A stretch of 63,966 nucleotides of DNA, filler included, from Sluysia triapertura (lineage: Eukaryota), in NCBI GenBank assembly GCA_046118255.1. It is 5 parts of 5 records of this genome, joined end to end, with 100 filler letters (N's around TTAATTAATTAA, not from the genome) between each part and the next. Parts side by side here need not be neighbours in the genome. Positions count along the whole stretch, not along the records: positions 12,065 to 30,058 come from JBJNIA010183390.1; 4 more parts are not named here. One strand, written 5' to 3'. How positions within the stretch are numbered: the first letter of the stretch is position 1; the number at the start of each line of letters is the position of its first letter. The notes beneath the pieces were generated by a model. It had not been told where the DNA came from. It saw nothing but the letters and a program-made list of their open reading frames with translations, and did not search any database. Position numbers and translations under genes: made by a program. Below, piece after piece: positions 1-63,966 of the stretch.

Positions 1-465
1 ATTATAATTTAACTAATTGTATTTAGTTATTGCAAAATTTTGATTTATAACTGTTTGATAATTTATTTTATATTTTTACATATGTTTATTAATAAATTAT
101 TTAATCCTTATTTAATATTGATTTCCATAATTTTAAAATTTTCAAAAAATCTATCGAGATAAAAGCTTTTATACACTAGAAATTAACTCTAGTAAGAAAA
201 ATCTTTTTAACCGATCCCATATAACGGGATTTACGCAAAATTATTATTTTAAGCTTCTGCATTTAATATATAATTAAACTAATTTGAATTTTTAAAATAT
301 TCACCTCCAGATTTAAGGTGTTAAATAAAATCATTATTTAACAGTTAAGTATCTATTCTCGCATTAAAATCTAACGGCTGGCCCTCGCTGGTAAGTCCAT
401 TACGTTGGTGAACTAACGTAAGTTAATAAATCTTTATTCTATAAACTCCACAGTTCTCTCACAAT
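1..465 (-). repeat. Structured interspersed repeat, copy 1 (homologous to 11630-11964 and 19879-20309)
   Basis: Reverse complement reads ...AGTTCACCAACGTAATGGACTTACCAGCGAGGGCCAGCCGTTAG...CTGGAGGT...ATCCCGTTATATGGGAT...ACTAGAGTTAATTTCTAGT, collinear with the other two copies. Confidence 0.9.
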
Positions 466-1049
466 ACGAAAACTGTAAATATTTATTATTTTAATAACTT
501 ATATATTGTCATTAAATTTGATTATATAAATAAAAATTATTTAATAAAGTTTTTATGTTTTGATGAATAAAAAAATATAAAGTTTATTAACATGTAAATA
601 CGTTCAGATTAAAATGATACATGAAAAACAAAATAGAAATATTGCAATTGCTTTCAGAAGTTGAAAATTTGCAAAAGTTAACTCAATTTGATAAAAACAT
701 TCTACATAAAATATATAATAGTTCACTGATATTATTCAATTACATTTTAATTTAAATATAATAATGTTAAGTATTTTTAAATTTTAATTACAATGATCTG
801 AGATTTTTTTCATTTTTAAATTTGTCACTTCGTAAATTGTTCACTTTTTAGATGAAATATAAATAAAATGAGCAATGACAAAACCAGAAATTATTTTCGT
901 TTAAGCGTCAATATAAATCAACATTTTAATATCTGGTAGGATTTTTATAACCATAACAGATTTGAGAGCTGTGTTTTTTAAATTTTATTTTGAAATAAGC
1001 TTATCACCATTTTTAATCAAAATTTAAATTAAGTATAAATAGTAAAAGA

Positions 1050-1115
<66 letters not shown>
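1050..1115. repeat. (AAT)n microsatellite; similar tracts at about 1244-1306, 8551-8630, 8925-8987, 30160-30233, 36020-36108, 39117-39195, 41845-41900, 53803-53844 and 61433-61523
   Basis: Perfect or near-perfect trinucleotide runs directly visible. Confidence 0.95.
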
Positions 1116-1242
1116 TTAGATTCTTGAGATCAAACGAAAATCACATTTAAAAATGCCAAACATTAATGAAGAATTATGTCACTTATCAGATTCTAGCAAT
1201 TCTTTATTTTAAAGTTTGTAAATGTTTGTTTTTAATACTAGA

Positions 1243-1305
<63 letters not shown>

Positions 1306-3239
1306 TTTTCTTCTGTTACTTTTCATTATTTTGAGTTAAAATTATTTTATTACGTATTTTAAGTTAACTTGATTAATATAATAAATATACAGCTTAACAT
1401 TAGAATTATTTTGATCGAAATAGAATAATATTATTATTATTGAAAAATAAAATTAATATTAAAACCAAAATGTTGAAAGAAATTAAATTATAAAATATTT
1501 GAAATTACTCTTGTTACTAATAACATAAAAACTTCAGAACAAAAAAAAATAATTTTAGACAGACATTGTGTCAATCATAAGCTGAAATGCTACTAAGAAT
1601 TTAAATATAAATAATAACTGCGTTAGTATATTTTTTATCACTCTGGTTGCATTCTTATTACAGCAAAACTAGAAAATATTCCAATCTTAGTGTGTACAAA
1701 TTATATTAAGAGCAAAATTATTCACCAATAATATCTTGGTTTATAAAGAAACGTAAATAACTCTTACATAAAAGATATGCAAACAAAATAAGTTTATTCA
1801 AAAACAATATTGATATTAAAGTATTGAGTGAACTCTGCTACATAAATCATCTTGAAAATCATATCCATTTCATTAATAATAAATAATCTTTTAAAATAAA
1901 AATTTAACTAAACGCTTTTATTCCAAAAAAATATTTATAACGGACACAATTAAAAACGAAAAATATTATATAAGATATTACATGAAATATTAAGGAGAAT
2001 TAAAGAAACATTATAGATTCACAGGAACTTTAAAATCCCGTTCAAAACATAATTAAAAGTAGTAGTTGTACTTCTAGGAAACAAATTTTATAGAGTAAAT
2101 TTTTTCATTATGATGAATTTTGATTGAGTTTAATTGTTCAAGTTAATGACTTCTTTTTGATTTATTTGCATTAGAATAGCAATCTGTGTAAAATATGAAA
2201 TTGTAAAAAATTAATTTTTACATATTTATTATTCGACCAAAAAGTGTTTATTTAGATCTAGGATGAGCTGAAGGAAAATTATGCTGCTAAATAAATTTAA
2301 CAATTATTATAAGGAAAGTCAAAAGATGAATTGCAAAAAAATGGTTAAACTTAGAAAATAATTTCAAATTAAAATGTTGAAAGGCGTCTTTGACACCTTT
2401 GGTAGAAATTGTGTTAATGAATTTTCTGACACGATTTTTAATACAGAAATTTTTAAATATTTTTGGGGAAACGAATAATCCAACAACTAAAAGAAATTTA
2501 TAGTAAAAGTTCTCTTTGTGATGCGACGGTTTTGCAATAACTCAATAAATATGTCGGATTTTAATGAAGAAATAATTGCATTTGTGTTCATATAAGATCT
2601 TAGTATGTTATATGTTTACGTAAATCTAAAATTTAAAATATTCATTTTATTTTCTTCCAATTTATGTAAGGTATAATTTGAAATTGAATCAGTACTATCT
2701 TATGTATCAAATCTATTAATTTATACAATTTATTTTTCATTTCTATATGTATACCTATACCTTTGAAAAGCCTCAGATGCTTTCAAAGGTCTCGATTTTA
2801 CTTATTATCAACCTGCAGCAAAATAAATTTTAGTAAGATTAAATAAATTAAAATAAATTGCACGACTTACGACGTGTAATGGACATACCTGTAACTAAAA
2901 GCGGACATTCTAAAGTGAAAATTAACTCTAGATAAATAATAAGTTACTTATTAAATTTCCTTATAATATTGATAATATTTTAAAGACAGATTTTACGATA
3001 ATTTATTAAATTATTGAAAAATATCATAAGGGTCGTAAGCGGATTTTATTCTTGATGTTAACAAGAGAATCCAATCAAAAATTATTCCAATTAACAAGAA
3101 CATTGATTGATGGAAGTTGGTTCCTCGAGTATTTTTAATGAATCTTTCCAAATTTGTATTTATTATTGTTCAAATAAATTATGTTCAACAATAAATTATT
3201 TTCTATTAAATTTGCCCCTTTAAGGATGTTTGGGAATTT

Positions 3240-5560
3240 CGCTTTAATATTAAGTTAACACAGCTCTGACTGCAATGTTTGATGCGTCTTTTGTTAATAT
3301 GAATAGTTCACTTTGCAAAGGGAATGCAAGACTTTACATTTGTGAAAGTTCAATCCAACTCATCATTTGCGTTTTCTTGTCTAACGATAGAGATACTAGT
3401 GGTGCTAAGCTTTCAGATAATTTCGTTAAGAATAGGCGACAATAATTTATGAGATCAAGGAAACTTCGCATTTGAGTGACTGTTTGTGGTTGCGGGAAGT
3501 TCTTTATTGTGCCTGTATGGTTTGACAAATGTTCGAAGCTATCAGAAGAGATGTTATGGCCTAAAATGCGATTTTGGATTGAAAGAATTGACATTTCTTC
3601 GGTTTGATGATTAGATTATTGTCTGTCAGGAGTTTAAGACTTGGTCAAGGTGTTGTTTTTGTGAATCAATGTTGGTTGATGCGATGATAATATCATCAAT
3701 GTGTATTGCAACGAATGGTAAACTTTGCAGAATTTAATCTCTATGTCGTTGGAAGGTTTGAGCAGCATTTCTGAGAACAACGGCATTCGTGTGTATTCGA
3801 ATAAGCCGAAAAGTGTAGTCACTGAAGTTTTCGCGATGTCTTCTGGATTTACTGGGATCTGATGATAGGCTTTTGCTATATCAATTAATGAAAATACTGA
3901 GCAGCCAGAAAAATGATGCAAGATGTCGGTTATTAGTAAAATTGGATATGCGTCAGGAATTGTTACTTTATTTAACATTCTGTAATTCCCGTATATCCTG
4001 ATGCGGCCAAAGAGGAAGAAGATCGAAGCACAATCCTTTGTTTTTCCAATCAAGGAATTCCTGTTCATCTTGTGTCCGAACCTCTTGTAGTAATTCGCGA
4101 CGTGTCAGTTTGCACAGTGCAGTTTATATGGTATTGATGAATTGGGCGGAGTTTGAATTATGATCTGTTGAAAATTCCTCTTTTAATAGATCAAGGTGCT
4201 TGATCTCGATATAAGTTAGGACGTTTTCTTTGTTTATACAAACTTATGTGAAATATTTGTACTTTTAAATGTACCAGTGTTTTGTTTCTGCAATCGTAAT
4301 GATCGAAGAAAGTGCTCCTATTGGTGTACTGCAGCTATGACGAAATTCCACTCAAATATTTTTTGAATTGCGGTAGCTGGAATGAACCACGTTGCGGATG
4401 AACATTTGCCGCGGTTAGGTACTATGTAGGTATTAAGGTATTAGGAATTACTGATACTGCTGCACCTGTGTTTACTAAGAATTCTAGCTGAGGATAAATG
4501 AAATTTTGGAAAGTAAGCGGCACAGTGAATATTGAAAGTGATGCCATGTCGATCGGTTTGGTTGCTGTAACCTATGGCACAGTTAGTTTTTTGTTGGAGC
4601 TTTGCAAAGTGTACACATTCTTTCATACAATTGCATGCTAAATTCTTGAAATGTGCGTGATACAGGCATAAATCCTTGACTTGAATATTCATCTCATTGT
4701 TATGGAATTTGCATCCTATTACACAGCATTTTGATTTATTTTTGAATCTGCGGTAATAATGACAGATCCCATCAAATGATGTCTCGCATCTCGGAGATCT
4801 GAACTGTTGAGATCTTCTTTTCCTATTCATATTTGTGTTGTTACTGGTTGATAGCATTGACACAATTTTTGTTAGTGCATTTTTGTGAGGTCATTACGTA
4901 TATGCGTGAATTTGATTTGAGTAATTCAAATTTGTGGTATCTGTTATTGTATAAGGTTGTTTTCTCGACCCATATACTTGACTAATGCTTGCCTAGGGAT
5001 TATTTCCACAGTGAAGAATTATTCTATTTTATCTGTCATACTTCCTGATAAAACTGCTTTAACCATAGGAGGCATTGCATCAAAGAAGAGCTGTTTTAAG
5101 ATATGGTGATGCTCAAGATTATTTTTAATTTTCTTTAGAAATTCCGATGGACTAAGATGTCATAAAGACTGGATTTTAAAGTTGTCTTGGAAAATCTAAT
5201 GTACGCTCGGATTATAGTGTTTTAATATCAAGTCTTTCAGCTCATCGTGTGGATTTATTGCTCCTAAGCAAGATGAGATTTTATCTGATTTTCACAACTA
5301 GATCTTGTGGAAGTAAGGTAAATGCAGTAGTGAATTTCTGGTGCAGTTGGTTATATAAATCTCCACTTCAAGTCTGCTTCTAATACTACAACGAATTATT
5401 TTGGAGTTCCTTTACTATCGAGAAAGAAATTAGTAGGTGATAGAGCCGCCGCGGAGTTTATTTCAGTTGGTGTTGGCTGTTTTTCTTTAACGTCGGTAGG
5501 GTTGTTGTTACTACGAGGAAGTTGGTGTTGAATTTTAATCGTAGCTCCATTCTTTATATC
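3240..5560 (-). mobile_element. Decayed Ty3/Gypsy LTR retrotransposon (CsRN1-like): gag, protease, RT, start of RNase H
   Basis: Gag-like peptides (LKQLFFDAMPPMVKAVL), two CxxHx(n)CxxxC-type knuckles (ORF 4441-4863), protease FLVNTGAAVSVIP (~4443-4481, catalytic D to N), RT motifs DAYPI, DIAKAYHQIPV, GLFEYTRMP, YIDDII, MRSFLDLINYCR, RNase H start LTKDASNIAV (~3260-3300); many stops and frameshifts; LTRs not identified. Confidence 0.9.
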
Positions 5561-7929
5561 ATATTGTCGGGAACAAATAATTTATTTCAATTTTAAACAG
5601 GATTTTAAGATTGTGTAAGTTTGATAAGTTCTCGTGCATTCTAAATCTTACTTAAGTAAGATTGATCGAGTTTATTTTTGTTGAACTTGCGGTAACTGAA
5701 TATGATTGTTGAACAAATAATTTCACTGGAACTATGAAGATTATCTTTCGTTTATTATCAACTTCTTTCTTTAGACAATTTTAATAAAATTTTATGTTAA
5801 TTGTTGAATAATCACGAAATATGTCTTAAATGTTTTCTATGTAACTCCTTTCAATCGAATTATACGTTTTTAGATTTTTAACCAAAACTTCTGGTTATAT
5901 TATTCTGTAAAGTTTACTTTTTATAATCAGTTATGATTAACCAAAATTACGGCGCACGCGATAGCGCTTTTCTCGTTTTGTATCGATAATGCGAAGATGC
6001 TGCTGTTGGTAAAAAAGGAGTCGTGGAATTTGTGCAGCAAAACATTTTTGTAATAAGTGAAAATAAAAAATATTTTGTTGATCAAAATTACTTGTTACAT
6101 AACAATTAGTGTTAATTATAACCTTTCCCCCCAAAAAAAAATACCACTCATTTCATCCTGGACTTTTAGCATATACATAAGAAAATTATTCCGCACTCAA
6201 ACGGTTAATGAATGACAATAAAACAGTACTGAATTTATAATATAAAAATTATTAATCAACAGAATAATTAAAAAATTTACAAAGATTATTAATTTAAAAA
6301 ATTTAATAATTATTATTTAAAATATTTATTTAAATTATTTAAAATATTTACAAAAGTCATTAATTTTCAAAATTATTAATTGCATTTTAACATTTAAAAA
6401 TCTTTAAGATCCTAAACAATGTCTTTGTTAATATCTTTGGTTTTATAAATAATTTTTTGTATAGATGTTTTATCTGCTACCTGAGTGTAAATATACTATT
6501 TTATTTGAGTTTTAGTTAGTTATGTGGTCGAGGTTTTCAAAAATGTAGTACTAAGAACTATGCGACACAATCTTGAGATGTCTACCAGAGTTTATGCTGA
6601 GAGGACAATTGCCTCCTAGAATCGACGTCGTTGACATTAATTTGTATACTATTTCCGGATCATAAATATTTGTCTCGGGGATAAGTGGTTCTTTTTACGC
6701 ATGTATTGATGAAAATGAAAAAATGTTGACAAATAATTAGTGCAAGTGTTGATATTTATTCATAAATAAAGAATTAAGCAATAAATAGAACTGAATATAA
6801 TCAATGGAATATAAACAAAAGAAAAGTTTATTAAGTTATGATTAATTATTATAATAGTTAAAGAAACATTAGATTTACTTATAACTATTATGATTGATTG
6901 ATGGCACTTTGGGCGCTTAAGTAAAATACACAGAGACTTAAGGTCCTTACGAAAGTGGATATTAATTTTGCAAACGTCATACTGTTATTATTATTGTACT
7001 TTACTGACCTTAAACTAAAATTATAAGACATCGCCGGGTTATTACGTTTACGTAGAACGTAAGAGGAACAGAATTTTTTAATTTATGATCTGAGAATGTT
7101 TAAAGTTACGTATGTTTAGCCTCAATTTATTCCTTCCTGACAAATGTCTTTTGTAGAACACCGCATAATATAATTTTATAACAGTATATGTTTATTTATT
7201 TTTCATGGCATCGTGTTGTTTTTCTGAACTAAAATGAGTAAAAGAACAATATTTCCGCTATAAAATTTCCAGATTTTTTTATTATAAAATTATTTTGATA
7301 CAATGAATTTATAATAAATTCTACAAAAAAGAAATAACGGTATTAATTTAAAATTTTATTATTTTTAGTCAATAAAATAAAAAGTGATAAACTTTTGTTA
7401 ATCTATTGAAATAAAATCTTTTGTGTGAATTTCTTTTGTATGCTTTCCATAAAATATTCACCACGTAATAATTATTACTATATTTTAATGTAATAGTCCA
7501 AATTTCTAATTAAATTGTAAATTAATTTTATTTAAATTAATTTTTATGAAATATCTTGAAAACGTTATTTCTATGTCAGAAATATTTAATGATATTTAAC
7601 CACTTTTGAGTAGTTATTAAATTAATTTATTATTATTATTATTATTATTATAAAGCAAAATATAAATCTAAAAAATAATATCAAAGATATAAAAGATAAT
7701 AAAAGAATAAATATATTACTGTGGTTGATATTGCATTAATTATTATTATAAAACATAATAGTGGAATTTATCAGTTTTTTAAAACTATTTAAATTAATTG
7801 CAAGTGGATAAATGAATGTCCAAAGAAATAATCAGTTGCTTAGAATCGAACTATTAAAGATTTAAATTCAATTATAAAAAACAAAGTGTTACGAACGTCA
7901 TATTATTAATTAATAATATAGAATCAATG

Positions 7930-8095
7930 ATCTAATTATAAACATATTACAATCAATTTTAAATGTGATGTAATTGTCAACTATCGAAATGTTTTAATCG
8001 TGATGCAATTGTCAAATATGAAAAGTTATAAATGTGACACAATCAAAAATTAAATATCAATTATAAATGTAATACGATTGGCAAATATTAAATAT
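7930..8095. repeat. Degenerate ~35-bp tandem repeat
   Basis: About four copies of AATTATAAATGTGATGCAATTGTCAAATAT-like units. Confidence 0.6.
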
Positions 8096-8562
8096 TATTT
8101 AACTAATATTTACGAAGATTTTATTTATAAGTTATCTCAGTAAAAAGTTTTACGAATTAATTAGTGACGTTGAGTATAATTTTAAATTTTTCGTTAAAGT
8201 AAAATTTGCTTAAAATTTATATAAACTAACAAATGAAAACAGTTTAATGCCGAATAATAAATGATAGTATTTGTTTTTTCTAATAATGGTTCAAAAATAA
8301 TGGTACCACAAATGATTAAATATATTTAATAAGCATCTATAAGAGCTCAAATTTTTTGAGGCTACTCTTTTGTGATACTTAAATCTTTTAAATTAATGAT
8401 TATCATTTGTAGTACTTAATTGTGTAGTCATACTATTTGTACTTATAACTGATGAATGCTGATGAATTATGCTACTATACATTTTATAATTTCTAGATAC
8501 TTTGACTAATATTGACACTAAATAATAAAACTTTTAAATGTTTTACTTTGATAATAATAATA

Positions 8563-8630
<68 letters not shown>

Positions 8631-8938
8631 TTGTTTATTGATTTATGTGTGACAATAAAGAAACAGCATTTTGGATATAAGATTATAAAATTATAAAATA
8701 ATATTATTTAATATATTCGAAATATTTGAATATCCGGTCACTCAAATGAAACCAATTTAGTACTTATTTTTGTTATTTTCGCTGTTAATAAGTTATAATA
8801 TTAACTTTAATAATAATAATTATTATTATTATTTTCTCGAGAGCACTTCACTCTTAATTTGATAAAGTGATAAATAATCATTAGAGATATTCAAATAAGT
8901 TTTAAAATTGTTGTTTAATAATGATTTATTATTGTTAC

Positions 8939-8990
<52 letters not shown>

Positions 8991-9001
8991 AGTTTAATAC
9001 T

Positions 9002-9095
9002 TTATATTACTTATAAATTATATTACTTATAAAATATATTACTTGTAATTTATATTACTTACAAAATATACTACTTATTAATTATTGTATATTAC
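9002..9095. repeat. ~16-bp minisatellite (TATATTACTTATAAAW)
   Basis: Five to six consecutive units visible. Confidence 0.8.
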
Positions 9096-9399
9096 TGAAG
9101 TAAATATTCGAATTTATACAAGATAATTAAGTGAAGCCTTATTTTTGCTGTATATACAAACACAATTTATATTATATTAAATTAACAATACTATTTGATA
9201 AATAAAACACGAATAAACACTATTACTTATTTATAGTTTCCAATTTTATTACACTTTCAATTACTATATTGCATTTAGTTAAATAAATTTCGTTTGAAAA
9301 GTATAGGACACATTATACAAACTTTTTATTTAAGACACTATACAACGTATTGTAGAAAATTAGTATTTTATTGATGTTCCTGAGTTTTTCAATATCTCT

Positions 9400-9810
9400 A
9401 CATATATGTATTTATATTATTTATTTCAATCTTTTCCAAGTATCCAATATTGCATCTTTTAACTCAGACATATTGAGAGTAATTGAAGCCATAAGTTTTC
9501 TATCAGATTGAGATTAAGGGATCTTTCTGGCCTCTCTAACACTTTTGATCCATCTTCACTGAACGTATTAAGTGTAGTTTTAGATCGATAACAAGGAGCG
9601 TTATCTTGCTGAAAGATGACATTGATATTTCCTGGACGTTTGACATACGGAATTACTACTTCTTTTATCCAATCATAGTACTTATCACCATTAAGAGTTG
9701 ATGGAACCACACGTAAGTCTAGCTTTTTATCATAAATTATGGCACCCATACCATAAGTGATCCTCCGCCACAAATTATCTTAGAAAATATTTCCCTTGAA
9801 TCCTCTAGAT
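9400..9810 (-). mobile_element. Tc1/mariner transposase fragment (DDE core)
   Basis: GGGSLMVWG-like motif (frameshifted), IFQQDNAPCY, RSLNLNLIENLW; truncated upstream by a hAT MITE. Confidence 0.9.
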
Positions 9811-10136
9811 CAGTGGTTCTGCGACCCACTTTACGATTCCAAATTTTTTCGCGACCTATCGGAACTAAAATAAAAATAATAAAGTAAATTTGTTTTAAAA
9901 AATTTTAACACCAAATCATTAAAATACATTTAATAATAAATCATATTAGAACACACTACTCTTGTTGAGACTGTTTTTTGAGTTAAGAAAAAGTGTAATA
10001 TTTTATCAATAAAATAAAATAATAATAGTATTTAAAATCATTTAAAATTAGACTTATCTTATTTAAAGAATATTTTCTTATGAATACTTTACTAAAACTT
10101 TGAACTTTCTCGCGAACCCCTTTTTGAAGAACACTA
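9811..10136. mobile_element. Non-autonomous hAT (Buster/Charlie-like) MITE
   Basis: Begins CAGTGGTTCT after CTCTAGAT, internal CGCGACC motifs, ends TTTGAAGAACACTA (degenerate inverted terminus). Confidence 0.65.
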
Positions 10137-11064
10137 ATAATAATGATAATAGTACTGTATTTTAAAATTATTTCATGTATTTGTTAGTTGTTACTAACTC
10201 AATGTATTTTTATCATCATTGTTACGTTATGTAAAGTTACTTTTAAATTACTTTACTTGTTCTGAAGGTCAGAATCTTTATTCGTGTCCGATGTAAACTT
10301 ACAGGTGTTCTCTTCTCTGATTTAGTGAAAAAAATAGCATCCATAATATTAAATTTGATTATAATTATTATTACATTATTAATTAGTTATAGTTATTGGT
10401 CTTCTTATTGGACCTTTTTATTTATCCATTAATTATCAACCAATCAAAAATTTACTGACAGACAATATATGTCAATATTGTGTTATAATTAACATTTATA
10501 ATTAAATTATTATCAAAATTTACCTACTTACATTTATTAGTAGATAATTATTAATTTTAATTAAATGTAAAATGTAAATTTTCTTCACTGTACTACAAAC
10601 AGTGAATTTGCATGTCTGAATTTGAAAATGTCTGAAAAATAGCGTAAAAATTTGATGAAAAAATTGATCAGAATCAAGATAAAGAACTTTGTTATTATTA
10701 AATTCAATTACCGTATCGTTGTGTTTTGTTTTTGTTTCGTAAATAATTATGAAAATTAAATTACGACTTTATTTATATCAATTTTATTTATTTATTTTAA
10801 GTTTATATTGATACTATTGGAGATTTTTTTATGAATAAAAATGCGTTGTGTGCACTTAGAATTTTATTTAAATAAATGTATTATTTAAACAAAAAAATAT
10901 TTATATCACATTTCGTTTTAATTTTCTATTTAATTATTTTCATATGTATCATTGTCTCAATTCAATTTATTATAATTTTGTTTTTACAATTTTTAAATAT
11001 TTGTATTAAATATATTACTGATAAATATCAGTAGAGTATTGTTGAATAATATTTATTAATGTAG

Positions 11065-11269
11065 TGCATCAATAAGACGTAGCAGTATGCGTGAAAAAAG
11101 TCTATTATCATGGAAAGAAGCTCGGCAAGAAGCACTAATGAGAGAAGCTATACAACAGAAGATAAAACCGAATTCTTCCGAATTGATAAATAATGTTGAT
11201 AACGAATTGGAAAATGACAACCAAAAATCGGAATTAAATCAACAAAAACAATTTTCAAATAATAATGAA
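11065..11269 (+). CDS. Orphan internal exon of an unidentified protein (ASIRRSSMREKSLLSWKEARQEALMREAIQQK...)
   Basis: Stop-free 205 nt bounded by TAG acceptor and GTAAAC donor; richer in G+C than flanks; no recognised family. Confidence 0.5.
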
Positions 11270-11629
11270 GTAAACATTTTTATCATGTTTTAAGATAATA
11301 TATAAATATTATTTACAAAATTAATTTATTTTCTCTAATTACAACATAAATAATTTTTAATATTAATAATAATAGGAACATCTTATTAAACATGACTAAT
11401 CATTTTTTCCATATTTTAATTTATTAACTTATAATTGGATAATAGTAACAAAAAAACGGATACGTAACATGAGACATACGGGTGTGTCGCGATGATTATT
11501 GTTGATCAACATGGGAAGTCGGTGAATCTAACGAGGTAGTCATTGTAGTTCAACAGCGACAGCACATGGAAGTATCGGACTTATCGCGGATACATTAATA
11601 TTAAACGATTTGATGATATTTATTTAATT

Positions 11630-11964
11630 TAATTGTGTGAAAGGTGAGTAAAGTAAATGGAATAAAATGAGTTTAAAATGAGTTCACCAACGTACTGGGC
11701 TTACCAGTTAGGGCCAGCCGTTGGATTTGGTGTATAAAGTTTCAATAAATATAATAATGGAGCCTTAATGTTTAATCCTACCTGGAGGTAAACTTTGCTA
11801 ACATCTGCTAAGATTGTCAAATGTAAGTAGATCTGAAATATTTAAAGGAATTTCTCGAGAACTGTAACTATTAAAAATAAATCACACTTTTTCGTAGATT
11901 CCGTTATATGGAATCAATAAAATATATTTTACTTCCTAGAATTAAATTCTAGTCTTTAGAAAAC
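11630..11964 (+). repeat. Structured interspersed repeat, copy 2 (truncated by gap)
   Basis: AGTTCACCAACGTACTGGGCTTACCAGTTAGGGCCAGCCGTTGG, CTGGAGGT, GATTCCGTTATATGGAATC, CTAGAATTAAATTCTAG. Confidence 0.9.
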
Positions 11965-12064
11965 NNNNNNNNNNNNNNNNNNNNNNNNNNNNNNNNNNNN
12001 NNNNNNNNTTAATTAATTAANNNNNNNNNNNNNNNNNNNNNNNNNNNNNNNNNNNNNNNNNNNN
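11965..12064. other. Artificial contig linker N44-TTAATTAATTAA-N44 (also 30059-30158, 41282-41381, 52993-53092)
   Basis: Four identical 100-bp gaps, each centred on a palindromic six-frame stop 12-mer. Confidence 0.97.
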
Positions 12065-12099
12065 ATAATTGAATATATTGAAAATGAAATTGTTAGACG

Positions 12100-12156
12100 G
12101 GGCTGATAGCTCAGTGGTAGAGCATTCGCACTGCGCATCGATCCCCGGTCAGTCCA
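12100..12156 (+). pseudogene. tRNA-Cys-derived pseudogene with internal deletion
   Basis: GGGCTGA/TCAGTCC acceptor stem, D-arm TAGCTCAGTGGTAGAGC, Cys-like TTCG..CTGC..ATCG anticodon region; variable arm and 5' half of T-arm missing. Confidence 0.75.
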
Positions 12157-12179
12157 TTTTACGAAGTCTAACAAAATGA

Positions 12180-13305
12180 TGGTTGATAATATGTTTTGTA
12201 CCTAATAGAGTTTGGCAAACCGTACCATGTAGTTTCAAAGTTGTAATTGTCGGTCTGATTCTCAAAGAGGTTTGGATGATTTGTGTGAGAGAATGTTTGG
12301 TTGTGAGATTGTGAATTGATTTGATGATGAGAGAGAATAATATAAAGATTTCAAAATTTTTACATTACAATAACAAAATAACAACAATGACAATGATGAT
12401 GATAGATATGAAAATCAATACTTAGGGTAAAGTTTTTAATTTTTATTTATTATTTTATTAAAATAATAAAGTTATTTCAATTTGAATAATTTTAATATTG
12501 TGTCATTTTTAGCTAATTTTTTAAACTATTTTTAAGGTGAGTTGATAAGAAACTCCCTATTCAATTTTTGTAAAAATATTATTTTCAAGATAATTAATTG
12601 AAAACCATTTCATGTAATTTTTGTTGAATATTACATTTAAATTGTATTTGATTTTCATTTTAAGGAGGATTGATAAGAGACTCCCTACGCAATTTTTGTT
12701 AAGACTATATTTGATTTTTAGCTATTTTTAAGATAATTAATTGAGAGACATTTCGCATAATTTTTGTTGAAGATCACATTTAAATCATATTTTATTTTCG
12801 GTTATTTTTAATGTGAATTGATTAGAAACTCCCTACGCAATTTTTTCTATCAAAATATTAAGTATTTTAACTCTAGAAATTACTGTTAAGTTGTTCTTTA
12901 AAGTTATTATTACCAAGAATTTTATTGTAGTCGTAATAAAAAAAATATTTAAATAAAATAATTACTATTAATTTTCTAGATATTTATATTGTTAGTGTCT
13001 GTTGCGTCACTCCTGGTTGTTTTGTCATAATTAGATTGTAATATAATTGATTTTTTTGTTATTTTAGTTGTTTTCAGTATTTAGTAAAGATTCTTATTGA
13101 TGATAAATTATATTACGATTTTTTGTACATCATTGTCTTAGTTTTGATTTGATTTTCAAGAACTTAAATTTGGTGTAATAGTTATTAATATTATAAAAGA
13201 ATATTACTGCCGAAATATATTCGATATACTGACTATTTAAATTATTGAGGTTCCTTTAAGCTAATCAAGTTAATATTGAGTCATAATAGCTAATAATTTT
13301 AAAGT
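12180..13305 (+). repeat. Interspersed repeat homologous to ~22700-23402, probably part of the Polinton-like family
   Basis: Shared blocks GTACCATGTA..TGTCGG..ATTCTCAA..GATTTGTGTGA.AGAATGTTT, GTTGCGTCACT.CTGGTT and TTAAATTATTGAG.TTC.TTTAAGCTAAT..TAGCTAATAATTT in the same order. Confidence 0.8.
12530..12845. repeat. Tandem array of five ~55-75 bp units, alternating two subtypes
   Basis: Type A TTGATAAGAAACTCCCTACGCAATTTTTG at ~12542, 12670, 12818; type B GATAATTAATTGA.A..CATTTC...TAATTTTTGTTGAA at ~12589, 12732. Confidence 0.85.
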
Positions 13306-13375
13306 CGCTACATCTATATAAACTAAAATTATATTTAAAATTTGTCTTGTTTTCTGGTTATACCGTTTTGCATAT

Positions 13376-14269
13376 TCACGGATGATTAATTTCATTCTCT
13401 ATCATAGAATCGTCTGGAACTTCAGTAAAACTATCATTTGTAATGTTGCTGGCATTGATAATTAAATTTTGCAAACTAAGTTCGATTCCTAATTTTGATA
13501 AAATGGATTGATTCCTGAGACATTGATCAGCAAGTCAAGCTGGATAACCAGGAACATCGATTGTGTGGCAGTATAAGCAATTTTTTCCATGGTTGAAACA
13601 TTAACCAGTTTGAGTGGATGTATGCGGGCGGAGAGCCATCTGTAGAGTTTTGTTACCATTATAGAACGACTTGAAATAGTCATCTTCTGAATTATCCTTT
13701 GGTAATGTTGTCTCTAATGATTTTTCTTTATTAGTCATGACTAATGAATTGACATCTACTATATTTGTAATAACTAATTTGTGAAATGTTAAAATTATAT
13801 TAATAGAAATTTCTATAATTTTATCTTCCTTTGTCATTATATAATTCAAAACACGAGCATGAATAGAACTAAATCGTTTAAACTTAGGTACATGAAACAG
13901 TGCAGTCAAATTTCTCGTAATAATATTTTTTACACCTAGCTTATATACTAATTTGCAAGTATTAACATGAAAAGGTACTAATTTCTTAATAGGTAATGCT
14001 TTTAATTCGCTTTTTGAACATTGACGATATCTTATGTTCAGTGATGACATTAAATAACAGAGAATATTACAATCAATACCAGTTAAATGAGTACTCATTA
14101 AATTATACGTTATAATTTTGAATAGACATTTTTTATAATGCTCATTATTGATATCAAATTTCGTTTGGATAAAATTCATTATATCTTTTAACAAAGCAGA
14201 ATAACAATTTCTTTTAATAAATATTTCATTCAAAAATTCGTTGAATTCATCTTTCAAAATTTTCTCCAT
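13376..14269 (-). pseudogene. Intronless ORF of unknown function (222 aa open) continuing in frame past two stops into a CxxHxxxCxxC zinc finger; likely virus/Polinton-like accessory gene
   Basis: ORF track 13601-14269; same frame after TAA reads CFNHGKNCLYCHTIDVPGYPA*LADQCLRNQSILSKLG...INHP*; lies just downstream of the conserved promoter-like motif at 14445-14552. Confidence 0.55.
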
Positions 14270-14444
14270 CGCATAATTATTACTAAATGAGTAGTGAATA
14301 TTTATTTTGTCAACCAGATAAATTTTTTTGGATAAACAAAGTTACTGAATTTCAGGTTTAATTGATTTAATAATTTGGTGAAACATAATTCGTTAAATTA
14401 ATACTACCAACAATTAAAATGTAAATGATGAAATAACATTGTGA

Positions 14445-14552
14445 TGCTAGTGTTTTCTTAAACTTAAACTTATTCACTGAAAATTATCTGATGAGTCGGT
14501 TCGCCTAATATATACGCTTTATACCAAAAATGGAGACGTATTATTAGGATTT
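14445..14552 (-). promoter_or_regulatory. Conserved promoter-like motif, left arm of inverted repeat
   Basis: Minus strand CCTAATAATACGTCTCC..TTGGTATAAAGCGTATATATTAGGCGAACCGACTCATCAG; TATA-like and TCAG initiator-like words; inverted copy at 15567-15665 and third copy at 51246-51352. Confidence 0.55.
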
Positions 14553-15058
14553 AATATAATTCCTTAATTAGTGCTTAACCTAACACTCTTACTTACAAAC
14601 AGTTAAAATTGTAAAGTAAATATTTTAAAAAAGTGTTTTTATGTGTAAACAGTGTTTTTGTATTTATGTGTTGTTAATATTATTATTATTATAATTATAC
14701 TTAAATAAAAAATATAAAATTCAAAATTAAATAGAATTATTTTAATTAAAAAATTAATTTGTTTTAATATAGTAAAATATAAATAATAAAGAAAATGTTT
14801 AAATTAATTCTGGATCTATTATTAGTAACAAAGAAAAAATTATAATTATTTTAAGAAAATATTAATTTATTATTACACCAGTATAAATAGAAGGATAAAA
14901 CAAGTAAAAAATCAGAATTGGAATTAGAATTAAAATTGATAGTTAAATTGATCAAAGTTTTAGAAAAGTGATATTCTGAGGTCATTTGGATCCAGACTTA
15001 ATATTTGATTTTTCAATGTCAAAAAACTTCAAGTAATTTTTTATTGCATAAGTTTTAT

Positions 15059-15485
15059 AATATCACCTTAATAGGGATATTTAAAATATACGTAAAATCA
15101 AAGATAAATTTTTCATCAACACCTTAACGAAAGGGTTGAGTAATCTTGATTTAAAATTTGATATTTAATCAACGCTGTTGAATTATTTAATTTCCATATT
15201 GATATTATACAATTGTTTTGTAAGGATTTAGTCGATTTGTTAACTTTTATAAATAGATTATTAGAGAGTTTAACAGACTTGTGTTTTTTGTGAAAAATAA
15301 ATCGTTAATAGAACATTAAACTACTCGTATTTAACTAAATAAAACGATAAAATACTTTTCTGTAACAACACCTTAATCTAAAGAAGGGTTGTGTAAAATC
15401 ATAAAATAACATTTTACATACAACATCTCATTAAGAGAGTTGTGCAATCTATTTTTATTTAACAACACCTTAATAAAAGGGTTGT
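15059..15485 (+). repeat. Array of five bulged-A hairpins
   Basis: AATATC-A-CCT-TAAT-AGG-GATATT (15059), TCAAC-A-CCTT-AACGA-AAGG-GTTGA (15116), ACAAC-A-CCTT-AATCTAAAG-AAGG-GTTGT (15365), ACAAC-A-TCTC-ATTAA-GAGA-GTTGT (15420), ACAAC-A-CCTT-AATAA-AAGG-GTTGT (15462). Confidence 0.9.
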
Positions 15486-15566
15486 GAAACATAACTAAAA
15501 TCTAACGACTTAGATAGTCAATTTGAGTTTTATTTAGTTGGACTTTAAGTTAAGTCTTAAAATTAC

Positions 15567-15665
15567 AAAACCTAATAATACGTCTCCAAGTTTGGTATAA
15601 AGCGTATATATTAGGCGGATCAACCTATCGGATAATTTGTTAAGTATAAGAAAATACTAGCAATG
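15567..15665 (+). promoter_or_regulatory. Conserved promoter-like motif, right arm of inverted repeat
   Basis: AAAACCTAATAATACGTCTCCAAGTTTGGTATAAAGCGTATATATTAGGCGGA..ATCGGATAATTT..TAAGAAAATACTAGCA, reverse complement of 14445-14552 with few substitutions and one indel. Confidence 0.55.
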
Positions 15666-18017
15666 ATTACTAAATTTAAATTGTCAGAAATAATATTTGT
15701 TTTCAAAACATTTCTTATATCTTTTATGGTAAAAGTAATATGTGATGTATTAAGTACGATAATTTTATTAAGACATCTCTACATAAATGCGCCTTACGTT
15801 TATCAGCGAGTTTTGTGCAAAACAATAATGATTCGGTAGGACTTTGTGAACATACACAGGTTAATAGCACTTGAGCACGCTTTGATCTTATCAAAATTCA
15901 AAAATTATTTTATTATTATTATTATTATTAATTATATTGATAATATCAAACCAAACTTAATTTCACTTCATCATCTCTTCTAATATCTGAACCAATAACA
16001 GCATTTTCATGCATCCAAGCTTTCAAAACTTTTAATTTATTCTTCTAACATTAACCTTATATAAAGGATCTGGTCAGCAAAAACAGATGCTTGCTGCATC
16101 ACTTCTTCAAATTTCTTCATAGACAAAATAAAACTTGAAAAATAAAAACGATACTAACGTAACATGAATTTCTCACACCAGTAATATTTTTACAATCAAT
16201 AATATAGCAAGATGTTCTCTACCACAAATTTCTTTGCCTTTACCAGTGTACATATCAAACACCATTAATTATAAATTTCAGTGTGTGGTCTAATCAGTCA
16301 AGTAGAGAAATATACAAGAATAGGTCAACAAAAATATATTTCAGAACTCAGACGAATATATTACAGTAGTGTGTTTAATGAAATGAATTAATGCTGATAG
16401 AATATGAGATGCAATATAATCAAAAAGGAAAAAGAATATATCTTCCATAAGTTATGTTCCATAATAAATGAGTCATTCTGCAGTTTTGTTTAATTAAGGA
16501 AAATATGTATAAGTTTACTGTTTCTAATATTTTATATATTTTTGTTTAATTCTTGAATCTCTAATGTCTCGTTTAATTTGGAACAATAGTTATATTTATA
16601 TTGTGACTTTAATTTTATTTGGGAACTTATACTTATGAAATTCTGAACTTTAATAAATGTAATTAACTTACAAATAAAATTAGATAAGTATAATCATTTT
16701 TATAATTATATTACAGAATGCCAAATTAATGAAATTGTTAGATCTAATTCATACACCCCAATTACAAAAAATTAATAACAATGATTATTATTTTTATTTA
16801 TTACGAATTTTATTATAGATAATGTGAATCATAATTTGTGAAAAAAATTATTCTTTTACTCTGAACAAATTTTAACAAATATGTGGATGTATTTGAAAAT
16901 ATTTTCGAAAATATAAGAAATACTATCTTTAACATTAACAGTAAGATCATATAATTTTTTAGTTCATTAATTCATAGAATAAAAACTAAATAAAAATTAA
17001 GGAGACAATAATGTTCATCCTGAAAAATATGCAATAGGAATTGTAAAAAATACCATATCGAAGTATAGAGGGACTGAGCACGATTTTAACAATGGCTATT
17101 AAAAAATAATTTTACAAATGCATACCTTATATGAAAGACTTAGCAGACAACAAATTCATAAGATATACTTTCATCTCGCATAATTAAGTGTTTCATATTT
17201 TTCAATACATTACTTATGTATAATCTAGAATAAAATTATTAAAATTTGAAAAATGATACATTTATTTAACAAAAACACTAATATATTAGACGTGTGAATA
17301 ATACATATAGATCTGAATGCAACATCGCAAGATTTAAAACTCAAAATTAATGATTTTAAAGAGGCACGATAATCAGTAACAAAATTAATAATAAATTTTA
17401 GCCAAAATTTAAGGTGTTGCTTGTGTTTTATGCATATTGTTTGATGATTTGATATTTTTGAGATTGTATTGAAGTTTACAAGGCATATCATAGTTTGTGT
17501 TCATATTTGTTTACGACTGTGTATGATTAGTGTTTTAGTCTTGAGTTCACTATTGTGTGCCTTTCCTTAGGATATGACATGTAGTAGAGACGAACTCGAC
17601 GATTAAACGTTGCCTTGCTAAGAGTTAGAAATAAAAAACATACTCGCAAAATTGGGACCAGATATTGAATTATTATTAAGAATAAAATATTGAACATACA
17701 ATTTCGACGTAAATTGTTACATATTAAGCATTAATATATTTTTACATTTAAAACAGCACATAAATCAAAAACTTTGCTAAGTTGTTTAGTCTAATAAGCA
17801 ATAGGAGTTAAGTTCTGTTAATTAAAATAGATTTTTAAAAATTCGCTTGGCACCATCAAAAATCCTGTTAACATAACCGCTAAATATCCATAAAACAAAA
17901 CATTATAAACGTAAAAAGTTGTCATAAATGTGTTTTCGAAATTAGTAATACTAAATTTTAGTTCAAAATATTTATTATAAACCAATATCATATCAAATCA
18001 AAAACAGAAAAAATTGT

Positions 18018-18716
18018 TCACTTAATAGATTTTGCAATCAAAGACTGTATAAGTTTTCGAATTTGTTCTCTTTTTTCATTAGAGTTAACTTTATAGTTTT
18101 TAATAATATCTTTCATTTGAGGGATAGAATATTTTCCACTTAAAATGAGATTAATTATTTTTTCTGCTAATATTATGCAATACATTCCACAATCACTTGA
18201 ATTATTCTGTATTTCACAATCAAGAAGTTCAATGATAGTATTTTTAGCTTTTAAAATACAGCCTAATTTATGTGCAACATTATCAGCTTCCCTTCTAAAA
18301 TGAAATAAAACAAATTAAAATTACTTGTTAGCATAACTAGGCCCTAAGGAATCTAAATAAAAACTTGTGACAACATGACTAGATAGATAAAGGATCAGTA
18401 AAAACCAGTGAATACCACCAGCTCTTTCAACAGTATCGTCACTATTTACTGGCAAAATAATCCACCCAGTTTCTTTAACCGTTACAGATTCCAAAAATGC
18501 AGCTTCTTCTAAATCTTTTGGTGATAAAAATTTGATCAATTGAACTGACGAAGGATTACCTAAGAATATATTTTTATTAGTCAAATGGTAATGGTCAGTT
18601 AAGTATTCCATATAAAAGTGTATAACACTATCAGTAATCCATCCACCTTTAATAAGGCTATTATAATCACATTGACGCATTACTGAATCTTTGTAGCTCA
18701 AAATTATGTCACTCAT
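18018..18716 (-). CDS. SENP8: Sentrin-specific protease 8 / NEDD8-specific protease (exons 18325-18716 and 18018-18294; 222 aa)
   Basis: MSDIILSYKDS, WITDSVIHFYMEYL, GGIHW (His), YLDS (Asp), and after splicing the GT..AG intron 18295-18324, QNNSSDCGMY (Cys); frame open to TGA at 18018-18020. Confidence 0.93.
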
Positions 18717-19878
18717 AAAATCAATTTTTTCCTTAACCTAAGATATATTTCGATGAAGGTTAGAGGTTAGAAATATAACTTTATAAATCAAATCTGTCTT
18801 CATACCAGATATTAACAAAAAACTTAAGATAATACAAAAGTAATTTATTTTTATCAAATTTAAAATGGAATTATTTTGCATAAAAAGGTAATTAATTGAT
18901 TTACACTTTTCAATTTCATAATTTAAATCTTTGTAGTCAAAAGTTATATTTGCGTATTATATTTTTTAATTATTAAAAGCATTTCATTTTATTTAAAATT
19001 GTTCCCATCTTTACTTATTAAAGTGGAAATCATTTATAAAAAGTTACAGTTTATGTACTTATTTCTAAAATGTATCTTATAATTAATGTTTTCACAAAAA
19101 ATTTTAAAACAATTTTTATTAAATTGCTGAAGTATTTTTTTATTTGACTTGTAGTTAAATTATTTAAATTTGTTTTATTTTATTCTTTCAGATTATGTAG
19201 GAATATTTAGGACTTATTTAGTTATACATGCTTTTGAAATTTTTTAATTACATTTATAATTACGGAATGGAAAATGCAATCGGAATCAAAAATTAGGAAT
19301 AAGATTTTTTAATCTTACACTGTGGTTTAATGTACAGTGAAATTACCTGAGTAATGCACCACCTTTATATGAATTTTGAATCTTTTATTAAAATGAATCA
19401 ATTATCTGTGCTAGTTTTCATTTTAAAGCAAAGTTTTCTTAATTTAACTTAATAAATCTTAAATAATTTTTGGTGAATACTTTCATTGCATACAAGTAAG
19501 TTAATAAACGTGTTCATGTTTTTTCGTCACTGTGTGATTAATTTAATTGCAAGCCATAAATATAATGAAACAAGAAGCAAACTTAAAAGACATCAGACAA
19601 TGCTGGATGACATCGTTTTACGATAAAATGCTGGTTTCTTTGCATCCAGGTATTATCATTAAGACGTTTCAAATACCATAAGGAAGGATGAGAGGCATTG
19701 TAAATCTTACATGTACTAGTGCTGCCTTATTTGACTCACCTGACCCAATAGCAAAAATAAAAAAGTACTTAAGCTCCTTTGTTCATTTTCGCCTCGTGCC
19801 TCATGCAGCCATTATGATCTATGCTATGTTTTTATATTAAAACTTTTGCAAAAATATTTTGGTGGTGCTTTTTATAAC

Positions 19879-20309
19879 GTGAGAAAAGTGTAGAATAAAG
19901 AGTTAATTAAAATTTGCGTGAGTTCACCAACGTACTGGGCTTATCGGCGAGGGCCAGCCGTTGGATTTTAATCGTAAGAAAAGATGCTTAACTCGAGTTA
20001 TAAAAGTTCTTAACACTTAAGTTCTGGAGGTAAATGTCTTTTAGATAATTAATTAAATATCAATTATAATAAATTTAAATGAGAATATTACGTAAATTCC
20101 GTTACATGGAATCGAATAAAATATAGTTTACCTACTAGACTTAACTTCTAGTATGTGAAATCTTTGAAATAGATTGATTTTATGATTTTAAAGCTATAGC
20201 AAAAAATTGAAACAAGTTTAAGTTTTATTATAACAATGATTGTAGATAAGAAATTAATAATAAAAATAATAAAGTTACAATAAACTAAATATAATTAGTT
20301 TAAATATAA
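19879..20309 (+). repeat. Structured interspersed repeat, copy 3
   Basis: AGTTCACCAACGTACTGGGCTTATCGGCGAGGGCCAGCCGTTGG, CTGGAGGT, ATTCCGTTACATGGAAT, ACTAGACTTAACTTCTAGT; 3' part matches reverse complement of positions 1-150. Confidence 0.9.
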
Positions 20310-22429
20310 AGAGATTTTTAAAATAATATTTTGTCTGAGATCGTTATACGATCCAAATAAAAATTCATAAATTTAAGTAAATTTTACTATTGATATTCTA
20401 CAAATATCTGATCTTAATAAAAATCAAGCTAACGTGATCCAATAAAATGATTCAAATGTCTGTGTTGAAATAGAAATTGTCTTCTTTAAAATTAATAATT
20501 AGACCTTGAAGTCAGATTAAAACAAAAGGATATATTTCGATAAAACAAAAATTTAGTAAAATAAAAATTTTTAATTAAAATAACTGGTTCTCATTAGCTT
20601 AATAATTTAATTCAAAAATAATTTTAATAAAAATTTAATTTAAAATAATTTAATTTAATAATCTCAATAAAAATTAAAAACATACTTTCCAATTTATAAA
20701 TTAATATTTCCAATAATTTGTAAATTAATAATTAATAAAATTAACACAAATAATAGTAAAAATTAATAGAATATTCACACAATCATAAATTGTTAGTCAT
20801 AGTAAAAATCAATAATTAATTCACATAAACACAATCATAAATTGTTAATCATGATAAATTGTTAGTGTTAGTCATCATTACAATAGATTAAAGCTCCGAT
20901 AAGGTTTAATCTATTACCCTTCAATATATCGGGAACTTAAAAATGTTACAAATAATTAGAAATTTAAGTATATTTTAAAATTTCAACTTCTAAAGTTGAA
21001 ATTGACCCTCTAAATATATAATTTACCAATGAATATTTTCCAATTTTTTGAATTGCTGCGAATTTCGAACCGTTACTAAAATCTCACAATTCATCAAACA
21101 AATCAAATTAAAAGGATATTTCAAAATGGCGATGTTAAAATGGCGATTTTCATTAAACGGATGCTAGTTTATATAGTAGTCATCAGCACGTAGGAAAGAA
21201 TGATGAATAATAATAATATTAATAATAAATAAACTCATCTTGTTTGACCTAGAATTTAAAAATTAAATTTTTAAATATTAATAATCACCTCACTTGACAT
21301 GTGAATATATTTTTCTTCACATGTAATAATAAAATAATTATTGACTAATCATTATTTATTCTTGGTATAAAAAAGTCGTCGCAAGAAATTGAGGACACAA
21401 GTGAAAAGCAATATGTTGTTTGTAGTTAAAATGAGCTTAGCAATCGTTTTTTGGCAATAAAAATCTGTTCGTTTCAGAAATCTTGGCAAATCAAATCAGT
21501 TGGTAATATAAATCTTCACTGATATTTAATCCGCTTGCTGGAAAAGTTCAAGAATTATGTATAATACAATTTGGTGGAATTCTAATTAGATTTAATTCCA
21601 GTGTCACCTGAACAAAGAATTTTATTTGATTTGCGGTTGAAAATTTTGAAACCATCAGTAAGCTTTTTATGTTAAGTTTAATTTCGGTTAGGAGATATAA
21701 AAATAACATAAAATCATTTTTAAACTCTTATTTTCATTTTAGAAATATTTTCTATTATTATTTTTATTATTATTTGGAATAAACTGTAATACACATTTAT
21801 TTTCATTCTTTATTAATATATATTGTAGTTTTGTCTTTATTTAGTTAATTTCTTAAAGTAATTATCAAGTTAACGGATCTAAGTTTAATCGAATATTTGA
21901 ACATAATATTTTAGTTGATCTATAGAATCTGTAAGTAATATTAAAGTAATTACTAAGTTAAAGAAGCCAAATATTTTATTTGATTTTTAGAATATATAAA
22001 GTAATGACAAATAACTAGACAAAAATAAACATAAATTCACTTATATTACGTCTTTTTAATAAAATAAAAATAAAAATTAAAATTATGGAAGTAAATCTTT
22101 TAGGAATTACATATGAGAGAGTTCTTTTCCAGAATTAAGCACTGTACTAAGCAAGAGATTAACTTTTAACTTTTATAGGTAATTAATATAAGAAAGTTAG
22201 AATATACGTTATTTGTCAGAAAAAACTCTCAGAAGTTTTCTAAGTACAATAGACTACAGATTCATAGTTTTTGTTATTAATTACAAGAAAAGAGTACATA
22301 TTCGCATATACTTTAATTACAAGAAAAGCTTTTTAAGTCTATGTGCTGTTACTTACGAGTACGTCTCCTTAGGATTAAAGCGTACATCGCAAGTGGACAT
22401 TTAGAATTAAAAATCAAAGTATAAGAAAA

Positions 22430-23770
22430 AACATAGCAAAGTGAATATGAAATGATTGCTATGGAAGAAGAGAATCTAGAAGTGAGTTTGAAATGTTTGC
22501 GGAGTGGTTTGTTTGAGAGCTTAAACATTTTCCATAAGAAAATTGGGTGTGGATAACCAAAAATCAATTAAATTCTGAAAACTAAAATTAAATTCACTAT
22601 TTTGTATGTATGTTAACAATAATAATGATTATTATATTAATGCGAAAATTAATTTAAGTAAAAGTAGATTGAGTAGAGTAAAGGAAAATAATAGATAATC
22701 GTAAATCAATTTTTCGTGTTTTGTATTTAATAAAGTTTGACAGTCTGTACCATGTAACTGTCGGATTAATTCTCAAGGAATGTTGCACTGATTTGTGTGA
22801 CAGAATGTTTAATCAAAAAATTTGGGAATAATTGGATGATGAGAAAATTTAAAAAGGAATACCAAAAAAATTTTACATCACAACAATAACACAACAGAGT
22901 CAGCAACGATTAATAATGCAAATGAGAAGATCCATGCTTTAACTAATTTTTGAATTTATTTTATAATTAAAAATAATATTATTTTGGGGAGATTTCATTT
23001 AAATAGTTTTTGTTTTTTGAAAATTTTATTTGATTATTATTAAGAAATAAACGTGAATAATAATTAACATTTTTCTTAGTGTTTGTTGCGTCACTTCTGG
23101 TTTCTTTAGATATACTGTTATGTTCTTAGAAATATTATAAACATTATTCTTAATCTTGTTATTTAGTCATTTTTAGTATTGTTTAGTGGAGATTTATAAT
23201 AATAATTTGTATTTGATTTTTGTTTAACCAGTAAATTATTTTGTTTTTATTAATTTGATTTTTAAAAACTTAATAATCATTATTATCAGAATAAGAGAAT
23301 TACTGAAAATTTATACTTGATATAATGAGCACTTAAATTATTGAGATTCTTTTTAAGCTAATTACATTGATATTGATTTATCGTAGCTAATAATTTCTAA
23401 AGACGAAACAAATACTTCAAAAAATACAAGATAAAAGTTTTACGATTCAAGAGATCTGGTTAAATAATTCTTCGTTCCTTCGTCATTATTGGTTTATATT
23501 AACATAATCATTCGTCACGATTCAATATTTTCTGAGTGGAATTTAGCTAATTAATTCTTAGTCATTCATAAAAAATTTGAACAGTATGTCGAAGTTGTGT
23601 TTGCTTTAAAAAGAAACATATAGTTTGAATGGGTTTATGAAAAGAAAGCCAAATTTTAATCAATTCTCAATTTTACAACGTTAAAATTTTCAAATTTAGA
23701 TTGATGAAAAGATAATGAATTGCATATGAAATGACTACCACGAAAGAGGAGAATCTAGAAATGAATATCA
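22430..23770 (+). mobile_element. Decayed fragments of the Polinton-like family
   Basis: GAATATGAAATGATTGCTATGGAAGAAGAGAATC (~22443) and GCATATGAAATGACTACCACGAAAGAGGAGAATC (~23722) match the minus-strand segment 50741-50783 upstream of PolB; 22700-23402 matches 12180-13305. Confidence 0.5.
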
Positions 23771-23948
23771 ATAAAATGAAATATCAATAAATGTGATGTG
23801 TCAAAAACCAAAATCATATAAACAAATATACAAACAATCATTCATTTAAAATTCTTATAACACTAACAAAACTGAACCAACCACTCATGACTACATTCTC
23901 ACATAATGATGCACTCTTTAGCAGTTTCCTTTGAACTAACTTCTAAAG

Positions 23949-26537
23949 CAGTGTTTTTTGTGCCATGTCCCACTTTAACCTTTCTAAAGTTTTTATGCCC
24001 CCTATGTAACACATATAATATTTAACATTAAAAAAGTGATTTGTTCACTTAAGAAACATAAATGATGGATTCTAGGAATAAATCACTATCAAATTGTTAA
24101 TAAAACACAGTAAGTAAATGTTCAAAACATATAATGAAAAACTGAAATTCAAATTCCAAATAATTTTAATAATGCTTTTTCTTTATTAATTTGTTACTTT
24201 AATTTAGTGAGATCCTTGCGTTTGATGCTTGCTGCAGAGAGATTTATTTGGGGTTCCAATTTGGTGAGCTTCAGTCACAAATCCCCAAGTTGTGTCTCAT
24301 GCAGCCTATTTATTTTTTCATCAGTAAATCATTTACAGACTAAATCCACATTCAGCCAAAAATGAAAATGGAAACGGTAGTAATAGTTTTCTTGCGCATT
24401 TGGTTGAGTTTGGGTATTTGATTTCCTTTTCCTCACAAAGCCATGCCATCGCACCTTTTATACTAAATAAAGTTTTAACGGAGTCATCATTTTGCAATTC
24501 GGCGAGTTCTGCATATTTGATATATCACACAAATCCCATTAACATTGGCTGCATCATCCATGTTGGGTTATCAATTTGCTTTAAATCTAAAAATCTTTCT
24601 TTTAAATTATTTAAATGATTTACAATAACAAGTAAAGCGGTATCAGTTACTTCACAATTTTGAAGCTAGTGGAACTGTTCAAAGTTTTTGTTGTTAATAT
24701 GTTTCTGACATAACTCAATATTGGTAATGAAACCAAATATCTTCGCTTTTGCATCGACAAGAGTTTTATTTGTCCTTTGAAATTGCTTATTTAATATATT
24801 TAGTTTTTCAAAGATATCGGCTAAATAACTCATAAAGGCTTTACCATCGATTGTTAATAGATGCTTCATTTCTGCTTCAAGCAGTTTCCTTTAGATAGCC
24901 ACTTTACTTCAGTATGAAGTAAAAGCCTCACATGGTCTTTAGCTTTAAAAGACGCTCACATTTGGCACTAGCTTTAATAACTTTAACACATTTATTACAG
25001 TATGTAGTACTTCGTTTAGAACATGTGAGATGTTTTTAGCTATCAAGATTTGCCTATGAATAACACAATACACAAGAATCATTTCTGGATTCGCATCTTT
25101 CATCAATTTTCAGCAGCCATTTTTCTTGCCCATCACATTAGGAGCACCATTTGCAGCACAAGATATTATATTTTTCATTGATATATCATTGACATCTAAG
25201 TAGTTTTAGCTTAATAAATATATCTTTGGAAGTAGCTGTGTTTTCTAATCTTTCGCAGAACAACATTTCTTCTGCAAAATGCCTTTATCAATATATCTTA
25301 CGTAAGTTATCAATACTGCCTCACTATCTCTCAAAGTTAATTCATCCATATGCACTGAGAATTTTCTTGTTTTCAGCTTTTCAACAAGTTGTTTTTCAAT
25401 ATCTTGACTCATTTCGTCTATTCTTCTGCTAACAGCATTTTTACTGAGTGGCACAGCTTCTACATCTTTGTCATCTTTTTCAAGAACGGTTTTAAGAAAT
25501 GCTGATATTGACGGTTTTATTAAATTCTCTCATATAGTGTGATTTTTTCCAGTTTTGGCGATGAATAAAGAAATTTGATAACTAGCATCAAGAACACGGT
25601 TATTGGTTGAAGTATGGGCAGTAAATAGCAACTTTATTGTTCTTTTTTCAAAGTTTTCTTTCAATGTTTTAAAGTAATTCAAATCTGAATTAATATGAGC
25701 ACTATGTTTCGCTTTCAAATGCGCCTCAAGACGACCTCGTTTCATTGATTCGTTACTCAAGCATTGCTGGCACAAAAGACAAAAAGGAACCCAAATTTTA
25801 AATATTCCTCCGAATATTGACAAGTTTTTTCTTGCTTGCACTACTCATTTTATTATGAGTTATATGAAATAAAAATAAAATCAATAAAAAATAATATTAA
25901 AATGTGTTAAAATTAATTAATTGTGACATAGAGCAAACGTATACTAAAATGCATATTTATATAAAACATTTACTACACTGCTACCGCAAATCAAAAGATA
26001 CCTATATTTTTTCTATTTGAAAAAATTCTCTGCAATGTTATGCTTCTAAAATTAAAATAAATAAAAATACTTACAAATTATATCTATATAATAAATAAGT
26101 ATATTTATAAAAACAACGAGCTTTTACTACAGTTTTGACAGACACTTCTTTCAGATTAATACCAACAGAATGATGTGAAACACTACATGTGTTGCGGCTA
26201 TAGGCCAATTAGGAGCGAACAACTGTGTTGTTTAGCAAATTTCTTGGTTGGCCGGGTTTACGCCTCCCCTCCCGGCAGACAGCACACTCCGCGGTGAACC
26301 CCGGACCAAGTTTATTCGACGATGCCATTCAACCAGTTAATATTTTGGTCTCGTCAAACGAAATTATTTAAGAATTTGCTGTTTTTTGCTAAATTTGGCA
26401 CCGATATCTAGCATTGCATTTAAATGGTCGGAGAGAAAGGGCTAAAGTTGTGTCGAGTCAATTTTCAAATTAAACCCTTCTGCAGGACACCCGAGCCTCT
26501 GCCCTGTGGGGCGCGTGCTAGACGTTGGGAAACATTC
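23949..26537 (-). mobile_element. hAT transposon, Buster/Charlie (ZBED5/SCAND3-like) type, frameshifted transposase ~24200-25850
   Basis: BED finger CLLCQQCLSNESMK..LEAHLKAKH, PLSKNAVSRRIDEMSQDI, FSVHMDE, YLADIFEKLNILN; termini CAGTGTTT (23949, after TTCTAAAG) and GTTGGGAAACATTC (26524-26537). Confidence 0.92.
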
Positions 26538-26654
26538 GTCTCAGATTAGAAACCTTGTCCCTCTTAACATGTGCCGATTTAAATATTATAATTATTAAAT
26601 AAATTTTAAATATTATATAAAATGAATGTCTTAAAAAATTTGTTTTAAAATGAC

Positions 26655-26690
26655 ACTAGGTTTTTTCCGCGTATGCTTTGCACGCAATGG
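26655..26690 (-). mobile_element. Helitron-like 3' terminus
   Basis: Minus strand GCGTGCAAAGCATACGC hairpin followed by CTAG-T. Confidence 0.45.
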
Positions 26691-29089
26691 ACACTTTGTA
26701 CCGGAGATTATATTACGGTAAAAATCATCATCCTAAGTTAAACTATAATAATAATTTCGAAATAATTATAAAGAAATTGTTATTGGTATTCAAAAACAGC
26801 AATAGCTTAAAAAATTGAAAGAAAACTTTTACCAATGGAAGAAGAAATCGGTGACTTGAAATTCGAATGAAATTAATCAAAAACAAGAACAAAAAGCGGA
26901 AATTTTAATCGAAATGCCTATATTATTAATCCGAGCCTTTAATTGATGAATATGAGATAGAAATGAATCGTATCACAATGGAATTAGATAATTCAAATTA
27001 AATAATAAAATATTTACCATTTTTCGACTAACTAAACTTTAATTAATTCGATTTTGTTTTGTCAAAAAATTTATATTTACTAAACAAACATACGTTTTAC
27101 ATTTCTATTTAAATAAATAAATACTGCATTATTTGATGGTTCAGTAACGAAAACAATAAATCAAAAGTCCAGCCTTGGAAGCCCAAGATCAATAATAACA
27201 AAAATATATTTCAATCACATTTCAAATGAATTCCGACAAAAAATACAACTGTTATAATGATGACAAATACATAATTCATAACAATAATAATAAATACGAA
27301 TAATTAAAATTTTTGTTCTTACAAAATAATATTAACAAATACAATTACTGAATTAATAATTTTTATTAGTAATATAATTTAGTTTGCATAAAGTACTATT
27401 TATAGATTTTTAATACTTGTCAATTTTAATTAGCCAATCATAAACATTCTAGAAAATTGTGAACAAGTTATGAACAATATTTTCTATTCAAGACAGAAAT
27501 TTAATTATCTAAACTTTACAATTTGTTCACCATTGTTGGTAAGCTACATTTTACAAGAAAACATTTAAAATATTGATATGTTCATTGTATTTATGAAATA
27601 AAATTTTGTTTTATTAGCATCGTGCTATATTAATTGTCAATAAAATGGCAATAAATAAAATATTTAAGAAATTAATAAAATAAATAACTTTAAATATTGG
27701 CATGCTATATTTAAGTTATTTTACTACAAATGAAAATTTAAAATTAATAAATTTTAAAACCATTATTGTAAATAAGAGTAATTATCATGGTTAATTTGTA
27801 CTTATTTTTGGTAACTTATAAAAATGTCGATATCTAAAGTCGGTATTAAATCGACGCACACTTTTTTTCCTTATCATTCATTAAGAACAAAAATTGGCGG
27901 CTGCAGTCACACTTTTTATATTTCTATTTTAAAATAAATATGAGTTTGATTAAAAAAACTAAGGATTATGATGAAACACAATATAAATATATTTAATATT
28001 ATATAAATAATAATTGTAATAAAAAAATTCATTTATAGAAAAAGTTGTTTTTTTATGTTACAATTTGTTAACCAATTAAAATTCATAAAAACGAAAATAT
28101 TGATTGACATATAATATTAAACTTTTTGAAATTGAACGATGTGACTGAGAATAAATAATAAAGTTAAAAATATATATTTCTGTTAATTTCGAAAGAAAAC
28201 AATGAAAAGTTACAAAAAGAAATAATTAACATGATTTGTAATTATTCACAGCCCTAAAATACAAAAATTCAATATTAATTAAAATTATTGTTTTGTGACA
28301 AAAACACCAAATTTCTCTCTACGATATAACTGGCAGTTGGTAGCGAATGTATTAAATTGAAATTTCAAGGAGTATAATCATTTTCCATAGAACTATTTTA
28401 TTAATAAAAATAATAAATTTATAAAACAAATACTACTCTCCTTCTCTAATGCGACACTACATCAATAAATATACAATTGCCTGCTGCTTTGTTTTTATCC
28501 ATTCGATAACCCTAACGATACAAAACATGGTTTGACTTTTCTTTTATTCACGTAATTGTAAATCTTGTGAATCCCGTGTTCTTCCTTATTGTAAATCGTT
28601 CTGTTTATTTTTTACCAAATTTTTTTCGTATTGCTCACACATTGGGAAATATTGCCAAAGAATAATATAATATAAAATTTTTAACTGATTGCTTTCGAAA
28701 TTTATAATGATTTTCATATGTTAACACACAGTAATTATAAATTATAAATCATTTTCTTTTTTAAAACTACAATTTCAAACATCTATCTAAAAAGATCTGA
28801 AATTTATAATTCTACTATAGATTTATTCATTTTATGACAAATAAAACTACAAAAAAATGTGTTAACGGTTTCTAAGTTCAAAGAATACATCTGTAAGGAC
28901 TGCCAACAATTATAAAAGCTCGCGAATGTAGCATAAATGCAAGTTCTCATAGGTGAACCTTAGTATAAATCAACACCCATATAATGTCAATGGACTAATA
29001 ATCTCTCTAATGAAGGCACACAAGACAGAAGAAAAAGAACTACTCAACGAGGAGTAGAGTACGAATAATATAACTATAACTATAAATTC

Positions 29090-29200
29090 TAACGAAACTA
29101 CACGGCACAGTTCTTTCCTAACTGGATTTTGTAGTAAAAAAAGAACAATTTCCAATTGTTTCAAGTGCAAGAAATATGTTTGTGGAAAGTACAAATCTAA
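29090..29200 (+). mobile_element. piggyBac-like C-terminal cysteine-rich domain fragment
   Basis: Reads CSKKRTISNCFKCKKYVCGK, resembling the piggyBac CRD. Confidence 0.45.
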
Positions 29201-30172
29201 AAGAAATGGTTTCAACATGAAATTACTGCCAGACTTAATCCAATGTTATACTCGAATAGACAGTGTGATTGTCAGAATTTCAAATCAGCATTAATCACTT
29301 CAAACTTAACAAAAATTACTGAATTAATTAAAATAAATATACTTATTCACAACTTTTAATTAACTTGTTATTCCTTAAATTAGTGGAACGATAAAACAAC
29401 GATAAAGCACTTTTAACATGGGCAATAAAGAACAATATTACGAATTTAAATGCAAATAAAAATACATGCTTAATTCATAACAATGTTAATATACATAATT
29501 AATTTTTGTAATTATAAACGATGATGTTATTCAATTGCCTTCATATTGTTAATAATATTCCTTTGCTTCATTAGTTTGTTTGTATATTACATATTTATAA
29601 ATAAGCACACACAAAATCAACTATATAATTCGTTTAAGACACAAAATATTCGGTGTGTTTTAATTTTATTCAATATGTATCTTTTTAATGAGTTGTTCAT
29701 ACTAGTCACATACATTATGACTTTATCCATCACATAATAGATAAACAACAACCAAATCATGGAGACATTTATGAAAAGTGGAACTTTATAGGAAATAACA
29801 TAGGTAATTTGTCGACATGGTATAAAGAGTTAATTATATAATTAATATAATTGGATATAATAATAATAATAATTAATTTCGTTTAATTTCAAGTTTAATT
29901 CGAAAATTTTTTTAACATAATAACAATATTATTATTATTCACAAAATACAAACAATAAAGATATAACAATTACAATTATCAATAAAGTGATAAAATGGTG
30001 CCGGAAAAATTAATATCAATGTATTTTTATGAGTTTCATTTACTTCTGATACAAAATCNNNNNNNNNNNNNNNNNNNNNNNNNNNNNNNNNNNNNNNNNN
30101 NNTTAATTAATTAANNNNNNNNNNNNNNNNNNNNNNNNNNNNNNNNNNNNNNNNNNNNCATCATCATCATCA

Positions 30173-30234
<62 letters not shown>

Positions 30235-30891
30235 TGGGTTAAATTCAAAAGTTAAATTCTCTTAAAACTATTAAAATCAGTTTCGATTTACAATTTGAAG
30301 TCACAGTTCCTTCTACCCTGATCTCGGGACAGAAGTAAATAACTAAACTTTGCAATTGCAAATATAAATCCATAACTAATAAAATAATTTAAATAAAAAT
30401 ACGAATTCTTAAAATTATATAAGTTTTAAAAGTTAGATAAAGATTTAATATTATTTTAAATAATATTTTTGCCTAATAAATGTAATTATCTGTCAGATAA
30501 AATATTCTTCTTTTTATCCAATATTATTGAATACCAAATGAAGGATAATGTAATTTTATCCGTAGTAAATGTATTAATTCTAGGGTTTGCTTAATTTGTT
30601 GCTTGAACATCAATATTGCTCTATAAAATGTTAATATTGTAATTAAAATCTTCTTTTTTGTTTATGGTCATGTCCATATTTAGTCCTACTGTGCTTTTTC
30701 CACGTTTTATTCAATGTTTGTTGTGATACACTCAAATTTATTAAATATTGCAAACATACAATCATAATTCTAATTTATTTTATTTTTCATAATTTAATTT
30801 TGTTAATTTTATAATTTATAGACTAATTTAAAATGAATTTTTCAAATTTTTAAATATTTTTAATTATCTTTATGTCATTATCTTCATCACC

Positions 30892-30925
<34 letters not shown>

Positions 30926-33881
30926 TCATTTGAAGTTGACTCAGTTTACTTAACATTTTTTGTTTTGTTTTCTATATTTTAAAAAGAAAACAAAGAATAA
31001 AACAATTAATACTTTCTGATATTGGGTTTTAAAAACCAATTTAAAACTTTCAATTGTTATTTTTTATTTTTATATTAATAAAAGTAAGAATTTCCAATTT
31101 TTTCATAGCCTTTGAAACTTATTAAAATCATTAAACTCATTTCGTGAACTCGAGAATTGTGCTAAATTTTAAAGCCTCCTAATTAATATAATGGTAATTT
31201 TCATCTGATATTAATTTTCAATTTCTTAATTTAATTTTACTAAAAAACATGAAAACAATAAAAATAATAATATAAATATGCGTTGATAATTATTGTGATT
31301 ATAGTTATTTGTTGAAATTTATTCAAAGTACAATGAAACTTTTAAAAAAATAATTCGAATGCATAGTATCATTAACTGTAAACTACTTGAATAAAAGTTC
31401 AAGTATATCAAAGTTTATTATTCAATTTAGCATATGTAATAATTTTGTGATAATAATGTGGAAAGTTAATTTGAAATGTGATATTATAAAAGTATTTTAT
31501 TTTTATTTTAAATTTTTGATTAATTTTTTAAAATTGTTAGTTATATCTTATTATTTTTAGTAACATTAGACTATTTTATTTCTAATGAAAACTAATAAAT
31601 AAATTCATATCTTTAAAAAATGAATATTCTTTAATTAAAATTCAACGATTTTAAACAAAATTCGTAACAGTTCTTCAATTAAAATTGAATAATGAAAATA
31701 TTCACACTTTAGAACTATTATGGAATTTTTAATCAAATTTTATCCTACTTCAGTGTAAAACCAGTTTTATACCTTAAAAGGTATAACTGGCAAAATATTA
31801 CCATAAAGGCACGACACAAAAAATGACATTTCTTCTCACTAATTTAATAATGAACGAAAATTATATTACTTAAATAAATTTCAATATATAATGATACAAA
31901 TCCTGATTCATTATGCGAATGGTTAAAAATGTATTGTATAAATGACTGTTTTGTAATTATTTATGGACTCATTAGAAATACAATTTTCATAAAATAATCC
32001 ATTTGTCTTGTTTAATATTTAGCATAATATGGACCACGTTGTGGTGTCCAAACCACATTAATGTTATTGTCATTATCAGTAATATTGTTCTTATAATCAT
32101 TATTATTATAATTATAATATTATTATGATTGATTATAACTATTATTTTAGTATATCATTGCGATCAATGTTATATTGATTATACTAAAATATCGTTGATG
32201 ATTTATTCTGGCTCATAATCTTTTATAATAAAAAGGTATATTTGTTGGGAATGAATATTGACGTAATTTTATTGTTTTATCGTTTATAATTTATCTTGTA
32301 ATAATCTTATTAAAGTTAAAATCATGTGATGTGTACTCTAAGCGTCTAACGGTTAAATTTAATTTAAAAATCGAGTTTTGCTTTAAAAATGCCCAACCCT
32401 ATTGGAATATAGTAGATACTACATGAATAACCTAACTTGGATGTTTTTAAATACTTTAGACGCCTGTGTTCCAGAATTTACTTAGTATTAATTATGTGAA
32501 TGAAACTTAACAAAAGTAATATCATTGAATATTTTTATTATCGATTATTTTATTTTATAAATTTTGTGATTTAAGTTTTGAATATGCCAAAAGTTCCAGT
32601 AAGTATTCAGAAAAAATCAATGTATCAGAATTGTTCATTTGTACAAAGTATTTGTAAAGTAAAATCTATCAGTCCAATTTGTTTAAGTATACATAATATT
32701 TGTAAAAATATCAATTCGTTTAATAATACAAAATATTTTGTTTGATTAAAAATATAAAACTGTTTAATTCTCTAATATCTTTCCTACGTTTCCTTTCTTT
32801 TCTATATATATAAATGTCATTTTGTGATTTTAGATATTAGATAATTTATTCAATGCTACAACTCTCGTCTTGCGTTAGCCTGTGTGTTAATTTCAACGTT
32901 TTTGTTTAATCCGTAATCGTTTTGCCTATCTAATTAAGTGCAATAAATTTATATTTATAATTTCAATGCAAGTAATAAACAAAAGAAATAAAATAAGAAT
33001 AATAAATGAATGTTGCTATTGTAATAAATAAAATTGCATTGCTACAAAATATCAGAGATAAAAGACTTTGATATTATTATTATTATACTAATATAAATTT
33101 TTAGAAATAATAATATAAAATAGACAAATTTTAGGCCAAAAAATTATAGAATTATCATACAAATATAAAATGTAATTATTTTAGGCCAGAAAATTATATA
33201 AAATTATTTATGAAATTATTATGGATATAAATGTATAAAACGAGAAGATTATAAATAATTTAACACTTGAAAAAGATTATCGATTAAAATGGAAAAACCT
33301 TATAACCTGAAGAAGAATATTGAAGATTAGCAAGTTATCATGTAATATATAATAATGAGATAATTTCTTATTAAAGTATAATATCCTAGGATTGAATCTT
33401 TGTATAAAATCATTAAATAAAATTACTTTCTACAGTAGATCATTATATAATATTTTAACATTTGAAAAGTTTTCTTTTAAAATCATTAAATTGTATTTTT
33501 AAAAATAATTTGTCTTTAAGTTCTCTATTTATTTTAGAAGTAATTTATCATCCATTTTATTTTATTTATTTTATTAACACAAATACTAATTTATAATACA
33601 GTTTTAAGAAAAGTTGTAAAAGCGAGTAATTCTAGCAATTATAAATAAAGTAACGTGAAGTACGATTACGTTGATAATATTGTTAAATAAATAAGAAATG
33701 CATTACTATCACAATAGAGGATAGTGATGAATTTTGATAAGAGATTGTTTATTGAACTTTTATTATTATTATTATCATCAAATTTTATCAAAATAAAAAT
33801 TAATTTGGAACCTGAAATATAAATAATTTTTAATGGATGATGTAAAGTTAAAATGATAAAACATGAAAATATAAATAATTA

Positions 33882-39086
<5,205 letters not shown>

Positions 39087-39117
39087 CTGTAAAAACAAAT
39101 GTAGCTTCAATTACTGA

Positions 39118-39197
<80 letters not shown>

Positions 39198-40506
39198 ATG
39201 AAATTTAAATACTCATTAATGAGATATAACAAAAAGAAACAAATATATTTGGATGGAATGAAAATATTGGTGAAACACAAGAGAAAATAGCAAAGAAAGA
39301 TTTCATTGGAGAACAATCAACAAATCAAATGACGAATTGAAGGNNNNNNNNNNNNNNNNNNNNNNNNNNNNNNNNNNNNNNNNNNNNNNNNNNNNNNNNN
39401 NNNNNNNNNNNNNNNNNNNNNNNNNNNNNNNNNNNNNNNNNNNNNNNNNNNNNNNNNNNNNNNNNNNNNNNNNNTTCAGAATATAATAAAAAATTTAATA
39501 TTATAAAAAGGGTAATTAGTTATAAAATATTATGTTTAAATGTATATATATTTATTTATTTCACATTAAGAAGATTAAGTTATATATTAACAATAGAAAT
39601 GTTATGTCAGACAAGGTCTTGCTAATGCTGTTTTTTACTAATATCTTATTTAGTAAAATTAGTGATACTTTATATTTTTCAATTTTGATCAGTTTCTTCA
39701 TCTTGCAACAATTGAAAAGAGCAAGTCTTTTTCTAATAATAATATAATAATAATGATAATAATAATAATTATTATTATTTAAAAATCATTTAAAAAAGAA
39801 AGTTATTGTTACATCTTAGTATAAGTTTGGACAATTTTTTTCTATTTCTTTTTGCGTCATTTACCAATGATGTGAATAATAAAATAATGTTCTATATAAT
39901 TATTTTTAATAACTACTTTATTACAAATTGTCTTTGTATTTTGAATCGTGTAGCAATCAGTTAAGAATTTGTTCACTAAAAGAATAATTCAAACAGATGA
40001 TCGGTGTGGAAGATATGTCAAGCAATGTAAATATACGATGTATGGTAAATGTATGCGATAATAATTATTTATTTCGCATTTTATTTGCAGTTATATTATA
40101 ATAATAGTGATAANNNNNNNNNNNNNNNNNNNNNNNNNNNNNNNNNNNNNNNNNNNNNNNNNNNNNNNNNNNNNNNNNNNNNNNNNNNNNNNNNNNNNNN
40201 NNNNNNNNNNNNNNNNNNNNNNNNNNNNNNNNNNNNNNNNNNNNGATCAATTTTTATGACAAAGACAATATTGTTATGCGTGAAAAATCTATTTTTCTGT
40301 CTGTGCATCGATCGATTGTGATCATTTTATCGAATAATAATAATAATAATAATTATTATTATTATTATTATTATATTATTATTATGTTTATGACTATTTA
40401 GTTAATTACAAACTTATGATTTAACAATTCAATACTTATAAACAAAACTAATACAAAAATGTTTTTGCATTAATTTTAAGTTTTTTTGCTATAGTATCAA
40501 TAAATA

Positions 40507-40978
40507 TTACACAATCGAATAACTAGTTGCCATACAAATCTTTTTCCGTAAAATTTTCGAAGCTGGCTGTAATTTAAGAGATTTAAGAAGATTTTCTATA
40601 CATTCTTGTAATTTGATATGACTTTGTTCCAATAATTCTAATCTGTGATGAAGGTAATTCTGCTCTATACGCATATCGGTTACTGTTTCATAAATACTGG
40701 ATTGGGTTTTCGCCAGATCAACAAGAGTATCTGAATTGTACTGAAGTTTGCGTTGTTCACTTTTTACTTTTCTCATACCATAAATTGCTCGTAAAAACTT
40801 TCTCTGGTGGACTCGAACTTGCATGGGATTGATTCGTTTTACTAATTTAGAATACTTATGAATAAGACACGCCTCACGCAGTACATTAGCTGCATAATTT
40901 TTGAGCTGTTTAATTAACTGATTCTCGAACATGAAATGAATAACGTGTTTTTTAGCTCGAGATAGTTCAAATTTTCAT
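40507..40978 (-). pseudogene. Terminal exon of a small-conductance Ca-activated K+ channel (SK/KCNN calmodulin-binding domain), probably inactivated
   Basis: [68 protein letters not shown]; TGA (40975-40977) where the conserved Arg of RKLEL is expected, right after the CAG acceptor; no upstream exons seen. Confidence 0.8.
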
Positions 40979-41842
40979 CTGCAATACTCACAATATGATG
41001 TAATTTATTTTGAATATTACTTTCTCCAGATAGTACAGACTGACTTTGTTCAAAGCTGATGAAATATGCATCGATGGATCTTGATTATACAAAAGTTCAA
41101 ATTTTCAAGTATCACAGTCAGATATAGTGTATAGTATAAAAAAAGAAAAGAAAGATTGATAATAAGGATAAAAGAAATAATAATAATGATAACAATTATG
41201 TGGTTATTATGTTTATTAATGCAGAAATATTTATGTTGAAATTTATTATGAAATTTTATTATGAAAATTATTATAAAAGTTNNNNNNNNNNNNNNNNNNN
41301 NNNNNNNNNNNNNNNNNNNNNNNNNTTAATTAATTAANNNNNNNNNNNNNNNNNNNNNNNNNNNNNNNNNNNNNNNNNNNNAGGTATTTAATGAGTGGGT
41401 GTTTTGAGTTGTTGAAATGAATGTAAGAGTTTATTGAGTTAGGAATGTTAAGATATGGGTTAATTTATTGTTGGATGTAGTTTGGTGAAATGTTAAAGTT
41501 GTATCTTGTTGTTTTATGGAATGAGTTGAGTGATGTTGTAGTTGTAGAGTGTGGTTGTAATACATTTTATTTCTATTTAGTTATTTTAAATTTTGACTTA
41601 CGGAGTTGGTCACTACATCAAAGATTTCAAAATCTTAATGGTCTCAAAGTTCACAAGTGCAAGGGAATTTTAAATGTTTTAGATAATCTCAAGTTACTTT
41701 AAGGATATCAAACACTATAAGGGTCCCTGGGATCTCTAAGTTAAGCTTTAGTGCCTAAAATGACCACAGATGTTTTATTATGTCATATCTATCATTTTAT
41801 ATCAATTCTCCATGCAATGTTTCAAGAAAAGCAATTGTTAAT

Positions 41843-41900
<58 letters not shown>

Positions 41901-42666
41901 GAGAACAAAATATTTTCATTACATTTTTAATAAATGTCTTAGTGAAAGCATGACGAACGAATCATCTGAGAAGATTCGATCACATATTTTTATAAATTAT
42001 TCAACACAAACCTTGCAGGATGTACATTATACACTGCGCCAATCAACAATAAATTCCAATAATGCTACGAGAAATAAGAACCATCAGTAAATTTTCTAAA
42101 TAAGATTGAAGAATTTCAGCAAATTTATTCATGTTATTCAAGATCAAAAACAAACGAATGTTAATCATTTTAATGCTACGTATTTAGGTACCTAATTTAT
42201 TAAATAATGTGCTTATTAGAAATTTTGTGGTTTTAATGAAACTTTATTTAAATTTATCATATTTTTATATTTTATTAACTTATCTAATGTCAAATAAGAA
42301 TGCAGAATACAACCGCAGTACTTCATAAATGTGTGAATTAATGTAACCAATGAATAAACAACGTCATCTCGAGGAAAGTTTCCAACTCTTAAGAGTTATA
42401 GCATTATTTCTACATGCCAGCTTTTATTAGGTGTGCGAGGCTTTTAATCTTATAGCGTGCAAAAGATAATTCTGGAAGCGAGTCCACCTAACGGAAACGT
42501 TTTATATCTGGTCGAAGGTGGTATATTAAGCTTTTAAGAAGTAATATAATTCTACTTTAAGAGAGTCATGTATTTAATTATGTGAATGGCTACGTTAACA
42601 GTACTCAATAGTTTTGATGCTAATACGTCAAAAATTATTTAATTATTTATAATTTATCAGATTTTG

Positions 42667-42786
42667 AGTTAGCCTTTTTACGGTCTAACTTTCAATAAAA
42701 AATATTTTAAATTAGCATTTACGGTCTAATTATGCAAACTTTCTTTTACATTTTATGATATTTAGCTAGCCTTATTACGGTCTAGC
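42667..42786 (-). repeat. Array of three bulged-A hairpins
   Basis: Minus strand AGTTAG-A-CCGT-AAA-AAGG-CTAACT (42667-42690), AATTAG-A-CCGTAAATG-CTAATT (42710-42731), GCTAG-A-CCGT-AAT-AAGG-CTAGC (42765-42786). Confidence 0.85.
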
Positions 42787-43565
42787 GAGGATAAATGATA
42801 TTTTAGTATTTAATAAACAATTACAAACTCTCAGACCAAGAAGAAATTTTGTACAAAGTGTAAATATAACAATACAATAATGATAATCAGTTTAGCACTT
42901 AAATCTTATTGATCTAGTGCAATAAAGTTTATATAGAAGTTAAATTAGCCAGTTAACTTAGACCACGTGAAAATAAATTTAATATTTTAAGTAGATTTTA
43001 ATTTTCCTAGTTATGGTGAGAATATAAAACTTATTAAACAAAATCTTACTTTAGCATGGTACATGGAAAATATTTGACTGGATTTTTCTATGATGATTTT
43101 TGATATTGTTTCGCTCTATGGTTTGTTGAAAATTTTCTCATTCTTATATACAAAATTTTCAATCGCCACATTGCTTTATTGTCTTATATTTTGAAAAATA
43201 ATCCATTTAAATACATTTTTTTAATTTAACAATTTAATTTAATTTATTAAACTTAATTGATTTAATTTATTAAAGTTTCTTTTATAAATAAAATTTATTA
43301 AATTTATTTATTTATTTTGTTATATTTGTTAGGCATAATAAAGATAAATAATTTAATACCAATAATAAAATAAATATAATAATAAAACCAATAAAATAAA
43401 TGTAAATATGTTAATGATGGATCATAAACGTGTTAATGTTAAATTTACAAGTACAATCTCGCAAGTGCATACAAACAAAAGAATAAAAGAAGATGACTTG
43501 TAAAAATAACAGAAATCACAATAACAATAATATAATTATTATATATTTTAATGCGATGATGTTAA

Positions 43566-43709
43566 CTCACTACTGGCCGCTGAAGTAATCTGCCATTTTT
43601 ATTCGAAATTCAGTAGCTGCTGACGTAGTAGTAAGTTTTTTGAAAGAACAACTTTATTTGTGTTGTCATCAAACCGTCGCGATTAAGAATTTTTAGCGGC
43701 CAGTATGAG
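43566..43709. mobile_element. 144-bp MITE with TTAA target duplication (piggyBac/Kolobok-type)
   Basis: TTAA-CTCACTACTGGCCGCT ... AGCGGCCAGTATGAG-TTAA inverted termini. Confidence 0.85.
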
Positions 43710-43951
43710 TTAATGATATTGTGATATTATTATAAGAATTACTATTACAATGGAATTTATAATAACAATAACTATAACTCATGACAATTATGTACAATGA
43801 CTATGTTTGTTTTTTGAATGAGTCAAGTAGTTTATCTAGCGTTTTGTTAATGTAAGAAATGTTCGTATGTGTTTGTAATTTTGATGTGATTTCTGTACAA
43901 GAAATATCAGAAAAATTAATTCTATATCAAATTTAACTGGAATAATATTTA

Positions 43952-44410
43952 CAGTGGTGGCCATATTATTAGACTAAAGACCATTTTTTTAATAAAATCA
44001 ACATTTTTCAAGGATACTATAAAACTATTAATCAAAAATGTATAAAAACATTGATACAAAATTGTAAAATATTGGAAAATAACTACTTTCTCCAAAAAAA
44101 TTCTAGTGAAAGTAAAATAATAGATAAAATTACTGAGATTCAAAAGATACAGAAATTTTATTCATGTATAATTATAACACAATTTATTACAAATCAAATA
44201 TGTATTTTGTTTTCTCTCCTTTTTATCCAATAATTTCCTGATCCTTAAAGCCATGCCATGGATGAACTTGGGTCACAAGTCTTTGATCTCGTCATTGTAA
44301 TGCCAATACTTTATCAGGGTTTCAATCAGTTCCGTCCTGGTGGATGGTTTACATGAATCTCCCACGGATTCATGTCTGGAGAGTTTCCATGCCAGGCTAG
44401 CAAATATTAA
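43952..44410 (-). mobile_element. Tc1 element 3' end: transposase C-terminus plus terminal repeat
   Basis: WHGNSPDMNP, KPSTRTELIETLIKYW, GMALRIRKLL..KTKY; TA-CAGTGGTGGCCA terminus at 43950-43963. Confidence 0.8.
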
Positions 44411-47400
44411 GAAAAGCAAAGTAAATCATATTTTTCCTGTTTTAGTCTAATAATTTAGTTTAATAAAGATAAGATAGATCCACAATCAATTTTACATCAC
44501 TGCATTTGAATAATAGCTTCTAAAATAAAAGATGAGTTATTGGTTTTAAATGATCCTTATATATTTAGTTTTTTCATAAATGATATAATAGATGGAATGA
44601 CCTTTGTCAACACCCATTACTACNNNNNNNNNNNNNNNNNNNNNNNNNNNNNNNNNNNNNNNNNNNNNNNNNNNNNNNNNNNNNNNNNNNNNNNNNNNNN
44701 NNNNNNNNNNNNNNNNNNNNNNNNNNNNNNNNNNNNNNNNNNNNNNNNNNNNNNNNNNNNNNNNNNNNNNNNNNNNNNNNNNNNNNNNNNNNNNNNNNNN
44801 TCGAATGGATTACTGATGTAAATAAATTAGTTTTACATTTACAAAATACTGATATGTAAAATTCTTTCGATCATTCAATGCATTATTATAGTTTGTTTTA
44901 ACAATATACTGATGCTAATTTAAATGTTAAATGAAATGATTAAAGATAAATTATTGGATACTTCAAATTATGATAAGAGCCATTCAAAACATTTCAAGAT
45001 ATAATTGGTAAATTTAAAAATTAAATTAAATTATTAAGAATGAATTTTTGATACCAAAAACACTTATTAGATATATTAAGAATGAAGAAAATGAGTTTAA
45101 ACAATGTTATTTCCCTTTCCCACGCTACTTACTTCTGTGTTCTTGAAACTATGTTTATTTAAACAAGATTATCAATATAAAGAAAAGGTTATTTTAAACA
45201 ATATATAAACAATATTGAGATTTATTCATTAATTAATAATAATTATTATTTTTATTATTAGATCAATTAAACGAAATATAAATTAATATATTTATTTAAC
45301 TTTTCAAATTTTCTTTACAAATGCAAGTCCAATAATTATTGTTCCACATTTTGAACCATTTCCTTGGAAAATTTCCAGGGTATAAAATTATTGAATTAAT
45401 TTTATTGCAAAATTTATCTATTTATTAATTAAAGTAAAACAATTAAAATATTAAAATTTATATTCATAGAATAAATATTTATTGACATATTTTAATATTT
45501 TTCATATTTTAATTCTTAATGCAATAAAATTGAAGTAACAATTTATGAAGTTTACTTATTTTACAAATATAGCACATCATACAGTGTAAATTTATTATTT
45601 GGAGCGACAAAATTACTAATGCTACCCTTAATCCACTAATTTATTTAATTCTTTATAGAAGGGTTTATTCACAGAGAAAATAAATGACATTTTATTTAAA
45701 AATATAATGGAATAAAATAAATCTGTGGAAGCCTCCTTAATGATCATCATCCACTATTCCTCTGAATTTAATTTAATTTAAATGAGGGCTTTCCAATTTT
45801 TTGAAATTAATTTTATTTTAATGTACTATTTACTATTTTAAGTAAATAAAAAATAAATTTTTAAATAACGTATTAAATTAATTAACAATCACATATCATT
45901 AGTGTTTTAAATGAATCCAAAATAATATCTACTGTTCAAAGTAAATCTTCTTAAAAAATCGGATTAAAAATAATCTAAATTAAATTAAATCAATAAAGAT
46001 AGCCAAAGAAAAATGAAACTACTTTTAATATTATTATTGAACCATTTGAAACTGATATTTTTTAAATTCAAAATCAATTTAATGAATCTTTTTCAACAAA
46101 ACTCTTTAAGTGTGTATTCTCAGAAAAGATAATTTTATTTATTTGGTTAGTTATTGTCCTAATTTAATGTATAAAACTATTAAAAAGTTGATCTCGAAAA
46201 GTCATTTGATATTCAATTAATAAATAACAAATTTTTGTTCAATAAAATTAGGGGAATATTACATTATGACCAATAATTTTTTGAATTCTATTTTATGATA
46301 ATTTTTCTATGATGAAGTCCTCCTTCGATTAATTTTTTTATATAATTCAATTCGTATTATTAATATTTATACAATACACATATTATAATTATTATTTCTT
46401 CTATATGTTAACTTTCCTAAAGTATCGTTTTGATCACAATATAATTTATTATAATATTTTTTGAGCTATTTCTTTGATAATTTTAAAATTTTAATTTAAT
46501 ATTTTTTAATATTTAAATTATTAAATTATAACTTCTATAAAATATACAATTTTTTAAGTAAAACATATTTTACAAACCTTTGTAACAACATAATAATTAA
46601 TGGTTTTATCAAATAATAATTTTCAATAATAATATTAGTTACAAATAAAAATTGAATTATTAAATGGCTTTCCATTGGTTGATTGATTAGTAAACCAATA
46701 AAAACTTAACAAAATAAAATTTGCAAATGTTTATTAAATATTATTAGTAAAATTATTTTTATTATTTGTAATGTTTTCCTCGAAACATTTATCTTAAATT
46801 TGGATATTAAAAAAAACATAATTATTTTCAAATACATTTTACTGACAGAAATGAGTAAACAAAATTCTGATAATTCGAATTAAATGTTTAATACCGGATC
46901 TTCGTCATTGGAACTCGGTGAAGCTGGTGTTCGAATTGATAAATTTACTGTGTCAATGTGTTAGAATATTTTGTTTTTAATTTTTATAATTTAAATTACG
47001 TTTTTTAAATTATATTTTAATGTAAGCTAATTATGTTGTTTAAAAGTACCAAATAAAAAAGAAATTTTTATCATAAGCAATACAGGTTTTATTTTTCTCA
47101 ACGTTTGCCGCTTTATTCTACTTATTTCTGCAAAAGAAGTGGTATACTTCAGTATTTTTGTAATAATATGTTTCAGATAGTCAACAATGTGTAGTTTTCT
47201 TTACTGGATCTGATTTCTTTGATATTTCGAACAAGAACTGACAAATGTTGCGATCTATATACTTGTTTGAGTAGTCATTTGCAAGATTTTATCTTTGAGT
47301 AACTAATCTTGACGATGAAAAACAAATTATTTGAATATTACCACTGTTTTTATTGAATTTAATTATTATAACCAATTATAAATTTACAAATTTTTAAATT

Positions 47401-48479
47401 ATTTTTTAAAAATGATATTGTTCTTCAAGTAATTATATTATTATATTATATTTATCAATGTCTTTAGGAAAAGTAATATTTTTGCTAATATAGCTGATTA
47501 TTTTCTGTACAATAAAATTGTTAAATAAAAAGTTAGATAAAATGAAAAGTTCAATTTAATAATAAATCCCCTGATATAATGTTTTATTTATTAGGTTTAG
47601 TAACATATTTTATGTATTCATCAATTTATAGTACTATTATTTCTAATATACTAAATTTATGGAGTTAGTATAACTATTTTTGATTTTAATAAGAATAAAT
47701 AACCAATTAACTGATTTGCTACTGTGTCACCAAATAACAGTTAATTTAACAGCAAGACAAATTCAGGTGTTGAATTAAACTTATTTTTGTCACTATTATA
47801 TCACTTAGCAATTTTAGAAGAAATTTTTTGGGTTATTGATTTATTAATATTTATTGTATCTGCTCATGAATGGAACTTATGATATTTGCACGGGCTTTAT
47901 TTAATATAATCAAAGTCAATTTTAATGGTCACTTAATCTGACAATCGACTATATTTATATAATTTATACAATGTATAATTTTATTTATTTCATGCCCTTG
48001 ATGGTTCCTAGGTTCTATGCTTATCGCAGTTTATATAATCCAATGTATATCAAATCCTATAGCTGTGACGTTTATACTATTTAAGATTTGTATGACCGTA
48101 CGAAGAGATCTCTATCTTCGAATAATACCAAATTAATTGTGTAATCTTGTTGTTATTAAAGATAACATAAAACCACCAATATGACTATGATTACATTTTC
48201 AGAATAATAGACAATTGTTTTCACATCATTTATATATTGTCACAAACCTTAAGCTCCTGTAAGAGTTATAGTATTAGCAAACATATATAATATACATTTT
48301 TACTAATGTTGAAATCTTAAACGACAATAAAAAATAAGATAAAAATCAGAATAAGATAAATATCATTATAAAATTCGTCATCAACACCACCACCATCATC
48401 ATTATCATTATCAATGTTAAGAAAGTAGCGTCATATGCTACATTTTGATTCTTCTCCATCATTGTTTGAGACTACAATT

Positions 48480-50400
48480 TTGCTTGATTTGATCTGCAGA
48501 ATAAATTGTACCATTTCATAGTTAGTTTCTTTCATAGTGACTCATTTGGACTTATTTTATTGAGTAGTACTAGATAATAAAGAATAGTATTAGAGCCTCA
48601 AAAATATCTATTCAATATTTTTTAAAACCTAGCTATTTATATCTTGAAATTTAGTACTATACATTGGATGATTTGTATCATGATTTGACATATCCAATAA
48701 TTTCATTTAATAAAGTATCTAAATTAAGATTAGTGCATTTTAAAGAGAAAGCATCAGTATAACCCGTCATAATGTCAATCTCACAATTAAATTGATGATA
48801 ATAATTTTCTAATTCTTCATATTGTAATTTGGTCTATATAACTATTTCTCTTCCTAGTAAAGCTATTATTAAAGTATCAGCAACTTTAATTGAATTTTAA
48901 AACTGACTTTACATAATTAAGTTGTTAGCGGTGTGATAAAATCTTACATTAGTATATTGTTTTAAATTATCTACAGTTTCATCGTAAGGAAAATTGATTT
49001 TAAAGTTTTAAATGATTTTGAATTATAATCAATATATTTTTTAAAAATACAAGTTTAATTAAATTTAACTGTTCTATGAATTTTACAAACCGTTGTTCCT
49101 AATTTCATGTGCATTTGTAAGATACGCCAATAATAATAGTGCATTATGAGTTAATATCAATGTTTTAACTCTAGAATTTTGTGAACTTTTATAATCAAGA
49201 GCAAAAGGTAAGTCATCTAACTCATCGTATACATGAATTGGAATAATCAAGTTAGCCTATTTCACTATTTGCAGTATCTGTATTTGGTAAATTTAAAATT
49301 TATTTATTTAATTTGTTTACATCATAAATCTATTCGAAGTCATTATTTATGTACAATAAACTAGTTTTATTATCAGCTCGTGCACCTCGTACATCATTTT
49401 CAAAAAACTAAACATATCATAATAAGTTCAAACCATTAATTCATCATCTTCCTTTGATTTAAGTGCCAAAGTCGAACTTAAACCGGGTAATGACAAAAAG
49501 TTGACTAGATTTAAATAATCTTCATTTATTGCTGTTTTCCTAAATTCTTCAAAAATATCAATCAATAAATGTGTCTAATTTTAAGTAGACCATCATGCAA
49601 TCAACTAAATTATCACATTTTAAATGCATTGTTATAATGGTCAACATTTTGGTGGCATTTATTTAAAATTCTTCAGTATAGAGAGTGAATTATCGAAAAA
49701 TGCCTTTTGATTTTACTAACTATTTAGATATCGTGCTAGATATATTTTCTAAATTATCAAAACTTATCACTAAAATGGTCATGATCTGTAACAAGTTTAT
49801 CTGCTGGTTTTCATACATGTAACAAGATTTTGCATTATAAACTGGAGTTGTTATCTGCATAACTATAATGTCCGTTTTTGGGCTTATTAATAGTAAACCT
49901 ACATCTAATGGTTCATGTCTTTGTTGACATTTTTAGTTTGATAGTAATACAGATTCAAAATCTTTGAAAATAACAAATGTGATAAGTAAATTCACATTTG
50001 TTATAAATTGGTGTAGTATATATAATATATATCTCTTTCAAGATTTTTACTCATAACTTAGTATACTTATTAAATGAGATCTTTCCTAAATCCTCTTAAC
50101 CACGACCTTGATTGCTACTAATGGAACGTATAAATTACTAATTGTTTCACTATTGAACTTATTTATATATAATATATGAGTAAATGGATTTTTAAAATAT
50201 CGTCATTATCACGGATATCATATTCATCATTATCATTATTTAGTCGTTAAAATTTAGATATATTAAATATAGTCATGGAGAATTCATCCATAAAATCTAC
50301 AAAATCATATTTCAAAATTGATAATATAAAAAATATAAATTATCATTATTCTGAACATTAATAACATTATGAGCATATATAATTTTGATTCTGAAAATGC
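48480..50400 (-). pseudogene. Heavily decayed protein-primed family B DNA polymerase of Polinton/Maverick (adintovirus-like) type
   Basis: Minus-strand fragments in canonical order: VINVQNNDNLYFLY (~50325-50366), FVIFKDFESVLL (Exo I, ~49942-49977), LVTDHDH, KSKGIF, VYLKLD..LIDIFEEFRKTA, FLSLPGLS, DELDDLPFA, ILQMHMKLG..CKIHRTVKF..IFKKYIDYN, LLDMSNHDTNHPMYS; many stops, frameshifts and deletions. Confidence 0.85.
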
Positions 50401-51245
50401 GACGTTCTCTTAAATATGATTTATTCTTAAAAATTTTGTCTGAAATTTTGTTATAATAAAATACAACCCAATAACTACGTAACTCTGTGCTTGCTTGTAT
50501 TTTTAATTTACTGAATCTATTATGAAATTAAAAAATCATTATTATGCATCATAGCTGGTTCACTTACTTACCATTCTTTAATTTCATCGTCCTTAATGAA
50601 CTTAAACTAAGCTCCTCTCATAATATTTCCTGATTGATTTTTAATTTCTCTTAAATATCATTTCGTTAATATAATATATATTTTTATGACTGATATTTTT
50701 GTGATTATTATTTAAATCACTTTCTAAATTTAGGTTTTTTGATTCTCCTCTTTCATAGCATTCAACTTATATTCAATTCATCATATTTTGTCATTCTAAG
50801 TACAAAAAATTAAACATTCCGTAATTAAAAATTAATTAAAATTTGACTTTGTTCAATATTAAGGCCTTCTTTGCATGAACTCGATCAAAACATACCTTTC
50901 ATCGAAAGGTCTTTTAAAACAAAAACACACAATTTCAAGTTTGACAGAGTAATCCGCATTTAAAAGTTAATTAAGTTAATTAAGATTTTAATTAATTAAT
51001 CTATTTTTAGGCTTAATTTTATTGTATGATAAAGGTTTTATTAGGTTCTAAGATAATTTAGTAATTTATAAGGCATTCAGGAGGCTCCAGATAATTTAAT
51101 CTTCGTCACTTTGATTCCTGTTTCTGCTTCTTTATATTAATTATCGATGTATCAAACTAATCTTTATTATTAGCAACAATCATCTCATTTCTCAAGTATT
51201 TTAAATATTTCAACTACTTTATAAGATTACTCAATTATCCTGAAT

Positions 51246-51352
51246 GTGCAAGTGTTTTATCTAAAAGGCTTAACAAGTTACAAAATAACTGAGGGTCGAT
51301 TCGCCTATTATAAACTGTTTATACCAATTCTGAGTCGTGTTATTAGGATTTA
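51246..51352 (-). promoter_or_regulatory. Third copy of the promoter-like motif, pointing toward the PolB remnant
   Basis: Minus strand AAATCCTAATAACACGACTCAGAATTGGTATAAACAGTTTATAATAGGCGAATCGACCCTCAGTT; TATAAA about 33 nt before the A of TCAGT. Confidence 0.55.
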
Positions 51353-51487
51353 AATTTATCAAAAAACTAAACTAAAATTTAGTGTATTAACACTTGATAA
51401 CTAGTTTTTATTCAGTGATGCTGAGACTTAAGCTTAATAATTCGTAAGAACTTTATATTTAATTATTTGATATTTTAATCAAATGAC

Positions 51488-51604
51488 ACTAACTTTCTTA
51501 AGGTCTAGTTCCATAAAAATTATAAATAACACAAGCCTTCTTAAGGTCTTGTACAAAAATACTTCAAAGATTTTAATTAATTACTGTAGCCTTCTTAAGG
51601 TCCA
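51488..51604 (-). repeat. Array of three bulged-A hairpins
   Basis: Minus strand ACTAG-A-CCTT-AAG-AAAG-TTAGT (51488-51509), ACAAG-A-CCTT-AAG-AAGG-CTTGT (51531-51552), TGG-A-CCTT-AAG-AAGG-CTA (51587-51604). Confidence 0.85.
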
Positions 51605-53111
51605 GATCGAAAACTAATATAATGATTTTAGAAATTACACTAGCCCTAATAAGAAAATTAAACAAATTTTCTGTAAAATAAAGAACATTTTTTAAAATTA
51701 TTATTATTTTAAAATTTAATAAAAATATTTATTTTAAATTTCATTAAAAATATTTAGATTAATTTTGAAATCTATTAAACTTTATTTTTAGGTTAAAATT
51801 AAAAATTTAAAAATATTTAAATTAAAATTCTATTAATTTATCTTATTTCGCTAATATAATAAAAATAATTATTTTATAAAATTACAAAATTTACAAAATA
51901 CAAAAAATACAAAACAAAATTAAGGCTTCAAGTCTACTTAAAGGTCGATAATGTCTTAAGTTATCTAAGGTTAAAATCTACAGAGGCACCTTCATGCTTC
52001 TAAAGATTTTCCAAACCCATATGAAGCTTCCACAAGGTCTCAATATCCTCTATGATCTTTGGAACCCTAGATATTCCACAATTGTCGACATTTTTATAGA
52101 TATTTTTATAATGTTTATAATGTTTTATCTATCATACTTCGTATCAAATTTTCATTCATTTTATAGTTCTGTATATTTCTCACTCATTTCCTAATCCCAA
52201 CGGTCCTATGTTCTTAACCGATTTTAATGCCATATCGTATTAAATGGGTTCTGTATCTTATCTTAGAAATTATATTTCAGAGCAAATTCGTTTTAAATGA
52301 ATCATAAATTTTATATAACTTTATAGAATTAAAACATTTTGTCTATTGATTTATCTATGAATTAATACTACTATAAATAAATTTTCGAAATATTATTTTT
52401 ATACTTTTATTTTAGTTCAACCACGATTTTGAAGTTTTCCCAAAAAATTTAGTATAAAAATAATAATTAAAAACCAAAATAAGTCTCATTCGAGTTAATG
52501 TTAATATTTTAATGTATACCACTTTTGTATGGCTCTATTGTAACTAACAATTAAATAGTTTTATCAGTAATAATAATTATAATAATTTTATTTTAATTTT
52601 TTTATATTGAAACAAAATAAAAGTTGTAATAATTAATAAATAATTAATACTATTAATCATATAGATCATTTTAATAGTTCAATTGATGAAACTATACATA
52701 ATAATAAACAACAATTATTATATTTTACAAATTGAAATATTAAATTTAAAAAAATAACGAATCAATTTACGCTAATTTTCTTCTTTTTGTACATTACATA
52801 ATTAAGAATTTATTTATTGTTTTTTAATGTAGAAATTTATCTAGAGAAAACAACAACAACAATAACAATAACAAAAATAATAATAATAATAATAATAATA
52901 ACAAAAATGTTTTATTATGCTTTTATTTTACGTTATATAATAATTATCTTTCAAAAATAAATTGCCTTCGAGTAACTTATGTAACTAGATATNNNNNNNN
53001 NNNNNNNNNNNNNNNNNNNNNNNNNNNNNNNNNNNNTTAATTAATTAANNNNNNNNNNNNNNNNNNNNNNNNNNNNNNNNNNNNNNNNNNNNAGTACACA
53101 CTATATCATAT

Positions 53112-53148
<37 letters not shown>

Positions 53149-53804
53149 GTTGTTATTATTATTATTAATATTAATATTTTAGAATTCTGATTAATCAGAT
53201 GTTTTCTTTAAAATGTGAAATTGCTCCAATTGTCAAAGTAATAATTGTAAATTGTACTTAGAATCCATCAAATAGGAATGAACTGTATGAAAAAAAGTGT
53301 CGAATAATAATAATTAATTATTACTGGTAAGTCATTCTACGAATATAACTGGATTATGTAACATCTTTAGTGAAAAATTATTTTTTTCTGACGTGAATAA
53401 ATCTCGAATAATTGGAATTTATTTCAATTGAGGCTAACCAAGAAATTTCAGTTTAAAATTTAAATTAAGAAATTAAAATCCAATAAAGCACTTCTTTATC
53501 TTACATCAGAGACTAGTAGACTTATAGATGCAATTGATTTATAAACTGATTGAGATTAAAGAGAATTAAAAGATAATTGTTTGGATAAGAATTGTTAATT
53601 TTATATCAATATAGTTTAGCAAATGTTAAAGAATTAAATGATAGTTGAAAAAGTGTAACGAGTTAAGTAATTTTTAGAGCACAATTTATCAAGCGTGATG
53701 TAAACCGAACTTTTGATTGAAATATTAAAAATTCCACTAAGTTAAAAATCAAAAATTCTGTCCCAGGTAGCACGAGATTTGAAATAAATGATCAAAAATT
53801 ATAT

Positions 53805-53848
<44 letters not shown>

Positions 53849-54918
53849 TAAAATTAATTAATATACAATTATTAAAAAATAGTATTAAAATAATAATAAT
53901 GCAATATTTAGTGTACTTACTCTTTGTTATACTATAAATTGGCCAATAAAAACAGAATAAATTAACTGCAGCAAAGTTATTATAGAATAAGCTATTAGAT
54001 AAAATATAATAGCAGATAAAACTACTCTGTAATGAGAAGCTTTTTCCATGTACTTATAAGTGTATTTTGGATAACATTTATTGAAGTGTGATTATATACA
54101 TCCTTTGTTAAACAACGTCGAACTTTTAAATTACTTGATTATGACATTTTTATAAAATATCGTTGCACGATTTCATTTTGGACTATTGATTGAGCACATA
54201 CAACTTTGTTGATTTTTAAACACATTTGGTTATTGGATACCTGGACATAATTGCATTGAAAATCTTGATTAGCACATAAGGGTAATAATTTTATAATATC
54301 TTAAAATAAATATAAATTTTTTAAAAAGGTTTTGTGTTGTTAAGTCATACTTTTATAATTTTAGTTTTCTATTATTTACAAGCGTATTTTGTTATAAATA
54401 AATTTTAGCGAACTAATAGTTTGTTTAGTGCCTTTGAGACTAAAGAGAAAATATGAATTTAAAAAATTAAAATTTTGTTAACGGACTTAAATTAAGAGAA
54501 ATTTGTCAATGAAATATTTAATTTAAGCTATTAAAAGTGTTTGGGTATGATACTCTTTAATCTAAGGATCTAGGCATAATCCAAGGCTACATTCGCCGCA
54601 CTGAAATTTTGTATCGTTTCTTCTTTTTTCTTTTATATTCGTGTGGCTGCATGCAGTACATTTTCTTCTAGATTAAAGCTCTAACGGAATATGTGGATAT
54701 AAAATGTATTATATTTAGAAATACATGACGAAAATGAAAAACTATTACATTGATAAAATAACTCATTTTAAATATAATTGCTAAGATGTACATATGTCGT
54801 CAGTCCCGAAAGATATAAGAACGACGTAGTAGAAAAAACGAAATAAAAATTCACTTTTTAATTTCAAGATCACTAAAAATTAAAGTCAATACATTATAAA
54901 TAAAATTAAACAACCAAC

Positions 54919-55093
54919 TTGGTCAAATTATTCAAAATAATGTTAACATTGGAATGACAAGCCACTAATTTAATGGCAATTCTATCAATCATGTTTGGAT
55001 AAAGAATCCGAATAATGTGTTCAAATGTTTGTCTAAATGTACTAATATCGGAGTTCTTGTTATGATATTCGTGACTAGTATCAAGAACACTTC
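54919..55093 (-). CDS. rdgB: Single internal exon of a membrane-associated phosphatidylinositol transfer protein (rdgB/PITPNM/Nir)
   Basis: GSVLDTSHEYHNKNSDISTFRQTFEHIIRILYPNMIDRIAIKLVACHS matches the rdgB segment GSVLD..KKSDVTTFRGSFEAVMRQHYP..VTIKMVPCPS; TGTAG acceptor and GTTGGT donor; below ORF-track size. Confidence 0.75.
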
Positions 55094-56045
55094 CTACAAT
55101 TAAAACAAAAATAAAGCTTTAAAATTAATAAATCTCATTTAAATCTCAAAAATAAATCTCATTTACTCTAATTTACTTTAAAATTCCCTTTTCAAAGAAA
55201 AAAAGTGTTTCCTGTAATCTTAACAAAAGCATTATTATGTTAGAAATGAATAGACAAATTAATTCAAAAATTAAAAAGATGATGTTCGATGAAGTTATAT
55301 CTAGAAAAACAATTACTGTAATAAACTAATATAAATATTGGAATAAATTATTATTGTAATTCATTACATATCTTCTATTTAAGGACCACTAATGCTAATA
55401 AGACAATTCTCATTTGATGCAGGTCATTTTATATAGTAACAAGACGATTAATTGTTTGCAGATACAGAACAGAACAATATTAAAACATTGAAAAAAAGTT
55501 TATTGACGATCAAAAAAAATTATTATCTCAACTCTTATGAAAAATGATGTTAAACGAAAATTAAAATTGTTAAAATAATTGTAAAATGATATTTTATTCT
55601 ATTATCTGTAGCATTTTAACAAATAAGCTTTTGTTTTATTTAATTTCTTTTTATTGAATTTGATTTTTAAATTCATAAAATATTTTGCACCTCCACTTCT
55701 TACAGCAGAGACGAATAAAAAAATTGACCTTCAGAATGAATTTAAACACAAATAGAATTAATTTAAGAAAAGAACAAAAAGTAACTCACCAATCGTAAAT
55801 AAAAATGCTTATTCAAATTTGGTAAATTCTGCATATCTCAAATTGTGATTAACTCTTGAATGTCTTTAAGATACAACAATTTACAAAAATCTGCTGGAGA
55901 ATGTATCAAATCACATTCTTAAAAGGCAAATTTACTTATATTATTCCGAATAATGTGCATTGAGTATTTATTTGTCTCAAAAATAAATACAAAATTTAAT
56001 TGCATTTAAATATATTTCAATATAAATTGTATTTCTATAATTTAG

Positions 56046-56632
56046 AATCATTCAATGATACGTCAGGATTTCTACGGCAGAATTAAGACGATGCACAATT
56101 ATTCAGCTGCAGATATTCAGATAATGTTTTGTTCTACAATACATATTGACAAGTAAATAAGAATCTATACATACATTAAAATGAATGTGCGTCTCTCTGT
56201 CTGTCTGTACTCGATAGATTCAAAAACCATACATGCAATGCCGTGAAAATTTTGAAATTATTAGGTATATCCCCGGGAAGGTTTTTGAAAATTTTTTTAA
56301 TCACAATTGGGCTTCTAGGTGCAGCCATGGTAACCACAAATATCTATGTTTTGTACATATGTTATATTCAGATGACAGATATGTAGGGATAATTTTATTA
56401 TTAAATTTCATTTTGATGTATTGTATACATTTGGTCATTAATAAATTATGTTTGATGTATCAAAACTGCCTTTTTTAACAGAGCAACGCGTGAATGAATA
56501 CAGCTGGTATCAAATAAAAATAAAATATTAAATCAAGATAAGAGAGGATCCTGAAACATTACGATGTGATGAACCTGTTGAAATAATTCGACAATTCAGG
56601 AAGATGATAGAAAGCATACACACCGATGAAAG
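56046..56632 (+). CDS. Two putative exons (56046-56152 and 56543-~56632) of an unidentified protein
   Basis: NHSMIRQDFYGRIKTMHNYSAADIQIMFCSTIHIDK joins in frame to EDPETLRCDEPVEIIRQFRKMIESIHTDER via GT..AG; neighbouring exon-like blocks contain stops. Confidence 0.35.
56164..56507 (+). mobile_element. Non-autonomous Helitron
   Basis: 5' TCTATACATACATTAAAATGAATGTG..(CTGT)n; 3' GCAACGCGTG..ACAGCTGG; inserted between A and T with no target duplication. Confidence 0.8.
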
Positions 56633-59600
56633 GGTGTATAAATCGAAAAATAATTATAATCAATTTATGATTAACGAAGATATTAAAAAAATTAACGTAT
56701 TTTCTTACCTACATCCCGCGGGCTATACATTGAAAAAAGTGTTTTTTTGTGGTGTGGGTTATACTTCAATAGTTGAGAAATTTATTTTATTGATCCTAAA
56801 GAAATATTAATTTTCCAATGAATATAATGTTGTCTACAACCAAAAACAGTGTTATTTAAAGAGAAACATTTAAATTTATATTTATTTGGTGATATCAAAA
56901 AACATTAAACTACATATGTGCGCGGGTGATTTTTATAATGTAGGTTACATATTAAGTGAGGATTATACATGTTTTGACAGATATATTATAATTTAATGTT
57001 TTTAAAAACCAGCATGTCTTATTTGAATAAATAAATTAATTAAATAATATATTGTTATTGCTAAAATAAATTGAATATTTTTTATTATCCAGAATAAGCC
57101 ATATCTAACCTCCATGAAGAACCATAATGAGAATAGTTTTTTTCTTGGAACAAGTCGGTGATTCAATATTACCTTAATTAAAACATATTTTAAATGATAA
57201 TACAAGGAATTTATAATGCAGAAAATTATTTTATTTTCCATCTACACCACACTTTGTTCCACGAATTAGACTTCTACAATACACATAGTAGATAATTAAT
57301 TCAAATTTAACTTAATTTGTTTTATTAATATTATACAATAATTGTAAAATATTTTTGCCGCTTATTATAAGAAATAAATTACCAAGAAAATTAGATGAAG
57401 ATTAAGTGATAGTGACACAATCAAATATAAACGAGCTGAATTACAATAATAACAAAGAGAAATAATAATATACTGTGAACAAAAATTCTTCATATTCAAT
57501 TAAAGATTTATATAATTGATGCATGGATATGTTTAAGGAAATTGGGTTTTTGAAAATTTATTCATGTTTTATTATTCAACATTATTTCGAGAGAAAATTA
57601 TTTTTATTTTAATTATTGTTTAAATGTGAAAATAATAGAATTTACTTTTATTTTATTTAGCATAGCCAGACTAGCATACTAAACTATAATTTCCATAATT
57701 AAACTATATATAAACTAATAGATAACATGCTAAAATAATACATAATCTAAGAGCATTATAACTTACGTTTCTTAGAATTCTTAAAGTAAGAACTTTGTTT
57801 AGACTTCGCCAATCGACCTACGCATTTAAATATTACGAATAAATATTTAGTTAATTGTTAATTTAGATTACAGTTTATACATAAATGGTTTATAGATGAT
57901 ACCGATATTCCTTTCTTTTTTATAATACCAAAAACTAGCACCATAATAAACCGAAATTAAAATAAAAGCTATAGCTAAAAATACAGAAAGTATTTTTTTC
58001 ATATTATAATCTATTCATTATTAATTAAGTAGCTAATTTGTTAGTAAAATTGTATGTTTAATAATGTATTAAAAAATTCGTGTTTACAATCAATATTTCG
58101 AACTTAGTACGTATTTTCAATTACATAAAATTGTTTATTTAATAACAATGATTTCCTGGCTGCAGTACAAAAAACGAATTAATTGTTCACTAAACAATAA
58201 AATTATTTAATTTTTACAAAAATTATTTTATTATTAGTATTATTTGATTCTTTTATTATTTTATTCATTTGTTTAATCGTGAATCAGAAACTCGATCAGG
58301 ACTTGAATAATCAAATTATTTCAAATTTATGCCTACTCGAAAATTGTTATATTAACAAAGATTGTGTAGATTGGATCAAAGTGTATTCACAAAACCATAA
58401 CAGTAAACCTATCGAATACAAATTATCTACAATCTTAAACATGTCTCAATTCTTTCACATCTCGTAATACATTCAGTATCATGTATATTTTTAACAACTT
58501 CATGTTCAATTCAGCATTACCTTCAATATTAACATCATTTTCATCAACAACAACAGCGTCAGCATTCGTAACAATAACCTTGTCAAGCAGCATAATTAAA
58601 TTGGCCTATTTCAATTTAAAATTAATTTAATGCGTTTAACACAGAATCAAAAGAAATAACTTTCCTTTCTACTCCAATATCTTAAACATTTTCAAACTAC
58701 TAAGATATTTTCATCTCCTTTTATTTAGTAATAACTTTTTAATCACTGTAATATTAAAGATAATAATAATTATAACTTCTTACTGCGTTACTTATCATAT
58801 AATTATACTTGGCCCAATTAATCTTTGTTTTTCTTATAAAATGGATGCTCATAATAAAAATAATTCCGAATGAGCAAAGCTCATGTGGAGGGGAGTTTAT
58901 GTAACTTTAACTGACCTTTGTGAAGAAATATTTTAGTCTAAAGATTGCAATGCTGGTACCTCTCCAGGAAGCATATATTATAAAACATATTTCACGACTT
59001 GTCGAATTAAACTTGCACTTTTTAGTAATGCCGTTGTTCCATCTAACTTCCAACCTGATTTATAATTGGGTGTTCACGTAATGTGTCATTTTTATAAAAC
59101 AATTGTCATCCTCAGCATTAAAAGTCGATGATTTAATTATTATATAAGATCAAATGTTGAATCGAGCTGCTTGTCTTCAAACTAGAAATGACATAATCTC
59201 TAACATCGAAAAAGAAAGTACTTTATTTTTTAAAAAAACAGCAAAGTCAAATGCTGCAGATGAATACTCTTGATCATTTTAATGCAGCTGATGTAATGAA
59301 TTACAGAAAAGCTTATAGAAAGAAAGTATAGAAGTATTTAGCAGTTTGAAATCAGCTAGCACTAATGATTTTGAGATTAACAAACACAACGAAGTACAAA
59401 ATCGATTCCCTTTACGATGATCGGAAGAAATTACATAAAAATAAGTTTTCATTACAGATGCAATTAAAGTAATTTTGGACATTGCGCAAAGAGCAAATCC
59501 AGAACAGTTAGAAGTTCCTAAGGATAAAATAAATCAAGTAAAGATGATAATTTCCCTTCACTTAATACGATAACTTAACAAATATCGCGACTTCTATTTG

Positions 59601-60645
59601 CAATTACTTTTTTCAAAATTGCCAACATTCTCAGTCGTACAGTAGAAAAACTTATTACATTAGGTAAACGATTAAAACGCGTTTTATTAAAAATTTATTT
59701 AACTTACAAGATTAACGTTAGAAAATATCTAAAATATTTTTACCTATAGATGAACCAAATTTTTCTGCATGCCGTGCTTTCTTCGAAAATTCTATGTACT
59801 CTTAATCAACTATGCGTCAAAGTGTTTATCATGTAATTGAAACCTCAGCAACATTTGATAAATTCAGCTGTTATAACAAAATTTCTGTGCATCTTAATGT
59901 TATCACTAGGGTTCATCATTTCGTCACCCTCATTAAGATAAAATACCAAATAATAAAATTTTAACAAAGTTTTATTTAGAATATCAAATAACGAAGTTAA
60001 AAGTAGTCAATTGTTTAATTTACGAGTAAAATCAAAATATTTTTATTATCGCAGATTGGCAGTAGAAAACGTGTCATAATAAATATTGAAATAAATAATT
60101 CTCTTTTAAGGTTGAATAAACTTTGCATTTTAAGCTCAGACGTTATTTTAACGAATCCTACTTCTAATCAGATAGAAATGAGATCAACAATATTAATTAT
60201 CTCGAAATAGTCCGAAAAATAATGTTGAATTAAAATTAATTAGTAAAGAACCATCTGAATTTAAATCCTCCTACACTTTTCAATCAATGTTTATTCGTTA
60301 TAGCAACCTTCAGTGATTCGATGATTATTATGTCTTACGGCAAAAGAATATTCGTAAATCCATTGCACTTAGAGTAAATTACATGATTTTTGTTACCAAT
60401 ATTCCTCCATCATTAATATGTCCAATTAATAAGCCTATGTCAAGTTTAGGAAAATTCATTAGTTTTACTTTTATTGTATTTAAAAGATTGGTAAATCACT
60501 CTATAGTCATGTATACCTTTCTAGAAGCTCAGCATTCTCTTCCATATCTTTCTTCATTTGATTTCGGGCTCTTTTCTCGGTTTTAAAAAGTACGCTACAT
60601 AAATGTTAAAGATAACGAAATATGTATTGTTTTAATAATATTTAA

Positions 60646-61280
60646 TCGATATAATTTGTGTCTGTCTTTATATGCATTCGAACTGTGGATAATCTAGACC
60701 CAAACTATGTAGATATTAAGAATCAAAATACTTGTAAATATTCTAATATTCAAAGTATATAAATATTTTGATGTTTTAATGAATCAACTAAACAAATTAT
60801 ATTGGATTCAACTGTTTATTAATAATCAAAGTCAAAAATAAATTGAAGGAGTACAAAATTAAATATCTAGAAAATCAATCCGATCTCAATAAATCAGTAA
60901 ATATGCCACCAAAAAAGAAAAGAATGATTATGAATAATAATCGACGACGTCTATTAAAAGATCATAATTCTAAAAACTTCGAAGAGCAAATGAGGCGCAA
61001 GAAAGTTTTGATAGATTAGAACAAGATGCACTTAGACATCTTAAATTCAAACACTATGAAACTGAATAAAGCTAATAGGCAAAGAAAAATTACAACAAAT
61101 CGAACAAGAATCTTCATAATATCGCTTTGAATGAAGCAAATAGCGACGAATATCACATCAGATTTATGAATTATATTTGTTTATACTGCAATTCAATTAA
61201 TTTCCAGAAAAAGATATGTCGTGGTATCATTGATTAAAGATCCTTTTACTTATTCAAATTCTGATTCTTAAAACTTCATG
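60646..61280 (+). mobile_element. Decayed Helitron 5' region and RepHel N-terminus
   Basis: Helitron-like leader TGTGTCTGTC..ATGCATTC; MPPKKKR; RLEQDALRH; EYHIRFMNYICLYCNSINFQKK zinc-finger start typical of RepHel. Confidence 0.6.
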
Positions 61281-61444
61281 AACCTAAGAAATGATAACGT
61301 CGTTGCCTTTGTATATATTGGAGCAGAATTTAATCAGACGTCTGAATATGGTACATACTAGGTATAAAACCTGTTTGTAATAATCATTATGCGAAATTAC
61401 GTCCACAGAGTACAAAAGAGGAGTCAAGTATTCTATTATTATTA

Positions 61445-61524
<80 letters not shown>

Positions 61525-62132
61525 GCTAATATTATGCTATTGTAATAATGTAGCATTGATAATTAAAGGTTAACTGTGAGAATATTCTCGGTAATTATAA
61601 TTTAGGGATTGAAACACAAATAATAATTATATAATAACGAACATGATTCTTGACATTAAATGAATACATAAACTGCATTTTTACTCTTCCTATCTTAATG
61701 TAGAACTTAAAATAGAACTAAAATATATTAGCGTTATAAATCTAAGCATATAATTGTTGTGCAGCCTGTGCAATAGTGATACCACTGTAAAATCGAAATT
61801 ACTCTTAGAAGATCGTAAATTGTTTCAAATTGTTGTGCTGATATAAAATTGAACTAAAATGTCTTGGTGAACTTTATGAAGATGTTGGAAATACTTAAGC
61901 TGTACGAAAATTATTTCTATTTTCAGATTAGTGTTGTTACATAAGTACAAACAATTTATCGTCCAAAGTTAAGTTTTGAGTCGCGATAAAATGAAAGATA
62001 TTTGAGATATCAAAGATGATTTAGAATAAAATTATAATGAATTCTAAAGATCTAGTTATCACTTGAAGTATAGCACTGTGAATTAAATAGCTGCGTAAGG
62101 TTTAAGCACCAAGTGTACATGAAATACTAAAG

Positions 62133-63846
62133 CAGGAGTCGACAACATTTTTGCTATGTGGGGCGGAATGCGTTTTTTGAGAGAGTGCCGGGCCGGAGGT
62201 TTTCTTAAAAATATTATAATAAAAGTTTATCAAATTGCTTAAAATCAATAAAATAATGAAGATTCTTGAAATATTTTAGTTATACATATAATACGCAAGT
62301 AAGTTGACAAAAAATGTATTTTAAAAATCTTTTGTATTCAAAAATCTAAAATTTGAATAATTAATGGGAAGCTTGATGTTCTTTGTTACATGAAAGCTTC
62401 TCAATATTTGGTGTCAAGCCTATCGATGCCAACAAAACATTCAAATTGCTCTCGGTTAACTTGTTCTCAAATTGTTTTTATATTTATTAAATTTTTAGTT
62501 TTTAATTTTGTGAATTTTTTGCTATTTTTGCTGAAAAATCGTTCTCTCACTGCTATTGGCTGTCCAATCAAAAGAATAATATGAAGCAATGTCAAGAGTC
62601 TTGATTGGACAGCATATTACACAATGAATTGATCAGATCTTTGATCATATTCACAAATATTTCTGGATTTTGTGGTTTATATTCTTGAAGGATTGGAAAA
62701 TTTACAGAATGTTCTTGTTGAAGCCTCAGGTATAGTTTTCTTTCAAATACAAGAATATGACCAAACATTTCATTTATAAGCTGAGCTTTACCTTGCAAGT
62801 GTAAATTCAAGTTATTTAAATGACTCGTAATGTCCGCAAGAAACTCCAAAGATGCAGTCCATTCAGGATCGCGAAAATTTGATACATCCACAAATTTACT
62901 TTGAAGGAAAATTACAAATTCATTATTTAATTTTAATAATTTTAAGCACTGAACTTTTGCTTAACCAGCGAACATTGGAAAAGTAGTTTATGTCTTCATA
63001 TTCAGCCTCTCTATCCACCAAAAATTGCTTAAATTGACAATGATTTAATCCACGATATAGGATCAGATTAACAACTTTCACAACAATGTCCATTACGTTC
63101 TTTAGTTTCAAAGAATTGGCACATAAGGCATCTTGATAAATAATACAATAGATTTTCACCAGCTTCTGTGGAATTCCAAGATTTTCCATATGTTCCTGTA
63201 ATAATGCAACAAAACCATTTTTATTTTCTCACATTGCCGATGCTGTCTCAGTTGTGATGCAAATTATTTTGAAATATCTAAGTTCATTTTGGATATCATA
63301 TTAATCACTAATTCAAAGATGTCCGCTCCAGTAACTCTATTCTTCAAATGAATTAATTAAATAAATTCTTCAAAAACATGGAAACTCGATGTCACTACTA
63401 TAATCTGAGCGGTGTCATTTAAGTCATTTAAGTCTGTAATTTCATCAACTGCAATTGAAATATATTGCAGGTGTTCATAAAAACTTTTAACATCTGATGA
63501 CATCTTTTCAATCTGTCTTGTGACAGTGCTGCAAGATATACTTATGAAAGAAAATAATGACTTTTTTCTGTCATTAAACATTGCTTAACAAATTCACCAT
63601 CCGCAAACGGTTTCATCTTTTCAGCGATGAGTCTTGACACTTCATAGTTTGCATGGGTATTAGCATCACATTCACTTTTTTCGTCGTAAAAATGATATTG
63701 GAATGTGACCTGTAATGTATTTAAGTTCGTAATGAATTAGAGGACAAACTACCAATGTAACAGTTTTGGCCGAAACTTGAAGACGATCTTCTCACTTGGA
63801 TACCAAAACGACTTAACATTCATTGAATTTGATGAATTGTGTAGTA
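62133..63846 (-). mobile_element. hAT transposon, GTF2IRD2/EPM2AIP1-like decayed transposase
   Basis: ISISCSTVTRQI, ISIAVDE..DTAQ, YCIIYQDALCA, RGLNHCQFKQFL, VRWLS, LEFLADITSHLNNLNLHLQGK; terminus CAGGAGTCGACAAC after TACTAAAG at 62133. Confidence 0.9.
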
Positions 63847-63966
63847 CAGGGGTCTTCAACCTTTTATAATTCTAGGAACCCTTCGTGCGCATGGGTTTCG
63901 TGAAGGAACCTCATGTTTCTCCTCCTGAACCTCATAAAGAAAATAATTTGTCAGAGTTTTTTCTAC
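63847..63966. mobile_element. Terminus of a further hAT element inserted into the preceding transposase (runs off window)
   Basis: CAGGGGTCTTCAACCTTTT followed by repeated GGAACC motifs. Confidence 0.6.

Follow-up and report, generated by a model that had tools for sequence, protein, structure and literature searches.

MITEs and foldback elements are non-autonomous DNA transposons that carry terminal inverted repeats (TIRs), lack coding capacity and reach high copy number; a MITE in the strict sense is also short and uniform in size across its family. The locus described here, positions 14446-15661 of the window (the whole 63,966-nt stretch of DNA that was analysed), resembles these elements in its TIRs, its lack of coding capacity, its high repetition, its sharp ends, its subterminal units of variable number and its variable middle. 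It differs from them in that bulged-hairpin units are clear inside one arm only, in its outward-facing TATA-like words and in its link to a viral polymerase. We propose, at a probability of roughly 0.6, that the locus is one copy of a non-autonomous cut-and-paste DNA transposon of the MITE/foldback type.

Several other transposon groups share single features with the locus, as far as the available excerpts of their descriptions go. Pangu, a group of PHIS DNA transposons of arthropods and other animals, makes 3-bp ANT duplications at AT-rich targets and has TIRs of 11-40 bp that usually start AG or GG (PMC4482050, in part). A possible A-W-T 3-bp duplication (GAT/AAT, one locus, 2/3 bases) in an AT-rich target would recall Pangu as excerpted there, whereas arms of ~100 bp that start GC do not, and no transposase was seen. 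Ginger1 and Ginger2 are described, in the part of the source at hand, as having TIRs of 40-270 bp, TGTNR termini and CCGG/CCGT or RTATAY targets (PMC2836005). The arms match that description in length, and their ends can be read as TG...CA with a 4-bp GTGA/ATGA flank (3/4), but the arm terminus is TGCTA and neither of the Ginger targets given there is present.

Virus-like systems form a second point of comparison, again from partial sources. Polintons (Mavericks) enclose their genes between TIRs (PMC6431247, PMC4061559). The locus has a neighbouring Polinton-type protein-primed DNA polymerase B (pPolB) and long inverted repeats, yet the open reading frames (ORFs) lie outside its arm tips, and integrase, ATPase and capsid were not detected in the window. 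In bidnaviruses and Drosophila Vesanto virus, the excerpted accounts place end promoters that read inward from GTGTGTGT-tipped termini (PMC4061559, PMC6521256, PMC8363768). These viruses have a pPolB, TATA promoters near both ends and segments with common inverted terminal repeats, an arrangement that the present one resembles; in contrast, the arm motifs point outward, the tips differ, and helicase (S3H) and capsid are absent from the Pfam-scanned frames. A sharp, high-copy insertion boundary, which would not be expected of these viruses as so described, is present at the right arm. Teratorn, a piggyBac and herpesvirus fusion of 41-182 kb with an intact transposase and internal TIRs (PMC6431247, in part), is a precedent for transposon-virus fusion, which here is only hypothetical. 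Among the titles and abstract openings listed by searches of open-access papers, none describes a TIR element with outward promoters tied to a pPolB; the family may already be catalogued, for instance in Repbase or Dfam.

The features discussed below are collected in Table 1. The window has a GC content of ~23%. Its exons for an SK potassium channel, a Ulp1-family protease and an ABC transporter mark the host as an animal. Evidence on the family as a whole comes from contigs of two public runs aligned on stretches of the window. Run X1 shares 61% of sampled words with the window and may be its source sample; run X2, which carries another organism label, shares 5%. Throughout, summed contig depth should not be read as a copy number, and clip positions are aligner-dependent. 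The window contains four 100-nt runs of N with central TTAATTAATTAA (11965-12064, 30059-30158, 41282-41381 and 52993-53092) and further N runs at 39344-39474, 40114-40244 and 44624-44800, so the contiguity of the 42-44 kb and 48-52 kb blocks is not assured. A code reading TGA as tryptophan was tried for the window, and long frames did not appear.

Table 1. Features of the locus and its surroundings, in window coordinates
Feature	Position	Strand	Basis or remark
Possible target-site duplication, left copy GAT	14443..14445	+	2/3 bases match right copy
Left arm, terminal inverted repeat	14446..14552	-	Reverse-complement match to right arm; outer end ...CTAGC at 14446
AT-rich non-coding interior	14553..15364	.	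Bin depths 1,849-8,957; spacer 20.5% GC
Two more hairpin units of the same type (starts 15060, 15116)	15060..15139	+	Fold, structure scan
Subterminal hairpin triplet (starts 15365, 15420, 15462)	15365..15485	+	Fold, structure scan, covariation
Right arm, terminal inverted repeat	15567..15661	+	Reverse-complement match to left arm; contig boundary
Possible target-site duplication, right copy AAT	15662..15664	+	Fits A-W-T preference inferred from other copies' exits
222-aa ORF outside left arm, facing away	13601..14269	-	Bin depths 417-2,541
58-codon ORF from right junction	15663..15839	+	Single-copy depth; probably host flank
Decayed fourth arm	22351..22437 (about)	+	DNA resembling 23707-23764 comes directly after it
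Older collinear block: spacer homology, triplet (42781, 42724, 42684), weak candidate arm	42435..43100	-	Alignment against shuffles
Decayed Polinton-type protein-primed DNA polymerase B	48995..49989	-	Natural Polinton-like polymerases, best E 1.8e-5
Diverged third block: arm 51248-51353 and triplet (51601, 51547, 51504)	51248..51608	-	Points into pPolB
Host exon, Ulp1/C48 protease	18018..18737	-	Domain match
Host exon, ABC transporter membrane region	34120..34395	-	Domain match
Host exon, SK potassium channel calmodulin-binding domain	40507..40932	-	Domain match

The inverted repeat is real: the arms score 45 in a local comparison with each other, whereas none of 200 shuffles exceeded 17. Between 14481-14552 and 15567-15638, 63 of 72 bases (88%) match in reverse complement, for which the wording of an earlier first-pass annotation, near-exact, was generous. 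Beyond a 12-nt indel, which is an insertion in the left arm relative to the right, another 21 of 23 bases pair between 14445-14467 and 15640-15662. That annotation had drawn the arms out to about 14445 and 15665 with one indel; homology on the right stops at 15661/15662, and the homology of both arms ends at the same tip. The right-arm core is an imperfect palindrome, CCTAATA-ATACG...CGTAT-A-TATTAGG, with a fold z of -2.2 (3 of 200 shuffles are equally good). An outward reading of each arm as GGTATAAA...TATATTAGGCG...TC(A/G)G was recovered in both, and TATA-like words are retained in all three clear arms. The TCAG at 15630 is the minority state among contigs (11,730 of 92,423 depth).

When contigs were aligned on 15585-15734 (150 nt; 510 contigs of X1 and 34 of X2), summed X1 depth was 98,233 at 15655-15659, 43,513 at 15660-15664, 97 at 15665-15669 and 12.9 from 15675, and X2 depth fell from 194 to 40 to 0 over the first three of these steps. 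Among the loose-end groups listed for X1, 17 contigs leave at 15662 (agreement 0.43, median 81 nt) and 14 at 15664 (agreement 0.52, median 130 nt); the sequence beyond both points is AT-rich and unrelated between contigs. On the left side, bin depth is 107,015 at 14396-14559 and 457 in the adjacent outward bin. The sharp end with unrelated flanks is thus placed at base resolution at the right arm and in 164-nt bins at the left, where the DNA outside the arm is itself repeated (417-2,541) and so is not unique host DNA. Because depth collapses and flanks are unrelated at the right tip, the outer end of the arm is a family-wide terminus. The depth gap of 3-4 orders of magnitude implies that the arm family is very abundant, probably with thousands of copies. 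Depth collapses at the G of the ATG next to the right arm, which marks this ATG as peculiar to the locus.

This boundary bears directly on the first-pass annotation, in which the locus was a bidirectional control region and not a MITE. A static version of this idea would be a promoter region of an endogenous virus that reads both ways and never serves as the end of an element. The outward TATA-like motifs, the third copy at the 5' end of pPolB and the left arm's position before the 222-aa ORF all suit such a region, but it leaves unexplained both a more than 400-fold depth drop within five bases of the tip and the unrelated flanks, and the arms are ~40-480 times deeper than the ORF that they would drive. 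We consider it very improbable, and the right-tip contig boundary largely refutes it. The exclusion of a MITE likewise gives way, since the right arm ends sharply at 15661-15664 and passes into unrelated flanks in two runs, the outcome that the annotation itself had named as telling against it. What remains of the annotation is the tie to pPolB, seen in a third arm that lies near the extrapolated polymerase start within a collinear block.

The exits of other copies also speak to a target site. Of the 31 contigs clipped at 15662 or 15664, 14 are clipped at 15664, against the 16.7% expected with random flanks after ...CTAGCA (p 2e-4); the contigs clipped at 15662 start with TT, and no group at 15663 occurs among the X1 loose-end groups listed. 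These patterns suggest that the target is A-W-T after CTAGC, which fits both the 15662 and the 15664 clip groups. On this reading the element would be 14446-15661, with a length of 1,216 bp. At the locus itself, a single one, the GAT and AAT flanks differ by one transition, and the bases next to the three older arms read ACA, AAA and ACA, none of which fits A-N-T. With one locus, a 2/3 match and older arms that lack A-N-T, a 3-bp duplication is suggestive rather than established. The earlier statement that no target-site duplication is evident should be softened to the same degree: a decayed 3-bp GAT/AAT duplication is compatible with the sequence, although only two of its three bases match. 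An X2 contig joining 15679 to other DNA was considered as an empty site and was unconvincing.

Between the arms, no stop-to-stop frame exceeds 62 aa. At an identity of at least 80%, the interior is far less repeated than the arms, at ~1-4% of arm depth, which indicates that most family members do not have the 1.2-kb form; in this low interior depth, as in its own length, the unit departs from the small and uniform size of a strict MITE. The hairpin stretch matches the right arm in depth (208,749 at 15380-15543, and 201,179), unlike the remainder of the interior. By this depth profile the abundant unit consists of hairpins plus arm, ~300 bp, with a middle that varies between copies. Among the joints listed, two return into the hairpin array (15492 to 15461 and 15486 to 15418), and hence the number of hairpin units appears to vary between copies as well.

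In the fold of each hairpin unit, a bulged A separates a 5-bp stem from one of 3-4 bp. A structure-only scan found seven such hairpins in the window, five of them at 15060-15485 and one at 51552, while 20 shuffles gave between zero and five, scattered. The corresponding sequence motif occurs nine times in the window against 0.46 expected, with eight of the nine in three clusters. The triplet spans 97 nt in all three diverged blocks (15370-15467, 51601-51504 and 42781-42684), and its distance to the tip is 194, 256 and 249 nt in the 15-kb, 51-kb and 42-kb blocks, respectively. Stems differ between blocks in a compensated manner. Across 11 units, 84% of cells are paired (slid structures pair at 32-54%), six of nine pairs have changed on both sides, and none of 500 shuffles attains the covariation score, but these figures overstate the covariation, as the units are related and were picked with the structure known. 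An Rfam search of the whole window returned zero matches.

Taken as a transposon, the locus would be mobilized by a transposase that is encoded elsewhere and acts on it in trans. This enzyme would bind the palindromic arm core and the subterminal bulged hairpins, which are its putative binding sites, would cut at the CTAGC arm tips, and would insert the element at A-W-T sites, leaving a 3-bp duplication. The observations behind the transposon reading are the inverted arms, the high repetition in two runs, the sharp right boundary, the non-coding and variable interior, and the covarying triplet. No transposase or autonomous partner of the arm family was found. A point against the same reading is that random insertion does not predict sense-facing ORFs at three of four arms. 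On the transposon reading, the locus adds a further example to the abundant non-autonomous DNA transposons of animals and is mainly of value for repeat annotation, and its unusual feature is the structurally conserved hairpin triplet.

The arm family is not confined to the locus. A third arm (minus strand) is 80% identical over 51280-51353 to the left arm (E 1e-11 in the window) and 76% to the right, and its homology reaches 51248. The first-pass annotation had called this a lone third copy upstream of PolB; the copy is real and the polymerase is confirmed as Polinton-type, but the copy is not alone, as a decayed fourth arm and a candidate fifth exist. The fourth scores 51 against the right arm (the next of 456 windows scores 35) and 43 against the left, below two background windows. 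The candidate fifth, at ~42435-42530, has a z of 2.1 on its own and sits where collinearity predicts, the 42.6-43.1-kb block being collinear with both others (113 against a shuffled maximum of 84.5, and 83.5 against 58.5). Direct comparison of the 15.0-15.6-kb and 51.35-51.7-kb arrays gave 80 against a shuffled maximum of 79. With blocks 76-80% alike, the family is old. Searches for a partner arm of the third block at 52440-52620 gave a background score, and one at 43420-43600 was rejected. Flank homology outside different arms fell below the shuffled maximum in four of five comparisons; the remaining one scored 64 against 58.5 and was not collinear. A further 17 + 1 arm-pattern matches extend for 26 nt or less and were taken as chance. 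Arm patterns were absent from the viral contigs and one metagenome scan, and the block had no match among phage records.

The third arm gives the family its viral connection. The neighbouring pPolB gene adjoins this arm and does not lie inside 14446-15661; it contains stops and frameshifts and has lost roughly 160 codons to an internal deletion. Natural Polinton-like polymerases recognised it, and Pfam, protein, viral-contig and phage-collection searches did not. A profile of 11 polymerases gives 18.2 bits at 49571-49398 and 16.3 bits at 49186-48995, against a maximum of 2.3 for reversed-sequence decoys, and 4.2 bits (iE 0.32) at 49989-49780, at profile position 429. Extrapolated from the last of these, a weak anchor, the polymerase would start near 51,270, beside the third arm's tip at 51248, where the hairpin-plus-arm block is collinear. 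A comparison set of 12 viral-contig loci with a Polinton-type polymerase motif supplied 144 ORFs; Pfam recognised an endonuclease VII domain in one of their polymerases and an A32 ATPase in one locus. From these 144 ORFs, only pPolB matched the window at E 0.01, with no match for integrase, ATPase or capsid, genes that decay could hide.

Further traces of the polymerase locus occur at the DNA level. Positions 23404-23850 align with 51146-50650, in the 5' region of the pPolB locus, at a score of 162 (shuffled maximum 83). They are probably a paralogue of that region, abutted by the fourth arm, which lies 280 nt before an interposed different repeat that is followed by the paralogue. A pPolB-like piece at 44531-44587, a single 57-nt DNA match (E 4.5e-5), lies on the spacer side of the 42435-43100 block in the opposite orientation. 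DNA paralogues of pPolB-locus parts thus stand at 23404-23850 (+), 22428-22485 (+) and 44531-44587 (+), and on their account up to four pPolB-element remnants may lie within 64 kb; external polymerases did not confirm these paralogues. Nor did external polymerases confirm pPolB at 43440-44623, 22430-22730 or 23390-24000, and pPolB sequence left of the 42435 block was rejected. We conclude that the arm family is historically tied to a Polinton-type pPolB element, either having inserted at the polymerase 5' end and spread or having arisen from its control region.

The second of these origins shades into a dual role, in which the block would control a Polinton-like element divergently, one arm serving pPolB and the other the 222-aa gene, and the arm tips would also be recombination ends. 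An integrated virus would then have the block at its boundaries, either as a direct terminal repeat or through a transposon-virus fusion, and free copies would be solo blocks or mini-derivatives. The placement of arms argues for this: the third arm's tip lies beside the extrapolated polymerase start, the fourth precedes the interposed repeat and the 5' paralogue, a repeated ORF lies ahead of the left arm, past whose tip an ATG stands at 7 nt, and the right arm runs into an ATG and 58 codons. The TATA-like words kept in three clear arms fit as well, as does the setting of this copy between virus-like DNA and unique DNA, which is what one end of such an integrant should look like; a bulged-A hairpin array in Polinton-like loci offers a lead only. 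The same placement has weak joints, however. The polymerase-start anchor scores as low as given above, the pPolB-like fragment at the 42435-43100 block is on the wrong (spacer) side and reversed, the far side of the third block carries no homologue of the 222-aa ORF, integrase, ATPase and capsid matches from the 12 loci are absent in the window, TCAG is a minority state, and hairpin clusters occur in only 2 of the 12 loci with dissimilar sequence. We hold the dual role to be unlikely.

The hairpin lead deserves a separate description. In Polinton-like viral contigs, L003 (9730-9990) and the near-identical L005 (5019-5260) carry a non-coding tandem array of ~23-nt bulged-A hairpins, which in L003 lies downstream of an integrase-like gene (by eye) and has the architecture of the window's hairpins in other sequence. 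Hairpin clusters are thus found in two of 12 Polinton-like loci, both of one virus type, with no sequence similarity to those in the window.

A more far-reaching form of the idea is an 'inside-out' Polinton-like element, in which the arms of the 1.2-kb block would be both outward promoters (for pPolB and a second gene) and integration cut sites. The virus would be bounded by its own control block, in LTR-like fashion, and would have seeded thousands of solo blocks, and the 97-nt triplet of covarying bulged hairpins would be a single-stranded replication or packaging signal. We find this picture rather doubtful as a whole. If the arms were the promoters of a Polinton-type virus, a viral control region would have given rise to a high-copy transposon family or become fused with one, and the pPolB virus would have an integration route that differs from the TIR-enclosed Polinton layout.

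The ORFs around the arms bear on the promoter question. As the first-pass annotation had it, the left arm points toward a 222-aa ORF on the minus strand; its ATG lies 177 nt beyond the arm, the ORF is moderately repeated, and a broken continuation with a Cys/His cluster runs to about 13358. No homologue emerged among 84 word-search candidates or in Atlas, a single-sequence fold reached a pLDDT of 42, and Foldseek gave no matches at E 0.001. Two HMMER matches, to a TPR protein and a repetitive singleton, were set aside as repeat-inflated, and a candidate homologue at 52200-52840, beyond the third block, was rejected when 59 of 300 shuffles scored as well. The decayed coding-like stretch once claimed to the right of the locus comes down to the 58-codon ORF, which has single-copy depth and no Pfam match; 54 of the window's 2,195 ATGs open an equally long frame. 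Of the four scoreable arms, three point in the sense direction at an ORF that is viral in type or repeated. Judged on sequence, the arms may have originated as outward promoters of a Polinton-like element or may also act as such, and the older arm upstream of the decayed pPolB may once have been its promoter.

The true unit could also be larger and asymmetric, for example from the 12192 repeat to 15661, or could be a rolling-circle element of the Helentron/HINE kind. The right arm would then be an end and the left arm internal, and an HUH-type enzyme would recognise the hairpins in single-stranded form. In favour of such a unit, the covarying hairpins with their asymmetric bulged A fit a structure formed by single-stranded DNA, the 12192-13312 element reaches a level of repetition comparable to that of the arm (2.5-7 x 10^5), and an imperfect duplication is paired with an AT-rich target. 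Against it, the homology of the two arms ends at the same tip, depth is 110 just right of 12192-13312, and among the joints listed none with strong support leads from there to the array. HINEs, in the part of the source available, have 12-15-bp subterminal repeats, a 3' palindrome and TT targets (PMC4067079), a layout that differs from 100-bp terminal arms whose flanks start with A after the tip. A larger unit is, in our estimation, quite improbable, and the MITE/foldback reading remains the one that we prefer.

The 12192-13312 element (+) is itself a very highly repeated sequence (summed depth 2.5-7 x 10^5), with a second copy at 22717-23410 (+) and three internal repeats of 128-148 nt (12502-12859). 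Both copies start TG and can be read as ending CA, with no matching flanks seen; the element could represent a solo LTR, or else the opposite end of the arm family. Just before it, 12099-12173 (+) has a tRNA-like head, and seven X2 contigs exit at 12173 into low-agreement flanks; it is probably a tRNA-derived short repeat, for which Rfam gave no match at gathering score. A small TIR element bounded by TTAA (by eye) occupies 43560-43715, inserted beside the 42435-43440 block. The remnants at 3334-4890 (-), 9459-9779 (-) and 24333-25844 (-) are, in that order, a decayed reverse-transcriptase element, a DDE_3 (Tc1-like) transposase fragment and fragments that resemble a hAT-type transposase. Another repeat family has three copies in the window (2-441 on the minus strand, 11641-11961 and 19876-20309), with a GC-rich conserved core near 11680-11730 that seems able to fold back.

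What the first reader, a model, noticed from the sequence alone, without database searches (positions are those of the whole stretch)
15059..15485. Array of covarying bulged-A hairpins: a structure-selected cis element of a Polinton-like virus family
Seen: five units share the architecture outer stem - unpaired A - inner stem - short loop. The paired bases change together (outer AATATC/GATATT, TCAAC/GTTGA, ACAAC/GTTGT; inner CCTT/AAGG versus TCTC/GAGA) while the bulged A is invariant and the spacers are unrelated. Six more units occur in two other arrays (42667-42786, 51488-51604). Knowledge: single extrahelical bases in hairpins are the recognition feature of phage MS2/PP7 operators, integron attC sites and HUH-transposase substrates; baculovirus hr palindrome arrays act as origins and enhancers. 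Inference: these are protein-binding ssDNA or RNA hairpins (origin, packaging or recombination signals) of an endogenous PolB-encoding element. I know of no described Polinton feature like this.
Basis: partly seen in the sequence, partly recalled or inferred. Interest (0 to 1): 0.9.

Follow-up and report, generated by a model that had tools for sequence, protein, structure and literature searches.

The report
Hairpin repeat array inside inverted-repeat element
The five bulged-A hairpins are real, keep their base pairing through matched changes on both sides, and sit inside a 1.2 kb non-coding unit bounded by inverted repeats (probably a small non-autonomous transposon of an AT-rich arthropod-like genome), but nothing in the available DNA ties them to a Polinton-like virus.

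Summary
Five same-strand hairpins lie at 15059-15485, each with a 5-6 bp outer stem, an unpaired A, a 3-4 bp inner stem and a 4-9 nt loop. An unbiased scan finds only seven comparable hairpins in the 18 kb piece; five are this array. All 44 scored stem pairs are Watson-Crick. Five of nine stem positions change on both sides and none on one side only. Stems are 84% identical between units; flanks about 53%.

The array lies inside a 1218-bp non-coding unit (14445-15662) bounded by ~108-nt inverted repeats, and each arm holds its own bulged hairpin. The piece has no PolB, capsid, ATPase or integrase. The only protease hit is a cellular SENP8-like gene. The other neighbours are an orphan ORF and a decayed hAT transposon closest to spider copies. 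Motif scans of viral, metagenome and prokaryote collections gave only isolated hits, none with a second unit.

Best reading: a palindrome-bearing internal repeat array of a MITE-like element, resembling pearl/DTC84/DINE-1/HINE elements, with hairpins acting on single-stranded DNA. Neutral template switching is the main rival. Copy number, element ends and superfamily could not be tested.

The parts
14445..15662 (+). Whole non-coding unit bounded by inverted repeats (1218 bp); a probable non-autonomous, MITE-like element that carries the hairpin array
   Evidence: Inverted repeat found (I1). No Pfam hit on its open frames. As one strand it folds into a panhandle in which the unit hairpins persist.
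14445..14552 (+). Left arm of the inverted repeat (~108 nt)
   Evidence: 78% identity over 108 nt; the 72-nt core is 88% complementary; alignment.
14504..14548 (+). Hairpin inside the left arm: 12-bp stem with one unpaired base and a ~20-nt loop
   Evidence: z = -2.3.
14674..14757 (.). Microsatellite-like low-complexity stretch between the left arm and the array
   Evidence: periods 3, 6, 7 and 14.
15059..15081 (+). Unit U1: 6-bp outer stem, unpaired A, 3-bp inner stem, 4-nt loop
   Evidence: (35.7 bits).
15116..15139 (+). Unit U2: outer stem TCAAC/GTTGA, unpaired A, inner stem CCTT/AAGG, 5-nt loop
   Evidence: (44.9 bits).
15169..15181 (+). Truncated unit: U2's outer stem around a 3-nt loop, with no bulge and no inner stem
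   Evidence: z = -4.4; weak model match (14.2 bits).
15365..15392 (+). Unit U3: outer stem ACAAC/GTTGT, unpaired A, inner stem CCTT/AAGG, 9-nt loop
   Evidence: (42.7 bits).
15420..15443 (+). Unit U4: same outer stem, unpaired A, inner stem TCTC/GAGA (two pairs changed on both sides), 5-nt loop
   Evidence: D1; 42.0 bits.
15462..15485 (+). Unit U5: outer stem ACAAC/GTTGT, unpaired A, inner stem CCTT/AAGG, 5-nt loop
   Evidence: (49.2 bits).
15571..15615 (+). Hairpin inside the right arm, the mirror of the left-arm hairpin
   Evidence: z = -2.4.
15567..15662 (-). Right arm of the inverted repeat

Best explanation
The array is the internal core-repeat block of a small, non-coding element bounded by inverted repeats. 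The element is most likely a non-autonomous DNA transposon of the tandem-repeat-containing MITE kind, sitting in intergenic DNA of an AT-rich, probably arachnid or other arthropod, genome. A repeat of roughly 45-57 nt was duplicated in tandem. Its flanks have since decayed almost to background, while the 23-28-nt quasi-palindromic core kept its ability to fold into a 9-bp hairpin with one unpaired A. Every stem pair is strictly Watson-Crick with no wobble pairs, and the inverted-repeat arms carry a bulged hairpin of their own. I therefore infer that the hairpins act at the DNA level. In this reading they form on single-stranded DNA exposed while the element is copied or moved, and they serve as recognition or pausing sites for a trans-acting element protein, as the terminal palindromes of rolling-circle Helitron/Helentron elements are thought to do. 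The palindromes would also make the array prone to gaining and losing units. Shown here: the hairpins, the covariation, the contrast between core and flank conservation, the inverted repeats, and the lack of coding capacity or viral genes. Inferred: mobility, DNA rather than RNA as the folded molecule, and protein recognition.
For: Hairpin clustering is far above chance. Pairing is 100%, with 5 double-sided and 0 single-sided changes. Stems are 84% identical between units U2-U5, against about 53% for the flanks and 31% for random sequence. A unit model scores 36-49 bits on the + strand and at most 16.5 bits on the - strand, so the units share one polarity. Inverted repeats of ~108 nt bound a 1218-bp unit with no protein-family hit. 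Each arm folds into its own bulged hairpin. A microsatellite-like stretch lies beside the repeats. This modular layout matches the published pearl/DTC84/DINE-1 elements, whose core repeats carry a palindrome in a segment of reduced variability (PMC3879986). It also resembles the HINE elements of a mite, whose subterminal inverted repeats are themselves palindromic (PMC4067079).
Against: Only one copy is visible. No target-site duplication or exact ends could be fixed: the candidate duplications are at chance level. No second copy was found in any collection I could search, and those collections probably do not hold the host genome. The inverted repeats are much longer than the 12-15 bp subterminal repeats of HINEs. 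No transposase or Rep gene is in the piece. With five or six units, some sharing ancestry (U2 and the truncated unit share one compensated pair), there may be as few as four independent double changes. U1's outer stem is A/T-only apart from its closing C-G pair, and such short palindromes are common in 25% GC DNA. A mutational process could produce the same pattern without selection.
Confidence: 0.45

Rival explanations
1. Neutral palindromic minisatellite. The units are a decaying tandem repeat with no function. The matched changes on both stem sides come from replication template switching, which copies one arm of a quasi-palindrome from the other in a single event and so restores pairing without selection.
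For: Template switching is documented to create perfect stems and to produce multi-base compensatory changes (PMC8794818). All pairs are strict Watson-Crick with no wobble intermediates, as copying between arms would give. U4's two double changes lie in one 4-bp arm and could reflect a single event (D1). There is only one locus and no evidence of expression.
Against: Copying between arms should sooner or later erase the unpaired A, yet it is kept in all five full units. These include U1, whose outer stem differs. Stems are far better conserved than flanks (84% against 53%), which a purely neutral repeat does not predict. The truncated unit shows that loss does occur, so the intact units need explaining.
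Confidence: 0.28
2. One reading: the hairpins are cis signals (origin, packaging or recombination) of an endogenous Polinton-like, PolB-encoding virus family. This 1.2 kb unit would then be a fragment or miniature derivative of such an element.
For: Polintons have long terminal inverted repeats, and this unit has ~108-nt ones.
Against: No PolB, capsid, packaging ATPase or integrase domain occurs in any of the 50 open frames of at least 50 aa. The one protease-like ORF is a SENP8 orthologue-like cellular gene. No convincing 6-bp target duplication was found. The hairpin and inverted-repeat motifs gave only isolated matches in 2.9 million viral contigs, and no contig holds a second unit. The scan's program states that the other pieces are unrelated.
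Confidence: 0.07
3. Structured RNA. The array is transcribed from the + strand, and the bulged-A hairpins are RNA operators bound by a protein, in the manner of MS2/PP7 coat-protein sites.
For: All units share one strand polarity. An unpaired A lies on the 5' side, 3-4 bp below the loop. Covariation is present.
Against: No Rfam family matches at E up to 1. Loops vary in length (4-9 nt) and in sequence, whereas known operator hairpins need a defined loop. There are no G-U pairs among the 44 cells. No transcript evidence is available.
Confidence: 0.1
4. Regulatory inverted duplication. The two inverted-repeat arms are duplicated promoter or 5' regions of divergently transcribed genes. The hairpin units would be double-stranded palindromic binding sites acting as an enhancer, in the manner of baculovirus hr repeats.
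For: Each arm contains outward-facing TATA-like sequence, and an ATG lies at or within about ten bases of each arm's outer end. The orphan ORF at 13601-14269 lies 176 nt beyond the left arm and reads outward.
Against: The ORFs beyond the two arms share no similarity, and the one on the right has no family hit. The ATG on the left opens only a very short frame (sequence). Double-sided stem changes are not expected for sites read as double-stranded DNA by a sequence-specific protein.
Confidence: 0.1

Closest known systems
Tandem-repeat-containing MITEs of the pearl / DTC84 / DINE-1 type (PMC3879986)
   Same: Non-coding. Flanking modules hold inverted repeats. An internal array of up to about five core repeats runs in one orientation, with microsatellite-like sequence beside the array. 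Each core repeat carries a palindrome in its least variable segment.
   Different: The units here are about 45-57 nt, against 156 nt in DTC84. The palindrome is a bulged 9-bp hairpin that covaries, not a fixed 12-nt palindrome. The inverted repeats are ~108 nt, not short. Copy number, ends and target duplication are unknown.
Helentron-associated interspersed elements (HINEs) and Helitron2, rolling-circle elements (PMC4067079)
   Same: Palindromes at both ends. Subterminal inverted repeats that are themselves palindromic, described from a mite. Optional central tandem repeats. Mobility thought to depend on hairpins in single-stranded DNA.
   Different: HINE subterminal repeats are 12-15 bp and lie 2-4 nt from the 5' end. 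The defining 3' palindrome, the TT insertion site and a Rep/helicase partner could not be shown here.
Baculovirus hr regions
   Same: Arrays of imperfect palindromes separated by unrelated or weakly related spacers.
   Different: hr palindromes are read as double-stranded DNA in a viral genome (from general knowledge, not tested here). This locus is gene-poor cellular DNA with a host gene and a transposon remnant, and its stems covary.
MS2/PP7 coat-protein operator hairpins
   Same: A single unpaired purine on the 5' side of the stem, a few pairs below the loop.
   Different: The loops here are not conserved. There is no Rfam match and no evidence of transcription. The context is eukaryotic and genomic.
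Polinton/Maverick terminal inverted repeats
   Same: Inverted repeats of about 100 nt or more bounding an element.
   Different: No Polinton gene is present in the piece, no 6-bp duplication was found, and no hairpin arrays are described for Polintons.

Membership tests
Polinton/Maverick or Polinton-like virus | Protein-primed PolB, integrase, capsid proteins, packaging ATPase and adenain-like protease between the terminal repeats | tested here: not met
   Pfam scan of all 50 open frames of at least 50 aa gave only Peptidase_C48. That ORF aligns with human SENP8 from residue 1 (E = 1e-13). Its best relatives are cellular SENP8 proteins at 40% identity or less.
Polinton/Maverick or Polinton-like virus | 6-bp target-site duplication flanking the terminal inverted repeats | tested here: inconclusive
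   The one perfect 6-mer candidate does not abut the left repeat arm, and about one such match is expected by chance in the space searched.
Polinton/Maverick or Polinton-like virus | The same cis motif present in related viral genomes | tested here: not met
   Hairpin pattern: 51 contigs with one match each. Inverted-repeat cores: 0 and 1 matches. No fetched locus has a second unit by the covariance model.
Tandem-repeat-containing MITE (pearl/DTC84/DINE-1 type) | Non-coding unit whose flanking modules hold inverted repeats | tested here: met
   no protein-family hits inside the unit.
Tandem-repeat-containing MITE (pearl/DTC84/DINE-1 type) | Internal array of core repeats in one orientation, with a palindrome in the least variable part of each repeat | tested here: met
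   (stems 84% identical, flanks 53%).
Tandem-repeat-containing MITE (pearl/DTC84/DINE-1 type) | Microsatellite segment joined to one end of the array | tested here: inconclusive
   Low-complexity repeats lie at 14674-14757, but about 300 nt from the first unit, and such runs are common in 25% GC DNA.
Tandem-repeat-containing MITE (pearl/DTC84/DINE-1 type) | High-copy dispersed family with defined ends and a target-site signature | not testable with these tools
   The host genome is in none of the searchable collections. There is one copy in the piece.
Helentron-associated HINE / Helitron2 | Palindromic subterminal inverted repeats of 12-15 bp close to the 5' end | tested here: inconclusive
   Each arm has a palindromic core, but the inverted similarity runs about 60 nt further outward.
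Helentron-associated HINE / Helitron2 | Short palindrome 8-35 bp from the 3' end, insertion into TT, no target duplication | tested here: inconclusive
   An imperfect palindrome lies at 15686-15722, just beyond the right arm (I8, 78%). This is weak in A/T-rich DNA, and the element ends are not defined.
Helentron-associated HINE / Helitron2 | Autonomous partner encoding Rep/helicase with the same ends | not testable with these tools
   None in the piece (Pfam scans as above); the genome is not available.
MS2/PP7-type RNA operator | Unpaired A at a fixed distance from a loop of conserved length and sequence | tested here: not met
   The bulge is present, but loops are 4, 5, 9, 5 and 5 nt with different sequences. 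No Rfam match.
Any Rfam RNA family | Match to a curated covariance model | tested here: not met
   the only hit in the piece at E up to 1 is a sub-threshold tRNA-like fragment at 12100-12156.

The most novel reading that the evidence does not exclude
The bulged-A hairpin is the conserved cis signal of a previously undescribed family of mobile elements in arthropod genomes. It would be read as single-stranded DNA (or RNA) by an element-encoded protein, be kept by selection for shape and not sequence, and possibly be shared between small non-autonomous units like this one and larger autonomous partners (rolling-circle or Polinton-like) elsewhere in the genome.
Probability: 0.15. Interest if true: 0.65.

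Novelty: new variant of a known kind. Interest (0 to 1): 0.35.

Why it matters
If a genome-wide family confirms it, this would be a clear case of shape-selected hairpins inside a eukaryotic transposon-borne repeat array. That would give a testable handle on why MITE-like and Helentron-like elements so often carry palindrome-bearing internal repeats, and on how satellite-like arrays arise from them. As it stands, it is one locus in intergenic, transposon-rich DNA. The more striking claim, a new cis element of Polinton-like viruses, has no support in the available sequence.

Tried and rejected
- **Ciliate genetic code.** Table 6 opens 97 frames in all phases, which is noise. A 222-aa standard-code ORF and a SENP8 match show that the standard code applies.
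- **Polinton protease.** The Peptidase_C48 hit proved to be a SENP8-like cellular gene.
- **Relatives of the element.**
  - The hairpin pattern in viral contigs gave 51 singletons.
  - The inverted-repeat cores gave 0 and 1 matches in viral contigs and 0 in metagenomes.
  - The hairpin pattern in metagenomes gave 18 singletons. Eight come from one project's ~50% GC contigs and have no other similarity to the piece.
  - The inverted-repeat core in prokaryote genomes gave one chance hit in a Flagellimonas genome.
  - The covariance model found no second unit in any fetched locus.
- **Orphan ORF 13601-14269.** It has no homologues and no PDB relative. The single-sequence structure model was too poor to search with (pLDDT 42).
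- **Host identification.** The SENP8-like ORF has no close relative. The hAT fragment points to spiders, but the fetched Trichonephila locus shares only the hAT element.
- **Target-site duplication.** The search gave only chance-level candidates.
- **Other RNA classes.** Hammerhead or other ribozymes, tRNA-like and snoRNA readings are not supported by Rfam or ARAGORN.
- **CRISPR-like reading.** I considered this (palindromic repeats with unrelated spacers) and dropped it, because the context is eukaryotic and the repeats are variable.

Full report
**Observation**

The region 15059-15485 holds five hairpin units on the + strand. They are U1 15059-15081, U2 15116-15139, U3 15365-15392, U4 15420-15443 and U5 15462-15485. 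Folded alone as single strands, each adopts the same shape: a 5-6 bp outer stem, one unpaired A on the 5' side, a 3-4 bp inner stem and a 4-9 nt loop (z-scores -1.9 to -3.6).

A degenerate pattern built on units U2-U5 hits four times where 0.00 is expected, and nowhere else in the piece. The half-sites also occur only in the array, apart from one one-mismatch match of the 5' half at 17411-17421.

The scan found seven. Five are this array, and all five have a 5' A bulge. First-order Markov simulations gave a mean of 1.4 per 18 kb and never more than two within 450 nt.

Four corrections apply:
- U1's inner stem is 3 bp.
- A sixth, truncated unit at 15169-15181 keeps U2's outer stem around a 3-nt loop.
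- A 180-nt gap splits the array into two groups.
- The spacers are not wholly unrelated (see below).

**Covariation**

I scored nine pairs on an alignment of the five units. All 44 scorable cells are Watson-Crick. Five pairs change on both sides and none on one side only. No shuffle out of 500 reaches this, and sliding the 3' partner by 1-3 columns drops pairing to 40-58%.

Caveats apply. There are only five sequences. U2 and the truncated unit share one compensated pair, so it arose once. U4's two double changes lie in one arm. U1's outer stem is A/T-only apart from the closing C-G pair.

A separate line of evidence is the contrast between core and flanks. Stem and bulge columns are 84% identical among U2-U5 (74% among all five). 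The 20 nt on either side are 52-54% identical, against 31% for random sequence of this composition. So the units are old duplicates of a repeat of roughly 45-57 nt. Its flanks have nearly decayed while the hairpin survived. If the stems had diverged as the flanks have, intact pairing in all five units would be very unlikely; this is my inference from those figures, not a computed probability.

A covariance model of the unit scores 36-49 bits on the five units. It scores at most 16.5 bits on the opposite strand or anywhere else in the piece. The units therefore share one polarity, and the piece holds no further copies.

**Immediate context**

The array lies inside a 1218-bp block, 14445-15662, bounded by inverted repeats of about 108 nt. 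The repeats are 78% identical over 108 nt, with a 72-nt core at 88%. The similarity is truly inverted, because the loop of the arm hairpin is also reversed.

Each arm folds into its own hairpin at 14504-14548 and 15571-15615. This is a 12-bp stem with one unpaired base and a ~20-nt loop. As one strand, the whole block folds into a panhandle in which the unit hairpins persist.

The block has no protein-family hit. It contains microsatellite-like runs at 14674-14757. I could not fix its exact ends or a target-site duplication, because the candidates are at chance level.

**Wider context**

The piece is 25% G+C and gene-poor, and it uses the standard code. It contains four features of note:
- **An orphan 222-aa ORF, 13601-14269, minus strand.** It has no homologues, no PDB relative and no usable structure model.
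- **A SENP8/DEN1-like gene, 18021-18716, minus strand.** Its first coding block aligns with human SENP8 from residue 1 (E = 1e-13). Its second block carries the end of the Peptidase_C48 domain. The best relatives in 1.8 billion proteins are cellular SENP8 proteins of a copepod, a parasitoid wasp and a protist, at 40% identity or less. I searched the two coding blocks separately and did not join them.
- **A decayed hAT transposon of the ZBED5/SCAND3/FAM200 type, 23957-26471, minus strand.** One fragment is 88% identical in protein, and the element 84% in DNA, to copies in the spider Trichonephila clavipes. It has ten in-frame stops in the 503-codon homologous frame.
- **A diverged dispersed repeat next to a tRNA-like fragment**.

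All 50 open frames of at least 50 aa were scanned against Pfam. No PolB, capsid, ATPase or integrase domain was found. None of the contigs looked human.

**Relatives elsewhere**

The hairpin pattern gave 51 single matches in 2.9 million viral contigs. The two inverted-repeat cores gave 0 and 1. By my estimate, not a computation, this is about what chance gives for patterns of this length. In metagenome contigs the inverted-repeat core gave nothing. The hairpin pattern gave 18 single matches there. Eight are from one project's ~50% G+C contigs, which share nothing else with the piece. The prokaryote genome collection gave one chance hit. The covariance model found no second unit in any fetched locus.

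The host genome is evidently not in the collections I can search: its own ORFs are absent from the protein collection.

**What it most likely is**

The layout is inverted-repeat-bearing flanks, a microsatellite-like stretch, then up to about five same-orientation core repeats, each with a palindrome in its least variable part. This is the published layout of the tandem-repeat-containing MITEs of the pearl/DTC84/DINE-1 group (PMC3879986). Those elements have been tied to rolling-circle Helentrons as non-autonomous HINEs. In a mite, HINE subterminal inverted repeats are themselves palindromic (PMC4067079).

I therefore read the block as a non-autonomous, MITE-like element, and the hairpins as its core repeats. 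All pairs are strict Watson-Crick, and the arms carry a bulged hairpin too. From this I infer that the structures matter on single-stranded DNA, as recognition or pausing sites for a trans-acting element protein, and that they make the array prone to gaining and losing units.

Membership in the HINE/Helentron group is not established. The arms are far longer than HINE subterminal repeats, and the 3' palindrome, TT target and Rep partner could not be shown.

**Rivals**

1. **Neutral palindromic minisatellite.** Its matched changes would come from replication template switching, which is known to create and repair stems in single events (PMC8794818). The strict Watson-Crick pairing fits this. 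The invariant unpaired A and the contrast between core and flank conservation argue against it.
Only the existence of inverted repeats speaks for it. The gene content and the viral scans speak against it.
3. **An RNA operator array.** Polarity and the bulge fit. The variable loops, the lack of G-U pairs and the lack of any Rfam match do not.
4. **An inverted duplication of promoter regions with enhancer-like palindromes.** TATA-like sequence and nearby ATGs fit weakly. Double-sided stem changes are not what double-stranded protein sites predict.

**Verdict**

This is a real and unusually tidy hairpin array whose shape appears to be maintained. It sits in a small non-coding element bounded by inverted repeats. 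I rate it a new variant of a known kind of transposon-borne repeat. The Polinton link is unsupported, and function and mobility are inferred, not shown.

While reasoning, I briefly recalled from memory a few residues of human SENP8 and some terminal motifs of transposon superfamilies. The SENP8 call rests, and the element comparisons rest on the cited papers. All DNA patterns sent to tools were copied from the window.

Noticed in passing
window 12100-12156: A tRNA-like fragment: acceptor and D arm plus the 3' acceptor end. Rfam tRNA scores 24.4 bits, below the gathering score, and ARAGORN calls no gene. It is possibly the head of a tRNA-derived SINE.
   Followed up: partly
window 12580-12882; 12192-13307 versus 22717-23405: A 143-nt tandem repeat of about two copies lies inside a ~1.1 kb segment. 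That segment recurs in direct orientation about 10 kb away at 67-69% identity, so it is an unclassified dispersed repeat.
   Followed up: partly
window 13601-14269 (-): A 222-aa ORF, far too long to be chance in 25% G+C DNA. It has no homologue in the protein collection, no PDB relative, no solid Pfam hit and a poor structure model. It starts 176 nt beyond the left inverted-repeat arm and reads away from it.
   Followed up: partly
window 18021-18716 (-): A SENP8/DEN1-like NEDD8 protease gene in two coding blocks. It is only 40% identical or less to any protein in the 1.8-billion-protein library. The blocks were searched separately and not joined.
   Followed up: yes
window 23957-26471 (-): A decayed hAT transposon of the ZBED5/SCAND3/FAM200 type. 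It is 84% identical in DNA to a copy in Trichonephila clavipes (BMAU01019232.1). It has ten in-frame stops in the 503-codon homologous frame, and no frameshift between the five largest fragments. It suggests an arachnid-like host or horizontal spread.
   Followed up: partly
window 14504-14548 and 15571-15615: Each inverted-repeat arm contains its own 12-bp hairpin with one unpaired base and a ~20-nt loop. This is also the best conserved part of the arms.
   Followed up: yes
window 15686-15722: An imperfect palindrome (78%) lies 24-60 nt beyond the right arm. It is reminiscent of the 3' palindrome of Helentron-type elements, but it is weak in A/T-rich DNA (I8).
   Followed up: no
L055, L058, L060, L062, L063, L066, L068, L070: Eight metagenome contigs from one accession series (JAABU...) carry an identical 24-nt match to unit U5. 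They are ~50% G+C and share nothing else with the piece. Presumably this is one conserved sequence of an unrelated organism, sampled repeatedly.
   Followed up: partly

Follow-up and report, generated by a model that had tools for sequence, protein, structure and literature searches.

The repeat copies and their neighbours in the window

The window analysed here is a stretch of 63,966 nt from Sluysia triapertura (assembly GCA_046118255.1), made of five parts joined end to end, and it carries intron-containing genes and transposon remnants. Its GC content is 19-34% in 2-kb bins, and the spacers between the parts (11965-12064, 30059-30158, 41282-41381 and 52993-53092) each have a 12-nt AT palindrome flanked on either side by 44 N. 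A C48 (Ulp1-type) protease gene (PF02902), which we take to be SENP8/NEDP1-like, was identified at 18018-18737 (-) and about 19740-19830 (-), with a predicted intron of 30 nt; a homolog search with the protease exon gave no match. An SK-channel exon at 40507-40974 gave 19 protein matches, and 15 of the 16 named ones were from flatworms, at 52-66% identity, so that the host is probably a flatworm. At 12100-12156 (+) there is a tRNA-like head with acceptor and D arm intact and the middle deleted (Rfam tRNA, 24.4 bits, E 0.016). It is followed by a segment, 12192-12383, that resembles 22717-22896, so that the two together probably represent a SINE family. Three direct copies of an ~80-nt unit lie at 12502-12860, 128 and 148 nt apart, and an open frame of 246 aa at 13601-14341 (-) has no Pfam match. 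A decayed Gypsy-like retrotransposon with a reverse transcriptase (RT) match occupies 3334-4890 (-); no link between it and the repeat described below was shown. The DNA-transposon remnants at 9459-9779 (-), 25245-25844 (-) and 62592-63228 (-) comprise one DDE_3 match and a pair of frames that look hAT-like on inspection but have no Pfam match. Dispersed repeats of 68-80% identity were also observed (12989-13307/23073-23405; 14445-14554/15567-15662/51280-51353; 23642-23761/50735-50853; 15031-15098/42984-43051).

An earlier sequence-only reading had described a three-copy repeat at 1-465 (-), 11630-11964 (+) and 19879-20309, and all three copies proved real when the window was searched by BLAST. 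With 19701-20500 as the query, a match to 441-2 was obtained (70.6% over 449 columns, E 3e-48), and 11641-11953 was matched in two pieces. With nhmmer and covariance models, no core other than those of the three copies was located in the window. The copies, hereafter A, B and C, and the parts of copy A are as follows:

19878-19917 (+): copy A leader, from the common left end (C/T)GTG(A/T)GA, with AATAAA at 19894-19899
19918-19969 (+): copy A core, which contains island a; 90-92% identity among copies
20024-20035 (+): island b, CTGGAG/GT, a predicted 5′ splice donor
20095-20113 (+): hairpin c, loop TTAYA
20135-20151 (+): hairpin d; a 3′ splice acceptor may lie in its first CTAG, as a weak candidate
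20155-20309 (+): AT-rich tail of copy A, common to copy C; the A-C score is reached by 0 of 1,000 shuffles
20330-20395 (+): second c-d module, with hairpin e, GATCG-TTATA-CGATC, at 20339-20353
20396-20550 (+): further multi-copy sequence, depth 495-2,048 against 15.5 for single-copy DNA
11634-11964 (+): copy B; leader from 11634, core 11678-11728, b 11782-11789, c 11897-11915, d 11936-11952
1-463 (-): copy C; core 417-367 with two core pairs broken, b 310-303, c 230-214, d 192-176

Copies B and C are truncated on the downstream side, by an N gap and by the window edge, respectively. The left end is common to the three copies, with a leader of 40-46 nt that starts ~40 nt before the core. The leaders align better than shuffled sequences do (1, 9 and 4 of 1,000 shuffles reach the pairwise scores), whereas in the 100 nt to the left of the leaders no alignment rises above the shuffles (649, 94 and 868 of 1,000). 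The predicted upstream 5′ exon of the C48 gene would start no more than about 50 nt from where copy A begins on the left, and the two are head-to-head. As had been noted, an AATAAA lies upstream of island a in all three copies, and the distance from its end to AGTTCACC is 21, 14 and 18 nt; this hexamer is commonplace in DNA of 77% AT. About 100 nt to the left of the copy B core, in a GC-richer stretch (11440-11600), a segment at 11576-11589 (+) matches the central part of the majority core over 10 nt, which may be due to chance.

The abundance of the repeat was analysed with the contigs of one sequencing run, the only run, DNA or RNA, listed for the region and possibly of the window's own sample, which add copies and not independent support; 1,895 contigs could be aligned to 19650-20550 at 80% or better. 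The depth was 15.5 on unique DNA, 478,783 on 19929-19959, and 495-5,576 over the rest of the element to 20550. At the left edge of copy A it rose from 133 (bin 19836-19866) to 5,019 (bin 19867-19897), and near 20177, ~25 nt after hairpin d and beside a T run, it dropped fourfold, from 4,034 to 944. Since multi-copy depth reaches at least 20550, the element is longer than the ~400 bp first assigned to it. Summed depth is not a copy number, and overlapping short contigs may inflate it up to about 31-fold; the core depth of 478,783 over 15.5 therefore corresponds to roughly 1,000 to 31,000 copies. Scaling the density in the window (3 in 64 kb) to 735 Mb gives about 34,000. Loose contig ends clustered at 19918 (83 contigs) and at 19968-19970 (225 contigs) with low agreement, which indicates that the core is common to many different flanks. 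Among the best 40 of the 63 substitutions in the run, only three fell within the core and, by inspection, none in b or in the Watson-Crick stems of a, c, d and e; the remaining 23 probably have a lower share, the lowest among those listed being ~13%.

Conserved islands, the predicted fold of the core and the donor-like site

The proposal that the islands are kept while the linkers have diverged was partly borne out. Between copies, the core, c and d are 83-94% identical, compared with ~47% for shuffled sequences. The linker between a and b is at shuffle level in copy B versus both other copies and unalignable to that of copy A (744 of 1,000 shuffles reach the score), and the linkers between b and c are mostly near the shuffle level; the exception to the proposal is the a-b linker of copies A and C, which is still related (0 of 1,000). 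Island b, CTGGAGGT, is present in the three copies and absent elsewhere in the window (0.27 occurrences expected), and the same holds for the CTAGA-N7-TCTAG of hairpin d (0.07 expected). The spacing is steady from the core to b (55, 53 and 56 nt) and from c to d (21, 20 and 20 nt), and variable from b to c (64, 108 and 72 nt).

Hairpin c was found as described, but the double compensatory change attributed to it amounts to one pair, U-A to C-G, of the 19 predicted pairs, and this is the only two-sided change between copies. Position 20095 reads G in all the listed depth of the run, and this G gives the hairpin one more pair, a G-C that copy B has too. This covariation cannot tell RNA from single-stranded DNA, because the stem-loops of DINE-1 elements, according to the part of PMC2374699 that describes them, covary as well. 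The CG-TTAYA-YG motif occurs four times in the window, each time inside the repeat element (0.37 expected). The fourth lies in the second c-d module, for which 0, 3 and 170 of 1,000 shuffles reach the alignment score with c-d of B, C and A, respectively. When aligned with copy B, hairpin e has two bases fewer than c in each arm, and this joint shortening is a second sign of maintained pairing. Had the copies simply decayed neutrally from a single master, islands rich in GC would not have survived in a genome this rich in AT, which argues for selection on the islands, most simply in many competing master lineages. Of the original structured-RNA proposal, the idea that short folded islands are under selection in a multi-copy, mobile element is supported; the inner fold proposed for island a is not.

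In that fold, island a was a long hairpin closed by CCAACG...CGTTGG with an inner CTGG/CCAG helix. The copies at 19927 and 11687 have these letters, but the copy at 1-465 reads CGTTAG and ATGG, so that 2 of the 13 pairs are broken, and two-sided changes affect 0 of the 13 pairs among the three copies. The stability of the inner helices was matched by 493 of 2,000 column shuffles, and the fold is unsupported beyond its outer helix. Among nested folds the long hairpin has the lowest energy in copies A and B, but it leaves the first nine conserved bases of the core unaccounted for. An H-type pseudoknot that would pair these bases is predicted on the + strand as follows:

19918-19926 with 19936-19944 (+): predicted stem S1
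19927-19932 with 19959-19964 (+): predicted stem S2, the outer helix of the long hairpin
19946-19948 with 19953-19955 (+): predicted stem S3, optional

S1 starts exactly at 19918, the edge of conservation, and its pairing holds in 25 of the 27 cells across the three copies; the best comparable helix on the - strand reaches 20 of 27. S1 was spotted by eye and after the fact; its score was matched in 47 of 20,000 shuffles when one segment was tested, and in 47 of 5,000 shuffles of the free columns when the helix could use any two free segments. Taken alone, S1 is weak (-4 to -6 kcal/mol, with 3-4 G-U pairs). The C-to-A change of copy C would lie in a loop of the pseudoknot, and each of the three core variants listed (19924 T>C, 18%; 19939 G>A, 73%; 19948 C>T, 37%) would exchange a Watson-Crick pair with G-U, or the reverse, in S1 or S3, a compatibility that is partly expected by chance for three transitions. 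No two-sided change was observed in the 18 pairs of S1, S2 and S3 among the three copies. With DNA energies the nested hairpin is more exceptional (z -2.9 and -3.6) than with RNA energies (z -1.3 and -2.4). As modelled, the pseudoknot fits the core as well as or better than the hairpin. It is a new prediction for the 51-nt core, of a knot-shaped RNA without catalogued match.

The suggestion that GAG/GT could be a splice donor gained support as sequence context: AG/GTRA is present in b in the three copies, 109-112 nt from the core start, and such a context surrounds 33 of the 5,497 GTs in the window. With the first CTAG of d as the acceptor, the predicted intron would measure 109, 152 and 116 nt (20030-20138 in copy A). 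This acceptor is weak, because 757 of 5,132 AGs are equally good, and in two of the three copies c is followed by an earlier AG. No intron-less joint was found among the DNA contigs listed in the run. A purine bias of the + strand was discarded as evidence (p 0.006-0.35; 13% of background windows are equally biased). A tandem period of ~250 nt after c-d was looked for and not found, the scores being reached by 100-356 of 500 shuffles.

Candidate identities of the element

The repeat is real, abundant and unclassified, and it is most likely the end region of a mobile element of a known broad kind with an undescribed structured module. Our tentative preference is that it is the terminal repeat, with promoter/leader function, of a retroelement that keeps its introns, similar to the pLTR of Penelope-like elements and acting as + strand RNA. 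The repeat, its islands, the common left end, the high depth and the donor-like context are observed; transcription, the fold, splicing, retro-mobility and a coding partner are what we infer. According to the sections of PMC8557442 on these elements, Penelope-like elements carry a 30-40-bp tail, have the start site and a 5′ intron in the pLTR, and keep their introns, and the Naiads among them lack hammerheads and reach up to about 37,000 copies. By analogy, the ~40-nt leader with its AATAAA would be the junction between the 3′ end of one unit and the start of the next, like the tail of a Penelope-like element. The transcript would pass the core, which as a pseudoknot could signal in cis to the proteins with which the element copies itself, and would then cross the donor at b. 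A 5′ intron of variable length that contains hairpin c is likely and would stay in the genomic copies. Many master lineages may have diverged for long, with only those that had intact islands going on to spread, and inserted copies would decay afterwards, as copy C did. Among 114 frames scanned, no RT or GIY-YIG frame adjoins any copy, solo ends being common in such elements, and the sole RT match in the window, some 3 kb from copy C, is that of the Gypsy-like remnant. No second core that could form a tandem or inverted pLTR pair was found near any copy, B and C being truncated downstream.

A non-autonomous rolling-circle element (Helentron, HLE2, HINE/DINE-1) is a possible, though doubtful, identity that stands close to the retroelement repeat, the latter being ahead. 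The islands would then be single-stranded DNA hairpins read by a Rep-helicase, c-d would be a terminal module duplicated as e, and the core would be the counterpart of the one conserved in DINE-1. In a, c, d and e the invariant stems are Watson-Crick, the core hairpin scores higher as DNA, and the c-d module is duplicated. The c palindrome is followed after 20-21 nt by stem-loop d and, ~25 nt further on, by the T run at which the depth falls; in the description of PMC4067079, HINE palindromes lie 8-35 nt from the end. However, the A-C homology extends beyond the T run, and the core hairpin, 49-55 nt from the common end, is outside the HINE range. The 5′ arm of c is similar to the DINE-1 subterminal inverted repeat (subTIR) given in Table 1 of PMC2374699, and a conserved core with a covarying stem-loop is described there too. 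Helentrons are defined by a pair of 11-18-nt subterminal inverted repeats, but the GC-containing 11-13-mers in the left 100 nt of copy A have no inverted partner in 19980-30058, save one AT-rich, chance-like match, and the first 13 nt, where a subTIR should be best preserved, differ among the copies. A rolling-circle element of this kind, which would insert between T and T without duplication, is also consistent with the TT before GTG at the left end in two of the three copies, and with the failure to find a poly(A) tail or a convincing target duplication. Neither a microsatellite nor a central tandem repeat with a unit over 24 nt was present, and the donor context and S1 are unexplained by a Helentron. 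Among the frames scanned in the window, none is a Rep-helicase.

Other DNA-element features were rejected. An 8-nt direct repeat (19875/20430) considered as a target duplication consists of letters common to the leaders of B and C, and a 9-nt inverted match (19889/20394) is contradicted at 20402, where all the listed depth of the run has a different base. A Helitron (HLE1), which has a 5′ TC and a 3′ hairpin plus CTRR end at an A/T target, is not compatible with a common left end other than TC and a homology that runs past the CTAG of d. A MITE or TIR transposon is dismissed because, rightwards of copy A, there is neither an opposite-strand core nor a terminal match in inverted orientation.

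It is improbable that the copies are a host family of small-RNA or promoter loci, in which the 51-nt block would be a short transcript or a protein-binding module under host selection. The block does have sharp ends, at G19918 and at the T run 19966-19969, and copy A is head-to-head with the predicted first exon of the C48 protease gene. Against this, b, c and d accompany the core in all three copies, copy C has broken pairs, the A box, the B box and a common Sm site are all absent, and thousands of copies are better explained by mobility.

The same scepticism applies to an LTR, whether solo or partial, from retrotransposons of Gypsy type (Burro-like or TRIM-like) whose families would all have kept their R/U5 structures. 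Two of the three copies begin with TG, and the AATAAA and the donor are LTR-like, but the AATAAA is merely 16-27 nt from the start. Planarian genomes are Gypsy-rich, as stated in the portions concerned of PMC6431247 and 10.1101/2023.12.22.572568, and solo LTRs of taeniids splice into genes, as the relevant part of PMC4558846 has it. However, no convincing TG...CA end with a 4-5-bp duplication was found for copy A up to 21500; a 6-nt match at 20588 lacks a duplication and occurs five times to the right. Furthermore, a PBS and a PPT were not recognised by eye, and no paired second copy flanks a retro-ORF.

By analogy with the HDV-like and hammerhead ribozymes of other retroelements, the core could also be an undescribed self-cleaving ribozyme that would cut just 5′ of G19918 and free the element RNA, which we consider very unlikely. 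Conservation does begin abruptly at the G that would open S1 as a G-U pair, the predicted pseudoknot is compact with well conserved loop letters, and ribozymes are described at retroelement ends in the passages of PMC6765202 on this subject. On the other hand, the core shows no covariation, has no Rfam match and no hammerhead or twister core, and offers no space for an HDV P3/L3. The hammerhead class (ribozyme, retrozyme or Schistosoma Sm-alpha) was defined by a CUGANGA and GAAA core, and CTGANGA is absent from both strands of every copy, in agreement with the sequence-only reading. The same applies to twister, which is marked by its L4 loop motif, absent from the six strands. The HDV-like fold is a nested double pseudoknot with P3/L3 between P2 5′ and P1 3′; an HDV-like ribozyme was rejected, since only TAC lies between S2 5′ and S1 3′. 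Copies A and C carry on their - strand a hexamer similar to L3, but by inspection it has no P1 partner, and it is absent from B.

The Rfam comparison suggested earlier returned nothing for copy A at E≤10 and only a chance match to SNORA26 (E 6) for copy B, and over the whole window at E≤1 it gave one unrelated weak match. Resemblances to the LSU rRNA helix 91 flanks, RNase P/MRP P4, the SRP Alu domain, the V-SINE core, the planarian SL, pistol and hatchet were also considered; these look-alikes received no support from Rfam and were dropped. The suggestion of a SINE body, whether tRNA-, 5S- or 7SL-derived, fell because the copies have no A box or B box and no Rfam or ARAGORN match. Flatworm SL RNAs carry an Sm site after the donor. 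Their leaders end in ATG before the donor, as described in the part of PMC12582326 devoted to them. An SL RNA was rejected because the donor at b is preceded by GAG, with no ATG/GTRAG, and no Sm-type site is common to the copies.

Pattern scans gave 0, 0, 0 and 16 matches in viral contigs and 0 and 2 in metagenomes, and none of these 18 loci fits the core model; the two metagenome matches are in GC-rich, coding-like DNA and lack the 3′ arm. A full-text search of the literature with core motifs returned one unrelated paper, and topic searches, with Repbase and Dfam outside their scope, returned no description. Returning to the retroelement terminal repeat, a bolder form of it, which we hold unlikely, is that the 47-nt pseudoknot would be a new self-cleaving or protein-binding RNA that replaces the hammerhead in the terminal repeats of a lineage of hammerhead-less retroelements, in tens of thousands of copies in a single flatworm genome. 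The repeat bears on how ends are marked and processed in hammerhead-less Penelope-like elements and in Helentron-type relics, and a 51-nt core in thousands of diverged copies within one genome constitutes a natural mutational library. If the repeat is only a Helentron end or a piece of an LTR, it is a useful, ordinary entry for a flatworm repeat library.

Comparison with known systems

The repeat resembles HDV-like ribozymes in its predicted pseudoknot and in the G-U opening at the edge of conservation. In R2, RTE and L1Tc elements such ribozymes lie at the 5′ end, as stated in the relevant part of PMC6765202. The repeat differs from them in having only 3 nt at the place of P3/L3, no Rfam match, and upstream sequence that is common to the copies. 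With the LTRs of ta-TRIM and Burro, to the extent that PMC4558846 and PMC6431247 describe them, it shares a (probable) flatworm host, many solo terminal repeats and splice donors in or near them, predicted ones in its case, whereas neither LTR ends nor a target duplication, PBS or PPT is shown for it. Like DINE-1 and HINE in the excerpts of PMC2374699, PMC4067079 and PMC11417382 concerned, it is non-coding, is present in high copy number, has a conserved core near one end and covarying stem-loops, and shows no convincing target duplication; in contrast to what is described in them, no paired subterminal inverted repeat was found here, and a donor-like site is present at a fixed spacing.

Unlike the Penelope-like pLTRs, as they are presented in the pertinent sections of PMC8557442, the repeat shows no adjoining RT/GIY-YIG, no tandem or inverted pLTR arrangement and no (TA)n target in the three copies, and it has a conserved predicted pseudoknot, of which those sections describe none. 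With the pLTRs of Naiad and Chlamys, in the same sections, it has in common a terminal extension of 30-40 nt (here the leader, as a candidate), a retained 5′ intron (predicted here), the lack of a canonical hammerhead, a copy number on the 10^4 scale (estimated here), and many families per genome.

Follow-up and report, generated by a model that had tools for sequence, protein, structure and literature searches.

A decayed polymerase gene and its neighbors

The stretch of DNA analyzed here (the window; 63,966 nucleotides, filler included) consists of five joined contigs of an invertebrate genome and is AT-rich, with ~24% GC. Contig D (41382-52992) bears the module at 51246..51604, here called D51, and contig B (12065-30058) bears the comparison module at 15059-15665; with joiners at 30059-30158 and 41282-41381, the two are on separate contigs. 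Host genes, such as a calmodulin-binding potassium-channel exon, are found on contigs other than the module-bearing B and D. The coding features around the modules are as follows.

48530..50711, minus strand: decayed relic of a protein-primed PolB gene; the profile maps from 49980 to 48530, and the N-terminal domain is weak up to 50711
50717..50938, minus strand: very abundant segment, likely the PolB 5′ end, directly upstream of the recognizable PolB N-terminus; homologues at 22425-22496 and 23589-23779
44462..45008, plus strand: second PolB relic, internally deleted and inverted relative to the first, across an assembly gap
13601..14269, minus strand: ORF Y, 222 aa, starting ~250 nt downstream of the TATA at 14523

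The PolB relic lies downstream of D51 in the sense orientation, as an earlier note on this DNA had placed it. Its reading frame, with X at stops, has 14 protein matches, the best (E 1.5e-15) to a pPolB, and among eight matched proteins that were scanned, five contain DNA_pol_B_2 and four an endonuclease VII-like domain (Endonuclease_7). Pfam missed the relic in all nine frames, and one frame searched by tblastn against phages gave no match. The alignment of the N-terminal domain, which extends up to 50711, ~600 bp downstream of the TATA at 51323, is weak (z about 4), and at the same weak level it includes a KRR motif at roughly the position that the motif has in relatives.

For ORF Y, searches at near and at longer lengths gave no homologue, Atlas gave no match, and the single-sequence structure model is unusable (pLDDT 42). 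Two decayed copies of a minus-strand coding region that continues ORF Y, at 12192-13312 and 22717-23410, are without Pfam match. Downstream of the TATAAA sequences at 15596 and 42506, Pfam searches of the flanking frames recognized nothing. This DNA is heavily decayed, and in it no rve integrase was found by tblastn with 287 ORFs of related loci or by Pfam on 21 flanking frames; the same searches of the window found no packaging ATPase, cysteine protease, or jelly-roll capsid, in DNA where PolB itself was missed by Pfam. Polintons end in long terminal inverted repeats with AG/AGT-type tips and target-site duplications; neither AGAGAGAG nor AGTAGTAG occurs in the scanned regions of these contigs, which may be cut.

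Several unrelated features were also noted. At 18018-18737 there is a Ulp1/SENP8-like protease gene split across two reading frames, probably a host gene with a short intron; its Ulp1-family ORF (18321-18716) is one that we take to resemble host SENP8. A tRNA-like fragment at the start of contig B (12099-12160), perhaps a SINE head, has no ARAGORN call; a separate repeat family with a GC-rich hairpin core is present at 2-441, 11641-11961, and 19876-20309; and a self-inverted MITE-like element of 170 bp lies at 43554-43721.

A TATA-containing stem-loop motif in five copies

The window contains five copies of a TATA-containing motif and three trios of hairpins, one of which, within 42430-43022 on the minus strand, is newly found here. 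In the self-comparison of the window (all-against-all local alignment), noise reached a score of 40, and only higher or blastn-confirmed matches were used. The motif copies and their parts are listed below.

51243-51354, minus strand: D51 motif copy, TATAAA at 51323-51318
51304..51347, minus strand: D51 TATA stem-loop around TATAAA, 7+5 bp, its 3′ arm with a bulged A; Watson-Crick at 9 of 12 pairs
51243..51303, minus strand: downstream part of the D51 motif, with TAGGCG, an initiator-like TCAGTT whose start lies 32 nt from the first T of TATAAA, and conserved sequence at ~+55 to +75
42430..42539, minus strand: new diverged copy, TATAAA at 42506
15563..15665, plus strand: contig B copy, TATAAA at 15596, intact 12-bp stem-loop; nothing recognizable downstream
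14443..14556, minus strand: divergent contig B copy, intact 12-bp stem-loop, without a trio on its own strand
22345..22442, plus strand: degenerate fifth copy, joined directly to the PolB-5′-like piece 22425-22496

The third-copy motif that had been described as promoter-like is indeed present at D51, and it is more than a promoter-like string, in that it forms a covarying stem-loop. In both contig B copies TATAAA lies in the internal loop of a 12-bp stem in which all 12 pairs are Watson-Crick, and the three irregular pairs of the D51 stem are all regular in most related contigs, one of them being a double change relative to the contig B type. Since ~0.3 comparable stems are expected by chance in each shuffled window, and one unrelated example does occur in the real one, it is repetition and compensation that count as evidence, and not the stem itself.

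An initiator-like TCAG or CCAG starts 32-33 nt from the T of TATAAA in three of the four copies tested and is absent in one; the arthropod initiator consensus usually lies about 30 nt from the TATA. A pattern for the motif gave three matches, with none in 100 shuffles, although this control is circular because the pattern was written from the copies. A profile of all five copies run over the whole window found no sixth (best other match E 0.2). Apart from the ~120-bp motif pair at 14445-14588 and 15540-15662, no long inverted match lies near a module. At D51, TATAAA is followed by CA and a T-rich tract, and a Pol III promoter for a small RNA was considered and dropped, as a T run follows directly.

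Sorted by what lies downstream, two of the five motif copies lead into PolB-5′-like DNA (D51 and 22345), one into ORF Y, and two into nothing recognizable. The tie to a PolB element made in the earlier note is thus partial.

Trios of bulged-A units upstream of the motif

The units that make up the hairpin arrays are the following.

51585..51606, minus strand: D51 unit 1, bulged A at 51601; 5-bp lower stem, 4-bp upper stem, 3-nt loop; decayed
51531..51552, minus strand: D51 unit 2, bulge at 51547; all 9 core pairs Watson-Crick
51488..51509, minus strand: D51 unit 3, bulge at 51504; decayed, with a G·T pair and an A·C pair
42668..42786, minus strand: new trio, bulges at 42781, 42725, and 42684
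42984..43051, minus strand: upstream segment homologous to 15031-15098, holding a decayed unit with its bulge at 43017
15365..15485, plus strand: contig B trio, bulges at 15370, 15425, and 15467; upper stem of the middle unit doubly compensated
15059..15139, plus strand: upstream pair of units on contig B, bulges at 15065 and 15121

Three bulged-A hairpins 135-250 bp upstream of the D51 motif and co-oriented with it had been reported, and all three were recovered on the minus strand. The arrangement at 15059-15665 is therefore reproduced on a separate contig, as had been claimed, and 42430-43022 adds a third full module. In all three trios the unit centers are spaced by 53-55 and 42-43 bp, or about five and four helical turns, and the distances from TATAAA to the last unit are 129, 181, and 178 bp. 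On contig B, two diverging motifs (14523, minus; 15596, plus) flank an AT-rich tract and five units. The units thus sit upstream of, or between, divergent TATA motifs, in positions where neither promoter would transcribe them.

A bulged A is present in all 12 units, with loops of 3 to 9 nt. Lower-stem positions 1-5 are Watson-Crick in 54 of 60 pairs, with two or more Watson-Crick pair types at each of the five positions, and pairing falls to 4 of 12 at position 6. When right arms are dealt among units of the same module, the mean is 41.3 pairs compared with the 54 observed; just six of 17,280 within-module permutations reach 54, and in those six the arms exchanged are identical. Restricted to the nine trio units, the test has 42 of 45 pairs observed, a value that 6 of 216 permutations reach. 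The arms of each unit therefore match each other rather than a shared sequence, and in the contig B unit at 15425 the upper stem is altered at two pairs in both arms with pairing kept.

The permutation test carries selection, as most units were first found by scans requiring a stem, and a census of left arms is less biased. All 23 ACC[TG]TAA sites were taken, unselected for pairing: at least five of six tested pairs form at 8 of the 10 sites inside modules and at none of the 13 outside. Exact stem-A-CCTT-loop-AAGG-stem matches number five in the window, compared with one in 20 local shuffles summed. Chance palindromes in AT-rich DNA could be suspected from the D51 trio, which by itself folds no better than shuffles (RNA z +1.18, DNA z -0.86) and is the most decayed of the three. 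With three equally spaced trios, five motif copies, and shuffle and permutation controls that refute it, coincidence can hardly be entertained, in agreement with the earlier note. The 15355-15490 segment folds better than shuffles on both strands (RNA z -4.2 and -3.0), and the contig B copy folds into a chain of local hairpins. For a hairpin in the first spacer, 11, 245, and 106 of 500 shuffles did as well, making it significant in only one of the three modules.

Covariation, a retained bulge, and a free loop length point to a folded form. A different reading is that the units are asymmetric sites in duplex DNA for a dimeric regulator or origin-binding protein, helix-phased upstream of a TATA in the manner of baculovirus hrs, with their symmetry derived from template switching. 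The five- and four-turn spacing in three modules and the position upstream of TATA fit such sites, as do the conserved ACC...GG core with its AT-rich middle and the lack of wobble pairs. However, the length of the middle differs by up to 6 bp between units, which would rotate the half-sites relative to each other, and the outer 5 bp of each unit fit their own partner and not a common sequence. Moreover, pairing is retained in the 15425 unit although both of its arms deviate from the core, and the stem flanking TATA covaries too. We consider duplex sites unlikely, while giving them real weight.

Three tandem repeats of 128-148 bp each lie at 12530-12860; the first of them contains, on the minus strand, the same bulged-A duplex with its loop at the opposite end, the order of the arms being reversed. 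The homologous stretch at 22939-23073 lacks this feature. At 42946-42965 and 51921-51946, upstream of two of the trios, the long and short half-sites of the unit occur as direct rather than inverted repeats.

Irregular pairs reflect decay of the D51 copy

The earlier note had taken G·T pairs on the bulged-A strand at D51 as a sign that this strand is the one that folds. Those pairs do exist at D51, but one of the three units there also has an A·C pair, and an A·C on the bulged-A strand reads as G·T on its complement. Of the 84 core pairs tallied, 76 are Watson-Crick, two are G·T on the bulged-A strand, three are A·C, and three are other mismatches; the strand argument fails, with two G·T pairs on one strand against three on the other and equal folding energies. 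The folding strand is indistinguishable from pair counts and energies, and the hint that is left is a weak one: both kinds of stem leave an A unpaired, and they do so on the same strand.

Related contigs give the irregular pairs a simpler origin. These come from one sequencing run, probably of the source sample, and were aligned at 80% likeness, with 40 of 156 differences listed. All four irregular pairs among the 27 of the D51 trio are Watson-Crick in 75-90% of related-contig depth, and the G·T pairs thus represent decay of the D51 copy; both G·T pairs among the 84 are copy-specific.

The near absence of wobble, together with a position that neither promoter would transcribe, suggests that DNA rather than RNA folds. 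Were RNA the substrate, the hairpins could belong to a protein-bound long 5′ leader from an upstream start, similar to a phage operator, or could be 3′-end hairpins with TATAAA as a variant polyadenylation signal. The geometry of 5 bp, a bulged A, and 2-4 bp is like that of MS2 and PP7 operators, the contig B copy forms a chain of local hairpins, and CA and a T-rich tract follow TATAAA in D51. There is also a precedent in pGKL transcripts, which end at RNA stem-loops according to excerpts of PMC6211774. Nevertheless, no sense-strand gene ends upstream of any trio, G·U is nearly absent, the units have no Rfam match, and a coding sequence starts downstream of the motif in three of the five copies, such that a role in RNA appears improbable. 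An Rfam 15 scan of the window gave a single match, with E 0.69 and under the gathering score. Likeness to twister or hammerhead was dropped, as by eye there is no conserved core, and Rfam gave no match.

The module is covered more deeply than the polymerase gene

Depth in the related-contig run is not copy number, and read as depth only, it varies widely along the locus. Summed depth is ~16 within the PolB body, at 50400-50442, and exceeds 100,000 over much of 50744-51087; the motif has ~2,000 and the trio 750-2,400, whereas the gap that separates them (51389-51431) has 56. The dip between motif and trio indicates that the structured parts are the conserved ones; among the differences listed, those in the trio are borne by 26-57 contigs and those in the motif by 31-66. 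Just upstream of recognizable PolB homology depth jumps from ~100 to more than 100,000, and many contigs switch sequence at 50741. The segment 50744-51130, with summed contig depth of up to 1.3 million compared with ~15 nearby, is either among the genome's most abundant repeats or a satellite that arose from PolB 5′ sequence.

The depth jump and the switch at 50741 raise the prospect that the module is an independent, very abundant non-autonomous repeat, akin to a Helitron or MITE, that was captured by or inserted beside the PolB 5′ end. That only two of the five motif copies lead to PolB-like DNA, and that related Polinton loci are listed without the module, would agree with this. However, the abundant segment continues into the PolB N-terminal domain with its KRR motif (weak, z about 4); two different coding sequences, PolB and Y, are each preceded by a motif, the motifs being diverged paralogs, as would be expected of the promoters of an autonomous element; and no element ends were found among the five partial copies. 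We regard an independent repeat as quite improbable.

A putative structure-selected control region

We tentatively favor, with confidence a little short of even, the reading that the module is a structure-selected control region of a Polinton-like element, probably acting as single-stranded or cruciform DNA, and amplified far beyond the polymerase gene. In the duplex state, TATAAA and the initiator-like TCAG would serve as an RNA polymerase II promoter for PolB, and the divergent copy as a promoter for gene Y. Upon becoming single, whether because the polymerase displaces it or because a cruciform extrudes, the strand would form three hairpins with 5-bp stems and an invariant bulged A, and the 12-bp stem would hold TATAAA unpaired. 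A protein encoded by the element may then recognize the bulges and mark the molecule for replication or mobilization. If the region is needed in cis, it would be kept by non-autonomous copies, and copies keeping the region would be expected to outnumber those keeping the polymerase.

Several observations sit uneasily with this control region. Helical phasing at five and four turns is a trait of duplex sites that flexible single strands need not show, and template switching can yield complementary arms without selection on structure. The initiator-like element is absent in one of four copies; no integrase, ATPase, capsid, or termini were found in the window; and the module was listed at none of 56 related PolB loci.

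A more specific variant identifies the reader with PolB itself. The region would again switch by folding, acting as a TATA promoter when duplex, and when single-stranded it would loop out TATA and offer three phased bulged-A hairpins for the polymerase's endonuclease VII-like domain to act or dock on. What makes the nuclease insert a candidate is that bulges are nicked by T4 endonuclease VII, as stated in excerpts of PMC10956419. Krupovic and colleagues, however, see intein-like invasions in inserts of this type, and we consider this variant a doubtful one.

Knowledge of Polinton-like elements comes almost entirely from their proteins and terminal repeats, with few sequence handles on transcription start, replication, or mobilization. 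A testable handle, and possibly a job for the nuclease insert of the polymerase, comes from stems that covary, a bulge that is invariant, spacing that is fixed, and a TATA held within a stem-loop. If the nuclease variant is correct, the module would be an internal replication or mobilization signal, the first cis-element of such a kind for Polinton-like elements, and a massive non-autonomous expansion, in which the control region is retained and the polymerase lost, would be accounted for. Its significance is bounded by the material, which is one host with decayed copies and no intact element.

Related loci in other genomes

A search with an alignment of 12 PolBs recovered at least three viral and at least 53 metagenome loci; P0001 as the sole query found no viral locus. 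Neither the motif nor a bulged-A cluster was seen at any of the 56 related PolB loci among the matches listed, a weak negative, as many loci end near the PolB start. The nearest relatives among these matches (L012-L021) are 1-4.5 kb loci with 48-64% identity. Among 28 ORFs from seven longer loci, Pfam identified an rve+chromo integrase at three loci, a weak A32 ATPase at one, and capsid domains at two; the longer loci bearing these genes are only 29-36% identical to the best PolB match. Direct-repeat arrays are present upstream of PolB in some relatives (L023 and L044).

Pattern scans of viral contigs gave 0, 7, 1, 2, and 4 single matches; none of 14 loci fit the motif profile, and hairpin arrays were present at none of eight loci checked. 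A pattern scan of prokaryote genomes gave no matches, and neither did blastn of the contig B module against phages. Within the loci compared the module is, as far as seen, lineage-restricted. The accessible portions of the open-access literature, including PMC8502044 and PMC6431247, describe no such control region; in the accessible text of PMC8502044, the words "hairpin" and "promoter" are absent.

Three features of the related loci are of separate interest. In L044 (199-1022), a 17-nt motif is present in eleven same-direction copies upstream of PolB. The Polinton-like locus L022 encodes a TATA-binding-protein domain (Pfam TBP, E 2e-15) at 14633-15139, between the ATPase and integrase genes. 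The closest PolB relatives, at L014 (1-1250) and L016 (1-610), appear to have short AT-rich introns and repeated 5′ mini-exons.

Comparison with known systems

The element is most readily compared with animal Polintons/Mavericks of the adintovirus-like type: both have a protein-primed PolB bearing an insert that resembles endonuclease VII, and the polymerase's more distant relatives accompany rve+chromo integrase, A32-like ATPase, and double jelly-roll capsid genes. Unlike Polintons, no integrase, ATPase, capsid, protease, or terminal repeats were found in the window, and membership, judged from sequence, is unproven. The arrays in Polinton relatives are direct repeats, whereas those described here are bulged hairpins. 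Excerpts of the literature indicate that Polintons have been proposed to have a single-stranded intermediate in their replication (PMC4061559), that pPolBs possess a strand-displacement subdomain (bioRxiv 10.1101/2024.03.18.585575), and that T4 endonuclease VII nicks branched DNA as well as bulges (PMC10956419). Krupovic and colleagues, in the part of the same preprint available, interpret such nuclease inserts as intein-like invasions (bioRxiv 10.1101/2024.03.18.585575).

Bidnaviruses and the Drosophila Vesanto virus combine a pPolB with single-stranded DNA, and in the accessible text on Vesanto virus, segments share related terminal repeats before different genes, several of them PolB-like (PMC8363768), much as diverged modules front different genes here. 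Bidnavirus terminal repeats do not form hairpins of the parvovirus type, according to excerpts of PMC4061559. The best matches of the PolB described here are, in contrast, of Polinton type; Pfam matched no SF3 helicase, NS1, or parvovirus-like capsid in the flanking frames, and terminal repeats were not found. Yeast pGKL elements, whose transcripts are described in excerpts of PMC6211774 as ending at RNA stem-loops, differ in that no sense-strand stop codon lies just before any trio, in keeping with the lack of any sense-strand ORF ending upstream of one.

Baculovirus hrs consist of imperfect palindromes arrayed close to promoters, serve as enhancers and origins, and have a cruciform state that is debated; their palindromes bind IE-1, and imperfect ones are reported not to extrude (excerpts of PMC6669502). 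The module is likewise an array of imperfect palindromes beside a putative promoter. However, hr units share one sequence of ~28-30 bp, whereas the stems here vary and yet stay paired, the imperfection is one invariant bulged A, a TATA box lies inside a stem-loop, and the neighbor is a pPolB. The module is not an hr and not an Rfam family.

The MS2 and PP7 coat proteins read a bulged A above a 5-bp stem in their operators, and single-strand promoters of the Frpo type have a state set by fold-back of the strand. Both are bacterial and are single sites, whereas the bulged hairpins described here form an array in a eukaryotic element, with a TATAAA that would be unpaired when folded.
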